In this document: positions 1 to 35,514 of the stretch, piece by piece
Layout: the number at the start of each line of letters is the position of its first letter
Numbering within the stretch: the first letter of the stretch is position 1
Assembly: GCA_019310825.1 (NCBI GenBank)
Contig: JAFDDO010000002.1
Location: forward strand, 1 to 35,514
DNA: 35,514 nucleotides
Origin: Deltaproteobacteria bacterium
Lineage (GTDB): Bacteria > Desulfobacterota > Dissulfuribacteria > Dissulfuribacterales > UBA3076
Direction: 5' to 3'
Program-made: the position numbers and the translations under genes
The notes under the pieces: model-generated
What the model was told of the DNA's origin: nothing
Seen by the model: the letters and a program-made list of their open reading frames with translations, nothing else
Database searches by the model: none

Positions 1-642
1 GATCTTAAGGGCGAGCTTGCCGGACGGGGAGGTATTGGTCAGGAAGACCGCGCCTGCTCCATCAGAGAGCATCCAACGAAGAAAATCCGCATTAAAGGTC
101 ACCGGAGACGATTCTTCTAAGTCTTCAACCTTCTTCTGACTGACTGGTCCAAAAAACCGGCTACGTATGAAGGAGGATGCCAGTTCCGAACCACAAGCCA
201 CTGCATTTTTCGAAATCCCAGTAGCTACGTTCATATATGCGTATTTCAATGCTGTTATTCCGGAAAGGCAGATCCCTGAGGTACTGACCACTTCGCACGG
301 AATATTTCCCAATTCTCCATGCACCATTGATCCATGACCAGGCATCAATTGATCCGGTGTGGATGTTCCGCAACAAAGGCATTCAATATCATCCTGAGAA
401 AAACCTTCGTAAGGCTTCAGTTGGCGAATCGCTTCTGCCGTAAGCTGAACATTTGTGTGTGTTGTCTGGCCAGTGGCAGGATCAATGGCATAATATCTTT
501 GATGAATCCTATTTTTTCGGAGAATAATTTTCTTGATACGAGATGATACCTGGTCGACCATGCCCAAAATCTTTTCAATCTCATCGTTGTTGACAGGACT
601 GTTTGGCAAAAAAGCCGCAATATCAGTTATATAAACATCCAT
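1..642 (-). CDS. beta-ketoacyl-ACP synthase III-like condensing enzyme (FabH/DarB/type III PKS-like thiolase); C-terminus lies beyond the window edge
   Basis: My own translation of the minus strand from ATG 642-640. The frame stays open to position 1, which is why it is absent from the ORF track. Sequence: MDVYITDIAAFLPNSPVNNDEIEKILGMVDQVSSRIKKIILRKNRIHQRYYAIDPATGQTTHTNVQLTAEAIRQLKPYEGFSQDDIECLCCGTSTPDQLMPGHGSMVHGELGNIPCEVVSTSGICLSGITALKY... The N-terminal layout and the nucleophile-Cys context (GICLSG) are typical of KAS III-type enzymes. Confidence 0.7.
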   Translation of the reverse strand, partial: MDVYITDIAAFLPNSPVNNDEIEKILGMVDQVSSRIKKIILRKNRIHQRYYAIDPATGQTTHTNVQLTAEAIRQLKPYEGFSQDDIECLCCGTSTPDQLMPGHGSMVHGELGNIPCEVVSTSGICLSGITALKYAYMNVATGISKNAVACGSELASSFIRSRFFGPVSQKKVEDLEESSPVTFNADFLRWMLSDGAGAVFLTNTSPSGKLALKI

Positions 643-650
643 TGTAACTG

Positions 651-785
651 CTCAGGTATTTAGGCTGAAGGCTGAAGGCTGAAGTATATCAATCATCTCG
701 TAACGCTCGAATGCCCTAAGTTTTGTGTGATCGCGCATGTTTTGTTCCTAAAAACCTTCCACCTTTAGTCTATCCACCTGAGTAG
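651..785. repeat. 135-bp hairpin cassette (family 2, GGCTGAA-type arms) that fills the whole gap between the cobalamin radical SAM gene and the KAS III gene
   Basis: The left arm ctcaggtatttaggctgaaggctgaaggctgaag is the inverted complement of the right arm ccttccacctttagtctatccacctgag. The core ttttgtgtgatcgcgcatg recurs at 27040-27058 and 27181-27197. On the minus strand the core reads ATG CGC GAT CAC ACA AAA CTT AGG GCA TTC GAG = MRDHTKLRAFE. Confidence 0.8.
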
Positions 786-2156
786 TCATAATTTTGCCCC
801 GGCGTGACAGGCCTTTAAGAGGCTGGCATAATTTTGGTAAAAAACCTCCTCTTCCAATTGTGTAGGGGTAACTGCATTTGTAAGAGTATAATAATCAAGA
901 TCGTGAATAATGATTTGATCTTTTACTGATTCGTACAAATGAGTTCCGGGCAAAGGCGTCAGCACTGTTAGTATCGGCAAATCAATGGCGTTATCCTCGA
1001 TGTATCTTGCGAGCGTTTCAAATTGGGCCTCTTTATAATCCGGAGAAACGATAAAGTCACCTACGATAGTGATGCCGATATTGTGCAATATTCGGATAGC
1101 TTCCGAGTTGGTCGCGACGTTGTTGGCCTTTTTCATTTTCTGAAGGCCTTCATTGCTGATTTCTTCAAAACCAATAATCACTGACCGCAGTCCTGCTTTT
1201 TTCCACTGCAACAGCAGGTCGGAATGACGCACTACAGTGTCAGACCGGATGTCCGCCAGGAAATGTTTTTTTATCCCGGCTTCTTGAATACCTTCGCAAA
1301 GTCTGCTTGCGTGATCAAGATTGCCAAAGGTATTGGCATCGACCAGACGGATAACAGGAATGTCCTCAAGCAACCGGATGTCGCGCAAAATACTTTCGAT
1401 TTTGCGGGTAAGATAGCGCCCTCCAGCTTGGCCGGCAATGCAACAAAATGAACAGTTGTATGGGCAGCCGAAAGCCGTTGCTACAAAACCGACTCTGAGA
1501 TTGAGAGATGACAGTGTATAGCTCTCACGATATTGCCTTACAAGATCGTAACAAGGAGATTTTTCATCCACTAGGTCAAGGGAACAGTATTTTCGAGGAA
1601 TATATGAGAGACGACTTCCCGGATTGGTCTTGGCAACGCCGGCAATGGTCCTTGTCTCACCTCCCGACTCAATGGTTGACACAAGTTCTCTCAGGCTCGC
1701 CTTTCCCAAGCCTATGACAATATAGTCAATGTCTTGTTGATTAAAGAACTCAGGGTCATTGCTGGCATGCATACCCCCCACCACCACGGTTGCACCGCAG
1801 GCCTCCTTGATCTCCGATGCGAGCATGAGCATGGTGTTTGCTTCACAGGTCACTCCGGTAATTCCGACAATATCAGGCATGAACTCAGAGAGAACACTGT
1901 GCAGCGTGGAAGGTTCTGCCTTGAGATCGACAATACGGACCTCGTATATTTCGAGGTTACCTGCCAGGACCTCGAGAGCAAGGGGTTCCCCGCGGAATAT
2001 CTGCTTCAGGGAATCGATTCCGTATTGCTCTTCCGGAATACTGCGACCGCAATTAGGAGGGTTGACAAGGAGAATCTTCACGAGCTTGAGTTCTTTTTCA
2101 AGAAAACCAACAAATAGGATCTTCGGCCAGATAATCTCCGGTGATCTGATAGGCAT
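786..2156 (-). CDS. class B (cobalamin-binding domain) radical SAM enzyme
   Basis: 456-aa ORF. The N-terminal region (KILLVNPPN...EPLALEVLAGNL...VGGMHAS) resembles the B12-binding Rossmann domain of BchE/P-methylase-type enzymes. The radical SAM motif CPYNCSFC (CxxxCxxC) follows. The start is uncertain: ATG 2156 overlaps the upstream gene by 59 nt, and GTG 2081 (VKILLVNPP) is the alternative. Confidence 0.85.
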   Translation of the reverse strand: MPIRSPEIIWPKILFVGFLEKELKLVKILLVNPPNCGRSIPEEQYGIDSLKQIFRGEPLALEVLAGNLEIYEVRIVDLKAEPSTLHSVLSEFMPDIVGITGVTCEANTMLMLASEIKEACGATVVVGGMHASNDPEFFNQQDIDYIVIGLGKASLRELVSTIESGGETRTIAGVAKTNPGSRLSYIPRKYCSLDLVDEKSPCYDLVRQYRESYTLSSLNLRVGFVATAFGCPYNCSFCCIAGQAGGRYLTRKIESILRDIRLLEDIPVIRLVDANTFGNLDHASRLCEGIQEAGIKKHFLADIRSDTVVRHSDLLLQWKKAGLRSVIIGFEEISNEGLQKMKKANNVATNSEAIRILHNIGITIVGDFIVSPDYKEAQFETLARYIEDNAIDLPILTVLTPLPGTHLYESVKDQIIIHDLDYYTLTNAVTPTQLEEEVFYQNYASLLKACHAGAKL

Positions 2157-3132
2157 TGCCCCTGCAACCGTAGCATCTATACTTCAGCTCACATTTGCCA
2201 CAACGTCCCTTTATCAATTTCCGTATGTTTCTGAGCTCTTGGATAACCGGACTCTTGTTTAAGATATGTTCCAATGTATCTTCACGGACATTTCCTACAG
2301 ACAGGTTTACTCCACAGCATGGATGGATGTCTCCATTGGCGACCACAGTGCATGAGTATTCATGCCTGGCGCAGTGAGAGGCTGCCAATGGTGGATGGGG
2401 AATCCACTTGTTGCCAAACTCCTCGGCATCAATCTTTGCAAGGCTTTCAAACAGGGTCCTGGTTTTTTGGATCGATACCTCCAGGTCAGGATGCTCTGTT
2501 GCTCTGCCCTGCAAGGTCATGATCTCTACATAGGGAATAATTCCTTGTTTCCTGGCCCATCGCCACAATTGGGGAAGTTCTTCATAGTTCTGACGGCATA
2601 TGACGGTTTCAACTCCAAGTATGTGTTCCTCATCCGGGTAACCAACAGCCCTTAAGGCCTCAATGCCTCGCTCTATGGCCTGAAATGTCCCGGAATGTCC
2701 AGCCAGCAAGTCCTGGATCTCAGGACGTCTGCTGTTCATCTTTACAACCACGGCTACACCTCTGTCATAAAGGGCTCTGGCCTTGGACGGCGTTATCAGT
2801 GTCCCGTTAGTGAAGAGATCTGCTTTTACGCCTTTGGACAGTATGTAATCTATAACATCAATCAGATATGGATAGAGCAGAGGCTCGCCACCTCCCAGTA
2901 TGATTATCTTGCGTGCCCCAAGTGCTACGGCCTGGTCCACTACATCCAGTATTTCAGGCAGTGAAAGTTCGTTTTCCATAGGTAAGCCGGATGACGCATA
3001 ACAGTATATACAGCGCAGATTGCACGCCCTCGACAGCTCAAGTTCCAGGGACAGAAGTCCCTTTCGGGCACGGGCCTCGGCAATCTCTTCTTGAGAGAAC
3101 TCAAGTCCCCAATGTTTTTCAAAAAAGCTCAT
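2098..3132 (-). CDS. radical SAM enzyme with a C-terminal SPASM/twitch-type Cys-rich domain
   Basis: 344-aa ORF with CNLRCIYC (CxxxCxxC) near the N-terminus. The C-terminal auxiliary-cluster region is CARHEYSC...HPCC...GRCGKCELKYRCYGCRGNAY. Its ATG forms an ATGA overlap with the stop of the upstream ligase gene (3129-3132). Confidence 0.85.
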   Translation of the reverse strand: MSFFEKHWGLEFSQEEIAEARARKGLLSLELELSRACNLRCIYCYASSGLPMENELSLPEILDVVDQAVALGARKIIILGGGEPLLYPYLIDVIDYILSKGVKADLFTNGTLITPSKARALYDRGVAVVVKMNSRRPEIQDLLAGHSGTFQAIERGIEALRAVGYPDEEHILGVETVICRQNYEELPQLWRWARKQGIIPYVEIMTLQGRATEHPDLEVSIQKTRTLFESLAKIDAEEFGNKWIPHPPLAASHCARHEYSCTVVANGDIHPCCGVNLSVGNVREDTLEHILNKSPVIQELRNIRKLIKGRCGKCELKYRCYGCRGNAYQITGDYLAEDPICWFS

Positions 3133-4466
3133 GGTTTATCATTATCCCTAAGATCAAAAAAACGTTTCAGTTTTCGTCCGCCCGCCTTTTCCATAGTGTT
3201 TAGCACTTCTTGCCTGGGCCTTACTATTACCTCAGGACGGACTCTGAGGCGGGCCTGGAGGAATTCGGCCACCATGTCTGCATCAATATCTGATGCGTCT
3301 GTGCCTGCAACCACCCTTATTTCATCCGAAAGATCATACGAAGACTTCACCTCCACATAGGCCTCCTCCACATGTCTGAACTCTCTGAGCACATGGAAAA
3401 TCATCTCCGGATAGATGGTCGTCCCATGAAATTTAAGGCGTTGAGCAAGCCTTCCTTCTATAGGACCCAGACGAGTTGTACGCCAACCGCATTGGCATGG
3501 GTCTGTATGAAGCCGGGCCACATCTCCGGTACGAAAACGTATAAGAGGAAAGCCCTCCACGCCCAGCGGGGTAACCACAACTTCACCGGCTTTGCCTGTT
3601 GGCAGAACGTTTCCATCTCCATCCACGATCTCAACCAGGGCAAGTTCCGGATGGATATGCCCACCGCAAGAGGCATGACACTCGCAAAAGCAGGTCTCCA
3701 GCTCTGTTGCAGCGTAAGAAGAATAGACGCGCGCTCCCCATGCCTTTTCCAGATCTTTACCAAGAGGGGTTAAGGAGTTACCCTGCCCCCGGACCGGTTC
3801 ACCAATTGTGACAAGAGATTGCACTCCGGAGCAGTTGGGAGAATACCCCTGGGCCTCTCCCCACTGCGCCAATTTTAACAGGAACGTAGGCACGCCCACG
3901 ATTCCATCGGGCCTGAGCTGGCGTATCAGTTCCCACTGTCTGGCGGATTGGCCGGGTCCGCTTCGGATGGCAGTGGCACCAAGCTGGACAAGACCGGAAA
4001 AATAAGCCAGTCCGGCGATAAAACAACGGTCCAGAGTCACACAGATAAGATAGCGGTCTCCAGGCCGGACCCCCGTACCCCAGAAGGCCATGAGTTCGTT
4101 AAAGGCAAGCCGTGCAAGGTCGTTCCTGGTGTATGGAACCACTATGGGACTTCCTGTTGTCCCTGAAGTCAGTGACAGATCGGCTATTGATGCGGCCTCA
4201 ACCGCCTGAAAGGCTGTTGGGTCCATTTCTAATGCGCTGCGGCTGGTAAACGGCAAGGACCTGAGATCTTCCAAGACAATTATGTCTTTAAAGCTGCAAC
4301 CCAGAGCTTTCAGAAGTTGCTTGTAATAAGGGGCTTGACCGGCTTGCTGAACCTGGTTTCGCAAAAGCCCTGCCTGGAAATTTTCTATTTTTTCCGGGTC
4401 TGCGATACGCCACTCTAAAGCAGTCTTCAAAGAATAGCGGCTTTGCGTCAAACTACATTTAGTCAT
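3129..4466 (-). CDS. adenylate-forming enzyme of the PaaK / coenzyme F390 synthetase / LuxE acyl-protein synthetase type
   Basis: 445-aa ORF with the phosphate-binding loop LTSGTTGSPIVVPYT. Size and layout match phenylacetate-CoA-ligase-like (COG1541) enzymes. It overlaps the upstream gene by 8 nt. Confidence 0.8.
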   Translation of the reverse strand: MTKCSLTQSRYSLKTALEWRIADPEKIENFQAGLLRNQVQQAGQAPYYKQLLKALGCSFKDIIVLEDLRSLPFTSRSALEMDPTAFQAVEAASIADLSLTSGTTGSPIVVPYTRNDLARLAFNELMAFWGTGVRPGDRYLICVTLDRCFIAGLAYFSGLVQLGATAIRSGPGQSARQWELIRQLRPDGIVGVPTFLLKLAQWGEAQGYSPNCSGVQSLVTIGEPVRGQGNSLTPLGKDLEKAWGARVYSSYAATELETCFCECHASCGGHIHPELALVEIVDGDGNVLPTGKAGEVVVTPLGVEGFPLIRFRTGDVARLHTDPCQCGWRTTRLGPIEGRLAQRLKFHGTTIYPEMIFHVLREFRHVEEAYVEVKSSYDLSDEIRVVAGTDASDIDADMVAEFLQARLRVRPEVIVRPRQEVLNTMEKAGGRKLKRFFDLRDNDKP

Positions 4467-5271
4467 TGCCGCAAATAGCCGAAGATGTGATTAGATCGGA
4501 CATCATGCCCGACTTATAGCCAGTGGCGTTAAAAGGATTCACGCTTCGCTTGGCCAACTCGGTCGCTATGGACTCTCTGGCTTGATCCTTCAACGCGCGA
4601 ATACAGTCCGGATTATCCCCACACCCGGATGGTATTATCGGAGATAAGATGACCATCTTCACCCTGGATGGTGTGAGAAACCTGCTACCCGGTGGCATCA
4701 GGCGGTCAGTCCCCAGGATACATACCGGCACTATAGATGTTCCTGTATTACAAGCCAACCGGAAAGCCCCATTTTTAAAACGCGCAAGCCCGCCGTCTCT
4801 GGAGCGGTGTCCCTCAGGCCAGAATATGAGAGAACACCCCGATGCCAGCAGTTCTTTTCCCTTGCTCCAGACTATATCCCAGCCGTCATTTGAATTGATG
4901 TAACGCGCCAATCGCATTAACCACTTGTAGACCGGAATTCGAAAGGGCCACGATGTCACAAAGGCATTTTCAAACGGCAGCATACCAAAAAGGTAAGGGT
5001 CTACTGAGGAATTATGATTAGCCACAAATATTACCGGAGGTTTAATTCCGTTGGAAAAGTCTTCTACGGTGGCCGGGGCCATAAAGGGGACAACACGCAC
5101 CAATGCCCAACCATAAAGACGAATACTCTCCCTAATTACGCTGTCCATTGGCTGGTTTGCAAAAACGCTGTATATCAATAGTAAGGGGAGTATAAAAGAA
5201 AGACAGAAAACAGTGAAAACAGCAAAGACAGGCCAAATATACAGGTTGAGCAACAACTTTTTAAGGCCCAC
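4459..5271 (-). CDS. lysophospholipid / 1-acyl-sn-glycerol-3-phosphate acyltransferase family protein (PlsC-like), membrane anchored
   Basis: 270-aa ORF with an N-terminal TM segment, the HX4D motif (NHNSSVD) and a PEG(H/T)RS-type motif (WPEGHRSRDG). The GTG start at 5271 lies 6 nt after an AAGGAG. Confidence 0.8.
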   Translation of the reverse strand: MGLKKLLLNLYIWPVFAVFTVFCLSFILPLLLIYSVFANQPMDSVIRESIRLYGWALVRVVPFMAPATVEDFSNGIKPPVIFVANHNSSVDPYLFGMLPFENAFVTSWPFRIPVYKWLMRLARYINSNDGWDIVWSKGKELLASGCSLIFWPEGHRSRDGGLARFKNGAFRLACNTGTSIVPVCILGTDRLMPPGSRFLTPSRVKMVILSPIIPSGCGDNPDCIRALKDQARESIATELAKRSVNPFNATGYKSGMMSDLITSSAICGND

Positions 5272-5274
5272 TTA

Positions 5275-5541
5275 CTACTCCTTAGCAGCTTGCTGATTAC
5301 TAAGATGACTAACAAGCTCAAAAAGATCGCCCAGAGTCCTTACAGCCCGCACTGCCTCTTCATCGGTCATCTTCATCCCAAATGCCTTTTCCAGGGCCAC
5401 TACCATGTCTACCGCATCAAGGCTGTCCAGCCCAAGATCCTCATACAGGGTGGCGTCCGGCTGAAGCAACTCGGGTTCGAGTTCGAATTCCTCTGCCATA
5501 ATCTGCGTTACCCGGCGGCGGACCTGTTCGTCTGATATCAT
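5275..5541 (-). CDS. acyl carrier protein
   Basis: Has the LGLDSLD phosphopantetheine-attachment motif. I prefer ATG 5541-5539, which forms an ATGA overlap with the upstream KAS stop and is preceded by GGAGGTG. The ORF track extends the ORF to GTG 5550. Confidence 0.9.
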   Translation of the reverse strand: MISDEQVRRRVTQIMAEEFELEPELLQPDATLYEDLGLDSLDAVDMVVALEKAFGMKMTDEEAVRAVRTLGDLFELVSHLSNQQAAKE

Positions 5542-6788
5542 GCTGTCCACCTCCGCAGCACCATAGCGGCGTTAACCCCACCCAGTGCAAAGTTGTTCTT
5601 TAATACTATGTTCATTGAAAGCTTGTCCACTGAATGTGCCAGATTGATACCTAAACAAGCCGGATCGGGCCTTTCCAGATTAAGGGTCGGCACAACCTCC
5701 TGCCGGTCCAACATCTCAAGGAGCAATATTGTCTCAAGTGCCCCGGCGGCACCAAGGGTGTGCCCCAAATGCCCTTTGTATGAGCTGACCGGCACATCTT
5801 TACCAAATATGGTATGGATTGCAACGGCCTCTGCTATATCTCCAAGCAAAGTCCCCGTGGCATGTGCATTTACATAATCAATGTCATCTCCATTCAATCC
5901 GGCCTCGGCCAAGGCATTACGCATTGTCCTGACCATGGAGTCTTCATGCGGATTGGCAATGCTCTTGCTGTCATTTACATGACCAAACCCCAGGATCTCA
6001 CAATAAATCTTTGCCTTACGCCTCAAAGCAGAGTCCAGGCTTTCCAGGACCACGACACCTCCACCTTCACCACAAACGACCCCATCCCTGTTCAGGTCAA
6101 ATGGCCTGGGAGTGGTCAAAGGGAGATCATGACTTCGTGAGGCCGCTTTTATCACGTCGAACACCATTGTGACCGTAGGATGGACCTCGTCAGCTCCGCC
6201 ACACAGCATCGCCTCTTGCCGGCCGGAGCGAATTAACATATAACCAAGACCCATGGCCTGTGCTGATGAGGTGCACGCACTTGTGGGCGCCCACTGTTCG
6301 CCGGTTATTCCGAGGGCAAGGCAGACATTGGCCGCGCAGCAATGCCCCATAATCTTAAAAAACATCCCGGATCGGACATGTTCAACACTCTCTTCAGGTA
6401 AAAACTGCCTGTACAATGCCTCGTATATCGTGGGACTCCCGGTAGTGGACCCGATTGCCACCCCTACCCTTCCTGATGTCAGAAAGTCCGGCTCAAGTCT
6501 GGAATCCGAGACTGCCTCCTTGGCGGCCAGGGTAGCATAAATGGCCATGGGGCCCATAGTTCGTCGAATGGTGCGAGGCAATAAGGGCTTGGCATCAAAG
6601 GGTGGAACCGGCCCTGCCATGTGGCATTGAAGTCCTTGAATATTCTCCCAATCCGGCATCAGCTGTATGCCTGATCGCCCATTCCACACTCCATCCAATA
6701 GATCAGCCGTCCCTAACCCAAATGGGGATACCGCCCCACGCCCGGTGATAACTACCCGCTTCAGCGACACTGTCTCACCTCGTCCCAC
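5538..6788 (-). CDS. beta-ketoacyl-ACP synthase I/II-like (FabF/FabB family), Cys-His-His triad intact
   Basis: 416-aa ORF with PTSACTSS (nucleophile Cys), NAHATGT and KGHLGHTLGAAG. The start is either GTG 6788 or GTG 6770; the latter is preceded by GAGGTGA. Either start overlaps the upstream gene. Confidence 0.9.
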   Translation of the reverse strand: MGRGETVSLKRVVITGRGAVSPFGLGTADLLDGVWNGRSGIQLMPDWENIQGLQCHMAGPVPPFDAKPLLPRTIRRTMGPMAIYATLAAKEAVSDSRLEPDFLTSGRVGVAIGSTTGSPTIYEALYRQFLPEESVEHVRSGMFFKIMGHCCAANVCLALGITGEQWAPTSACTSSAQAMGLGYMLIRSGRQEAMLCGGADEVHPTVTMVFDVIKAASRSHDLPLTTPRPFDLNRDGVVCGEGGGVVVLESLDSALRRKAKIYCEILGFGHVNDSKSIANPHEDSMVRTMRNALAEAGLNGDDIDYVNAHATGTLLGDIAEAVAIHTIFGKDVPVSSYKGHLGHTLGAAGALETILLLEMLDRQEVVPTLNLERPDPACLGINLAHSVDKLSMNIVLKNNFALGGVNAAMVLRRWTA

Positions 6789-8257
6789 AGGGGTTCCAGA
6801 CCTTCAATTTCACCTACGGTCACCATACCGGCAAGTGAGGCCCCCATTATTCCGGCCATTAACGTCCCCTGTCCGCTAAGCCATAAACCCGGCAAACGGG
6901 TCCTGACCCCGGGACTGAATTGGTTCATGCTGTGCTGAACTCCATATGTTGCTCCCATTGGTGAACCTAGTCTGTCTCTGAATGTAAGAGGGGTCCCTAT
7001 TGCCAGGGGTTCTATGCGGCTGCAGGCATCACCCCAGAGCCTGCCTGCCTGCTCTATCATCTTATCGGCAGATTCTGCTTTCCACTTTCTATATGCCGAG
7101 CTGCGTTTTCCTTGCACACCCTGATCAAAACGGGCTACTTCGTCCCAAGCTGACATCCGTATCAACAGGACTCCCCGTGATGCACCTGTGGAATCCGAAT
7201 CCCTTCGTCCAGGGGCGTTAATCATGATCGATTTTTCCGGATGCCTCAAGTCTAAATCCATTATGTCCAGACCAGTACGGATGTTGTAATAATTGACCCA
7301 TGTCAGATCTCCCAGTGTATCAGGATCATCTATGGCCCCGAATACTATAAACATAGAGTTTGTATTTATCAGATTCCGCATACGATTATAGAAGGCCTTG
7401 CGGAATATTCCATCCGGGACCATATCCAAAAGGCTGGTGGGATGACCCGTGTAGATCACATGAGAGGCGCATATCTCTCCCTTGGAAGTCTTGACTCCTG
7501 CCACCTGATTTTCCTTTACTATGATCGATTCAACCTCTTGCCCGGTCAGAATATCCACGCCTGCTTCTGCCAGGGTTGCTAAAAAGGCATCCACTATGGC
7601 CTGTCCACCACCATCTATGGCATAGACCCCGGAATATAGCGGGTGGGCAACTGAGGCATGGATAGTAAGATTAACCTCCCTGGGTGGAACTCCATAGAGA
7701 AAAACCGGTGTTGACAGCACGGCATGAAGATCCGTATCCTGAATAAGGGATGTCAGAAGTTGAGCCAGGCTCATGCCTTTCGGAGAAAACAGGTCATGTA
7801 AATATGGAGTAAGGGGGAGATCCGGATTAAAGAATGGGATGGTGTTGGAGATTTCCCTGATTTTATTGAGATAGGTGGAAATCCCTTGTTTTTCGTCTGG
7901 AAAGACCCGTTGCAGTTCGTCCTCCAAACGATCATAGGAAAAAAAGGCCCGGACTACTCTGCCGGAATCCCTTATTCTGAGATTCTCATTACCTTCCGGG
8001 GGAAAGGGAAGTATGACAAGACGAGGCCAGACACCTATATATTCCCACAGGGCCCGCAGTATTTCTCCCTTTCCCATACCACCTGAGTAGTGAAAACCAA
8101 TGTCAAAGGGAATTCCTCTGCGTGTAAAACGCTTTAACGCCCCACCGGGCCTCTTGTTTCGTTCCAGTATAATTACTCGTCTGCCTTTTTTGGCAAGCAG
8201 GGCCGCGGCTGTCAGACCGCTTATCCCGCTCCCTATGACAACGACTGCAGCCTTCAT
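6761..8257 (-). CDS. NAD(P)/FAD-dependent oxidoreductase of the phytoene desaturase (CrtI/CrtD, COG1233) type
   Basis: Has the dinucleotide-binding fold MKAAVVVIGSGISGLTAAALLAKKGRRVIILE. Its length of about 498 aa and its C-terminal GQGTLMAGIMGA-type segment are typical of CrtI-like enzymes. I chose ATG 8257 (ATGA overlap with the upstream KAS stop) rather than the track start at 8314. Confidence 0.8.
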   Translation of the reverse strand: MKAAVVVIGSGISGLTAAALLAKKGRRVIILERNKRPGGALKRFTRRGIPFDIGFHYSGGMGKGEILRALWEYIGVWPRLVILPFPPEGNENLRIRDSGRVVRAFFSYDRLEDELQRVFPDEKQGISTYLNKIREISNTIPFFNPDLPLTPYLHDLFSPKGMSLAQLLTSLIQDTDLHAVLSTPVFLYGVPPREVNLTIHASVAHPLYSGVYAIDGGGQAIVDAFLATLAEAGVDILTGQEVESIIVKENQVAGVKTSKGEICASHVIYTGHPTSLLDMVPDGIFRKAFYNRMRNLINTNSMFIVFGAIDDPDTLGDLTWVNYYNIRTGLDIMDLDLRHPEKSIMINAPGRRDSDSTGASRGVLLIRMSAWDEVARFDQGVQGKRSSAYRKWKAESADKMIEQAGRLWGDACSRIEPLAIGTPLTFRDRLGSPMGATYGVQHSMNQFSPGVRTRLPGLWLSGQGTLMAGIMGASLAGMVTVGEIEGLEPLWDEVRQCR

Positions 8258-9501
8258 CAAGCAATCCTTATAACCAGGCAGGCATTGGTCCCACCAAAAC
8301 CGGATGCATTGCAAAGCATAAAACGTGGCCTGAATGTAACCGTCTTTTTGGGGAGATATAAGACCTCTGCAGCGGGATCCGGCACTTCAAGGTTGGGATT
8401 TCCTGCCACAAAACCGCCACATGCCATCAGCAGACCATAGACCACTTGTGATGCGCCTGCCATCCAGAATTCGTGACCTGTCAGCCCCTTCACTGCGGAC
8501 ACAATTGGGCCTTTTTTTGCCCCATTCAAATCAAAAACATTTCGCAGGGCAATTGCCTCTGCCCTGTCACCAGAAAGGGTTGATGTGGCATGTGATAAAA
8601 CCAGATCAATATCATCAGGGGAAAGGGCGGCATCCATCAAAGCACAGCGCATTGCCCGTTCCAACCCCTCCCCGCTCGGCACCGCTATGTGGTGACCGTC
8701 TGATGTGTTGGAATAACCCATAACCTCGCCCAATATCTGAGCACCTCGTGCCTCGGCCAATTCGAATGCCTCTAAAACGATAGCAGCGGCACCACCACTG
8801 GGGACTAGCCCGTCCCGGTCTTGATCAAACGGGCGAGAAGCTGCCCCGGGATCGTTTTCCCTGCGCGAAAAGGCCCCTAAGGCATCAAAGCTGCACATGG
8901 ATTCCCAGGAGATTTCCTGCACCCCACCGCAAATGATTCGATCTTGCCTGCCAAAGGCTATGGTTTCAGCCCCATGGCCTACTGCCATGGCACCGCTCGC
9001 GCAAGCCCCGCTCACAGTCCAAGACACTCCACGTATTCCCAAAATGTTGTTCAGGTTAAGGGTAACAGTACTGGTTAGCAGCCGGAATATGTGTCCACTG
9101 CCTATGGCCCTTGTCTCCCCGGCAGATCGAAGCGTATCCACCTGCTCAACTGCCGTAACAGCAGAGGAATCGTTGCCGAACACCACTCCTGTTTTCTCAT
9201 CACCAGTCAGACTATCAGGATGAATACCGGCCTGCTCCAGGGCCTGAGACACCGCAGACCAGGCCCAGAGGCCATATTCCGGCAATGTCTTGCGATGTTT
9301 CCTGTCCAAAACACTCTTCGGATCAAAGCCATCGACAACACCGCTAAGCGCGCTCTGAAAACCTAAGGCCTTACGTTCAGGGAGAAAACGTACGCCGCTT
9401 CTTCCTTCCCGGAGGGAGGCCTGCACTTCATCTCTATTGAGGCCCAAACAGGAAATAATACCAATGCCCGTAATGGCTACTCGTCTATTTTTATGTTTCA
9501 T
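8257..9501 (-). CDS. beta-ketoacyl-ACP synthase I/II-like (FabF/FabB family), first gene of the operon
   Basis: 414-aa ORF with VSGACASG (nucleophile Cys), SHATST and GLTGHEF (the two His residues). The N-terminus RVAITGIGIISCLG is typical of KAS I/II. Confidence 0.9.
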   Translation of the reverse strand: MKHKNRRVAITGIGIISCLGLNRDEVQASLREGRSGVRFLPERKALGFQSALSGVVDGFDPKSVLDRKHRKTLPEYGLWAWSAVSQALEQAGIHPDSLTGDEKTGVVFGNDSSAVTAVEQVDTLRSAGETRAIGSGHIFRLLTSTVTLNLNNILGIRGVSWTVSGACASGAMAVGHGAETIAFGRQDRIICGGVQEISWESMCSFDALGAFSRRENDPGAASRPFDQDRDGLVPSGGAAAIVLEAFELAEARGAQILGEVMGYSNTSDGHHIAVPSGEGLERAMRCALMDAALSPDDIDLVLSHATSTLSGDRAEAIALRNVFDLNGAKKGPIVSAVKGLTGHEFWMAGASQVVYGLLMACGGFVAGNPNLEVPDPAAEVLYLPKKTVTFRPRFMLCNASGFGGTNACLVIRIA

Positions 9502-9628
9502 TTAAGTTCTTTTGAGTTTGATAGCTCAATTCTATTCAGGCCAAAACAGGAAATAATACCAATGCCCGTAATGGCTACTCGTCTATTTTTATGTTTCACT
9601 TAAGATTTTTTGAGTTTGATGGCTCAAC
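9433..9628. repeat. tandem direct duplication (2 x 98 bp, about 93% identical) of the KAS start codon region
   Basis: Unit 1 (9433-9530) and unit 2 (9531-9628) align with no gaps and 7 mismatches, and 55 nt are identical in a row. Unit 1 contains the real ATG (9501-9499) and codons 1-23. In unit 2 the ATG is changed to GTG (9599-9597). Confidence 0.9.
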
Positions 9629-9805
9629 AGGGATTTATTTTTCCAAAGCAGCAGCTCACGCGCACAACTTAACAGTTGCCGGACCTGCTCACAAGTAACA
9701 GCAATTATGCTGTTGATCTGAACCGCTTCGCGGAATGCCCCACTCATCCATTCTACGTCGAAAAAATAATTTTCCTTTTCACTTCGTCCAAACTCCCTTT
9801 TTCCA

Positions 9806-9835
9806 TTGCAATTATCCTCAGGCCGACGATATAAT
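9806..9835 (+). promoter_or_regulatory. putative sigma70-type promoter for the DUF1538 operon
   Basis: TTGCAA (9806-9811), an 18-nt spacer, then TATAAT (9830-9835), lying 10-50 nt upstream of the candidate start codons. This is a pattern match only. Confidence 0.35.
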
Positions 9836-9846
9836 CCCCGTTAAGA

Positions 9847-10635
9847 TTGGGATGGTCGGCGGAAACTATGACTCGGAAAAAAATGCTCGCTGTAAACACC
9901 CGGGTGCTTTTTGTGGCCCTGAAAAAACTGCAAGGTGCCTTTACCGACCTGTTGCCCATAATCCTAGTTATTGCCTTTTTTCAGCTTGTTGTACTCAGGC
10001 AGCCGTTGCCGCAGTTGGGCGAGGTGGTTTTGGGCGCCCTTCTGGTTGTTACAGGGTTAAGCCTGTTTATTCAAGGACTTGAGATGGGCCTGTTTCCCGT
10101 CGGCGAGGCAATGGCGCATGCCCTGGCTCGCAAGGGAAGCGTCTTCTGGCTGTTGTCTTTTGCCTTTGCCCTCGGTTTTTCAACCACTGTGGCGGAACCC
10201 GCTCTTATTGCCGTGGCCAGAGAAGCAGCCGAAATAGCTGGTCAGGCCAAGCTAATTGATCCTGGCGAAGAATCACTTCGGGGATATGCCCTGGGCCTGC
10301 GGTTGACCGTGGCCTTTTCCGTAGGGTTGGCTATCCTGATAGGGGTGCTGCGTATTATCTTAGGCTGGCCTGTCCATTACCTGATTATCAGCGGCTACGC
10401 TATTGTGATGCTGATGACCATGATCGCGCCGGAAGAGATTATCGGCCTGGCCTATGACGCTGGCGGTGTCACCACATCTACTGTAACCGTGCCTCTGGTC
10501 GCGGCCCTGGGAGTCGGGCTGGCCTCAAGCATTAAGGGCCGCAGTCCGTTGTTGGACGGCTTTGGGCTTATCGCCTTTGCCTCCCTGCTGCCCATTATAT
10601 TTGTCATGGGTTACGGGCTGATAGTTTTCAGTTGA
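9847..10635 (+). CDS. DUF1538 family integral membrane protein (putative permease subunit)
   Basis: Polytopic membrane ORF, paralogous to the next gene. Shared motifs are FQL(V/L)VLRQP, TT(V/I)AEPALIAVA and AYD(A/S)[17 protein letters not shown](V/L)GL. The start is uncertain (ATG 9847, 9868 or 9883). Confidence 0.75.
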
Positions 10636-10653
10636 TACACAGGAGCGCTACAA

Positions 10654-11451
10654 ATGGCTTTTTTTATTGATTTTGCTAAAATACTGTTTGCCACCTGCCG
10701 GGATGTGCTGCCGATCATTGTCCTGATAACCTGCTTCCAATTGCTGGTATTGCGTCAGCCTATTCCGCACCTGCGACGTCTCATTATTGGCGGAGTATAT
10801 GTGGTTATAGGGCTGGCCCTGTTTCTTGCCGGGCTTGAAAAGGCACTGTTTCCCCTTGGTAAAATAATGGCCGCCCAGTTGTCGGACCCAACTTTCATTT
10901 GCGGCTCGGATGTGGCTGTTGCCCCGGCGGACTGGAAAGCCTACGGCTGGATTTATCTTTTTGCTGCCATGGTCGGCTTTGCCACCACCATTGCCGAACC
11001 AGCGCTCATCGCAGTCGCTTATAAAGCCAATGAGGTTTCCGCCGGCACCATCAGCCAGTGGGGATTGCGTATAACAGTGGCACTTGGCGTTGCGGCCGGC
11101 ATCAGCCTGGGTACCTACCGAATTGTCAGCGGCACACCACTCTACATGTACATACTGGCAGGATACCTGGTTGTTGTCGTGCAAACCATATTCGCACCTA
11201 GAAATATCATCCCCCTGGCTTACGACTCCGGCGGGGTTACCACATCGACAGTGACCGTGCCCCTGGTGGCTGCGCTCGGCCTGGGATTGTCCTCTACGGT
11301 TCCCGGCTGCAATCCCGCCCTGGATGGCTTCGGCCTTATCGCTTTTGCGAGTTTGTTTCCGATTATTACCGTACTGGGTTATGCTCAATATATGCACTGG
11401 TCCGTTGACCGCAGCAAAAAATCTCCCAAGGAGGGTAACCATGCGATTTAA
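10654..11451 (+). CDS. DUF1538 family integral membrane protein (second paralogue)
   Basis: 265-aa ORF with the same motif set as 9847-10635. Confidence 0.75.
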   Translation: MAFFIDFAKILFATCRDVLPIIVLITCFQLLVLRQPIPHLRRLIIGGVYVVIGLALFLAGLEKALFPLGKIMAAQLSDPTFICGSDVAVAPADWKAYGWIYLFAAMVGFATTIAEPALIAVAYKANEVSAGTISQWGLRITVALGVAAGISLGTYRIVSGTPLYMYILAGYLVVVVQTIFAPRNIIPLAYDSGGVTTSTVTVPLVAALGLGLSSTVPGCNPALDGFGLIAFASLFPIITVLGYAQYMHWSVDRSKKSPKEGNHAI

Positions 11452-11788
11452 GGTTATTTTAGCATCCGTTAAGACCGAAAAAACCGATCAGGTTGTTGAC
11501 GCGGCCAAGCAGGCCGGCACTACCGGTGCGACAATTATTCCGGCGCGGGGCACTGGCATCAATGAGGCGAAAACATTTTTCGGTCTCACCCTGGAAGCCC
11601 AGACCGACATAATCATGTTTCTGATTGAAGAACATGTTGTTCAGAATATTTTAGATGCCATAAACGCCGCAGGGGAGTTTCACAAGCCAGGGACCGGTAT
11701 TGCATTTGTTTTGCCGGTTGAGCAAGTGATCGGCCTGGAAAGCCAGATGGAGCGATTCAAGAAAGAGGTGCGGGATCAGTATTTTTAA
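11441..11788 (+). CDS. P-II (GlnB-like) family signal-transduction protein
   Basis: MRFKVILASVKTEKTDQVVDAAKQAGTTGATIIPARGTGI... About 115 aa with a beta-alpha-beta layout like P-II proteins. ATG 11441 is preceded by AAGGAGGG. The longer track ORF (from 11324) overlaps the permease gene and I did not use it. Confidence 0.65.
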   Translation: MRFKVILASVKTEKTDQVVDAAKQAGTTGATIIPARGTGINEAKTFFGLTLEAQTDIIMFLIEEHVVQNILDAINAAGEFHKPGTGIAFVLPVEQVIGLESQMERFKKEVRDQYF

Positions 11789-11846
11789 AGGGTATGTGGT
11801 GAACCAATACCGGCCTGATACATTATCTTAAAAAAGGAGGATGATT

Positions 11847-12251
11847 ATGGTCTCGGCAAAAACGCCAATTGTGCGGGCAAAAGACATTATGCATAAGGGG
11901 GTGGTGTACATCGACGGCATGGCCACCGCAAAAGAAGCAGCTGCAACAATGCGGGACGCGCACGTCTCCGCTCTACTGGTAAAAAAACGGGATCCTGATG
12001 ATGCATGGGGCATCATAGCCGTCCAGGATTTGATCCGGGGGGTATTAATCCCAGGGCGGTTACCCAAAGAAGTAAATGTCTATGAAATCATGACAAAACC
12101 GGTCATTACTGTGCCGGCTGACATGGATATCCGATATGTGGCCCGCCTTCTTCACCATGCCGGCATACGGAGAGCTCCGGTTGAAGATCAAGGGGAACTT
12201 GTCGGCATGGTTTCTATGTCATCTCTGATTCTGGATAACGATTTGTTTTAG
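11847..12251 (+). CDS. CBS-domain pair protein
   Basis: Two CBS repeats (VRAKDIM...VSALLV and VYEIMTKPVITV...IRRAPVED.GELVGMVS). ATG 11847 lies 6 nt after AAGGAGG. Confidence 0.8.
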   Translation: MVSAKTPIVRAKDIMHKGVVYIDGMATAKEAAATMRDAHVSALLVKKRDPDDAWGIIAVQDLIRGVLIPGRLPKEVNVYEIMTKPVITVPADMDIRYVARLLHHAGIRRAPVEDQGELVGMVSMSSLILDNDLF

Positions 12252-12622
12252 TAATTTTATGGACAAAATGCTTTATAGTTTGCTAAAGGTAAATAGTTGT
12301 GCCGGAGAAGCATATAAGCCGTAATTAAATACAGCTCATTTTATTATTTCATGAATATTCAGGTAGTTAAAATAACTTGCTCTCGATCAAGAGAATCAGC
12401 CTATTACCTTCCAAATACGTAACCCCAAAATTCAGGCATGTAGAGCCGCTGGTTTTGCTATGTTCTGTAGTCAGACCCTTAGAGAAGAGTGGCTTGTATC
12501 TAATTTTTATTTTCAGCCTAAACGATACTTACTTGACTCATGAGCATGCTTTGTGCTACATCCATCATTATGAAAATAATGATTGTTCGTAGCAAAATAT
12601 TTCGGCAGACACGCCGCACATT

Positions 12623-12655
12623 GCCTCCTTTTTTTCCAAAAGGAGGCTTTTTTTT
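12623..12655 (+). terminator. intrinsic-terminator-like hairpin plus T-run immediately upstream of pyrB (candidate attenuator / SD-sequestering hairpin)
   Basis: gcctcctttt (12623-12632) pairs with aaaaggaggc (12638-12647) and is followed by T8 (12648-12655). The pyrB ATG is at 12659. The 3' arm contains the only AAGGAGG upstream of pyrB. Confidence 0.55.
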
Positions 12656-12658
12656 GGC

Positions 12659-13588
12659 ATGAATCCCTTTACTGCCCCACACATATTAGGAATATCCACC
12701 CTCTCACCGAACGAAATCACTTTAATTCTGGATACTGCCGAATCTCTCAAAGATATCCTTGAAAGACCCATTAAGAAAGTACCACCACTCCGCGGCAAAA
12801 CCGTAGTTCATCTCTTCTTTGAACCAAGCACCCGGACTCGCCTCTCGTTCGAGCTGGCAGCCAAGCGATTGAGCGCAGATACGGTGTCAATTTCAGCCAA
12901 GACTAGCAGTGTTGTAAAAGGAGAAACCCTTATTGATACCGCACGAAACATCGAGGCAATGAAGCCTGATGTCATAGTCATGCGTCACCCCCATTCAGGG
13001 ACTCCTCACCTGCTCACAAAATACGTTAACTCAGCTATAATCAATGCTGGAGATGGTACAAACGAGCATCCCTCCCAGGCCCTGCTTGACGTCTTTACCG
13101 TAAGGCAACACCTGGGCCGTATTGATAATTTAAAAGTTGCCATACTGGGAGATATACTTCACAGCAGAGTAGCTCACTCAGACATACAGGCTTTTACAAA
13201 AATGGGCGCCGAGGTGGTTGTGTCAGGGCCTGCCACCATGCTTCCTTCACGTCAATCCGAAGTCCTCGGGGCAAAAGTGGTCCTGAAGATGGAAGATGCC
13301 TTGAAAGATGCGGATGTAATAATAGTCCTCAGGATTCAAAAGGAACGTCAGGGAAGGCGTCTTATTCCTTCTGTAAGAGAGTATGCAATGTTCTTCGGCC
13401 TCAGCCATGAGAAGGTCAAGTTGGCCAAATCAGGGGCCCTGATCATGCACCCCGGACCTATCAATCGTGGAGTAGAGATGGAACCGGAGGTGGCAGATGG
13501 GCCATACTCCGTAATTCTGGATCAGGTGACAAATGGGGTGGCGATAAGGATGGCCCTGCTATCTCTGCTTCTTACAAAGGGTTCATAG
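12659..13588 (+). CDS. pyrB: aspartate carbamoyltransferase catalytic subunit
   Basis: 309-aa ORF with the canonical FFEPSTRTRLSFE carbamoyl-phosphate motif, HPSQALLD and HPGP. Confidence 0.95.
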   Translation: MNPFTAPHILGISTLSPNEITLILDTAESLKDILERPIKKVPPLRGKTVVHLFFEPSTRTRLSFELAAKRLSADTVSISAKTSSVVKGETLIDTARNIEAMKPDVIVMRHPHSGTPHLLTKYVNSAIINAGDGTNEHPSQALLDVFTVRQHLGRIDNLKVAILGDILHSRVAHSDIQAFTKMGAEVVVSGPATMLPSRQSEVLGAKVVLKMEDALKDADVIIVLRIQKERQGRRLIPSVREYAMFFGLSHEKVKLAKSGALIMHPGPINRGVEMEPEVADGPYSVILDQVTNGVAIRMALLSLLLTKGS

Positions 13589-13875
13589 GTTCAGGGTGCG
13601 AAGGTTAAGAGTTAACTCGAAAGGTCAACGGAAGAAAGATCGAACGAAAAAAAATGAACATCGAACATCAAATAGAAACAATAAAGAAACAGAAATATGA
13701 CATGGGAAAACGGCTACTTGAGTATTCGGCCAAAATCATCAAAAAGATTCATTCACAAAATGCGCATCTGCCTTAAATTTATTCAACGCTGGACGTTCGA
13801 TGTTCGATGTTCGTCTTTTAACATAAACCTATAAACCTGAACCTTTAAACGCCCATAGAAAGGTAACCCTGAACA
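13589..13875. repeat. 287-bp composite hairpin cassette (families 3/4: GGTTCAGGG and GTTCGAT arms) inserted between pyrB and pyrC
   Basis: It starts one base after the pyrB stop and ends one base before the pyrC start. The outer arms are ggttcagggtg (13589-) and aaccctgaac (13865-13874). The inner arms are gatcgaacgaaaaaaaatgaacatcgaacatc and its inverted counterpart ggacgttcgatgttcgatgttcgtctttt. Both arm sets recur at 24651-24888. Confidence 0.8.
13654..13776 (+). pseudogene. 40-codon remnant resembling the N-terminus of a four-helix-bundle (23S rRNA IVS-type) protein
   Basis: My own translation: MNIEHQIETIKKQKYDMGKRLLEYSAKIIKKIHSQNAHLP*. The low-complexity NIEH lead followed by (E)R.LEF/YA..IIKL is how I remember many four-helix-bundle proteins beginning. 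It is far too short to be intact. Confidence 0.35.
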
Positions 13876-15207
13876 GTGAACTCTGAACCTGTAAACACTT
13901 ACCTATTTACAAATGCACGAATAATAGATCCATCCCAAAATATGGATTTTACCGGTGATCTGCTGGTAAAAGACGTAATCATAGCGGCTGTAGGGGAATC
14001 CCTTGACGTTCCGCAAAATGCCAAAGTCCTTGACCTGAAAGGGAAATGGCTTGTGCCTGGATTGTTAGATATGCATGTCCATCTGCGGGAGCCCGGTGAG
14101 GAATATAAGGAGACTATTGAATCCGGCACGGCTGCCGCTATTGCCGGTGGTTTTACAGCAGTAGCGTGCATGCCCAATACCCAACCGCCCAATGATTCTG
14201 CAGGCATAACCAGATTCATACTGGAAAAGGCCAAGAGCTCCGCCAGGGCAAGAGTCTATCCGATCGCAGCCATCACATTGGGGCAAAAGGGAGAGGAGTT
14301 GACAGAATTCGGAGACCTCCTCAATGCCGGTGCAATAGCCTTCTCAGATGATGGCCTGCCTGTGAAAAATGCTGCAGTGATGCGCCAGGCCCTTGAATAT
14401 GCCCAAAACTTTGATGCACTTATCATATCCCACTCCGAAGAGCTTAATCTCTCCAGGGGAGGTGTAATGAATGAGGGCCGTGTATCTACTATTTTAGGTC
14501 TTAGGGGGATTCCTGCAGCGGCTGAAGAAATTGCCGTATTCAGGGATGTAGCCCTGGCTGAGTTGACCGGGGGCCGTCTCCATATTGCCCACGTGAGCAC
14601 AAAAGGTTCGGTTGAAATAGTCCGCCAGGCCAAGAGCAGGGGTGTACGGGTAACCGCAGAGACTGCGCCCCACTACTTCAGTCTCACAGAAAAAGCGGTA
14701 TTTGGTTACAACACATTTGCCAAGATGTATCCGCCCCTCCGCACCGAGGAGGACCGCCTAGCAATTATCCAGGGCTTAAAAGACGGCACTATAGATGCTA
14801 TCGCTACGGACCACGCCCCCCACAGCGTACTTGAAAAGGAATGTGAGTTTCAAATGGCTGCAAACGGGATCATAGGCCTTGAAACCGCCATACCCCTCTC
14901 GCTGAAACTTGTAAGAGATGGTTTTATTTCAGCGTCTCAAATGATCAGATGTATGTCCATTTCTCCCTCCAAGATCCTGGGTGTGCCGGAAGGAAGCCTG
15001 AAGGATGGAAATTCTGCAAATATATGTATTATAGATCCGGAAACGATTTTTACCTTAACCCGTGAATCTCTTCATTCCTTGAGTTACAACAGCCCATTTT
15101 TAGGAAAAGACCTCCAAGGTAAAGCCATTCTCACTCTTATTGAAGGCCGTCCGGTATTTGACCCTACAGGAATACTCATAGTGCCTAAGGTGAGCCAAAG
15201 TACCTAA
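13876..15207 (+). CDS. pyrC: dihydroorotase (multifunctional-complex type)
   Basis: 443-aa ORF with DMHVHLREPG metal-binding motif and the D.APH motif (TDHAPH). The start is GTG 13876; the first 9 codons are encoded by repeat-derived sequence, so the exact start is uncertain. Confidence 0.9.
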   Translation: MNSEPVNTYLFTNARIIDPSQNMDFTGDLLVKDVIIAAVGESLDVPQNAKVLDLKGKWLVPGLLDMHVHLREPGEEYKETIESGTAAAIAGGFTAVACMPNTQPPNDSAGITRFILEKAKSSARARVYPIAAITLGQKGEELTEFGDLLNAGAIAFSDDGLPVKNAAVMRQALEYAQNFDALIISHSEELNLSRGGVMNEGRVSTILGLRGIPAAAEEIAVFRDVALAELTGGRLHIAHVSTKGSVEIVRQAKSRGVRVTAETAPHYFSLTEKAVFGYNTFAKMYPPLRTEEDRLAIIQGLKDGTIDAIATDHAPHSVLEKECEFQMAANGIIGLETAIPLSLKLVRDGFISASQMIRCMSISPSKILGVPEGSLKDGNSANICIIDPETIFTLTRESLHSLSYNSPFLGKDLQGKAILTLIEGRPVFDPTGILIVPKVSQST

Positions 15208-15427
15208 GGTTAAGGAATCGCTATGCTCCATCTATTGTAAAATCGTATAGCATACCGAAATTTTAGGCGCTCCAAACTTCAGTCATTCCGGACTCTCGCT
15301 TTCCGGCACAGCCTAGCCGAATATCTCCGGCCAGACCTCATCACATTCAATAGCTCTCTCAGTTTTGTCGATAAGTACAGCGGGGGTAATTGTTTACCCC
15401 TATATAGCAGGCGGCCAAGGTATGTAA

Positions 15428-16882
15428 ATGGCCATGTCGAGAGGTATTTATATGAGTTCTGTGCATCCTGAAGATCTTTTCACAGAGGCAACGGATAGCC
15501 CAAGTGCTACTAGACCCAAAATCCTGATAGTTGATGACGACCAAAGCCTCAGGGAATTTTTGGAGATACTCCTTGCCAAGGAAGGTTGCGATGTATGTTC
15601 CGCATCCAGTGGGGAAAAGGCCCTTCGTCTCATGGATAAGGAAAATGTATCTCTGGTCATAAGTGACGTGAAGATGCCCGGCATAGATGGGATGACTTTA
15701 CTGAAAGAAATCAAGACTAAGTACGCAGATGTCCCTGTAATACTGATTACTGCCTTTGCCTCTTTGGATACCGCAATGGCGGCAATGAAAGAGGGGGCCT
15801 GGGACTATCTTACCAAGCCCTTTCGGATAGAAGAAATCAGGGAAGTTGTGGGAAAAGCCCTTGAAACAAGACCGAAGGCCCGGTCCTTGATCAGAGATAC
15901 TGCTGGCAAGATTTATAAGCTTGACAATATGTTGACCAAAAGCCCGGTCATGCTCAAAATATTCCAATTAATACCCAGGATAGCATCCAGTCCTTCCAGT
16001 GTGCTCATATCCGGTGAAAGTGGCACAGGGAAAGAGCTTGCTGCACGAGCCATTCATAACCTTGGAGTCCGCAAGGACAGGCCCTTTGTAGTTATTAACT
16101 GCGGAGGCATCCCGGAGAACCTCCTTGAAAACGAGCTGTTTGGCCACAAAAAAGGGGCCTTTACCGGTGCTAATCGTGAAAAACAAGGTCTCTTTGCCAT
16201 GGCCAGTCAAGGCACTATCTTTCTTGATGAAATCGGAGAACTGCCTATGACCCTCCAAGTCAAACTGTTGAGAGTCGTGCAACAGAAGTCCTTTACATCT
16301 CTTGGTGACACCAAAGAAATGAAGGTAGATGTGAGGATATTGGCAGCCACTAACCGTGACCTGGAAAAGGAAGTAATAACCGGGCGATTCAGGGAAGACC
16401 TGTATTACAGACTGAACGTAATCCAAATTCGTATGCCACCATTAAGAGAACGTCCTGAAGACATTCCTCTCCTGGTCCAGTACTTCCTGGACAAATATTC
16501 CAAAGAACAAGATAAGGCCGTACAGGGCATATCCAGCTTTGCCATGGATGCATTACAAAAATACTCGTTCCCGGGAAACGTGAGAGAACTGGAAAATATC
16601 ATCGAAAGGAGTGTGGCCCTAGCCACCTCAAATCTTCTGCTTCCTGAAAGCCTGTCTCTGGCTGAGTTCAAGCAGCAAAAAACCTTCGAATCCAGCCCCT
16701 TTTCTTACGAACCGTACCTTGGGCCTGAAGGTTTAGACCTCGAGCAGTTCCTAGGCCATATAGAAAAAACTCTTTTAAAAAAGGCGCTCGATAAAACAAA
16801 CGGGGTAAAGACAGAAGCTGCCCGTATCCTCGGCCTTAACTTCAGGTCCTTTAGATATCGTCTATCAAAGTATGCCCTCTAA
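15428..16882 (+). CDS. sigma54-dependent response regulator (NtrC family: receiver + AAA+ + Fis-type HTH)
   Basis: Receiver domain (ILIVDDD...ISDVKMPGIDG), Walker A GESGTGKE, the sigma54-contact loop GAFTGA, and a C-terminal HTH (AARILGLNFRSFRYRL). ATG 15452 is a possible alternative start. Confidence 0.9.
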   Translation: MAMSRGIYMSSVHPEDLFTEATDSPSATRPKILIVDDDQSLREFLEILLAKEGCDVCSASSGEKALRLMDKENVSLVISDVKMPGIDGMTLLKEIKTKYADVPVILITAFASLDTAMAAMKEGAWDYLTKPFRIEEIREVVGKALETRPKARSLIRDTAGKIYKLDNMLTKSPVMLKIFQLIPRIASSPSSVLISGESGTGKELAARAIHNLGVRKDRPFVVINCGGIPENLLENELFGHKKGAFTGANREKQGLFAMASQGTIFLDEIGELPMTLQVKLLRVVQQKSFTSLGDTKEMKVDVRILAATNRDLEKEVITGRFREDLYYRLNVIQIRMPPLRERPEDIPLLVQYFLDKYSKEQDKAVQGISSFAMDALQKYSFPGNVRELENIIERSVALATSNLLLPESLSLAEFKQQKTFESSPFSYEPYLGPEGLDLEQFLGHIEKTLLKKALDKTNGVKTEAARILGLNFRSFRYRLSKYAL

Positions 16883-18479
16883 GAACTCAAATGGCCGACT
16901 GTTTTACTGTATAACCGCTGGCCGACTGGCTATCCTGGTTCTGCTGCTCTGCAGCACCTATCTCCTATCCAGCTATTTTGCCGATGCTTTTGGCAAAGTG
17001 ACACAGTTGTCCCTGATCCTGGGAGGGGCATTTTTTCTCACTGCTGTTTATATCATATGGTACAAAAAGATGGGGCTGAATAAATGGCTCCTCTATATCC
17101 AGACACTTTTTGACGTCATACTGGTGAATCTTGCCGTATTTTGGACCGGTGGGCCTGGAAGCCCGCTTGTATTCCTATATCCGGTTGCCATTCTCACAGC
17201 ATGTATTCTTGGTAGTCAAAAGGAAGGCGCTGCATCAACCTTTCTGTGTATCGTCAGCTACGCTGCTCTTTTCTGGCTCTGTGAAATACCGGAGTATGGG
17301 TTTAGTGATGCTTTATTCACATTCTTGATCACCATGGCGTCCTTTAACATCATTGCATCTTTAGGAATTGTCCTTGCGAAACGTCTTCATTACACAGAAA
17401 AAAAGCTGTCAGACACAAGGGTGGATTTGCGCCGTATGGAGGAAATCCATCGCCATCTTGCAGACAGCATCCAGTCAGGTCTGATTACAGTAAATGAAAA
17501 AGGAAATATAACTTTCTTTAATCAGGCGGCTATTAAAATCCTTGGAAAAAAAATCATTAACGGATACGGGAAGCCCCTACAAAAATTCTGGCCGACCGGG
17601 ACACAGCTACTGGAGAATTTCAGGAGCGGTGGAGAAAGTAAACGGCAGGAAGTGAGCCATACAAACCCCCACGGCTTACCCGGATTCCTCGGGACATCCA
17701 CTTTTTTGTTAAAAGGCTACCAGGAACAACATCTTGGATACGGAATAATCTTTCAGGACATTTCAGAGATAAAAGCAAGGGAAGAGCGACTTCAACGCAT
17801 GGACCGTCTTGCCGCCCTTGGTGAGATGGCCGCAGGACTTGCCCATGAGATAAGAAATCCCTTGGCATCCCTGTCCGGGGCAGCTCAGTTTTTGGAAGAA
17901 TCAGCACCGTTGCAGCCTGAAGAAAGAAGGTTGCTACAGATTATTAGTAGAGAGAGCGACCGTCTGAATGATATTACAAAATCTTTTCTTCTATATGCCA
18001 AACCAGAGGAAAAAAAGATTCAAAACATATCTTTACTGGAAGAAATTGAGTCTGTTCTTTCCCTGATGAAACAAAGAAAAAAACTCCCCCAAGCCGATGT
18101 CAAAACAGATTTCCCGGCTAATCTACAATTTGAGGTGGACGCATCTCAATTCAAACAGGTCCTTCTGAACCTCTTGCTGAATGCATATCAGGCCCTGCCG
18201 CATGCAGACGGAAGAATATCAATCAATGGAGCGGCAGAGGGGGGAGATCACTTGCTTCTTAAAATCTCAGACAACGGAACCGGCATAAGGCCTGAGGATC
18301 TTTCAAGGGTATTCAATCCTTTCTTTTCCACCCGGCCGGATGGAACAGGATTAGGCCTGGCAATAGTCCATAGGCTCGTTCATGAATGGAATGGTGATAT
18401 TACGGTAGATTCTGAACAGGGCAAGGGTTCTACCTTTACTCTGCATCTTCCTAAACGTATGAAGGGTATTGAAAACTAA
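16872..18479 (+). CDS. membrane-bound PAS sensor histidine kinase
   Basis: Multiple N-terminal TM helices, a PAS-like segment, the H-box LAHEIRNPL, and the N/G boxes (LLLNAYQA, DNGTGI, GTGLGLAIV). It overlaps the regulator gene by 11 nt. Confidence 0.9.
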   Translation: MPSKNSNGRLFYCITAGRLAILVLLLCSTYLLSSYFADAFGKVTQLSLILGGAFFLTAVYIIWYKKMGLNKWLLYIQTLFDVILVNLAVFWTGGPGSPLVFLYPVAILTACILGSQKEGAASTFLCIVSYAALFWLCEIPEYGFSDALFTFLITMASFNIIASLGIVLAKRLHYTEKKLSDTRVDLRRMEEIHRHLADSIQSGLITVNEKGNITFFNQAAIKILGKKIINGYGKPLQKFWPTGTQLLENFRSGGESKRQEVSHTNPHGLPGFLGTSTFLLKGYQEQHLGYGIIFQDISEIKAREERLQRMDRLAALGEMAAGLAHEIRNPLASLSGAAQFLEESAPLQPEERRLLQIISRESDRLNDITKSFLLYAKPEEKKIQNISLLEEIESVLSLMKQRKKLPQADVKTDFPANLQFEVDASQFKQVLLNLLLNAYQALPHADGRISINGAAEGGDHLLLKISDNGTGIRPEDLSRVFNPFFSTRPDGTGLGLAIVHRLVHEWNGDITVDSEQGKGSTFTLHLPKRMKGIEN

Positions 18480-18486
18480 ATGGATA

Positions 18487-18527
18487 TGCAGGCCGGCAAG
18501 AAGCCGACCTGCAGGTATAAGGTTTTT
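18487..18527. terminator. hairpin between the convergent kinase and cytochrome genes (possible bidirectional terminator)
   Basis: tgcaggccggc (18487-18497) pairs with gccgacctgca (18503-18513): 11 bp with one mismatch and a 5-nt loop. A T6 run follows at 18523-18528. Confidence 0.5.
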
Positions 18528-18530
18528 TGT

Positions 18531-19886
18531 CTATTTCCTCCAGACCCACTCGGTCTTGAGATCTATCTTCTTCTCCTCACTGAAGAACAAGACCTTATCA
18601 TCATTTTTGAATTCACCAAAGGGCACATACCACAGCTTTACTTCCACCAAAAGCTCATCTTCGGTAAGTTCCCTGGTCTTTTTACCGTCTTTCTCTACAT
18701 CAGCATATGGAAACGGTATCTCAAAAACTTCCTTAACCTTCTTCAGAGGCGGTATACAGGTATCTCTGAGCAAACCGCACTTCTCATAGGGTCCTCTTCC
18801 CATCTCTGACCCTCTGCCGAAACGTCCGGGGTAAGGCATGTAGATAACTTGATCATTATAAATTTTTTCCCCACCTATTGTTTTCGCGGTCACATCCAGG
18901 ACCAGCCTGTTAGGGGTGGGTCACCCGTCAGGTATAGCATGCCCAGACTTATTGTAGATCTCTACGTTAATTACACCAAGAGGAATAACGCCTTCTACAC
19001 TGTCTTTGCGCCAGAAGTGGGACATGGCTTCGACTTCGATATCAAAGGCCATCTTGATCATGTCCTCGTCCCGGTAGGCTTGCATGTCGTGGCCCAGACC
19101 GGATTTGGCCATATGGCATTCCTGGCAGGTGTCGTGCCCGCCTTCAGGAATATACGCAAAGAGGTAGCTGCCGTACAATGTGGCACACTGGGAGGGCTCA
19201 TCTAACTCGAAGTTGGGCCCCTCACCATGGCACTGACCACAGAATATGGATTCATTCAAGGCCGGGGCCTTACCCATTGCGGTAAAGTCAGGGTGATCAT
19301 GCTCACCTTCCTGAAATGCATAAATTGTATCCGGCTGAGGATAGCCATCCTTCCATTTGTGGATAATGGCCTTCTTGTTATGGCAGACTAAGCAACCGAT
19401 ATTCAGGCTTGCTATCTTCTCCTCAAGTTCATCTGCTATATCTTCATAATCTTCATCTTCTACTGATTTTTGGCATGCACTTAGCCAGTCTCTGACGGTC
19501 TTGACGATTTCCCTAGCCACATCATCCGTTGCCTCATCCAGTTGAGGCAAATGGCATTTGGCGCACATCATGAGGTGACGAACTTCGACATCGTCATCCG
19601 TCTTGACACCGGAATAAGGGAACAACTTAAGACCCATATCTATGCTAGTTAGTATTGTCGGAGCTGTCCGTGGAGTACCCAGGATGGAAACGGCGTGAAG
19701 GGAATTACTCCACTGTTCGTATTTCTCTTCGTGACACTCCTCACAGGAACTCGAATCATAGCGAGCAGCTAGTTCTGCGATGGTCTTGGCCTTGGGGACC
19801 TCCGCAGGCTTTGTGCCGCAAAGTCCATAAGAGGACCAGACACAGCTCACCAAAAACAAAAATGTTACAATCCTCAAAACTCCCAT
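18531..19886 (-). CDS. secreted pentahaem c-type cytochrome, interrupted by an in-frame TGA at 18921-18923 (selenocysteine, readthrough or pseudogene)
   Basis: Five CxxCH motifs (CEECH, CAKCH, CLVCH, CGQCH, CQECH), a signal peptide with a possible lipobox (LVSC) and a strong RBS (AGGAGGGAGG). Track ORFs 18921-19886 and 18531-18893 are in the same frame and are separated only by TGA plus 9 sense codons. Confidence 0.75.
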
Positions 19887-20119
19887 AAATACCTCCCTCC
19901 TGATAATAACAGATTGATTAAATTATCTGGATATCTGATAAATTGACCTATGGTCATATTATAAGGAATCATTTATAAAATATCCAGCCACATATTGTTT
20001 TACGTATTCCGTTTATCAATACATAGGCCCTGATAAATAGGCAGAGACTATCATAACTCAAAAGAGACGTCAAAAAAAATGTATCGAGCCTGATTACACA
20101 ACAAAAAGTCCTGAAACAG

Positions 20120-20243
20120 GATTCCGATTAAAATGCTCCAGATGCAAGGCGCTAGTTTTTTGAGGAATGAGGCATAATTAGCATATGTCGCAGTGACTGG
20201 AGAAATGAAGCAACGTAGCAGATAGAGCATTTTCAGCGGAATC
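20120..20243 (+). repeat. 124-bp MITE-like palindromic element, family 1 (GATTCCGCTSAAAA termini), divergent copy C
   Basis: Aligns without gaps to 28662-28785 (97/124 identical) with the same terminal inverted repeats (gattccg...cagcggaatc). Confidence 0.85.
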
Positions 20244-20284
20244 AACCCTGAGATTGCCGCCCCAAGCCCTGGCAGCTAAACAAT

Positions 20285-22909
20285 ATGGCTGAAAAATCAG
20301 TAAAAACAACCACAAAGAAAAGAAAAGGCATCTGGATTCTTGGTATTTTTTTTCTTTCAGCAGCCTTGCTGTTAGGCTCGCTTTATACATTTCTTCCATT
20401 GCTTATAAAAAAACTGGCGCCAATTGTTGCAAGATCCGAAGGATATGTGGTGAGGCTGAGCGAAGTCAGAACGAGTTATGGTTTTATAACTTTTGAAAAA
20501 ATCCGCATCAGTCACAAAGAAATCAGTGGAGAGATCCAAAGAATATCCGTTGAATATTCCCTCTGGCCCTTTGGTCTCAATAAGATCAAGCTGGAGAAGC
20601 CGGACTTTATTGTCACTCCAGAAGCTTCAACCGGCAGCGACTTCAGGCTTAACAGGACCTTGGTGGGGCTGCTGGAAAAAGTCTCAATTGTAAATGGAGA
20701 GATACAGCTAAAAACTACATCTTTTGTGACAAGCCTGAGTTCCCTTTCAATAGACAGAAACGAACTTTCGTCGTCGGTGCAGAAACCAAATAACCTATCT
20801 TCTGCTTCTACCCTGTCAGGCCTCATATCAGTGGTAACTCCGGGAATCCAGGCCGAGGGTGACCTGAAAGGCATGCTGGACTGGAATTCAACACGATTTC
20901 GTCTTGTATCAAAAGGGGAAATAATAGTTAATAAATCACAGGGCAGGACAGCCTATGACCTCAAAACTTCCGGCAGGATTGAGGCCCAAATGGACGAACT
21001 GAGTGCCGAAGCTGATCTTGCGGTTCATGACCTTTGCTCAATCTTTCCTTCCCTTTCAAGAAAAAAGTCCAAAAACGACTCGACCGGCAATATCAGGCAA
21101 CCTTGTTATGTAAGCATATCAACCAGCATCAGATATCTCCTGGGTGAAGGCCTGAATGCGTCAGGGAAATTGGCCCTTAAGGATACGAGATTATCTTCAA
21201 TCTCAGGCATCCCCACGATCCAGGGCATCTGGCAAATGAAGGCGTCTCCAGATTTAAAAAATGGCTTCATTGACGCCGGCTTTGAACCTCGAGAATTGCC
21301 TATTTCCATTAAGCTTTCTTGGCCCGGTGAAAACGGCAATCAATGGGAAGCTATTGCCGGAATCTCAAGCACCAACTATGACTTTTCCAATCTCAAAGGC
21401 TCCCTCTTGTCCGGTCTTGGGAATATAATTGCTGACGCATTTGTCACACCCGATTCGTGGCAGGTATCTACGAGCCTTGACGTAAAGGACCTATCCTGGG
21501 CCAGAGACGAAAACTATGCCGTTGAAGGGATCTCCTCAAAGATCGAGTTCTTTGCAAATTACGATGGATCTCCTAAAAACGTTTCCTGGGAAGCCAACTT
21601 AGAATGGAATGAAGGGGCAGCACTTGTATATCCATGGTTTCTGGATCTCTTTCAACTCGCCGCCAGTATCAAAACCACGGGAACTCTGGATAAAAAGAAA
21701 CTGCTTTTCAACAAAATCGCAGTGTCCGGACCGTTTGAACTTGTGGCCACAGAGGTCTCCCTTGATTACGGCCTTAATGACAATGTTGCAAAGCTTGCTC
21801 AATGGAAAATGCCGAAGATTCAGTTCCTTAAGGCCAACGGCAGATTAGAGATTCCATATGAAGTATTACTTCAGGAACCGTTTTCTGTAAATTACGGCTT
21901 TTTGAACGATCTGGTGCCAAGGGGCACCTGGCTGGTTGAGCTGGAGCAAGATGGTTTGCGCACCGGAATAAAAACAGACATCTTTTTTTCAGGACATGAT
22001 GTCATCCAGGGAATGGATCTTAATCTTGCCTACTCAATAAATACGGATAAATGCAGGCCCGGCCTTATCAAGTGGGACAGACTGACCTGGCCTCCACTGG
22101 ATTTAGAAAAAACAAAGATCCCCTTGACTATTTGCAAAAATAATCTTAGTTGCGGACAGGTCAAAATTCCAGTTGCACAAGGAGAGATTTCCCTCAAAAA
22201 GATCTCCTGGGATTGGCTGGCATCAAGCTTGAGCCTGAGGGGACTCAGGCTCATTGGTATTAATCTGAAGGCACTCTGGCCGGATTTACCCCTCCGGGTT
22301 GATATTGAGGCTTATCTCGATCAGGGTATATGGAGTGATCCAAGGCTCAACTTCAATGGAGAGTTATTGTTCAACACGGCGGGGGGCAAAATCAGGTTTC
22401 AGAACATCTGGATAGAGCCTCTTGCCCCAATGCCCCGTTTTGGTGCTGATGTAGTCTTTCATGACCTGGATCTTGCGCAACTAAGTGATGCTGCGCACTT
22501 TGGACGAATAGCCGGAAAACTGACAGGACACATTGACAACCTAATCATGAGTGGTGGTCAGCCTGAGTCCTTTGAATTAATGATGGAGAATGATCCCAGT
22601 GCCTCTGGTCCTAAAAAGATTAGCCTTGAAGCAGTTGAAAAGATCTCAGTCCTGGGTGGAGGCGGATCGATTCCCTTGTTCGGGCGTATGTTCAAGGAAT
22701 TCCCCTATCGTCGGATAGGCATATCGTGTAGCCTGAAAAATGACATGTTCACACTCCATGGCTTGATAAAAAAAGACGGACAGGAATACCTGGTGGAAAG
22801 GGGCTTTATCAGAGGAGTAGATGTCATAAACAGAAATCCTAATAGCAAGATCTCTTTCAAAGACATGCTGGATAGATTAAAAAGAATTACCCGTACCGAA
22901 CAAGAGTAA
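20285..22909 (+). CDS. YdbH-like AsmA-family large envelope protein (N-terminal membrane anchor)
   Basis: 874-aa ORF with a single N-terminal TM segment after a Lys-rich lead and a long beta-rich body. Its size and its position directly upstream of a DUF1318/YdbL-like gene mirror the E. coli ydbH-ynbE-ydbL operon. The family call rests on architecture and synteny, not on a run search. Confidence 0.6.
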   Translation: MAEKSVKTTTKKRKGIWILGIFFLSAALLLGSLYTFLPLLIKKLAPIVARSEGYVVRLSEVRTSYGFITFEKIRISHKEISGEIQRISVEYSLWPFGLNKIKLEKPDFIVTPEASTGSDFRLNRTLVGLLEKVSIVNGEIQLKTTSFVTSLSSLSIDRNELSSSVQKPNNLSSASTLSGLISVVTPGIQAEGDLKGMLDWNSTRFRLVSKGEIIVNKSQGRTAYDLKTSGRIEAQMDELSAEADLAVHDLCSIFPSLSRKKSKNDSTGNIRQPCYVSISTSIRYLLGEGLNASGKLALKDTRLSSISGIPTIQGIWQMKASPDLKNGFIDAGFEPRELPISIKLSWPGENGNQWEAIAGISSTNYDFSNLKGSLLSGLGNIIADAFVTPDSWQVSTSLDVKDLSWARDENYAVEGISSKIEFFANYDGSPKNVSWEANLEWNEGAALVYPWFLDLFQLAASIKTTGTLDKKKLLFNKIAVSGPFELVATEVSLDYGLNDNVAKLAQWKMPKIQFLKANGRLEIPYEVLLQEPFSVNYGFLNDLVPRGTWLVELEQDGLRTGIKTDIFFSGHDVIQGMDLNLAYSINTDKCRPGLIKWDRLTWPPLDLEKTKIPLTICKNNLSCGQVKIPVAQGEISLKKISWDWLASSLSLRGLRLIGINLKALWPDLPLRVDIEAYLDQGIWSDPRLNFNGELLFNTAGGKIRFQNIWIEPLAPMPRFGADVVFHDLDLAQLSDAAHFGRIAGKLTGHIDNLIMSGGQPESFELMMENDPSASGPKKISLEAVEKISVLGGGGSIPLFGRMFKEFPYRRIGISCSLKNDMFTLHGLIKKDGQEYLVERGFIRGVDVINRNPNSKISFKDMLDRLKRITRTEQE

Positions 22910-22921
22910 CGATGTTTCTCT

Positions 22922-23078
22922 GGGTTCAGGGTTCAAGGTTTATAAAGACATGAGGATAGAACAAGGGGAGCATATGTCATACCACCTCCCTAAATTTGAA
23001 GTGAAGTATGGTAGTCGGTCCACGAGCTTTACATGGTGTTGGATCAACAATACATAAGTTACCCTGAACCCTGAACCT
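22922..23078. repeat. 157-bp hairpin element, family 3 (GGTTCAGGGTTCA arms)
   Basis: ggttcagggttcaaggt (22923-22939) against accctgaaccctgaacc (23061-23077): a 17-bp inverted repeat with 1 mismatch. The downstream tail ctgaacctgtgaacacttac matches ctgaacctgtaaacacttac at 13883-13902 with 1 mismatch. Confidence 0.75.
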
Positions 23079-23105
23079 GTGAACACTTACAATGGAGGTA
23101 AACAA

Positions 23106-23678
23106 ATGCCAAAAATTAATCTGAAACCTGCATTAATGTTGTCTGTAATGGTCTTTGCTGCCTGTGTAACTGTAAATATCTACTTTCCAGCTGCAGAAGT
23201 AAGACAGGCTGCAGAGGAAATTGCAAAGGATGTGAGGGGCCAGGGGTCAAGTCAAGATCCGGCAGATACAGGCGCCGGAGAACCGCAGTCTTTTCTGAAC
23301 TTGATAGGTACAGCTTATGCCCAACAGGAGCTTGCCATATCAAATGCTACAATCAGACAAATAAAGGAAAGGATGAAGGCGCGATATGCTCAGTTGGCGC
23401 CGTTTCTTAAACAGGGTGTTATAGGAGAGTCTGCAAAAGGCCTGCTGGTAATAAGGGATACAGGTTCTATCAATCTGAAAGCGCGGGCAGAAGCTAAGCG
23501 CCAGGTCAGCGCTGAAAACTCAGACAGAACCGCCCTGTACAGCGCCGTCTCAAAGGCCCTTAACATACCTGGTTCAGAGCTTGCGAAGGTCCAGGAGATC
23601 TTTGCAAAAGAATGGCAAAAGACAGCACCTCAAGGAACCTGGATAGAGCCTGCAAAAGGGAAGTGGGAGCAGAGATAA
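23106..23678 (+). CDS. YdbL-like DUF1318 protein with an N-terminal YnbE-like lipoprotein-type segment
   Basis: The C-terminal half (LKQGVIGESAKGLLVI...AENSDRTALYSAVSKALNIPGSELAKVQEIFAKEWQKTAPQGTWIE..KGKWEQR) matches the DUF1318/YdbL pattern as I know it. ATG 23106 lies 7 nt after GGAGG. The N-terminus has a signal sequence ending AAC followed by VTVNIYFP. Confidence 0.7.
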   Translation: MPKINLKPALMLSVMVFAACVTVNIYFPAAEVRQAAEEIAKDVRGQGSSQDPADTGAGEPQSFLNLIGTAYAQQELAISNATIRQIKERMKARYAQLAPFLKQGVIGESAKGLLVIRDTGSINLKARAEAKRQVSAENSDRTALYSAVSKALNIPGSELAKVQEIFAKEWQKTAPQGTWIEPAKGKWEQR

Positions 23679-23769
23679 CCCAGAGAGGAATTTCCTTTTT
23701 TGGACGCGGATTACACGGATTACACGGATAAAAAACCCAAGAAACGCATTCATTTGACAAGGAGGTCCC

Positions 23770-24084
23770 ATGAGGAAGGTTTTAATTATTATCAGTACGG
23801 AGGACGGCGAAAGCATTTACAATGCGATGAGGCTTGCAAATCTCGGCGTCAAAAAAGGTGATGAAATCAGTGTATTCATGCTAGGAAAAGGCGTCCTTTT
23901 TGAAAAGAGCGGAAGTAAAAATTTTGACGTGATGGGGCAAATCAACATGTTCGAAGGAGATTTTTATGTCTGAGGGGTCTGCGCAAAATCCCACGGTCTG
24001 GAGGGATCAAGCACTTGCCCAATCGGATGGATGGATGACCTCTACGAGCTGTCCATGGAGGCGGATAAAGTCCTAGCATTTTGA
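23770..24084 (+). CDS. DsrE/DsrF-like selenoprotein (Sec encoded by TGA 23971-23973)
   Basis: Track ORF 23770-23973 (MRKVLIIISTEDGESIYNAMRLANLG...GDFYV) stops at TGA. The same frame continues GVCAKSHGLEGSSTCPIGWMDDLYELSMEADKVLAF to TGA 24082-24084, giving a U-x-x-C motif where DsrE-like proteins have the active Cys. The second stop directly abuts the queH ATG. A SECIS-like hairpin follows the first TGA. RBS is AAGGAGG. Confidence 0.7.
23988..24007 (+). promoter_or_regulatory. SECIS-like stem-loop downstream of UGA 23971
   Basis: AUCCC-A-C [GGUCUG] G-A-GGGAU. Pairs are 23988-24007, 23989-24006, 23990-24005, 23991-24004, 23992-24003 and 23994-24001. The apical GGUC sits at +25 to +28 from the U of UGA; from memory the E. 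coli fdhF SECIS has GGUC at about +22 to +25. Confidence 0.5.
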
Positions 24085-24693
24085 ATGGAAATTCTACTTC
24101 ATACCTGCTGCGGGCCATGCACCCTGTACCCGGTCAGGGAGCTTCAAAAAGAGGGCAACAAGGCCCTTGTCTATTGGTACAATCCCAATATCCATCCCTT
24201 CAGGGAGTATGAACGTAGGGTCGAGGCCCTGGAAATAGCTGCGGAAAAGTTCAAATTCCCGGTGCTGTGGGATCAATCCGGATACGGGCTTAGGGGCTGG
24301 CTAAACAAAATAGGGACAAGGCAGGACCCGGATGAACGCTGTCCAGTTTGTTACCGCATTCGTCTGGAAGCTACTGCTCGAAAGACCGCAGAGCTTGGCC
24401 TGCCCGCCTTCAGCACGACCCTCCTTTACAGCCGTTACCAGCGCCACGACCTCATCCATGACATCGGGAAAGAGCTTGCTTCTGCTTACGGCATAGAATT
24501 CTATTACCACGACTTTCGTGATGGTTGGATAGAGGGTATAGAGATCTCAAGGGAACTTGGGATCTACAGGCAACCATATTGTGGCTGTATCTACAGCGAG
24601 GAAGAGCGCTACAGTAAGAGAGCAGAAAGATTACAGAAAAGAATTCTCGCAAAGTCAACGGGAAAAAGATCGAACGGAAAAAACGGCTGCTAA
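24085..24693 (+). CDS. queH: epoxyqueuosine reductase QueH (DUF208)
   Basis: 202-aa ORF with LLHTCCGPC near the N-terminus and CGC near the C-terminus (PYCGCIYSEEERY), the typical QueH Cys pattern. The last ~14 codons run into repeat cassette 24651-24888. Confidence 0.85.
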   Translation: MEILLHTCCGPCTLYPVRELQKEGNKALVYWYNPNIHPFREYERRVEALEIAAEKFKFPVLWDQSGYGLRGWLNKIGTRQDPDERCPVCYRIRLEATARKTAELGLPAFSTTLLYSRYQRHDLIHDIGKELASAYGIEFYYHDFRDGWIEGIEISRELGIYRQPYCGCIYSEEERYSKRAERLQKRILAKSTGKRSNGKNGC

Positions 24694-24888
24694 TTATTGC
24701 AGGAGGCGGGATATCAGTATACTTCAGCCTTTAACCTAAATGGCTAACATGGCGAGTATCAAAACGGCTGAAAAGAAACAGAAATAGCCGTTGAATGTTC
24801 GGTATTGGATATTTGTTTTTCATTCGACGTTGGACGTTCAATGTTCGATGTTGGACGTTCGTCTTTTAATATAAACCTTTGAACCTTT
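24651..24888. repeat. about 240-bp hairpin cassette, family 4 (GTTCGAT/GGACGTTC arms), second copy
   Basis: The left arm aaagtcaacgggaaaaagatcgaacggaaaaaa matches 13621-13653. The right arm cgttggacgttcaatgttcgatgttggacgttcgtcttttaatataaaccttt matches 13787-13840. Confidence 0.75.
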
Positions 24889-24908
24889 CCAAAGAGGTGT
24901 AACCAATA

Positions 24909-25130
24909 ATGAGTCCCTTGCCGGAATTCGGTAAGATACTGCTGATCTTAGGGATACTGTTTGTGGTAATAGGGCTGTTTCTGATGTTAGGCCCCAAAAT
25001 TCCGTTTCTGGGCAAGCTGCCGGGAGATTTCATGGTCAGGCGAGGCAATTTCACCCTTTATTTTCCCCTGGCCACATCTATAATCCTGAGCATAGTCCTT
25101 ACCTTGATATTCTTCATATTCCGCAAATGA
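24909..25130 (+). CDS. DUF2905 family small membrane protein
   Basis: 73 aa with two TM segments and the conserved central LGKLPGDF...FYFP pattern of DUF2905. Confidence 0.75.
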   Translation: MSPLPEFGKILLILGILFVVIGLFLMLGPKIPFLGKLPGDFMVRRGNFTLYFPLATSIILSIVLTLIFFIFRK

Positions 25131-25176
25131 TTCCGCTCAAAATAATATTTCAGGACTTTTCGAGGTGTAATCGCAA

Positions 25177-25581
25177 ATGATCCGCCGTGACTTTCTGAAA
25201 AAGGCAAGCATTTGGGCTTTTGGCCTGGGGCTCATCTATCCTGTTTATGCCTTTGTGGCAAAAAAACGATTTCGTCCGCCCATAGAAGTCCGATTGAGAC
25301 GCAAACTGAAGCCCGGAGAATATTTACTTGAGCCCCAGTTTGCCTTTTTTGAAACCGATCAAGGGCCTCTGGCTGTATCCCGCAGTTGCACCCATTTGGG
25401 CTGTATTATCAATTATCGAGAGGCAGACAGGGAATTTCTCTGTCCCTGTCATCAGAGTCGTTTCACCTGGGATGGTAAATACCTGTCAGGCCCGGCAAAT
25501 AAAGATCTTCCCAAATTCCATGTCAAGGTACTGGAAGGCGAAGAAGGCTATATCGTCCAGATACCCAGAGGGATATTATGA
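25177..25581 (+). CDS. Rieske [2Fe-2S] domain protein with a Tat-type signal
   Basis: A twin-arginine lead (MIRRDFLKK) and the Rieske ligand boxes CTHLGC and CPCHQS. Confidence 0.85.
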   Translation: MIRRDFLKKASIWAFGLGLIYPVYAFVAKKRFRPPIEVRLRRKLKPGEYLLEPQFAFFETDQGPLAVSRSCTHLGCIINYREADREFLCPCHQSRFTWDGKYLSGPANKDLPKFHVKVLEGEEGYIVQIPRGIL

Positions 25582-25620
25582 AATCGAATGCCCTGTACAT
25601 TTCCGGATAATAAGGCCGTC

Positions 25621-26229
25621 CTATAATCCCTCAGTCTTATAGCCCACAGGCAATATCAGCAAAGGTTCATGGTTCGGGGGAATATTGATAACCTGCCCCA
25701 TCTTTTCATCGTTGAAGGCCCCGACCACACCGGCCCCCAAGCCCATTGCTTCCGACTGGAGCAAGATGTTTTGCCCTATATGACCGGCCTCAATAATGGC
25801 GTATCTCACACCCCTTTTACCGTATTTGCTGGTGATCCGGTAATATTCAGCAGTAATCAAAATATTTAAAGGGGCAGTGGCCATCCATATCTGGGACAGA
25901 GCCGCACCAGCCACCTTATTTCTCAGATCTCCTTCAGATACAAGCGAAACAGCATGGCCCTTAGGGTCATAATGATAGACTCCACTTTCCAGTCCTTTTA
26001 CACAATTCTCACCGACAACGGCATAAATATCCATAGGATAAAGGGCTCCGCCCGAAGGAGCAGCCCTCTTAAAACCCCTGGTCTCCGTGATACCCTGAGC
26101 CGCCCAGAAGAGTTGTGAGCATTGTTCCAATGAGAGAGGCTCAGCAGTGAAAGACCTGATGGTTCTGCGTTGCTTGATGGCGGTCTCTAAAGAAACTTCC
26201 CCGTGAGTTTTCGGCTTTGGTAGTTTCAT
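25621..26229 (-). CDS. SagB/ThcOx-type nitroreductase-family dehydrogenase
   Basis: RRTIRSF, PSGGALYP and the overall nitroreductase-fold pattern. I chose ATG 26229 (preceded by AAGGAAG) over the track start at 26367. Confidence 0.75.
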   Translation of the reverse strand: MKLPKPKTHGEVSLETAIKQRRTIRSFTAEPLSLEQCSQLFWAAQGITETRGFKRAAPSGGALYPMDIYAVVGENCVKGLESGVYHYDPKGHAVSLVSEGDLRNKVAGAALSQIWMATAPLNILITAEYYRITSKYGKRGVRYAIIEAGHIGQNILLQSEAMGLGAGVVGAFNDEKMGQVINIPPNHEPLLILPVGYKTEGL

Positions 26230-26380
26230 GAGCTTCCTTTTCTGAATATTTCCATTAATCTTTCGAGCCTTGGCGTTTCCTGTGAAAAAAAATGCATTAG
26301 GAAAAATTGACACAAATAAACCGGCAAATCCTTTCAATAAATCTCTTAGTCTCAGGCAGACAGTCATATCACCTCCCTTC

Positions 26381-26888
26381 TCACTCGTCAGTGGGATGCG
26401 AAGCTGCCAGTTCTGACAAGGGGACTACACGAAAGCCTCGGCAATTGAACTCTGGTAGAATAGTGGCAAGAGCTGAAGCCGTGCGCTTACCACGTGCTAA
26501 ATGATCGTGTAAAACAATGATTGACCCAGGCCGGACATTCCACAGAACATAGCACGCCGCAAACCCTGAAAAACTATTTTTAAGGCAAATCATAGAGATA
26601 ACGTGCTGCTGAGGGACGCGCGGTTTTTTGCGCATCCCTTCCAGCAGAAGGTTAGGCAACCCTTTCACATTATGGGCTGCGCAAAACGAACACAGCTCCC
26701 CCATATCCCTTTACAGCAGAATTCATTTCAAAAAACTGGATATCTTTATGGTCAAGATCTTCGACCGCCTCCGGCGGCTTGGACTTATATATATCATCAA
26801 AGACCTATTCGGGAAAGTTTACGTCCCGCCGGAGGTTGATGGACAAGACAATGGAATAGGTGGACGTTCGTATGAGCGTGCTTGCCAT
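26381..26888 (-). pseudogene. frameshifted polysaccharide deacetylase (NodB-type) remnant
   Basis: Three minus-strand fragments in different frames: MASTLIRTSTYSIVLSINLRRDVNFPE*, then VFDDIYKSKPPEAVEDLDHKDIQFFEM...VFVLRSP* (FDD(G) motif region), then track ORF 26381-26704 ending GSIIVLHDH...ALATILPEFNCRGFRVVPLSEL (typical C-terminus). Confidence 0.45.
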
Positions 26889-26923
26889 TTGCTGGTACTG
26901 CAGAAAGAAAAGATTTTTTGTAA

Positions 26924-27243
26924 CTATTCAGGTTGAAGGCTGAAGGCTGAAGGATTTCAAGCAGTTCGCATTGATCGAACAGAGATGAATCCTCTAAACT
27001 AATACTGCAATCTCGTCAGCCAACTCAAATGCCCGCAGTTTTGTGTGATCACGCATGATTTGTACCTATTAGCCTTCTACCTTCAGTCTTTTCAGGTTGA
27101 AGGCTGAAGGATTTCAAGCAGTTCACAACGCTAAAACGCCCTAAATTTCGTCCCTAACAGTCTTCAGCCTATCCACCTAATTGTGTGATCACGCATGATT
27201 TGTACCTACTAGCCTTCTACCTTCAGTCTATCCACCTGAATAG
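26924..27243. repeat. 320-bp nested/tandem array of family 2 hairpin cassettes (GGCTGAA arms) carrying MRDHT(KLRAFE...) gene-start remnants
   Basis: ctattcaggttgaaggctgaaggctgaagg (26924-) against ccttcagtctatccacctgaatag (-27243). A second left arm lies at 27091-27110. The core ttgtgtgatcacgcatgatttgtacct occurs twice (27042-27068, 27181-27207). Confidence 0.8.
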
Positions 27244-27428
27244 TTACGATTTTTTTTACCACGGAGAGGACGGGGAAAGGCAGAGTCGGATGTCTGAGGT
27301 CTGAAGTCAGATATCAGAGTTGATAACCACGAACCACAAACTATGAACTACTTAGAGGACAGAACAAATGGATGGATGGACGTCAGAACGCCGCTCACTT
27401 CGGAATCTCACTGTTTTTTTGCTTATTC

Positions 27429-27683
27429 TCAATAGTGGTAACGACACTGTGCAATTAACAATTCATCTTTTTTAGCCTTATAAACAAACCGATGCTCTTT
27501 ATTGATACGGCGTGACCAATATCCTTTCCAGTTGTAGCGTAGTGGTTCAGGCTCACCTATTCCTTCAAATGGATTTCGTTTAGTTTCTATGATGATACGG
27601 TTAATTCGCCTGAGAATTTTTTTATCTGTTTTCTGCCAGTAAAGGTAATCTTCCCATGCTTCTTCAGCCCATGACAGTTTCAT
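27429..27683 (-). CDS. yoeB: YoeB/Txe family toxin (ribosome-dependent mRNA interferase)
   Basis: The 84-aa ORF is collinear with E. coli YoeB as I recall it (MKL.W.EE.W.DYLYWQ.TDK...PFEG.G.PEPL...GYWSRRI..EHR.VY......L.IA.CRYHY). Confidence 0.95.
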   Translation of the reverse strand: MKLSWAEEAWEDYLYWQKTDKKILRRINRIIIETKRNPFEGIGEPEPLRYNWKGYWSRRINKEHRFVYKAKKDELLIAQCRYHY

Positions 27684-27934
27684 TCCTCAATAAGCTCTCT
27701 CTCGATGCCTTTACCTGCTTCTAACTTGCCAATGGCAGCATTGATACGTTCAGCGTTTTTGGGACTCTTCATGAGATATGCTGTTTCTTCGTATGATTTG
27801 AAATCATCAAGTGACAGAAGCACTGCTGCTCGTCCTTTCTGGCGTGTAATAAGGATAGGGCAATGATCATCGTTGACTCGATCAATGGTTTTTGCCAAAT
27901 CTTTTCGAAATGTTGTGTAATTTATTGATTCCAT
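27680..27934 (-). CDS. yefM: YefM/Phd family antitoxin
   Basis: MESINYTTFRKDLAKTIDRVNDDHCPILITRQKGRAAVLLSLDDFKSYEETAYLMKSP.NA. ATG 27934 is preceded by AAGGAG, and the gene overlaps yoeB by 4 nt. Confidence 0.95.
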   Translation of the reverse strand: MESINYTTFRKDLAKTIDRVNDDHCPILITRQKGRAAVLLSLDDFKSYEETAYLMKSPKNAERINAAIGKLEAGKGIERELIEE

Positions 27935-27962
27935 ATATTTCTCCTTTATAATTAAAGAAAAA

Positions 27963-27978
27963 GTACTTGATTCTGTAC
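27963..27978 (-). promoter_or_regulatory. possible YefM-YoeB operator (paired GTAC cores) in the yefM promoter region
   Basis: GTAC at 27963-27966 and 27975-27978, 30-45 nt upstream of the yefM ATG. A further perfect 8-bp inverted repeat gtacggaa-ata-ttccgtac lies at 28051-28069. The E. coli yefM-yoeB operator is known to use TGTACA-core palindromes. Confidence 0.35.
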
Positions 27979-28048
27979 GCAAATGTCAAGCGTCATTTTT
28001 GGTTAAGATGTAGGAACGTAGGATGGGAAATGAGAATGGGGGATACAT

Positions 28049-28309
28049 TTGTACGGAAATATTCCGTACTTATTGATAAAGCCTTTAGCAGATAATATAC
28101 TCTTTATGAAGTACAGAACTCATCCGTACAAAATACAAAAGGAAGAGACCGAACAGACAATACAAATGGCCGAGACGTTCAAGAGTCGTCTCCATGAATG
28201 CATGGAGAAAGACGAAAATGGCAATCTTAAGATGACGATTACGCTTCCTGACGAATCTGTGCTGGACAACCTGGCAAAATCGCTCGCCCAGGTACTCGGT
28301 TCTGTTTAA
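28049..28309 (+). CDS. hypothetical small protein (uncertain; possibly starting at an internal Met)
   Basis: Only an 86-codon ORF with no motif I recognise. The 5' end overlaps a palindrome. Confidence 0.2.
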   Translation: MYGNIPYLLIKPLADNILFMKYRTHPYKIQKEETEQTIQMAETFKSRLHECMEKDENGNLKMTITLPDESVLDNLAKSLAQVLGSV

Positions 28310-28507
28310 GGGCCAATGAGTTTGCCGCGTGACCGGAGGAAAGCGCGCAGCCGACCTTAGTCGTCGGTTTCAACCTTCCTATATAGTCAAGGACCTCAAT
28401 GGGGGGACGTAAACCTTAAACGTTGACCCCTGAACCTTTGAACGCCCGCACCCTTTCTAAGCTGCTTGTAACTTGACTGTACAAGGGTAAAGAGATATGG
28501 GTAGTCA

Positions 28508-28542
28508 GTGTCTGAACGGAAAAGCTGTTCAGACACTATTTT
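28508..28542 (+). terminator. strong hairpin plus short T-tract (orphan intrinsic-terminator-like element)
   Basis: gtgtctgaac (28508-28517) and gttcagacac (28527-28536): a perfect 10-bp stem with a 9-nt loop, followed by tatttt. Confidence 0.5.
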
Positions 28543-28661
28543 GAATTCTAAATTTTGAATTTAAAAAAAGAAATAACATAATATGTTAGTTGTCCTTGGC
28601 CCAAATTGAGAAAACAAAATTTGGGGTTTTTGATGATTACGCTGCAAAAAGCCCGAAACAT

Positions 28662-28785
28662 GATTCCGCTCAAAAAGCCAGAGATGTAAGGCGCGAAATT
28701 TTCCAGGAATGAGACGTACTTATCGTACGTCGCAGTGAGTGGAAAATTGAAGCAACGCCGCAGATTGGGTTTTTTCAGCGGAATC
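28662..28785 (+). repeat. 124-bp MITE-like palindromic element, family 1, copy A
   Basis: It is the reverse complement of 33499-33622 (117/124 identical) with terminal inverted repeats gattccgctcaaaaa / tttttcagcggaatc. A degenerate extra terminus (gattacgctgcaaaaagcc) lies at 28635-28653. Confidence 0.9.
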
Positions 28786-28830
28786 AGTTAATCAAAACAA
28801 CTCGTAAACAATTATTAGGGATGAAGTGAT

Positions 28831-30492
28831 TTGAAGCAAGATATTCTTCGCACGTGCATAGATCCGTCAGGGGTTTTTGTTTGCGCCCTTCACCAACCAT
28901 CTTATAAAGTCGTAAACCTCAGGCAGACAGATACCTTGGCGTTGCTGGGCCACGATCCAGATGGCAATACAATCAATAACCAGGCCAACTTCCCCCCGGG
29001 CGACCTTGTTATTAATAATGCCGGCGGGGTCTGTGAGATCCCAAATGCCTTTCCTTTCTGGGGTGCTACATACATCCTTTATGACCGGGCCAGGAAATTC
29101 TCAAAAGGCCCGGAACAATTCAGATTCACAAGGTGCGATGAGGAATCGGATAAGCCTTCGCCATTACTGAAAGACCTGTTGAACGGGTGCTTAAAAGGTT
29201 CAAACGAAAAGATATATTCCCTGAAAGATCTCCCGAGGTCTGTTCTTTTGTCTCTGGCCCAGACATCCAAAGACCGTGAGCTCCTCAAGGCCATCGCACA
29301 TTTGGCGTGCAAGTTTGAATTTGACAGTAACCAGGACTTGGTCGGTGTAAAATATGAAAATGACAAACAAGGCCGACCAAAACCGGCCCTATTAGACCAG
29401 AAGCTCTTTGAGGTGCTTGGTAACAATATAGCCTGTCCGGATAATTATAAACTGGCCATGGTATTAATACCCGGAATTCAGGGAACCAGCCCGATTGTCG
29501 GCGAGTACGCATCCGGACCTCAGACACACATATGGGAGTATCTCAGAGCCGACAGCTACATCCCATGGGGTCATTATGCATCTAATATGGCCCACGACTG
29601 TGTAAGGTACAGGGCAAAGGAATTACTTCCCGAAGATATAACGGGCCTGCGTCACCTCTATTACCAGCGGGTCTATACTCAAATGGCCCTAAACCTCAAT
29701 ATTGCGCATGGAATTGCTCGGAAAAACGTTAATACCTTATCAATCCCTGAGCTTGAATCCTTGAGGCAGGCGGTTGTAAAAGAAGTTGCTAACAGAATGG
29801 AGAAAGGAGAAGATCTACCTTACACAGCCACCCTTTGGGGCTGGAACTATGGCTTTGATTTCTCTCCATCAGGATACAGATTACACGCATCCCACCAGCA
29901 GATTCATCAGCAGTTTGCACTGATACCTCCTAATGTGAAATCCATAGACATGGAGGAGGCTGGCTCAAAATCAATCCCCACCTATGCAGTAGGAGACCAA
30001 GTGGCCCTTTTTACAGCTCTTTATGAAAAGTCCTATGGCCAGCCTTTTTTTAAAACCTATTTAAGGGCAATCCGTTCCAATAAAAGATTGGACAAAAAAG
30101 AGGATCTGCCATCAAGTCTGATCGTCTACGAAGATGAAAACGTCATGGTCTATATTCCTAAAGCCCAGCGCTCCCAGGGCGAAGTCCAGATTATGACCAC
30201 TTGCCCTGTGGGTAATGTGCTTGAGGCAGGCCCGGAGGTCCGAAACTCTCTGGACCACTGCATCAGACTCGTAATCCGGACTCTGGACAAACTGGAGGTC
30301 CAGATGGTCACGGGCTACGAAATCTCAAAACGCTTAAACAATCCGGATAAGGATCAGCGTCTCTTTTACTGCTTTCTGCCCAGGCTCCCCGGTTCCCCGG
30401 GTGCTTTCAGCGAAAGGCAAGAAAGATGGATCACAGGTCACTACCCGGAAGATTACGCGGAAGCCTTCAGAAAGGCCATGAAATCAGTCTAG
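28831..30492 (+). CDS. divergent GalT-like (HIT superfamily branch III) nucleotidyltransferase/phosphorylase-fold protein with a long N-terminal extension; function unknown
   Basis: 553-aa ORF with a TTG start. WGWNYGFDFSPSGYRLHASHQQIHQQF aligns by eye with GalT FENKGA.MGCSNPHPHGQIWA. The C-terminal half (LIVYEDENVMVYIPKAQRSQGEVQIM...FYCFLPRL...GHYPEDYAEAFRKA) follows the second GalT half-barrel pattern. The ORF itself is solid; the fold assignment is by eye only. Confidence 0.5.
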   Translation: MKQDILRTCIDPSGVFVCALHQPSYKVVNLRQTDTLALLGHDPDGNTINNQANFPPGDLVINNAGGVCEIPNAFPFWGATYILYDRARKFSKGPEQFRFTRCDEESDKPSPLLKDLLNGCLKGSNEKIYSLKDLPRSVLLSLAQTSKDRELLKAIAHLACKFEFDSNQDLVGVKYENDKQGRPKPALLDQKLFEVLGNNIACPDNYKLAMVLIPGIQGTSPIVGEYASGPQTHIWEYLRADSYIPWGHYASNMAHDCVRYRAKELLPEDITGLRHLYYQRVYTQMALNLNIAHGIARKNVNTLSIPELESLRQAVVKEVANRMEKGEDLPYTATLWGWNYGFDFSPSGYRLHASHQQIHQQFALIPPNVKSIDMEEAGSKSIPTYAVGDQVALFTALYEKSYGQPFFKTYLRAIRSNKRLDKKEDLPSSLIVYEDENVMVYIPKAQRSQGEVQIMTTCPVGNVLEAGPEVRNSLDHCIRLVIRTLDKLEVQMVTGYEISKRLNNPDKDQRLFYCFLPRLPGSPGAFSERQERWITGHYPEDYAEAFRKAMKSV

Positions 30493-32367
30493 CTTGACTG
30501 ACGGGAACAATCTCTGATCCGTATGAGGCAGGAACAGGCACGAGACATAATGTTCCATGAACCGAGGGCTATCGCTGAGGTCAAAGTGTGTCATCATCCG
30601 GGCGACCTCATACAGATCTCTTGTAACAGGCCACGAAACAGCCGAGGCCTTTGCCCCGAGAAGAGAGGTGTTGCCTGCAAAAAAGAAGCGGTCCCTTGGA
30701 ATATCAGGAAGCAGCCCTATGGTGATGGCCTGGCCAAGATCCAGATAACTTCCAAAATTGCCCGCCAGTATTACCCGTTCCAGATCTTCAAATCCCATAC
30801 CTACTGATTCCAGTAATGTATAATAGCCGGCAAACATGGCGCCTTTTGCCCTGATAAGATTCTCAATATCTGCCTCTGTGAATACAATATCCTGACCTAT
30901 GGAAGTAGATTCCTCCTCTATTAATACATATTCCCAGCCATCCCTGCCAAGGCGGACCCTCTCTGTCCCCAGGTCGTGATAAAGCTTTCCCTGCTGATCC
31001 AGCACACCTGCCATGAAAAGGCCTGCGAGCAGGCTGATTATACCTGATCCACATATTCCCTTGGCCTTTCTGCCCCCAATGGTCAAAACCATAGGTTCAA
31101 ATGTCTCGGGGTGTATGTGCACCACCTCAACTGCCCCTGTAGTAGCGCGCATACCGTGCTTTATCCCGCCACCCTCAAAGGCAGGACCTGCTGAGCAGGC
31201 TGCACAGGCCATCCAGTCCTGATTTCCAAGAACTATCTCTCCGTTTGTTCCTAAATCTATAAAGAGCGTAAGCTCCGGATGGTGATTAAGCCCCACGCCT
31301 ACCACTCCGGCCACGATATCTGCACCAACGTAACTGGCAACACAAGGGCCTAAAAACATGCGTACATGCTCCGGAACATTTATACCTGACTCCATGGCCC
31401 TTACCGGAGGAAACTGGGTTGCAACAGGAGTATAGGGTTGGGTCCTCAGGAAACGCGTCTCAAGTCCGAGAAGCAGATGAATCATTACTGTATTTGCAGC
31501 TATGGTAATGAAACTTAAGGCCTCCTTCTCCCGGCCCGTGTCTGAAAAAAGTTCCTCCATAAGCCCATTAAGACATTCAATTATCTTTTTTTGCAGCGTC
31601 TTAAGGCCTTCTTCCTTTCTTGCAAACTCTATACGGGAGATGACATCTTCCCCATAACTGATCTGCGGATTGTAATTGGATGCCTCTCCCAGGACCTCTC
31701 CGTTTCTAAGATCCACTAACTGCGCTGACACGGTAGTAGTCCCTATATCCACGGCCACAGCCAGATGCTGGCCCGTGGTATCGCCAGGCTCCACACGGAT
31801 AAGACGACGGACATCTTTTTTTGCGCCCTCCATCAAGCTCACCGTAACTCTCCAGTCATTGCTCCGAACAGATTCCGGCAAATTAAAAAGGACCTGGTTA
31901 TCTACTTCCAGTGAAATTGCCTGAAGCCTACCCTGAACAACTTCTCGTTTTAGCCTGTCAAGATCACTCGCACTGTCCTGAAGGCTTGGCTGAGGCAAGC
32001 TAATAACGTGTTTTCGCACTGCGGGATGCAGCTTCCAGCTTATGACATCGTCCTGGGCCTTGATCCAGGATGCAGCCTTTCTGGCCGTCGGCCGTCTGAG
32101 AACTTTTCGGTCCACTTCAGACTCAACTGGTACACGGACCACCACATCTGAGACCGGAAAGGTGGCACAGGCCTTCCATCCCCCTTCCGGCAATGCCTCT
32201 CCCTGGACCTGACCTCGCTCCAGGAAAATGCGACACTTATTACATACCCCTGCCCCACCGCATGAGGAGTTAATATGTACTCCAGCCCTCATAGCTGCCC
32301 TTAGCAGATTTTCATCCTGATCTGCAATTACAGTCACGTTGGCTGGCAAAAAGGTTACATTAGGCAT
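30484..32367 (-). CDS. RACo-like reductive activase of corrinoid proteins ([2Fe-2S] ferredoxin domain + DUF4445/ASKHA ATPase)
   Basis: 627 aa. The N-terminal plant-type ferredoxin domain has CGGAGVCNKC. DIGTTTV and IDLGTNGE phosphate motifs of the ASKHA fold follow. The length matches RACo/AcsV-type activators. Confidence 0.8.
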   Translation of the reverse strand: MPNVTFLPANVTVIADQDENLLRAAMRAGVHINSSCGGAGVCNKCRIFLERGQVQGEALPEGGWKACATFPVSDVVVRVPVESEVDRKVLRRPTARKAASWIKAQDDVISWKLHPAVRKHVISLPQPSLQDSASDLDRLKREVVQGRLQAISLEVDNQVLFNLPESVRSNDWRVTVSLMEGAKKDVRRLIRVEPGDTTGQHLAVAVDIGTTTVSAQLVDLRNGEVLGEASNYNPQISYGEDVISRIEFARKEEGLKTLQKKIIECLNGLMEELFSDTGREKEALSFITIAANTVMIHLLLGLETRFLRTQPYTPVATQFPPVRAMESGINVPEHVRMFLGPCVASYVGADIVAGVVGVGLNHHPELTLFIDLGTNGEIVLGNQDWMACAACSAGPAFEGGGIKHGMRATTGAVEVVHIHPETFEPMVLTIGGRKAKGICGSGIISLLAGLFMAGVLDQQGKLYHDLGTERVRLGRDGWEYVLIEEESTSIGQDIVFTEADIENLIRAKGAMFAGYYTLLESVGMGFEDLERVILAGNFGSYLDLGQAITIGLLPDIPRDRFFFAGNTSLLGAKASAVSWPVTRDLYEVARMMTHFDLSDSPRFMEHYVSCLFLPHTDQRLFPSVKLD

Positions 32368-32545
32368 AATTAAACATCCTATTCCCTCACAACATTATCG
32401 ATTCTTCGATATTATTGACAGATTTGCACTACGTCCAGCAAATTCGAGTTTGTCTTCGGACAATGAATTAGTTCGTACCCTTCTTGCAAGAGCTTCTATA
32501 AGCATGATAGCATGGTAATACTATAAATTAAGGAGATCTGTGAGT

Positions 32546-33496
32546 ATGAAAATTCTTGTAACCGGCGGGGCAGGTTTTATAGGTTCAAATGTGACAGGTG
32601 CTTATATAGAGGCAGGTCATGAAGTTGTAGTGGTAGACAACCTGTATACAGGAAAACGGGAGAACCTGCATTCTGAGGCAAAATTCTATTTAATGGACAT
32701 CAGGGCCCCGGAGATACACAAACTACTGGAATATGAAAAGCCCGATGTGATAAATCACCACGCAGCCCAAATTTCTGTACCTGCCTCTGTGGAAGACCCT
32801 GGATTTGACGCCTCAGTAAATATCAAGGGTTTTATCAACCTGCTGGAAGGTGCAAGAAGGGTCGGGACACGCAAGATAATATTCATATCCTCGGGAGGGG
32901 CCATCTACGGAGAGGCTGAAGAGTACCCCACCTCTGAGAGCTATCCTCCGCAACCCCTGTCCCCTTATGCCATAGCAAAGGCAGTTTCAGAAAACTACCT
33001 TCACTTCTACGAGCACCAGTACGGATTGAACTATACTGTTCTACGATATGCCAACATCTATGGCCCTCGCCAGATACCTAATGGTGAGGCAGGGGTAGTA
33101 GCCATTTTTATGGACAGATTACTTGAGAATAAGCCTAACACTCTCTACCATTTTCCCTCTGAACCCGAGGGCATGATCAGGGACTACTGCTATGTGGGAG
33201 ATGTCGTTGAGGCAAACCTTCTTGCCCTTGAGGGGGGAAACAAAAAGGCCTTAAACATTGGTACAGGGAAAGAAACTAGGACCCAGGCCCTTTTTGAGAC
33301 CATGTTTGATGTAATTTCCAAAAAACGTCCTCTGAACAACTCTCTCAGGATACCAAACAGGACCTCTGCAAGACCGGGAGATCTTAAAAAAAGCTGCCTA
33401 AAGATAGATTTGGCTGAGGAGGTGCTGGGCTGGAAGCCCAAAACAGTTCTTTCTGAAGGGATTGAACGGACATTGGGCTGGAGAATAGACCAGTGA
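32546..33496 (+). CDS. NAD-dependent epimerase/dehydratase (GalE-like SDR)
   Basis: MKILVTGGAGFIGSN, a catalytic YxxxK (YAIAK) and an extended-SDR layout. I prefer ATG 32546 to the track GTG 32540. Confidence 0.9.
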   Translation: MKILVTGGAGFIGSNVTGAYIEAGHEVVVVDNLYTGKRENLHSEAKFYLMDIRAPEIHKLLEYEKPDVINHHAAQISVPASVEDPGFDASVNIKGFINLLEGARRVGTRKIIFISSGGAIYGEAEEYPTSESYPPQPLSPYAIAKAVSENYLHFYEHQYGLNYTVLRYANIYGPRQIPNGEAGVVAIFMDRLLENKPNTLYHFPSEPEGMIRDYCYVGDVVEANLLALEGGNKKALNIGTGKETRTQALFETMFDVISKKRPLNNSLRIPNRTSARPGDLKKSCLKIDLAEEVLGWKPKTVLSEGIERTLGWRIDQ

Positions 33497-33498
33497 AT

Positions 33499-33622
33499 GA
33501 TTCCGCTGAAGAAACCCAATCTGCGGCGTTGCTTCAATTTTCCAGTCACTGCGATGTACGATAAGTACTTCTCATTCCCGGAAAATTTCGCGCCTTGCAT
33601 CTCGGGCTTTTTGAGCGGAATC
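33499..33622 (-). repeat. 124-bp MITE-like palindromic element, family 1, copy B (inverted relative to copy A)
   Basis: See 28662-28785. It starts 3 nt after the epimerase stop codon. Confidence 0.9.
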
Positions 33623-33713
33623 ATATTTCATGGTCTTTGCAGTGTAATCAGTGAATGGATTTTATGTGTGGGTCTGTGGCTAAAAATTCAGTGATTGGGT
33701 ATTTTTTTCAAAT

Positions 33714-34991
33714 ATGAAACAGTCAATGGCAACTTTCAAAATAGGGATTTTCCAGTTTACTCCCATAGAAAAAGATATCCATTCCAACTGGAAAAAAATT
33801 GAATCCGCAACCAGTGAAATTGCAGGGGCTGGAGCGGAATTACTTCTACTTCCTGAACTATGGGCAACAGGTCCTCTCGGTGAAGCTGACAAATACCTGG
33901 CTCATGAAATCCCCGAACTCCTGTCCAAACTTAAAATTTTAGCAGAAACGAATGGAATCCACATAGTCGGTACACTTCCTGAATTAGCCACAGAGGAATC
34001 AGGAGAGAAACTCTTTAATAGTACCTATGTGATCGGACCTAATAATACGTTTCATACATATAGAAAGATCCATCTCTTTAGCCCTATGAAAGAGGACCAT
34101 GTCTTTAGTCCAGGGACTGATCCTGTTGCCCTTTGGATACCTCTTAGAGAAACCGAACCAGGGCTTGGCCTGATAACTTGTTTTGACCTGCGCTTCCCGG
34201 AACTTGTCCGTCATCTTGTATGTCAAGGAGTGGATTTAGTGCTCTTGTCGGCCCTGTGGCCACTTAGCCGAAGACACCACATGGAGCTCCTGATGGAGTC
34301 AAGGGCTATTGAAAACCAATGTTTTATGGCAGGTGCCAACGCTTGGGGCATGATTGGAAGCACAGAATTTGGTGGAGGTTCTAAGATCATAGGACCCCGT
34401 GGGGAAATCCTTGCCAAGGCCTGTGACGGAGAGACAATCATCTTGGCTGAGCTGGATATGAATGAGATATACTCCGCACGGCAGGACTTCTTTACTGCAC
34501 ATGCACCAAGGTCCTGGTGGCCCAAGGCTAATCCAAAGATACTGGGCCTGCCTTCCCTGAATATCGCGGTCAATCGAAGACGCAAGGCTGGCCAAAGGAT
34601 GGTTTTTACCAATGGATGTTTTGATCTCCTGCATGCAGGTCATGTCTCATACCTGGAGTCAGCCCGGCATTTGGGCGACTATCTAGTGGTAGGATTAAAC
34701 AGCGACAAATCAGTCAGAGAGATCAAGGGGCCGGAGCGCCCTATAAACAACGAAGCAATGAGAGCGCACGTGCTGGCTGGACTTGCCGCTGTAGACTATG
34801 TGGTAATTTTTAACGATTCTACTCCTTTAAACCTTATCCAGACTATTGTTCCAAATATTTTAGTCAAGGGGGCAGATTGGGAAGAAAAAGACATAGTAGG
34901 GGCCGAAACAGTAAAGAACGCAGGAGGCCATGTAGCCAGGATTCCATTTGTCCATGACATATCCACAAGCCGCCTATTAAAGTTAACATAA
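33714..34991 (+). CDS. fusion protein: carbon-nitrogen hydrolase (nitrilase superfamily) domain + RfaE domain II-type D-beta-D-heptose-1-phosphate adenylyltransferase domain
   Basis: The N-terminal 270 aa carry the Glu-Lys-Cys triad contexts (LLPELW, YRKIHLF, ITCFDLRFPE). The C-terminal 140 aa carry the cytidylyltransferase-fold motif FTNGCFDLLHAGH and the ...NSD.SV...KG..RPI... pattern of HldE/RfaE domain II. Confidence 0.8.
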   Translation: MKQSMATFKIGIFQFTPIEKDIHSNWKKIESATSEIAGAGAELLLLPELWATGPLGEADKYLAHEIPELLSKLKILAETNGIHIVGTLPELATEESGEKLFNSTYVIGPNNTFHTYRKIHLFSPMKEDHVFSPGTDPVALWIPLRETEPGLGLITCFDLRFPELVRHLVCQGVDLVLLSALWPLSRRHHMELLMESRAIENQCFMAGANAWGMIGSTEFGGGSKIIGPRGEILAKACDGETIILAELDMNEIYSARQDFFTAHAPRSWWPKANPKILGLPSLNIAVNRRRKAGQRMVFTNGCFDLLHAGHVSYLESARHLGDYLVVGLNSDKSVREIKGPERPINNEAMRAHVLAGLAAVDYVVIFNDSTPLNLIQTIVPNILVKGADWEEKDIVGAETVKNAGGHVARIPFVHDISTSRLLKLT

Positions 34992-34993
34992 CC

Positions 34994-35037
34994 GTTCAGG
35001 GTTCGGGGTTCACCGAAAATCTTAACCCTGAACCCCT
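34994..35037. repeat. family 3 hairpin (GGTTCAGGG arms) right after the stop codon, followed by short CTTTAAA(T/C)C repeats
   Basis: gttcagggtt (34994-35003) pairs with aaccctgaac (35024-35033). No T-run follows, so a terminator function is not obvious. Confidence 0.6.
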
Positions 35038-35514
35038 TAGCCTTTAAATCTTTAAACCTTAAATCTTTAAACTAGTGAATGGTATTAGAAATATGGTGAC
35101 AAAAAATTGTCATCTTTTACGTAAAATGCTTATTTGTGCCAAAATTTTGACTATAATTTTATTTTCTATAGTCTCACTTTAAAAGTATTAAGTTTCATCT
35201 CATCCATATTTTTGTAGCATTTCCATATTTACTTACTTACCTATTATCCGATTTTTTAAAGACATTTCTTATCTTAACCCGCAAAGCATTTCAAAAACGG
35301 CTTCAATAACTTAAAACTTTGTTTTTTTAATAAAAATATTTAACAATATGTGAGTTTGCTCTCGGAGCTTGATCGTTTCAAAAAAATACATGCCGCTCAT
35401 TGTAAAACGGAAGTAGCTATTATTTTATACTCCCTTAAGACATAAAGAGAATGCTTCTTCAGGCTTTTGGTACAAGTGTTGCGTGCTGCAGTATGGATAT
35501 AATTTGGTTGGGCA

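Follow-up and report, generated by a model that had tools for sequence, protein, structure and literature searches.

Do the nine packed genes at one end of this 35,514-nucleotide stretch of DNA (the window) serve one common product, and of which kind would it be? The locus belongs to an anaerobic, sulfate-reducer-type bacterium and runs from position 9501 to 1 on the minus strand, on which all nine genes are encoded. In order it comprises the genes of a first ketosynthase (KS1), a CrtI-like flavoenzyme, a second ketosynthase (KS2), an ACP, a PlsC-type acyltransferase, a ligase, a SPASM radical SAM enzyme, a B12 radical SAM enzyme and a StlD/DarB-family ketosynthase. As an earlier note on this DNA had claimed, they form a real, tightly coupled operon, which can be read directly from the sequence. 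Five of the six junctions described there are exact, namely the overlap of flavoenzyme and KS2 genes (10 nt with GTG 6770, 28 nt with GTG 6788), ATGA at 5541-5538 between KS2 and ACP, the 3-nt gap 5274-5272 between ACP and acyltransferase, the 8-nt overlap ATGACTAA at 4466-4459 between acyltransferase and ligase, and ATGA at 3132-3129 between ligase and SPASM gene. The sixth, reported as ATGA at 8257, is in fact a 1-nt TGATG overlap of the KS1 stop codon (TGA 8259-8257) with the flavoenzyme start codon (ATG 8257-8255). The B12 gene starts 16 nt past the SPASM stop codon, and a spacer of 143 nt (643..785) separates it from the DarB-family gene; this spacer holds the repeat noted before, (CTTCAGC)x3 at 684-664.

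At the 5' end, 98 nt with the ribosome-binding region of KS1 and its first 25 codons are duplicated in tandem (9428..9623, two copies with 92-93% identity). Of these, the upstream copy reads as a short GTG-started ORF, its end overlapping the KS1 start codon as ATGA; L093 and L094, both close relatives, carry just one copy. At the 3' end the cluster had been taken to be cut by the window edge with further genes lying beyond. The cut is real for the last gene alone, of which the window holds the N-terminal 214 aa (1..642; full protein 382 aa, L001:11515-12663). On a 63-kb JGI contig this gene is the final one of the operon; beyond it lie an ORF of 60 aa and, on the opposite strand, a histidine kinase gene. 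Since the operon ends there on the longer contigs, no biosynthetic genes are missing. The reported lack of ketoreductase (KR), dehydratase (DH), enoyl reductase, thioesterase and exporter genes near the operon was confirmed.

Pfam and NCBIfam confirmed all domain assignments of the note with the exception of the subtype of the last gene, and the catalytic motifs it had named were seen in the translations. KS1 (8257..9501, 414 aa) is a beta-ketoacyl-ACP synthase I/II-like enzyme with both ketoacyl-synt domains (N and C) and an intact Cys-His-His triad (GACASG / SHATST / GH). Its top NCBIfam match is FabB with 348.7 bits against a cut-off of 630, and orthologues of 63-71% identity take the equal position in L012-L015, L091-L099 and L121. 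KS2 (5538..6770, 410 aa from GTG 6770, as in the JGI gene call) has the Pfam matches of a beta-ketoacyl-ACP synthase and the triad SACTSS / AHATGT / GH; NF006587 is its nearest NCBIfam model (396 bits, cut-off 470). The CrtI-like FAD oxidoreductase (6761..8257, 498 aa from ATG 8257, GxGxxG, Pfam NAD_binding_8 and Amino_oxidase) evolves far faster than the neighbouring proteins. It reaches 113 bits for CrtD and 88.8 bits for the crtI family, each well under the cut-off, and just 41.5 bits against the PDB CrtI 4dgk. The dedicated ACP (5275..5541, 88 aa, PP-binding domain, DSL motif) passes NF003757 (81.2 bits, cut-off 65) but stays under the threshold of TIGR00517, the AcpP model (60.8 bits, cut-off 70.45). 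The PlsC/LPLAT-type acyltransferase (4459..5271, 270 aa, Pfam Acyltransferase 66 bits) exhibits an N-terminal hydrophobic segment and the motifs HNSSVD (HX4D) and PEGHRS (PEGxRS); with 53 bits it stays under the cut-off of the TIGR00530 domain.

The PaaK-type adenylating ligase (3129..4466, 445 aa) is FlxY-like, with 403.3 bits against NF053551 (FlxY, cut-off 520); PaaK models score far lower, and the PDB phenylacetate-CoA ligase 4r1l gives 152 bits. FlxY is the characterised 4-coumarate-CoA ligase of flexirubin biosynthesis and takes coumarate, cinnamate and phenylpropionate (PMC3992019). From this relationship, the substrate of the window's ligase is probably an aryl-propanoid or aryl acid. 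The aryl-polyene/flexirubin logic suggested earlier fits the ligase as well as the ACP and KS2 matches. The SPASM enzyme (2098..3132, 344 aa, Pfam Radical_SAM and SPASM, CX3CX2C, full Cys-rich SPASM motif) has its top NCBIfam matches in AhbD (166.6 bits) and NirJ2 (151 bits), both with cut-offs of 500.

These seven genes, from KS1 to SPASM, constitute a fixed block across genomes. The CrtI-like gene lies between KS1 and KS2 in every block, and the SPASM gene, with orthologues of 64-72% identity in Desulfobulbales and other groups, has in every case a ligase partner and the genes from KS1 to ligase upstream. The expected co-conservation of desaturase and radical SAM genes with the KS/ACP genes is thus strict for the CrtI-like and SPASM genes and does not extend to the B12 radical SAM gene.

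In other genomes, among them that of Desulfurivibrio alkaliphilus, the block extends into aryl-polyene/"ladderane-like" clusters and is contiguous with a true TIGR04072 gene ('lipid biosynthesis B12/radical SAM', 607 bits, cut-off 360) and FAS-like genes. By neighbourhood, the link to ladderane-like clusters drawn in the earlier note holds, and the related deltaproteobacterial clusters agree with those of Rattray 2009. The FAS II clusters described there for anammox bacteria and deltaproteobacteria share FabF paralogues, ACP, a phytoene-desaturase-like flavoenzyme, radical SAM and a phenylacetyl-CoA-type ligase with the window. In Kuenenia, kuste3335-3352 contains a phytoene-desaturase-like gene, two radical SAM genes, such a ligase, ACPs and FabF paralogues; this region shows synteny with Desulfotalea. 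The note's reading, taken in the sense of Rattray 2009, would amount to a ladderane-like or anaerobic polyunsaturated fatty-acid/hydrocarbon pathway with CrtI-like desaturation and radical SAM cyclisation or cross-linking of acyl-ACP, which we consider very improbable. The window has no TIGR04072 gene and its B12 enzyme scores 51.6 bits for this family; the flanks of the TIGR04072 genes are themselves an aryl-polyene core (GT2/DUF2062, LipA-type acyltransferase, KS/CLF, KR, ApeP dehydratase). The ligase, being of the aryl-acid type (FlxY/PaaK), indicates an aromatic starter, and the terminal gene encodes a ring-forming StlD/DarB enzyme, a cyclase that we did not find described for "ladderane-like" clusters in the literature. 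To our knowledge, no ladderanes have been found outside anammox bacteria. Desulfotalea was found to contain none, and the Kuenenia genes gave none on heterologous expression.

The terminal ketosynthase had been assigned as KAS III, and a FabH-type priming enzyme had to be rejected. In full length it matches NF005293 with 564.6 bits (cut-off 450) and, end-to-end, the StlD crystal structure 5gk0 with 394.8 bits, the Cys, His and Asn motif regions being kept; it is a cyclase of the StlD/DarB family. Such cyclases condense two acyl thioesters into a cyclohexanedione ring. With the DarA-linked DarB of Burkholderia pseudomallei the protein shares 51% identity. In a tree, B12-linked DarBs are monophyletic against three sampled homologues without B12 link, one of them DarA-linked; their distance to the latter is about that among themselves.

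Directly upstream lies the gene of a B12-binding-domain radical SAM enzyme (786..2081, 431 aa, Pfam B12-binding and Radical_SAM, CX3CX2C). ATG 2156 was rejected as its start; GTG 2081 was chosen because the homologues are 431 aa long and begin with MKILLVNPP. More than 1400 homologues exist, the best 120 with 62-94% identity. In 81 of 83 loci this gene is directly followed by darB on the same strand, and this holds for all 44 of the subset with adequate flanks, to which the following counts refer. The gap between them is about 4-20 nt in most other genomes, compared to 143 nt in the window. Pair loci span Desulfuromonadia, Desulfobulbia, Syntrophia, Syntrophorhabdia, Holophagae and one Verrucomicrobia MAG. 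An ACP accompanies 36 pairs, and 24 lie with accessory genes known from the Azoarcus dar cluster, which encode a BtrH-like protein, an ABC permease and an ABC ATPase. Five pairs stand alone and resemble the self-sufficient DarAB system. SPASM and ligase genes occur together in only four, so that the B12 enzyme tracks DarB and the single linear acyl-ACP line proposed before is not supported.

The darA candidate was confirmed as DarA/StlC, and a profile was built from 120 DarA homologues. Within about 10 kb around each pair, this profile detected no DarA in the window and 92 other loci; the positive control alone scored. All named DarA homologues originate from aerobes or facultative bacteria (Pseudomonas, Burkholderia, Photorhabdus). 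Given the canonical order darA-darB-acpP, the B12 radical SAM gene occupies the exact darA position. The B12 enzyme is best read as an obligate partner of DarB, and it is probably an O2-independent substitute for DarA, which we assume to depend on O2. Our literature search found no paper in which a radical SAM partner is linked to DarB or dialkylresorcinols. The proposed logic is that of AcsF/BchE and HemF/HemN, and also of AhbD, where an O2-dependent enzyme gives way to a radical SAM enzyme, which in anaerobes performs an oxidative, possibly decarboxylating step. BchE, itself a radical SAM enzyme with a B12 domain, catalyses no methylation and is the second-best family match of the window's enzyme, but with 130 bits against a cut-off of 481 it can serve as an analogy only.

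The predicted fold and the sequence of the B12 enzyme do not tell methylase and non-methylase apart. Its AlphaFold2 model has a class-B radical SAM fold, with the methylases TsrM (top Foldseek match), MgmA and CysS ranking high and the non-methylases AprD4 and OxsB also among the neighbours. In a pathway alike in outline, the enzyme might instead be a cobalamin-dependent C-methyltransferase acting on ring or alkyl chain. The product would then be a cyclohexanedione carrying a methyl group, or the ring would aromatise spontaneously or through another enzyme (such as SPASM or CrtI-like). Characterised class-B enzymes are mostly methylases, the top family match is the hopanoid C-3 methylase HpnR (173 bits), and known DarB-type end products include cyclohexanediones. 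With the oxidative decarboxylases AhbD/NirJ as best matches, the SPASM enzyme could be the aromatising enzyme within this operon. Nevertheless, we regard this possibility as rather unlikely, since a tailoring methylase is not expected to neighbour DarB in every one of the 44 loci while DarA is lacking throughout. SPASM and CrtI-like genes are found in just 7 and 15 of these loci, respectively, so neither represents a general aromatase, and the family scores, all well under their cut-offs, do not imply an HpnR-like function.

The pair lies directly 3' of the block in the window and in L009, L011, L012, L014-L016, L095, L096, L098 and L103, and near it on the opposite strand in L047, L091 and L121; about half of the block loci lack it. 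In the close relative L094 (86% nucleotide identity) homology extends precisely to the SPASM stop codon and no further, which identifies the nine genes as two joined modules, and L009 carries a 0.5-kb insert at the SPASM/B12 junction. As the modules are often apart, a single shared product is not obligatory. These breaks, the separation in most genomes and the unusually long spacer ahead of darB would also be in accordance with a chance or recent juxtaposition, in which a self-contained B12-radical-SAM/DarB system makes dialkyl-cyclohexanediones or -resorcinols from ordinary fatty-acid intermediates and a separate aryl-primed lipid block makes a product that never meets them. DarAB alone is indeed enough for dialkylresorcinol production in E. 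coli. However, the modules co-occur repeatedly and in differing geometries, and in flexirubin and arcuflavin moieties of just these two kinds are covalently joined; juxtaposition without joint function therefore appears improbable to us.

Two further known systems stand close to the operon. With the dialkylresorcinol and stilbene pathways DarAB(C)/StlCDE (Pseudomonas, Chitinophaga, Photorhabdus) it shares the cyclising ketosynthase family, a dedicated ACP, a partner gene immediately 5' of the ketosynthase and, in common with stilbene synthesis, an acid-activating ligase that would act together with borrowed FAS II steps. It differs in its partner, a B12-domain radical SAM enzyme in place of DarA/StlC, which none of the 93 sequences contains, in its strictly anaerobic hosts, and in the separate clade of the B12-linked DarBs; nothing in those pathways corresponds to the CrtI-like, SPASM and PlsC-type genes. 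The second system comprises the clusters for flexirubin (Chitinophaga, Flavobacterium) and arcuflavin (Azoarcus), which resemble the operon in having DarB together with a FlxY-like ligase, an ACP, several KS genes and an acyltransferase of the glycerolipid type. Moreover, dar accessory genes (BtrH-like, ABC transporter, ACP, KS) as well as KS/CLF, KR, ApeP dehydratase, LolA, GT2/DUF2062 and LipA-type acyltransferase genes flank the pair in many relatives. The window itself lacks the KS/CLF pair, KR, DH, LolA and exporter of real flexirubin/aryl-polyene clusters, and also a tyrosine/phenylalanine ammonia-lyase or chorismate-derived starter enzyme (chorismatase); both absences speak against the reading proposed below. 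DarA is lacking too. The two radical SAM enzymes and the CrtI-like flavoenzyme are additions, the ligase is under the FlxY cut-off, and a pigment as product is a prediction from the genes.

In the pathway that we propose, the FlxY-like ligase would activate an aryl or aryl-propanoid acid and pass it, via CoA or directly, to the dedicated ACP. KS1 and KS2 would extend it with malonyl units, ketoreduction and dehydration being supplied by housekeeping FAS II, and the CrtI-like flavoenzyme and SPASM enzyme may modify the chain or provide the starter. The Photorhabdus stilbene route, in which a ligase, an ACP and StlD act with an aromatase and both steps are borrowed from housekeeping FAS II, offers a precedent. 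By analogy to StlD/DarB, the terminal ketosynthase would couple a beta-ketoacyl thioester with a 2-enoyl thioester through a Michael addition and a Claisen condensation, yielding a carboxy-cyclohexanedione. In the place of DarA/StlC, the B12 enzyme would carry out the next step without oxygen, most likely an oxidative, decarboxylating aromatisation to the resorcinol, formally akin to HemN/AhbD and BchE. Finally, the PlsC-type acyltransferase may transfer an acyl chain from the ACP to the phenol, forming an ester as in flexirubin, or form such an ester with a lysolipid. The best reading of the pathway is thus a logic like that of flexirubins, dialkylresorcinols and bacterial stilbenes, which may have been fitted to anoxia. 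That two conserved modules of anaerobic Thermodesulfobacteriota jointly make an alkyl-/aryl-cyclohexanedione/resorcinol lipid or pigment, with the B12 enzyme in the role of DarA, has in our estimation an even chance of being correct.

On sequence evidence, the last of the nine minus-strand operon genes (window 9501 to 1) encodes a β-ketosynthase of the StlD/DarB family, and the label KAS III given to it in an earlier note was not borne out. The fragment lying in the window scores 308 bits with the StlD/DarB model NF005293 versus 43–51 bits with FabH models, and on these scores a FabH-type primer was rejected. The full-length protein, taken from a longer copy of the contig (L001, positions 11515–12663), reaches 564.6 bits with NF005293 (cut-off 450). 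Its residues 2–382 align end to end with the StlD structure 5gk0 (394.8 bits), and the regions of the catalytic Cys, His and Asn are kept as TSGxC, LPHYSSEYF and KGNTG. With 468.5 bits the protein stays below the cut-off of 550 of the strict DarB model NF053539; likewise, the DarA-linked DarB of Burkholderia pseudomallei is found under this cut-off with 501 bits. Enzymes of the StlD/DarB type have no role in priming fatty-acid synthesis; they join a β-ketoacyl and a 2-enoyl thioester to a carboxy-cyclohexanedione, which the aromatase DarA/StlC then converts to a resorcinol (PMC6836626). DarB homologues without aromatase exist according to a 2019 review, their products not being known.

In a neighbour-joining tree, 78 DarB proteins linked to B12 radical SAM genes were monophyletic with respect to three other homologues, a small outgroup sample made up of the B. 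pseudomallei DarB, which is linked to DarA, and the homologues encoded on plasmids of Prevotella and Pseudoalteromonas. On the plasmid of Pseudoalteromonas sp. THAF3 (NZ_CP045419, locus L090, 5001–6784) the DarB homologue is 39% identical and occurs without DarA. It is directly followed by an 'iron-containing redox enzyme family protein', a possible third type of partner of DarB-type cyclases.

In essentially all loci, tblastn with the nine operon proteins placed the DarB gene directly behind the B12 radical SAM gene and in the same orientation, and ORF clustering recovered the pair in 81 of 83 loci. All 44 loci with ample flanks (at least 6 kb upstream and at least 7.5 kb downstream) carry the pair, accompanied by ACP in 36 and by KS in 35 of them. 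A BtrH-like protein, an ABC permease and an ABC ATPase occur together in 24 of these loci. With ACP and KS added, this set has the gene content of the dar cluster of Azoarcus, which makes the dialkylresorcinol portion of arcuflavin (PMC3949708). Two or more aryl-polyene markers (counting CLF, KR, ApeP-type dehydratase, LolA, PagL and LipA-type acyltransferase) are found in 23 loci, the CrtI-like gene and the acyltransferase in seven, and SPASM and ligase in four; in five, none of the other scored genes is present. The genomic partnership of DarB with the B12-domain radical SAM gene is obligate. A literature search for a link of DarB, dialkylresorcinols or aryl polyenes to a radical SAM partner gave no result, matches to 'DarB' referring to darobactin.

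For comparison, a canonical darA-darB-acpP set is located on a B. pseudomallei plasmid, its DarB being 51% identical to that of the operon. The 318-aa protein encoded upstream of this darB is DarA, with 58% identity to 'aromatase DarA' of Pseudomonas chlororaphis and 55% to Photorhabdus StlC. All named DarA homologues originate from aerobes or facultative bacteria. DarA has neither a Pfam nor an NCBIfam model, and a profile was made from 120 homologues. In the window and 92 other loci no DarA was detected by tblastn (E up to 10) or by the profile, the sole match being the positive control L087. Since neither search matched DarA beyond this control, we conclude that DarA is lacking at the examined loci, a local and not a genome-wide absence, and that the B12 radical SAM gene takes its position.

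The B12 radical SAM protein combines a B12-binding domain (PF02310) with a radical SAM domain (PF04055) and the motif CPYNCSFC, and is hence of class B. It scores far below the curated cut-offs of HpnR (173 of 650 bits), BchE (130 of 481 bits) and TIGR04072 (51.6 of 360 bits), and with no second candidate present the window contains no TIGR04072 member. More than 1400 homologues were found, the best 120 at 62–94% identity. In a scan with one genome per species, the best 80 of 548 candidate relatives (56–94% identical) belong mostly to Thermodesulfobacteriota, including Desulfuromonas, Desulfuromusa, Geobacteraceae, Syntrophus, Syntrophorhabdus, Desulfobulbales and Desulfurivibrio, together with a few Holophagae and one Verrucomicrobia MAG. 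Searches of the PDB by sequence and by fold returned the generic class-B fold alone, in agreement with the AlphaFold2 model (pLDDT 77.8, pTM 0.81). The fold neighbours include the methylases TsrM, MgmA and CysS as well as AprD4 and OxsB, which are not methylases; AprD4 has the same cobalamin domain, yet is a diol dehydratase. Because methylases and non-methylases are mixed among these neighbours, the rival reading of the enzyme as a methylase stands. A precedent for other chemistry is BchE, a B12-domain radical SAM enzyme that is an anaerobic oxidase and not a methylase (PMC13598231).

Elsewhere in the window, at 30484–32367 (−) and 18921–19886 (−), genes for a RACo-type reductive activator of corrinoid proteins and for a cytochrome c7-like protein occur. 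They are compatible with an anaerobic host that metabolises corrinoids, a point of relevance for a cobalamin-dependent enzyme.

The structure of the operon largely agrees with the earlier note. The ATGA overlaps at 5541 and 3132, the 8-nt overlap at 4466–4459, the 3-nt gap at 5274–5272 and the 10–28-nt overlap at 6761–6788 are exact in the sequence. At 8257, where a further ATGA had been given, the sequence reads TGATG with a 1-nt overlap between the KS1 stop (8259–8257) and the flavoenzyme start (8257–8255). The domain calls were all upheld by Pfam and NCBIfam, and the named motifs are present: both KS proteins show Cys-His-His and both radical SAM proteins CX3CX2C, the ACP carries DSL, and the acyltransferase carries HX4D. 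The B12 radical SAM gene is read from GTG 2081, 16 nt past the SPASM stop, and not from ATG 2156, since its homologues have 431 aa and start with MKILLVNPP. The contig recurs in three JGI metagenomes, one copy being 63 kb long. In this copy the gene truncated in the window is the last of the operon, with a full length of 382 aa, and next to it come a 60-aa ORF and, in convergent orientation, a histidine kinase gene; DUF1538, P-II and CBS genes lie upstream of the operon. This copy rules out further biosynthetic genes past the window edge, where the earlier note had expected the cluster to continue. Overall, the interpretation in that note is supported in part. The rest of the window was rejected as part of the cluster, as it carries pyrimidine biosynthesis, two-component system, cytochrome, RACo and sugar-nucleotide genes.

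Scanning the window for Rfam families and tRNAs gave no match, and promoter and terminator scans around the operon gave counts not above the shuffled expectation. A 98-nt tandem duplication at 9428–9623 (−), with two copies 92–93% identical, covers the ribosome-binding region and the first 25 codons of KS1. Its upstream copy holds a GTG-started ORF of about 32 codons whose TGA stop overlaps the true KS1 ATG (ATGA); in the close relatives L093 and L094 the region is single copy. The spacer that separates DarB from the B12 radical SAM gene (643–785) is unusually long with 143 nt, compared to only about 4–20 nt in most other genomes, and contains the heptamer repeat (CTTCAGC)x3 at 664–684 (−). 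Two long ORFs outside the operon, at 20285–22909 (+; 874 aa) and 28831–30492 (+; 553 aa), have no Pfam match at E≤1e-5. A region of some 2.4 kb (~26400–28800) holds short ORFs only (up to 107 aa) and the lowest GC content of the window (0.405 at 27001–28000), with no Rfam match and no tandem repeat.

The seven genes from KS1 to SPASM form a fixed unit. SPASM orthologues are 64–72% identical across many Desulfobulbales and relatives, and on contigs with enough sequence KS1, flavoenzyme, KS2, ACP, acyltransferase and ligase precede, in this order, every orthologue with an identity of 50% or more. What follows SPASM differs between loci. The pair comes directly after it in the window and in L009, L011, L012, L014–L016, L095, L096, L098 and L103. 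In L091, L092, L094, L105 and L121 the position is occupied by PagL, a 194-aa protein, a 423-aa B12-binding protein, a TIGR04072 radical SAM enzyme, GT2/DUF2062 and a LipA-type acyltransferase; ACP and KS come next in all of these except L092, CLF and KR each being found in only some. The TIGR04072 enzyme beside the orthologous block of Desulfurivibrio alkaliphilus is a true member with 607 bits (cut-off 360). Both arrangements are present in D. alkaliphilus AHT2 and in L121, with the pair located divergently upstream.

The SPASM/B12 junction (window ~2081–2104) is a recombination breakpoint. In L094, with 86% nucleotide identity, homology ends exactly at the SPASM stop, past which the PagL/TIGR04072/aryl-polyene set stands in place of the pair, and L009 carries about 0.5 kb inserted at the junction. 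From these two observations it follows that the nine-gene operon is a junction of two modules. In the region L091 12410–15030 of D. alkaliphilus AHT2 (CP001940), the 423-aa protein has a B12-binding domain with no radical SAM Pfam match on record; its gene lies directly upstream of the TIGR04072 gene, and the couple is kept at 63–81% identity in L092, L094, L105, L112 and L121.

Within the seven-gene block, FlxY (NF053551) is by far the best family match of the ligase, with 403.3 bits at a cut-off of 520. FlxY is the PaaK-like 4-coumarate-CoA ligase of flexirubin synthesis, which also accepts cinnamate and phenylpropionate (PMC3992019). The ACP scores above the cut-off of NF003757 and below that of the AcpP model, and the active-site Cys is kept in both KS1 and KS2. 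The SPASM enzyme has radical SAM and SPASM domains in Pfam, and it scores far below the oxidative decarboxylases AhbD/NirJ (AhbD 166.6 bits, NirJ2 151 bits; cut-off 500 for both). Judged by its scores, the flavoenzyme is only a distant CrtI/CrtD relative (TIGR02734 88.8 bits, cut-off 238; CrtD 113 bits, cut-off 550; PDB CrtI 41.5 bits), and PDB searches with this protein and the SPASM enzyme gave distant matches only. Across all loci, no gene of the block is less conserved than that of the flavoenzyme (6761–8257). Compared to L093 and L094 it shows 63–68% protein and 64–83% DNA identity, versus 84–97% protein identity for its neighbours and 88–95% DNA identity to L093, the sole relative profiled at the DNA level. 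The pattern suggests that this one gene was replaced or evolves fast.

Among known systems, DarAB/StlCDE and the hybrid clusters for flexirubin and arcuflavin come closest, and the operon resembles them in outline. It differs from them in having no DarA, starter-forming enzyme, KS/CLF, KR or DH: the adjacent DarA/StlC aromatase gene required in the canonical systems was not found in the window, and neither the flexirubin-type starter enzymes (tyrosine ammonia-lyase FlxA, chorismatase XanB2) nor the polyene machinery occurs in the window or the contig flanks. In other genomes, starter- and polyene-type genes are present beside the pair. The operon is also not a cluster of the TIGR04072 type, although in other genomes such a cluster directly adjoins the seven-gene block. 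Block and TIGR04072 arrangement together match the 'ladderane-like' deltaproteobacterial clusters of Rattray et al., which contain FabF paralogues, a phenylacetyl-CoA ligase, radical SAM genes and a phytoene-desaturase-like gene and are syntenic with Kuenenia kuste3335–3352; the likeness to kuste3336 and kuste3342–3344 is based on published descriptions. Ladderanes were found neither in Desulfotalea nor upon heterologous expression.

From the enzyme families, a pathway can be proposed in which the FlxY-like ligase would load an aromatic acid onto the ACP and KS1 and KS2 would extend the chain, with KR and DH activities supplied by housekeeping FAS II, for which stilbene synthesis in Photorhabdus is a demonstrated precedent. 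DarB would then cyclise a 2-enoyl and a β-ketoacyl thioester to the carboxy-cyclohexanedione, and the B12 radical SAM enzyme would perform the next step without oxygen. The PlsC-type acyltransferase might form an ester, as in flexirubin, or acylate a lysolipid. We tentatively propose that the 431-aa B12 radical SAM family is an unrecognised O2-independent aromatase that converts the carboxy-cyclohexanedione to the resorcinol by oxidative decarboxylation, and that it displaced DarA once in the ancestor of the B12-linked DarB clade; we rate this possibility as less likely than not. By analogy to HemN/AhbD chemistry, a hydrogen β to the ring carboxylate could be abstracted, with subsequent loss of an electron and CO2 giving the double bond. 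To our knowledge, the known producers of dialkylresorcinols, bacterial stilbenes and flexirubins are all aerobes or facultative bacteria and always have a DarA/StlC aromatase.

The idea is directly testable, since carriers are available in culture (Desulfurivibrio alkaliphilus AHT2, Desulfuromonas versatilis, Desulfuromusa kysingii and Desulfogranum mediterraneum). The cluster class was noticed in 2009 and never solved, and the pairing of radical SAM enzyme and DarB provides a concrete hypothesis for these strains. A radical SAM partner that is strictly conserved in anaerobes would indicate a new reaction for cobalamin-domain radical SAM enzymes and would add another case of a radical SAM enzyme in place of an oxygen-linked step. 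If the proposal is true, part of the non-anammox 'ladderane-like' clusters are aryl-polyene/resorcinol pathways; this helps to separate the generic genes of that kind from anammox-specific ones and narrows the search for ladderane enzymes. Hundreds of anaerobic Thermodesulfobacteriota and Holophagae would then make overlooked dialkylresorcinol or flexirubin-like lipids; bacteria that reduce sulfate, sulfur or metals are predicted to contain unexplored pigments or membrane lipids, which could be biomarkers or redox-active antioxidants.

Follow-up and report, generated by a model that had tools for sequence, protein, structure and literature searches.

What do two neighbouring radical SAM enzymes act on when the genes around them belong to the metabolism of acyl chains held on acyl carrier protein (ACP)? 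The question arises from a stretch of deltaproteobacterial DNA of 35,514 nucleotides (the window), whose minus strand encodes a SPASM-type radical SAM enzyme (3132-2098; the SPASM enzyme) and, next to it, a cobalamin-type one (2081-786; B12-rSAM). SPASM enzymes are best known from peptide and protein maturation. An original prediction, made from the sequence alone, had assigned both enzymes to acyl chains, acyl-ACP or lipid tails. Our analysis leads to a more specific answer: on balance, the two are probably peptide-independent tailoring enzymes of an ACP-based pathway resembling dialkylresorcinol/aryl-polyene (flexirubin-type) lipid synthesis in a strictly anaerobic member of the Thermodesulfobacteriota from marine sediment or cold seeps, encoded by two fused gene modules, here called A and B.

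A nine-gene operon without a precursor peptide

All nine genes of the operon lie tightly packed on the minus strand, running from 9501 to 1, where the window edge cuts the last of them, in the order KS1-PD-KS2-ACP-AT-PCL-SPASM-B12-rSAM-DarB:

8257..9501, minus strand: KS1, FabB/FabF-like beta-ketoacyl-ACP synthase, 414 aa, first gene of the operon (PF00109 and PF02801)
6761..8257, minus strand: PD, phytoene-desaturase/CrtD-like FAD oxidoreductase of the amine-oxidase family, 498 aa by the gene call on the source contig (PF01593, PF13450, PF01266)
5538..6770, minus strand: KS2, second beta-ketoacyl-ACP synthase, 410 aa (PF00109 and PF02801)
5275..5541, minus strand: ACP, dedicated acyl carrier protein, 88 aa (PF00550; NF003757 at 81.2 bits, over its cut-off of 65)
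4459..5271, minus strand: AT, PlsC/LPLAT-type acyltransferase, 270 aa (PF01553, 66.1 bits)
3129..4466, minus strand: PCL, FlxY/PaaK-like adenylate-forming ligase, 445 aa (PF00501)
2098..3132, minus strand: SPASM, radical SAM/SPASM enzyme, 344 aa (PF04055 and PF13186)
786..2081, minus strand: B12-rSAM, B12-binding (class B) radical SAM enzyme, 431 aa, start GTG 2081 (PF02310 and PF04055)
643..785, minus strand: unusually long spacer of 143 nt between B12-rSAM and DarB, holding a non-conserved 28-aa open reading frame (ORF) at 738-652
1..642, minus strand: 5' part of DarB, StlD/DarB-family ketosynthase, 213 codons in the window (NF005293)

Domain scans recovered both radical SAM genes at the minus-strand positions originally given, with Pfam domains above their gathering scores, and also every element of the acyl-ACP context described around them: two ketosynthases (KS), a PD-like flavoprotein, an ACP, a PlsC-type acyltransferase and an AMP-ligase. 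The proposed translational coupling is likewise borne out, as the PCL stop overlaps the SPASM start by 4 nt (ATGA, read from the sequence) and the genes 5' of this pair overlap or lie 1-3 nt apart. The ninth gene (642-1) had been overlooked; the operon runs past 786, the spacer at 643-785 yielded no terminator-like site, and the DarB gene measures 382 aa in full on the source contig (12491-13639).

Only the ACP and DarB-subfamily models of NCBIfam were passed in the operon, all other equivalog cut-offs being missed. The top model for KS1 is FabB-like (348.7 bits against a cut-off of 630) and that for PD is CrtD (113 against 550); KS2 reaches 396 bits on NF006587 (cut-off 470), and PCL scores 403.3 bits on the FlxY model NF053551 (cut-off 520) and 176.8 bits on PaaK. 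Direct reading of the translations shows an intact Cys-His-His triad in KS1 (GACASG, DGHH, TGHE) and intact triad motifs in KS2 (ACTSS, HATGT, GHTLGAAG), the latter indicating that KS2 is not a dead ketosynthase of the chain-length-factor (CLF) type. Neither the domain scan nor the source-contig gene calls contained a ketoreductase (KR), dehydratase (DH), TAL or XanB2 gene in the window operon; lacking the first two, the pathway may draw its precursors from housekeeping fatty acid synthesis.

We found 11 small ORFs in positions 1-9860 of the window, mostly intergenic and none of them rich in Cys or Gly. When searched by tblastn against 10 syntenic loci, where a conserved small ORF would point to a peptide substrate, they gave no match except for two ORFs, which are the product of a 98-bp duplication of the 5' end of the KS1 gene. 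The two small ORFs scanned against NCBIfam, of 28 aa and 52 aa, matched no model, and the 28-aa spacer ORF had no match in the syntenic loci. The absence of a precursor peptide, on which the original prediction rested, holds, with no small ORF conserved across the syntenic loci.

The SPASM enzyme resembles compact small-molecule enzymes

As judged by its domains, the SPASM gene product is a member of the radical SAM superfamily with a SPASM domain, scoring 88.4 bits on PF04055 (cut-off 29.5) and 36.3 on PF13186 (cut-off 21.5). The CX3CX2C motif lies at C37/C41/C44, and C254, C261, C272, C311, C314, C320, C323 and C341 are also invariant among 28 orthologues, in keeping with the Cys-rich C-terminal pattern of enzymes with two auxiliary [4Fe-4S] clusters. 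About 26 residues precede the radical SAM core, leaving no room for a peptide-recognition domain.

The top NCBIfam models are AhbD (166.6 bits against 500), NirJ2 (151) and NirJ (123 against 515). Across the AhbD/NirJ/AhbC and BlsE group the scores run from 166.6 down to 108 bits, all of them far under cut-offs of 500-650, and peptide maturases lie lower still relative to this group's best, with MftC at 110 bits (cut-off 265), StsB at 98 (625) and PqqE at 94 (381). Like the window enzyme, the members of the AhbD/NirJ/AhbC and BlsE group are compact and free of a peptide-binding domain, and BlsE also appears among the solved structures that it matches. AhbD, NirJ and AhbC work on small molecules by oxidative decarboxylation or side-chain removal, chemistry that would suit a carboxylated intermediate. 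Assignment to the AhbD/NirJ haem pathway itself was rejected, given the missed cut-offs and an operon whose genes supply a ligase, an ACP and ketosynthases rather than haem-pathway neighbours.

The B12-binding enzyme forms a tight and isolated family

The domain architecture of B12-rSAM marks it as a class B (cobalamin-type) radical SAM enzyme, with 52.1 bits on PF02310 (cut-off 32.1), 48.7 on PF04055 (cut-off 29.5) and an invariant CX3CX2C motif at C206/C210/C213. The mechanical ORF opens at ATG 2156, encodes 456 aa and overlaps the SPASM gene by 59 nt. Nearly all of 120 homologues among the matches listed are 431 aa long and cover 100% of a 431-aa query, and the exact 431-aa product is recorded at NCBI; we therefore place the start at GTG 2081, 16 nt past the SPASM stop.

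Homologues of 431 aa that are 56-69% identical occur in Desulfobulbales, Desulfuromonadales, Geobacterales, Syntrophales, Syntrophorhabdia and Holophagaceae, and relatives are present in at least 546 species genomes. Outside this family the scores fall from above 400 to 270 bits at 39% identity, and the next-nearest uncharacterised relatives are HpnR-like. The best named NCBIfam relatives, HpnR (172.8 bits against 650) and BchE (129.6 against 481), are built in the same way, with a B12-binding Rossmann domain at the N-terminus and a radical SAM barrel after it; the ladderane-type model TIGR04072, 'lipid biosynthesis B12-binding/radical SAM', gives 51.6 bits against 360. Membership of any of the three was rejected, every equivalog cut-off being missed, and neither hopanoid nor bacteriochlorophyll genes surround B12-rSAM. 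Some related loci do carry a true TIGR04072 member (645 bits), as a separate, additional paralogue. HpnR is the hopanoid C-3 methylase, a C-methylase of lipids, whereas BchE, the anaerobic oxidative Mg-protoporphyrin monomethylester cyclase, is the O2-independent counterpart of an oxygenase (PMC13598231). The substrates of both enzymes are hydrophobic and not peptides.

An AF2 model of B12-rSAM (pLDDT 79) matched the folds of TsrM, AprD4, OxsB, MgmA, CysS and TokK, with the highest TM, 0.72, for AprD4. Most characterised class B enzymes are methyltransferases, which makes methylation the prior expectation for B12-rSAM. AprD4 is not a methylase, and it has a B12-binding domain without using cobalamin; with this enzyme as the closest match by TM, cobalamin use by B12-rSAM is not to be assumed.

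The two radical SAM genes meet at a junction of modules

The original prediction had described the two radical SAM genes as adjacent and translationally coupled, and here it needs refining: they are not a conserved pair. Only 11 of the 80 loci with B12-rSAM have the SPASM gene, which in every locus examined in full context follows directly after the ligase and ends a 7-gene module, KS-PD-KS-ACP-AT-PCL-SPASM, conserved in related loci L010-L015, L088, L092, L093 and L094. The adjacency of the two genes is thus the junction of two modules, A (KS-PD-KS-ACP-AT-PCL-SPASM) and B (B12-rSAM-DarB), which are found apart in other genomes. Both the 7-gene module and the pairing of B12-rSAM with DarB are conserved across orders and phyla, and ACP-dependent lipid/polyketide enzymes are the genomic partners in every related locus. 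The carriers are anaerobic, comprising Desulfobacterota and Holophagaceae, with cold-seep and marine-sediment metagenomes among the sources.

Related loci additionally encode a ketoreductase, an ApeP-like dehydratase, a CLF-like KS, GT2+DUF2062, an LpxL-like acyltransferase and a PagL-like protein. What flexirubin, arcuflavin and aryl-polyene (APE) clusters share with the window is their FlxY-like ligase, PlsC-type acyltransferase, type II KS genes and ACP; they share the genes just listed with the related loci, and KR, ApeP-like DH and CLF-like KS are found in those loci only. With a sub-threshold FlxY score, two intact KS, no KR or DH and no starter-forming enzyme (TAL or XanB2), the window operon was rejected as a flexirubin/APE cluster proper, and to our knowledge phytoene-desaturase-like flavoproteins and radical SAM enzymes are no part of the described flexirubin/APE clusters.

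A DarB-type ketosynthase is the invariant partner of B12-rSAM

In dialkylresorcinol biosynthesis, StlD/DarB performs the head-to-head condensation. On NF005293, the model of the StlD/DarB subfamily (cut-off 450), the window DarB reaches 564.6 bits, compared with only 79-93 bits on FabH models, and its Cys-His-Asn motifs are present in the translation. It misses a narrower DarB 'exception' model (468.5 bits against 550), as does the DarB of a genuine darA-darB-acpP operon (501.4 bits), to which it is 51% identical. In 80 of 80 related loci, each from a different species genome, DarB lies directly downstream of B12-rSAM, with a median gap of 10.5 nt. The likely substrate of B12-rSAM is, on the strength of this invariant partner, a dialkyl-cyclohexanedione/resorcinol intermediate. 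Of what was originally foreseen, the non-peptide part is supported, and a plain acyl chain or membrane-lipid tail is unlikely for B12-rSAM.

The usual partner of DarB, found in oxygen-tolerant bacteria, is the aromatase DarA, which is unrelated to B12-rSAM. Searches by tblastn and phmmer with a single verified DarA query, the 318-aa 'dialkylrecorsinol condensing enzyme' of the darA-darB-acpP operon, gave no match, either in the window or in 85 loci covered to about 10 kb on each side. The slot immediately 5' of darB, held by darA in that operon, is held by B12-rSAM in all 80 loci. Further genes of known dialkylresorcinol systems accompany the pair: DarH in 35 of the 80 loci (464.9 bits on NF053550, cut-off 300), DarG in 26 (153.5 bits on NF053536, cut-off 70), an ABC permease in 35 and an ABC ATPase in 31, and related loci also have an ACP and an ABC-2 permease with its ATPase. 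None of DarG, DarH or the ABC transporter adjoins the operon on the window's own contig. In Azoarcus, a matching set of genes, for a BtrH-like protein (DarH is BtrH-like), an ABC ATPase, an ABC permease and an ACP, lies beside darA-darB (PMC3949708). The arrangement resembles the darABC, StlCD and BrtCD systems for dialkylresorcinols and cyclohexanediones in its DarB/StlD ketosynthase, dedicated ACP and, in related loci, DarG, DarH and ABC exporter; it differs in that DarA is missing and a class B radical SAM gene sits in its slot, in its strictly anaerobic hosts, and in the fusion of the window pair to the KS-PD-KS-ACP-AT-ligase-SPASM module.

A proposed pathway

From these gene identities we infer a series of chemical steps, of which the aromatase role is the most conjectural. 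In module A, the FlxY/PaaK-like ligase would activate a carboxylic acid starter, which the two catalytically intact ketosynthases would extend on the dedicated ACP and the PD flavoprotein would desaturate. The SPASM enzyme may carry out a radical oxidation of a small-molecule or ACP-bound intermediate, most plausibly an AhbD/NirJ-like oxidative decarboxylation or a dehydrogenation, and the PlsC-type acyltransferase would hand the acyl product to an acceptor. In module B, formed by B12-rSAM and DarB, DarB would condense two thioesters, one 3-oxoacyl and one 2-enoyl, head to head to give a carboxy-dialkylcyclohexanedione, and B12-rSAM would then work on the DarB-made ring.

The best reading of B12-rSAM is that it acts on the DarB product, as either an oxygen-independent substitute for DarA or a C-methylase. 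We tentatively put forward the first of these, with rather less than even confidence: B12-rSAM may be a non-homologous, oxygen-independent replacement of the DarA aromatase that abstracts a hydrogen atom beside the carboxylate, whereupon loss of CO2 and one electron followed by tautomerisation would yield the resorcinol. The logic of an anaerobic replacement is weakened by DarA itself, which from its sequence looks flavodoxin-type and may not need O2. DarB homologues also occur with neither DarA nor a radical SAM neighbour, for example on a Prevotella plasmid and in cyanobacteria, where the products may stop at cyclohexanediones (PMC6836626).

Alternative substrates and reactions

DarB homologues without an aromatase (PMC6836626) also speak for the second role, in which B12-rSAM is a cobalamin-dependent C-methyltransferase acting on the ring or side chain of the DarB product, or on DarB's acyl-ACP substrates, and aromatisation, if any, is spontaneous or due to the PD-like flavoprotein, the SPASM enzyme or another enzyme. 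We regard this as a serious, if somewhat unlikely, alternative. Methylation is the commonest class B chemistry; HpnR supplies the best NCBIfam model and the character of the next-nearest relatives; and the nearest solved relatives by sequence and fold, MgmA/QCMT (9ccb), TsrM, TokK and CysS, methylate (PMC12931638). The HpnR score is, however, far under its cut-off of 650, the structure of highest TM is that of a non-methylase, and a purely decorating enzyme is not expected at the side of DarB in 80 of 80 loci, in the darA slot, with DarA always absent.

A less probable explanation, which we consider improbable overall, is that of the original prediction and also of Rattray et al.: both enzymes would work on ordinary fatty acyl chains or on the tails of membrane lipids, by anaerobic desaturation to polyunsaturated chains or by cyclisation or coupling of the ladderane, tetraether or membrane-spanning type, and DarB would be a FabH-like initiating ketosynthase. 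Rattray et al. (2009) noted this cluster type in Desulfotalea, Geobacter and Pelobacter as syntenic to anammox clusters (PMC2649909), and antiSMASH assigns such clusters to the class 'ladderane' (PMC9902471). Compared by that 2009 description, the 'ladderane-type' FAS-like clusters of K. stuttgartiensis, D. psychrophila, Geobacter and Pelobacter have the inventory of the window, namely KS paralogues, a phytoene-dehydrogenase-like enzyme, an ACP, a phenylacetyl-CoA-ligase-like protein and radical SAM enzymes (PMC2649909); host lineage is shared as well, and neither set includes a peptide. Some related loci, moreover, hold the TIGR04072 protein, lipid-A-type acyltransferases and PagL-like proteins. 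Against this stand the scores of the ninth gene, which favour StlD/DarB over FabH so strongly, the presence in related loci of DarG and DarH, which are specific to dialkylresorcinol/flexirubin clusters, and a window B12-rSAM that is not of the TIGR04072 type; the Deltaproteobacteria with such clusters, besides, produce no ladderanes (PMC2649909). Neither DarB nor resorcinols are linked to these clusters in the 'ladderane-type' literature, and we found no paper connecting DarB with this cluster type.

The precedents originally cited for lipid-tail chemistry, archaeal tetraether synthase (Tes), the GDGT ring synthases GrsA/B and the bacterial membrane-spanning lipid synthase, amount to analogy, as we found neither sequence nor context evidence for them. 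They too are radical SAM enzymes, working on lipid carbon skeletons without a peptide, but their substrates are finished membrane-lipid tails and their genes lie outside ACP/KS operons, in contrast to the ring-forming ketosynthase that always partners B12-rSAM. Tes carries a SPASM domain (PMC13459092), and neither the Tes/GrsA nor the membrane-spanning lipid synthase family is named among the NCBIfam matches listed for the two enzymes.

The two radical SAM enzymes are very unlikely to be peptide or protein maturases, and it is hardly credible that one or both serve as RiPP or protein maturases with the substrate gene elsewhere in the genome and an incidental place in the operon: a fold search with the SPASM AF2 model (pLDDT 74) did place SkfB, SuiB, PqqE and anSME at the top, but these are generic, class-level SPASM/twitch matches (TM about 0.6, 16-22% identity), and we rejected sactisynthases, PqqE, MftC and anSME as identities in view of sub-cut-off scores on every peptide-maturase model, the lack of a conserved small ORF or of room for an N-terminal recognition domain (RRE), and the wide conservation of the 7-gene module and the DarB pairing.

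Implications

'Ladderane-like' clusters have been a puzzle for the anammox field since 2006-2009. Assigning B12-rSAM to the DarB product gives part of them a definite function that can be put to the test, and an enzyme of this kind locked to DarB in hundreds of anaerobic species would make an experimentally tractable case. Sorting out the radical SAM enzymes that belong to resorcinol modules also helps narrow the candidates for true ladderane chemistry. Genome mining of anoxic environments regularly gives such clusters the wrong label (PMC9902471).

If the aromatase reading is true, B12-rSAM would be the first radical SAM enzyme of resorcinol/cyclohexanedione biosynthesis and an instance of new, non-methylating class B chemistry, and many 'ladderane' clusters of non-anammox anaerobes would make resorcinolic/aryl-polyene-type lipids. 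Tetrapyrrole biosynthesis has aerobic/anaerobic enzyme pairs in AcsF/BchE and HemF/HemN; if B12-rSAM replaces DarA, the two would form another such pair, now in polyketide-type aromatisation. Resorcinolic lipids of sediment sulfate- and metal-reducing bacteria could be unrecognised biomarkers or signalling molecules.

A nine-gene operon ends in a DarB-family ketosynthase

The two radical SAM genes lie within a single compact operon on the minus strand (window 9501-1), in which neighboring genes overlap or are separated by 1-16 nt, the sole exception being a 143-nt spacer (window 643-785) that precedes the ninth gene. Gene spacing alone points to co-transcription. No RNA-seq run containing the locus was found (all matches were DNA metagenomes), an Rfam search of the window returned no match, and promoter and terminator scans gave results no better than chance.

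Genes of the operon, in order of transcription (window coordinates)
9501-8257, minus: KS1, ketosynthase
8257-6761, minus: PD, phytoene-desaturase/CrtD-like flavoprotein
6770-5538, minus: KS2, ketosynthase
5541-5275, minus: ACP, acyl carrier protein
5271-4459, minus: AT, PlsC-type acyltransferase
4466-3129, minus: PCL, FlxY/PaaK-like adenylate-forming ligase
3132-2098, minus: SPASM, radical SAM/SPASM protein
2081-786, minus: B12-rSAM, B12-binding radical SAM protein
642-1, minus: DarB, ketosynthase III-like gene, truncated at the window boundary

The original prediction had placed both radical SAM genes in an operon that lacks a precursor peptide, an observation that holds with two corrections. 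One concerns the start of the B12 gene, which JGI calls at ATG 2156 (456 aa, with a 59-nt overlap with the SPASM gene) and NCBI at GTG 2081 (431 aa); because nearly all homologues, like the NCBI gene call, are 431 aa long, we take GTG 2081 rather than the overlapping ATG as the start. The other is the ninth gene (642-1), of which no use had been made. In identical JGI metagenome contigs, this gene runs to 382 aa at full length and closes the operon, with a convergent histidine kinase gene after it. Its product reaches 564.6 bits against the StlD/DarB subfamily model (cut-off 450), as opposed to only 79-93 bits against FabH models. DarB and StlD do no chain elongation but catalyze the head-to-head condensation of a 3-oxoacyl with a 2-enoyl thioester; the resulting carboxy-dialkylcyclohexanedione is converted to a dialkylresorcinol by the aromatase DarA (StlC, BrtC) (PMC6836626). 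The Cys-His-His triad is intact in both KS1 and KS2, which rules out an inactive chain-length factor like that of the anammox amxFabF pair.

A 98-bp tandem duplication (window 9428-9623, copies 92-93% identical) repeats the ribosome-binding region and first ~24 codons of KS1 directly upstream of the true KS1 start; the upstream copy has GTG for ATG and stops after 33 codons, so that the operon leader contains a decoy mini-ORF. Divergent from the operon, on the plus strand, window 9847-12251 encodes two DUF1538 membrane proteins, a P-II-like protein and a CBS-domain protein, followed by an aspartate/ornithine carbamoyltransferase and a dihydroorotase-like amidohydrolase. Farther along, a sigma-54 two-component pair (window 15428-18479) adjoins the gene for a 321-aa multihaem cytochrome c (window 18921-19886, minus; cytochrome c7, NapC/NirT-like, paired CXXCH motifs), and neither of two long plus-strand ORFs (window 20285-22909, 874 aa; window 28831-30492, 553 aa) matches a Pfam domain at E <= 1e-5.

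The B12 radical SAM gene occupies the place of darA

Scanning one genome per species with a 10-sequence alignment of the B12 enzyme (a 15-sequence alignment that took in 34-39% identical relatives was too diverse for this purpose) identified a relative in at least 546 species genomes. In the best 80 of these loci, drawn from Desulfobulbales, Desulfuromonadales/Geobacterales, Syntrophales, Syntrophorhabdia, Holophagaceae and a few other groups, the DarB gene lies directly downstream of the B12 gene without exception (80/80; median gap 10.5 nt). Clustering of neighboring ORFs further places an ACP gene near the pair in 37 of the 80 loci, an ABC-2 permease in 35 and an ABC ATPase in 31; DarH, a BtrH-related acyltransferase (464.9 bits vs 300), is present in 35, and DarG (153.5 bits vs 70) in 26. 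A matching set, comprising a BtrH-like protein, an ABC ATPase, an ABC permease and an ACP, accompanies darA-darB in Azoarcus (PMC3949708).

Because a genuine DarA matches no model in either NCBIfam or Pfam, one DarA query was run through tblastn and phmmer to assess absence: a 318-aa protein named 'dialkylrecorsinol condensing enzyme', encoded in a plasmid-borne darA-darB-acpP operon of Burkholderia pseudomallei. A search for DarA-annotated neighbors on Pseudoalteromonas and Nostoc plasmids was uninformative. The DarA query found no match in the window or in 85 loci, which were covered to about 10 kb either side. The hosts are anaerobic, coming from cold-seep and marine-sediment metagenomes. 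Together, the invariant adjacency to DarB and the lack of a match to the DarA query indicate that the B12 gene occupies the place of a missing darA in these anaerobes. The window also encodes a RACo-type reductive activator of corrinoid proteins (30484-32367, minus; Fer2, RACo linker, middle and C-terminal domains), which is consistent with a corrinoid-using anaerobe.

The operon is a fusion of two modules

The pairing of the two radical SAM genes is not conserved: of the 80 B12-enzyme loci, just 11 have a SPASM orthologue. The order KS-PD-KS-ACP-AT-PCL-SPASM is found in every full-context locus examined, namely the window clade, related loci L010-L015, Desulfurivibrio alkaliphilus AHT2 and three further long contigs; on those three contigs, a B12-rSAM/DarB pair is absent over a distance of 9 kb, and in D. 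alkaliphilus the pair sits upstream of the seven genes and is divergently transcribed. Since SPASM is rare among the 80 loci and the seven-gene order recurs separately, the window operon is a fusion of module A (seven genes, SPASM last) and module B (B12-rSAM and DarB).

The B12-rSAM/DarB spacer measures ~230-290 nt in three close relatives of the window (L006, L007 and L008), and across the 80 loci the six longest spacer estimates span 90-286 nt; L008 has an additional spacer of ~535 nt between its SPASM and B12 genes. These spacers suggest small insertions at the module junction in the clade of the window and L006-L008. A 28-aa ORF inside the window's spacer has no homologue in syntenic loci, and the idea that it derives from a four-helix-bundle (23S IVS) protein was dropped when an NCBIfam scan gave no support.

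Several module-A loci extend further, with genes for a PagL-like protein, a B12-binding-only protein, a true TIGR04072 'lipid biosynthesis B12-binding/radical SAM' protein (645 bits), GT2 plus DUF2062, an LpxL-like acyltransferase, an ACP, both a KS and a CLF-like KS, a ketoreductase and also an ApeP-like dehydratase. This content matches that of aryl-polyene-type clusters. In two loci (L088:12410-13681 and L094:11219-12478), a ~420-aa protein with a B12-binding domain and no recorded radical SAM Pfam match (and, in L094, only weak NCBIfam radical SAM similarity) is encoded directly upstream of a TIGR04072-type B12 radical SAM gene; the protein could be a partner subunit or a degenerate paralogue.

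Substrates and class membership of the radical SAM enzymes

Eleven small ORFs, mostly intergenic, were found in the operon region, none of them Cys/Gly-rich. They lack conservation across ten syntenic loci (45-70% protein identity), where the sole matches stem from the KS1 98-bp duplication, and the two that were scanned (28 aa and 52 aa) match no NCBIfam family. Only ~26 residues precede the CX3CX2C motif of the SPASM protein, which is too short for a peptide-recognition domain. Among NCBIfam models, the small-molecule enzymes AhbD, NirJ2 and NirJ rank above MftC, StsB and PqqE for this protein, all far under their cut-offs. Both conditions that the original prediction had set for its own refutation thus point instead to non-peptide substrates, and its interpretation is supported in part.

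A search of 1.84 billion representative proteins places the B12 enzyme in a tight, isolated family, with a few clusters at 400-520 bits before scores fall to 270 bits at 39% identity; its next-nearest relatives are unassigned HpnR/BchE-like proteins, and its sequence-closest solved structure is the MCR glutamine methylase 9ccb (E = 1e-11; PMC12931638). An AF2 model of the B12 enzyme (pLDDT 79) aligns with TsrM, AprD4, OxsB, MgmA, CysS and TokK at TM 0.6-0.7, and one of the SPASM enzyme (pLDDT 74) with SkfB, SuiB, PqqE, anSME, MoaA and BlsE at TM of about 0.6. Both models are cofactor-free and have low-confidence cluster-binding loops; together, the sequence and predicted-fold matches to solved structures establish the class of the two enzymes, not their chemistry.

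Proposed chemistry

We infer that module A would load a carboxylic acid and extend it on its own ACP, after which the chain would be desaturated and then oxidized by the SPASM enzyme, the nearest analogy being AhbD-like oxidative decarboxylation or dehydrogenation; the acyltransferase would finally transfer the product. In module B, DarB would build the cyclohexanedione ring, upon which the B12 enzyme would then act. For this last step we tentatively favor an oxygen-independent substitute for DarA, both because the gene stands one-for-one in the position of darA and because BchE offers a precedent, being an anaerobic enzyme that parallels an oxygenase. The main rival, C-methylation, seems to us only somewhat less likely, since HpnR is the best match of the B12 enzyme and methylases are in the majority among class B radical SAM enzymes.

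Relation to known clusters

Co-occurrence of KS paralogues with phytoene-dehydrogenase-like, phenylacetyl-CoA-ligase-like and radical SAM enzymes was reported in 2009 for anammox bacteria, Desulfotalea, Geobacter and Pelobacter, with the deltaproteobacterial product left open (PMC2649909); in Desulfobacterota and other phyla, clusters of this kind receive the antiSMASH label 'ladderane', with an acknowledgment that their function is unknown (PMC9902471). Neither source mentions DarB or resorcinols, and a full-text literature search found no paper linking dialkylresorcinols or DarB with radical SAM or cobalamin enzymes. The operon is a new variant of two known types, the 'ladderane-like' cluster and the dar/flexirubin-type pathway, and its new and testable element is a B12 radical SAM enzyme in the place of DarA.
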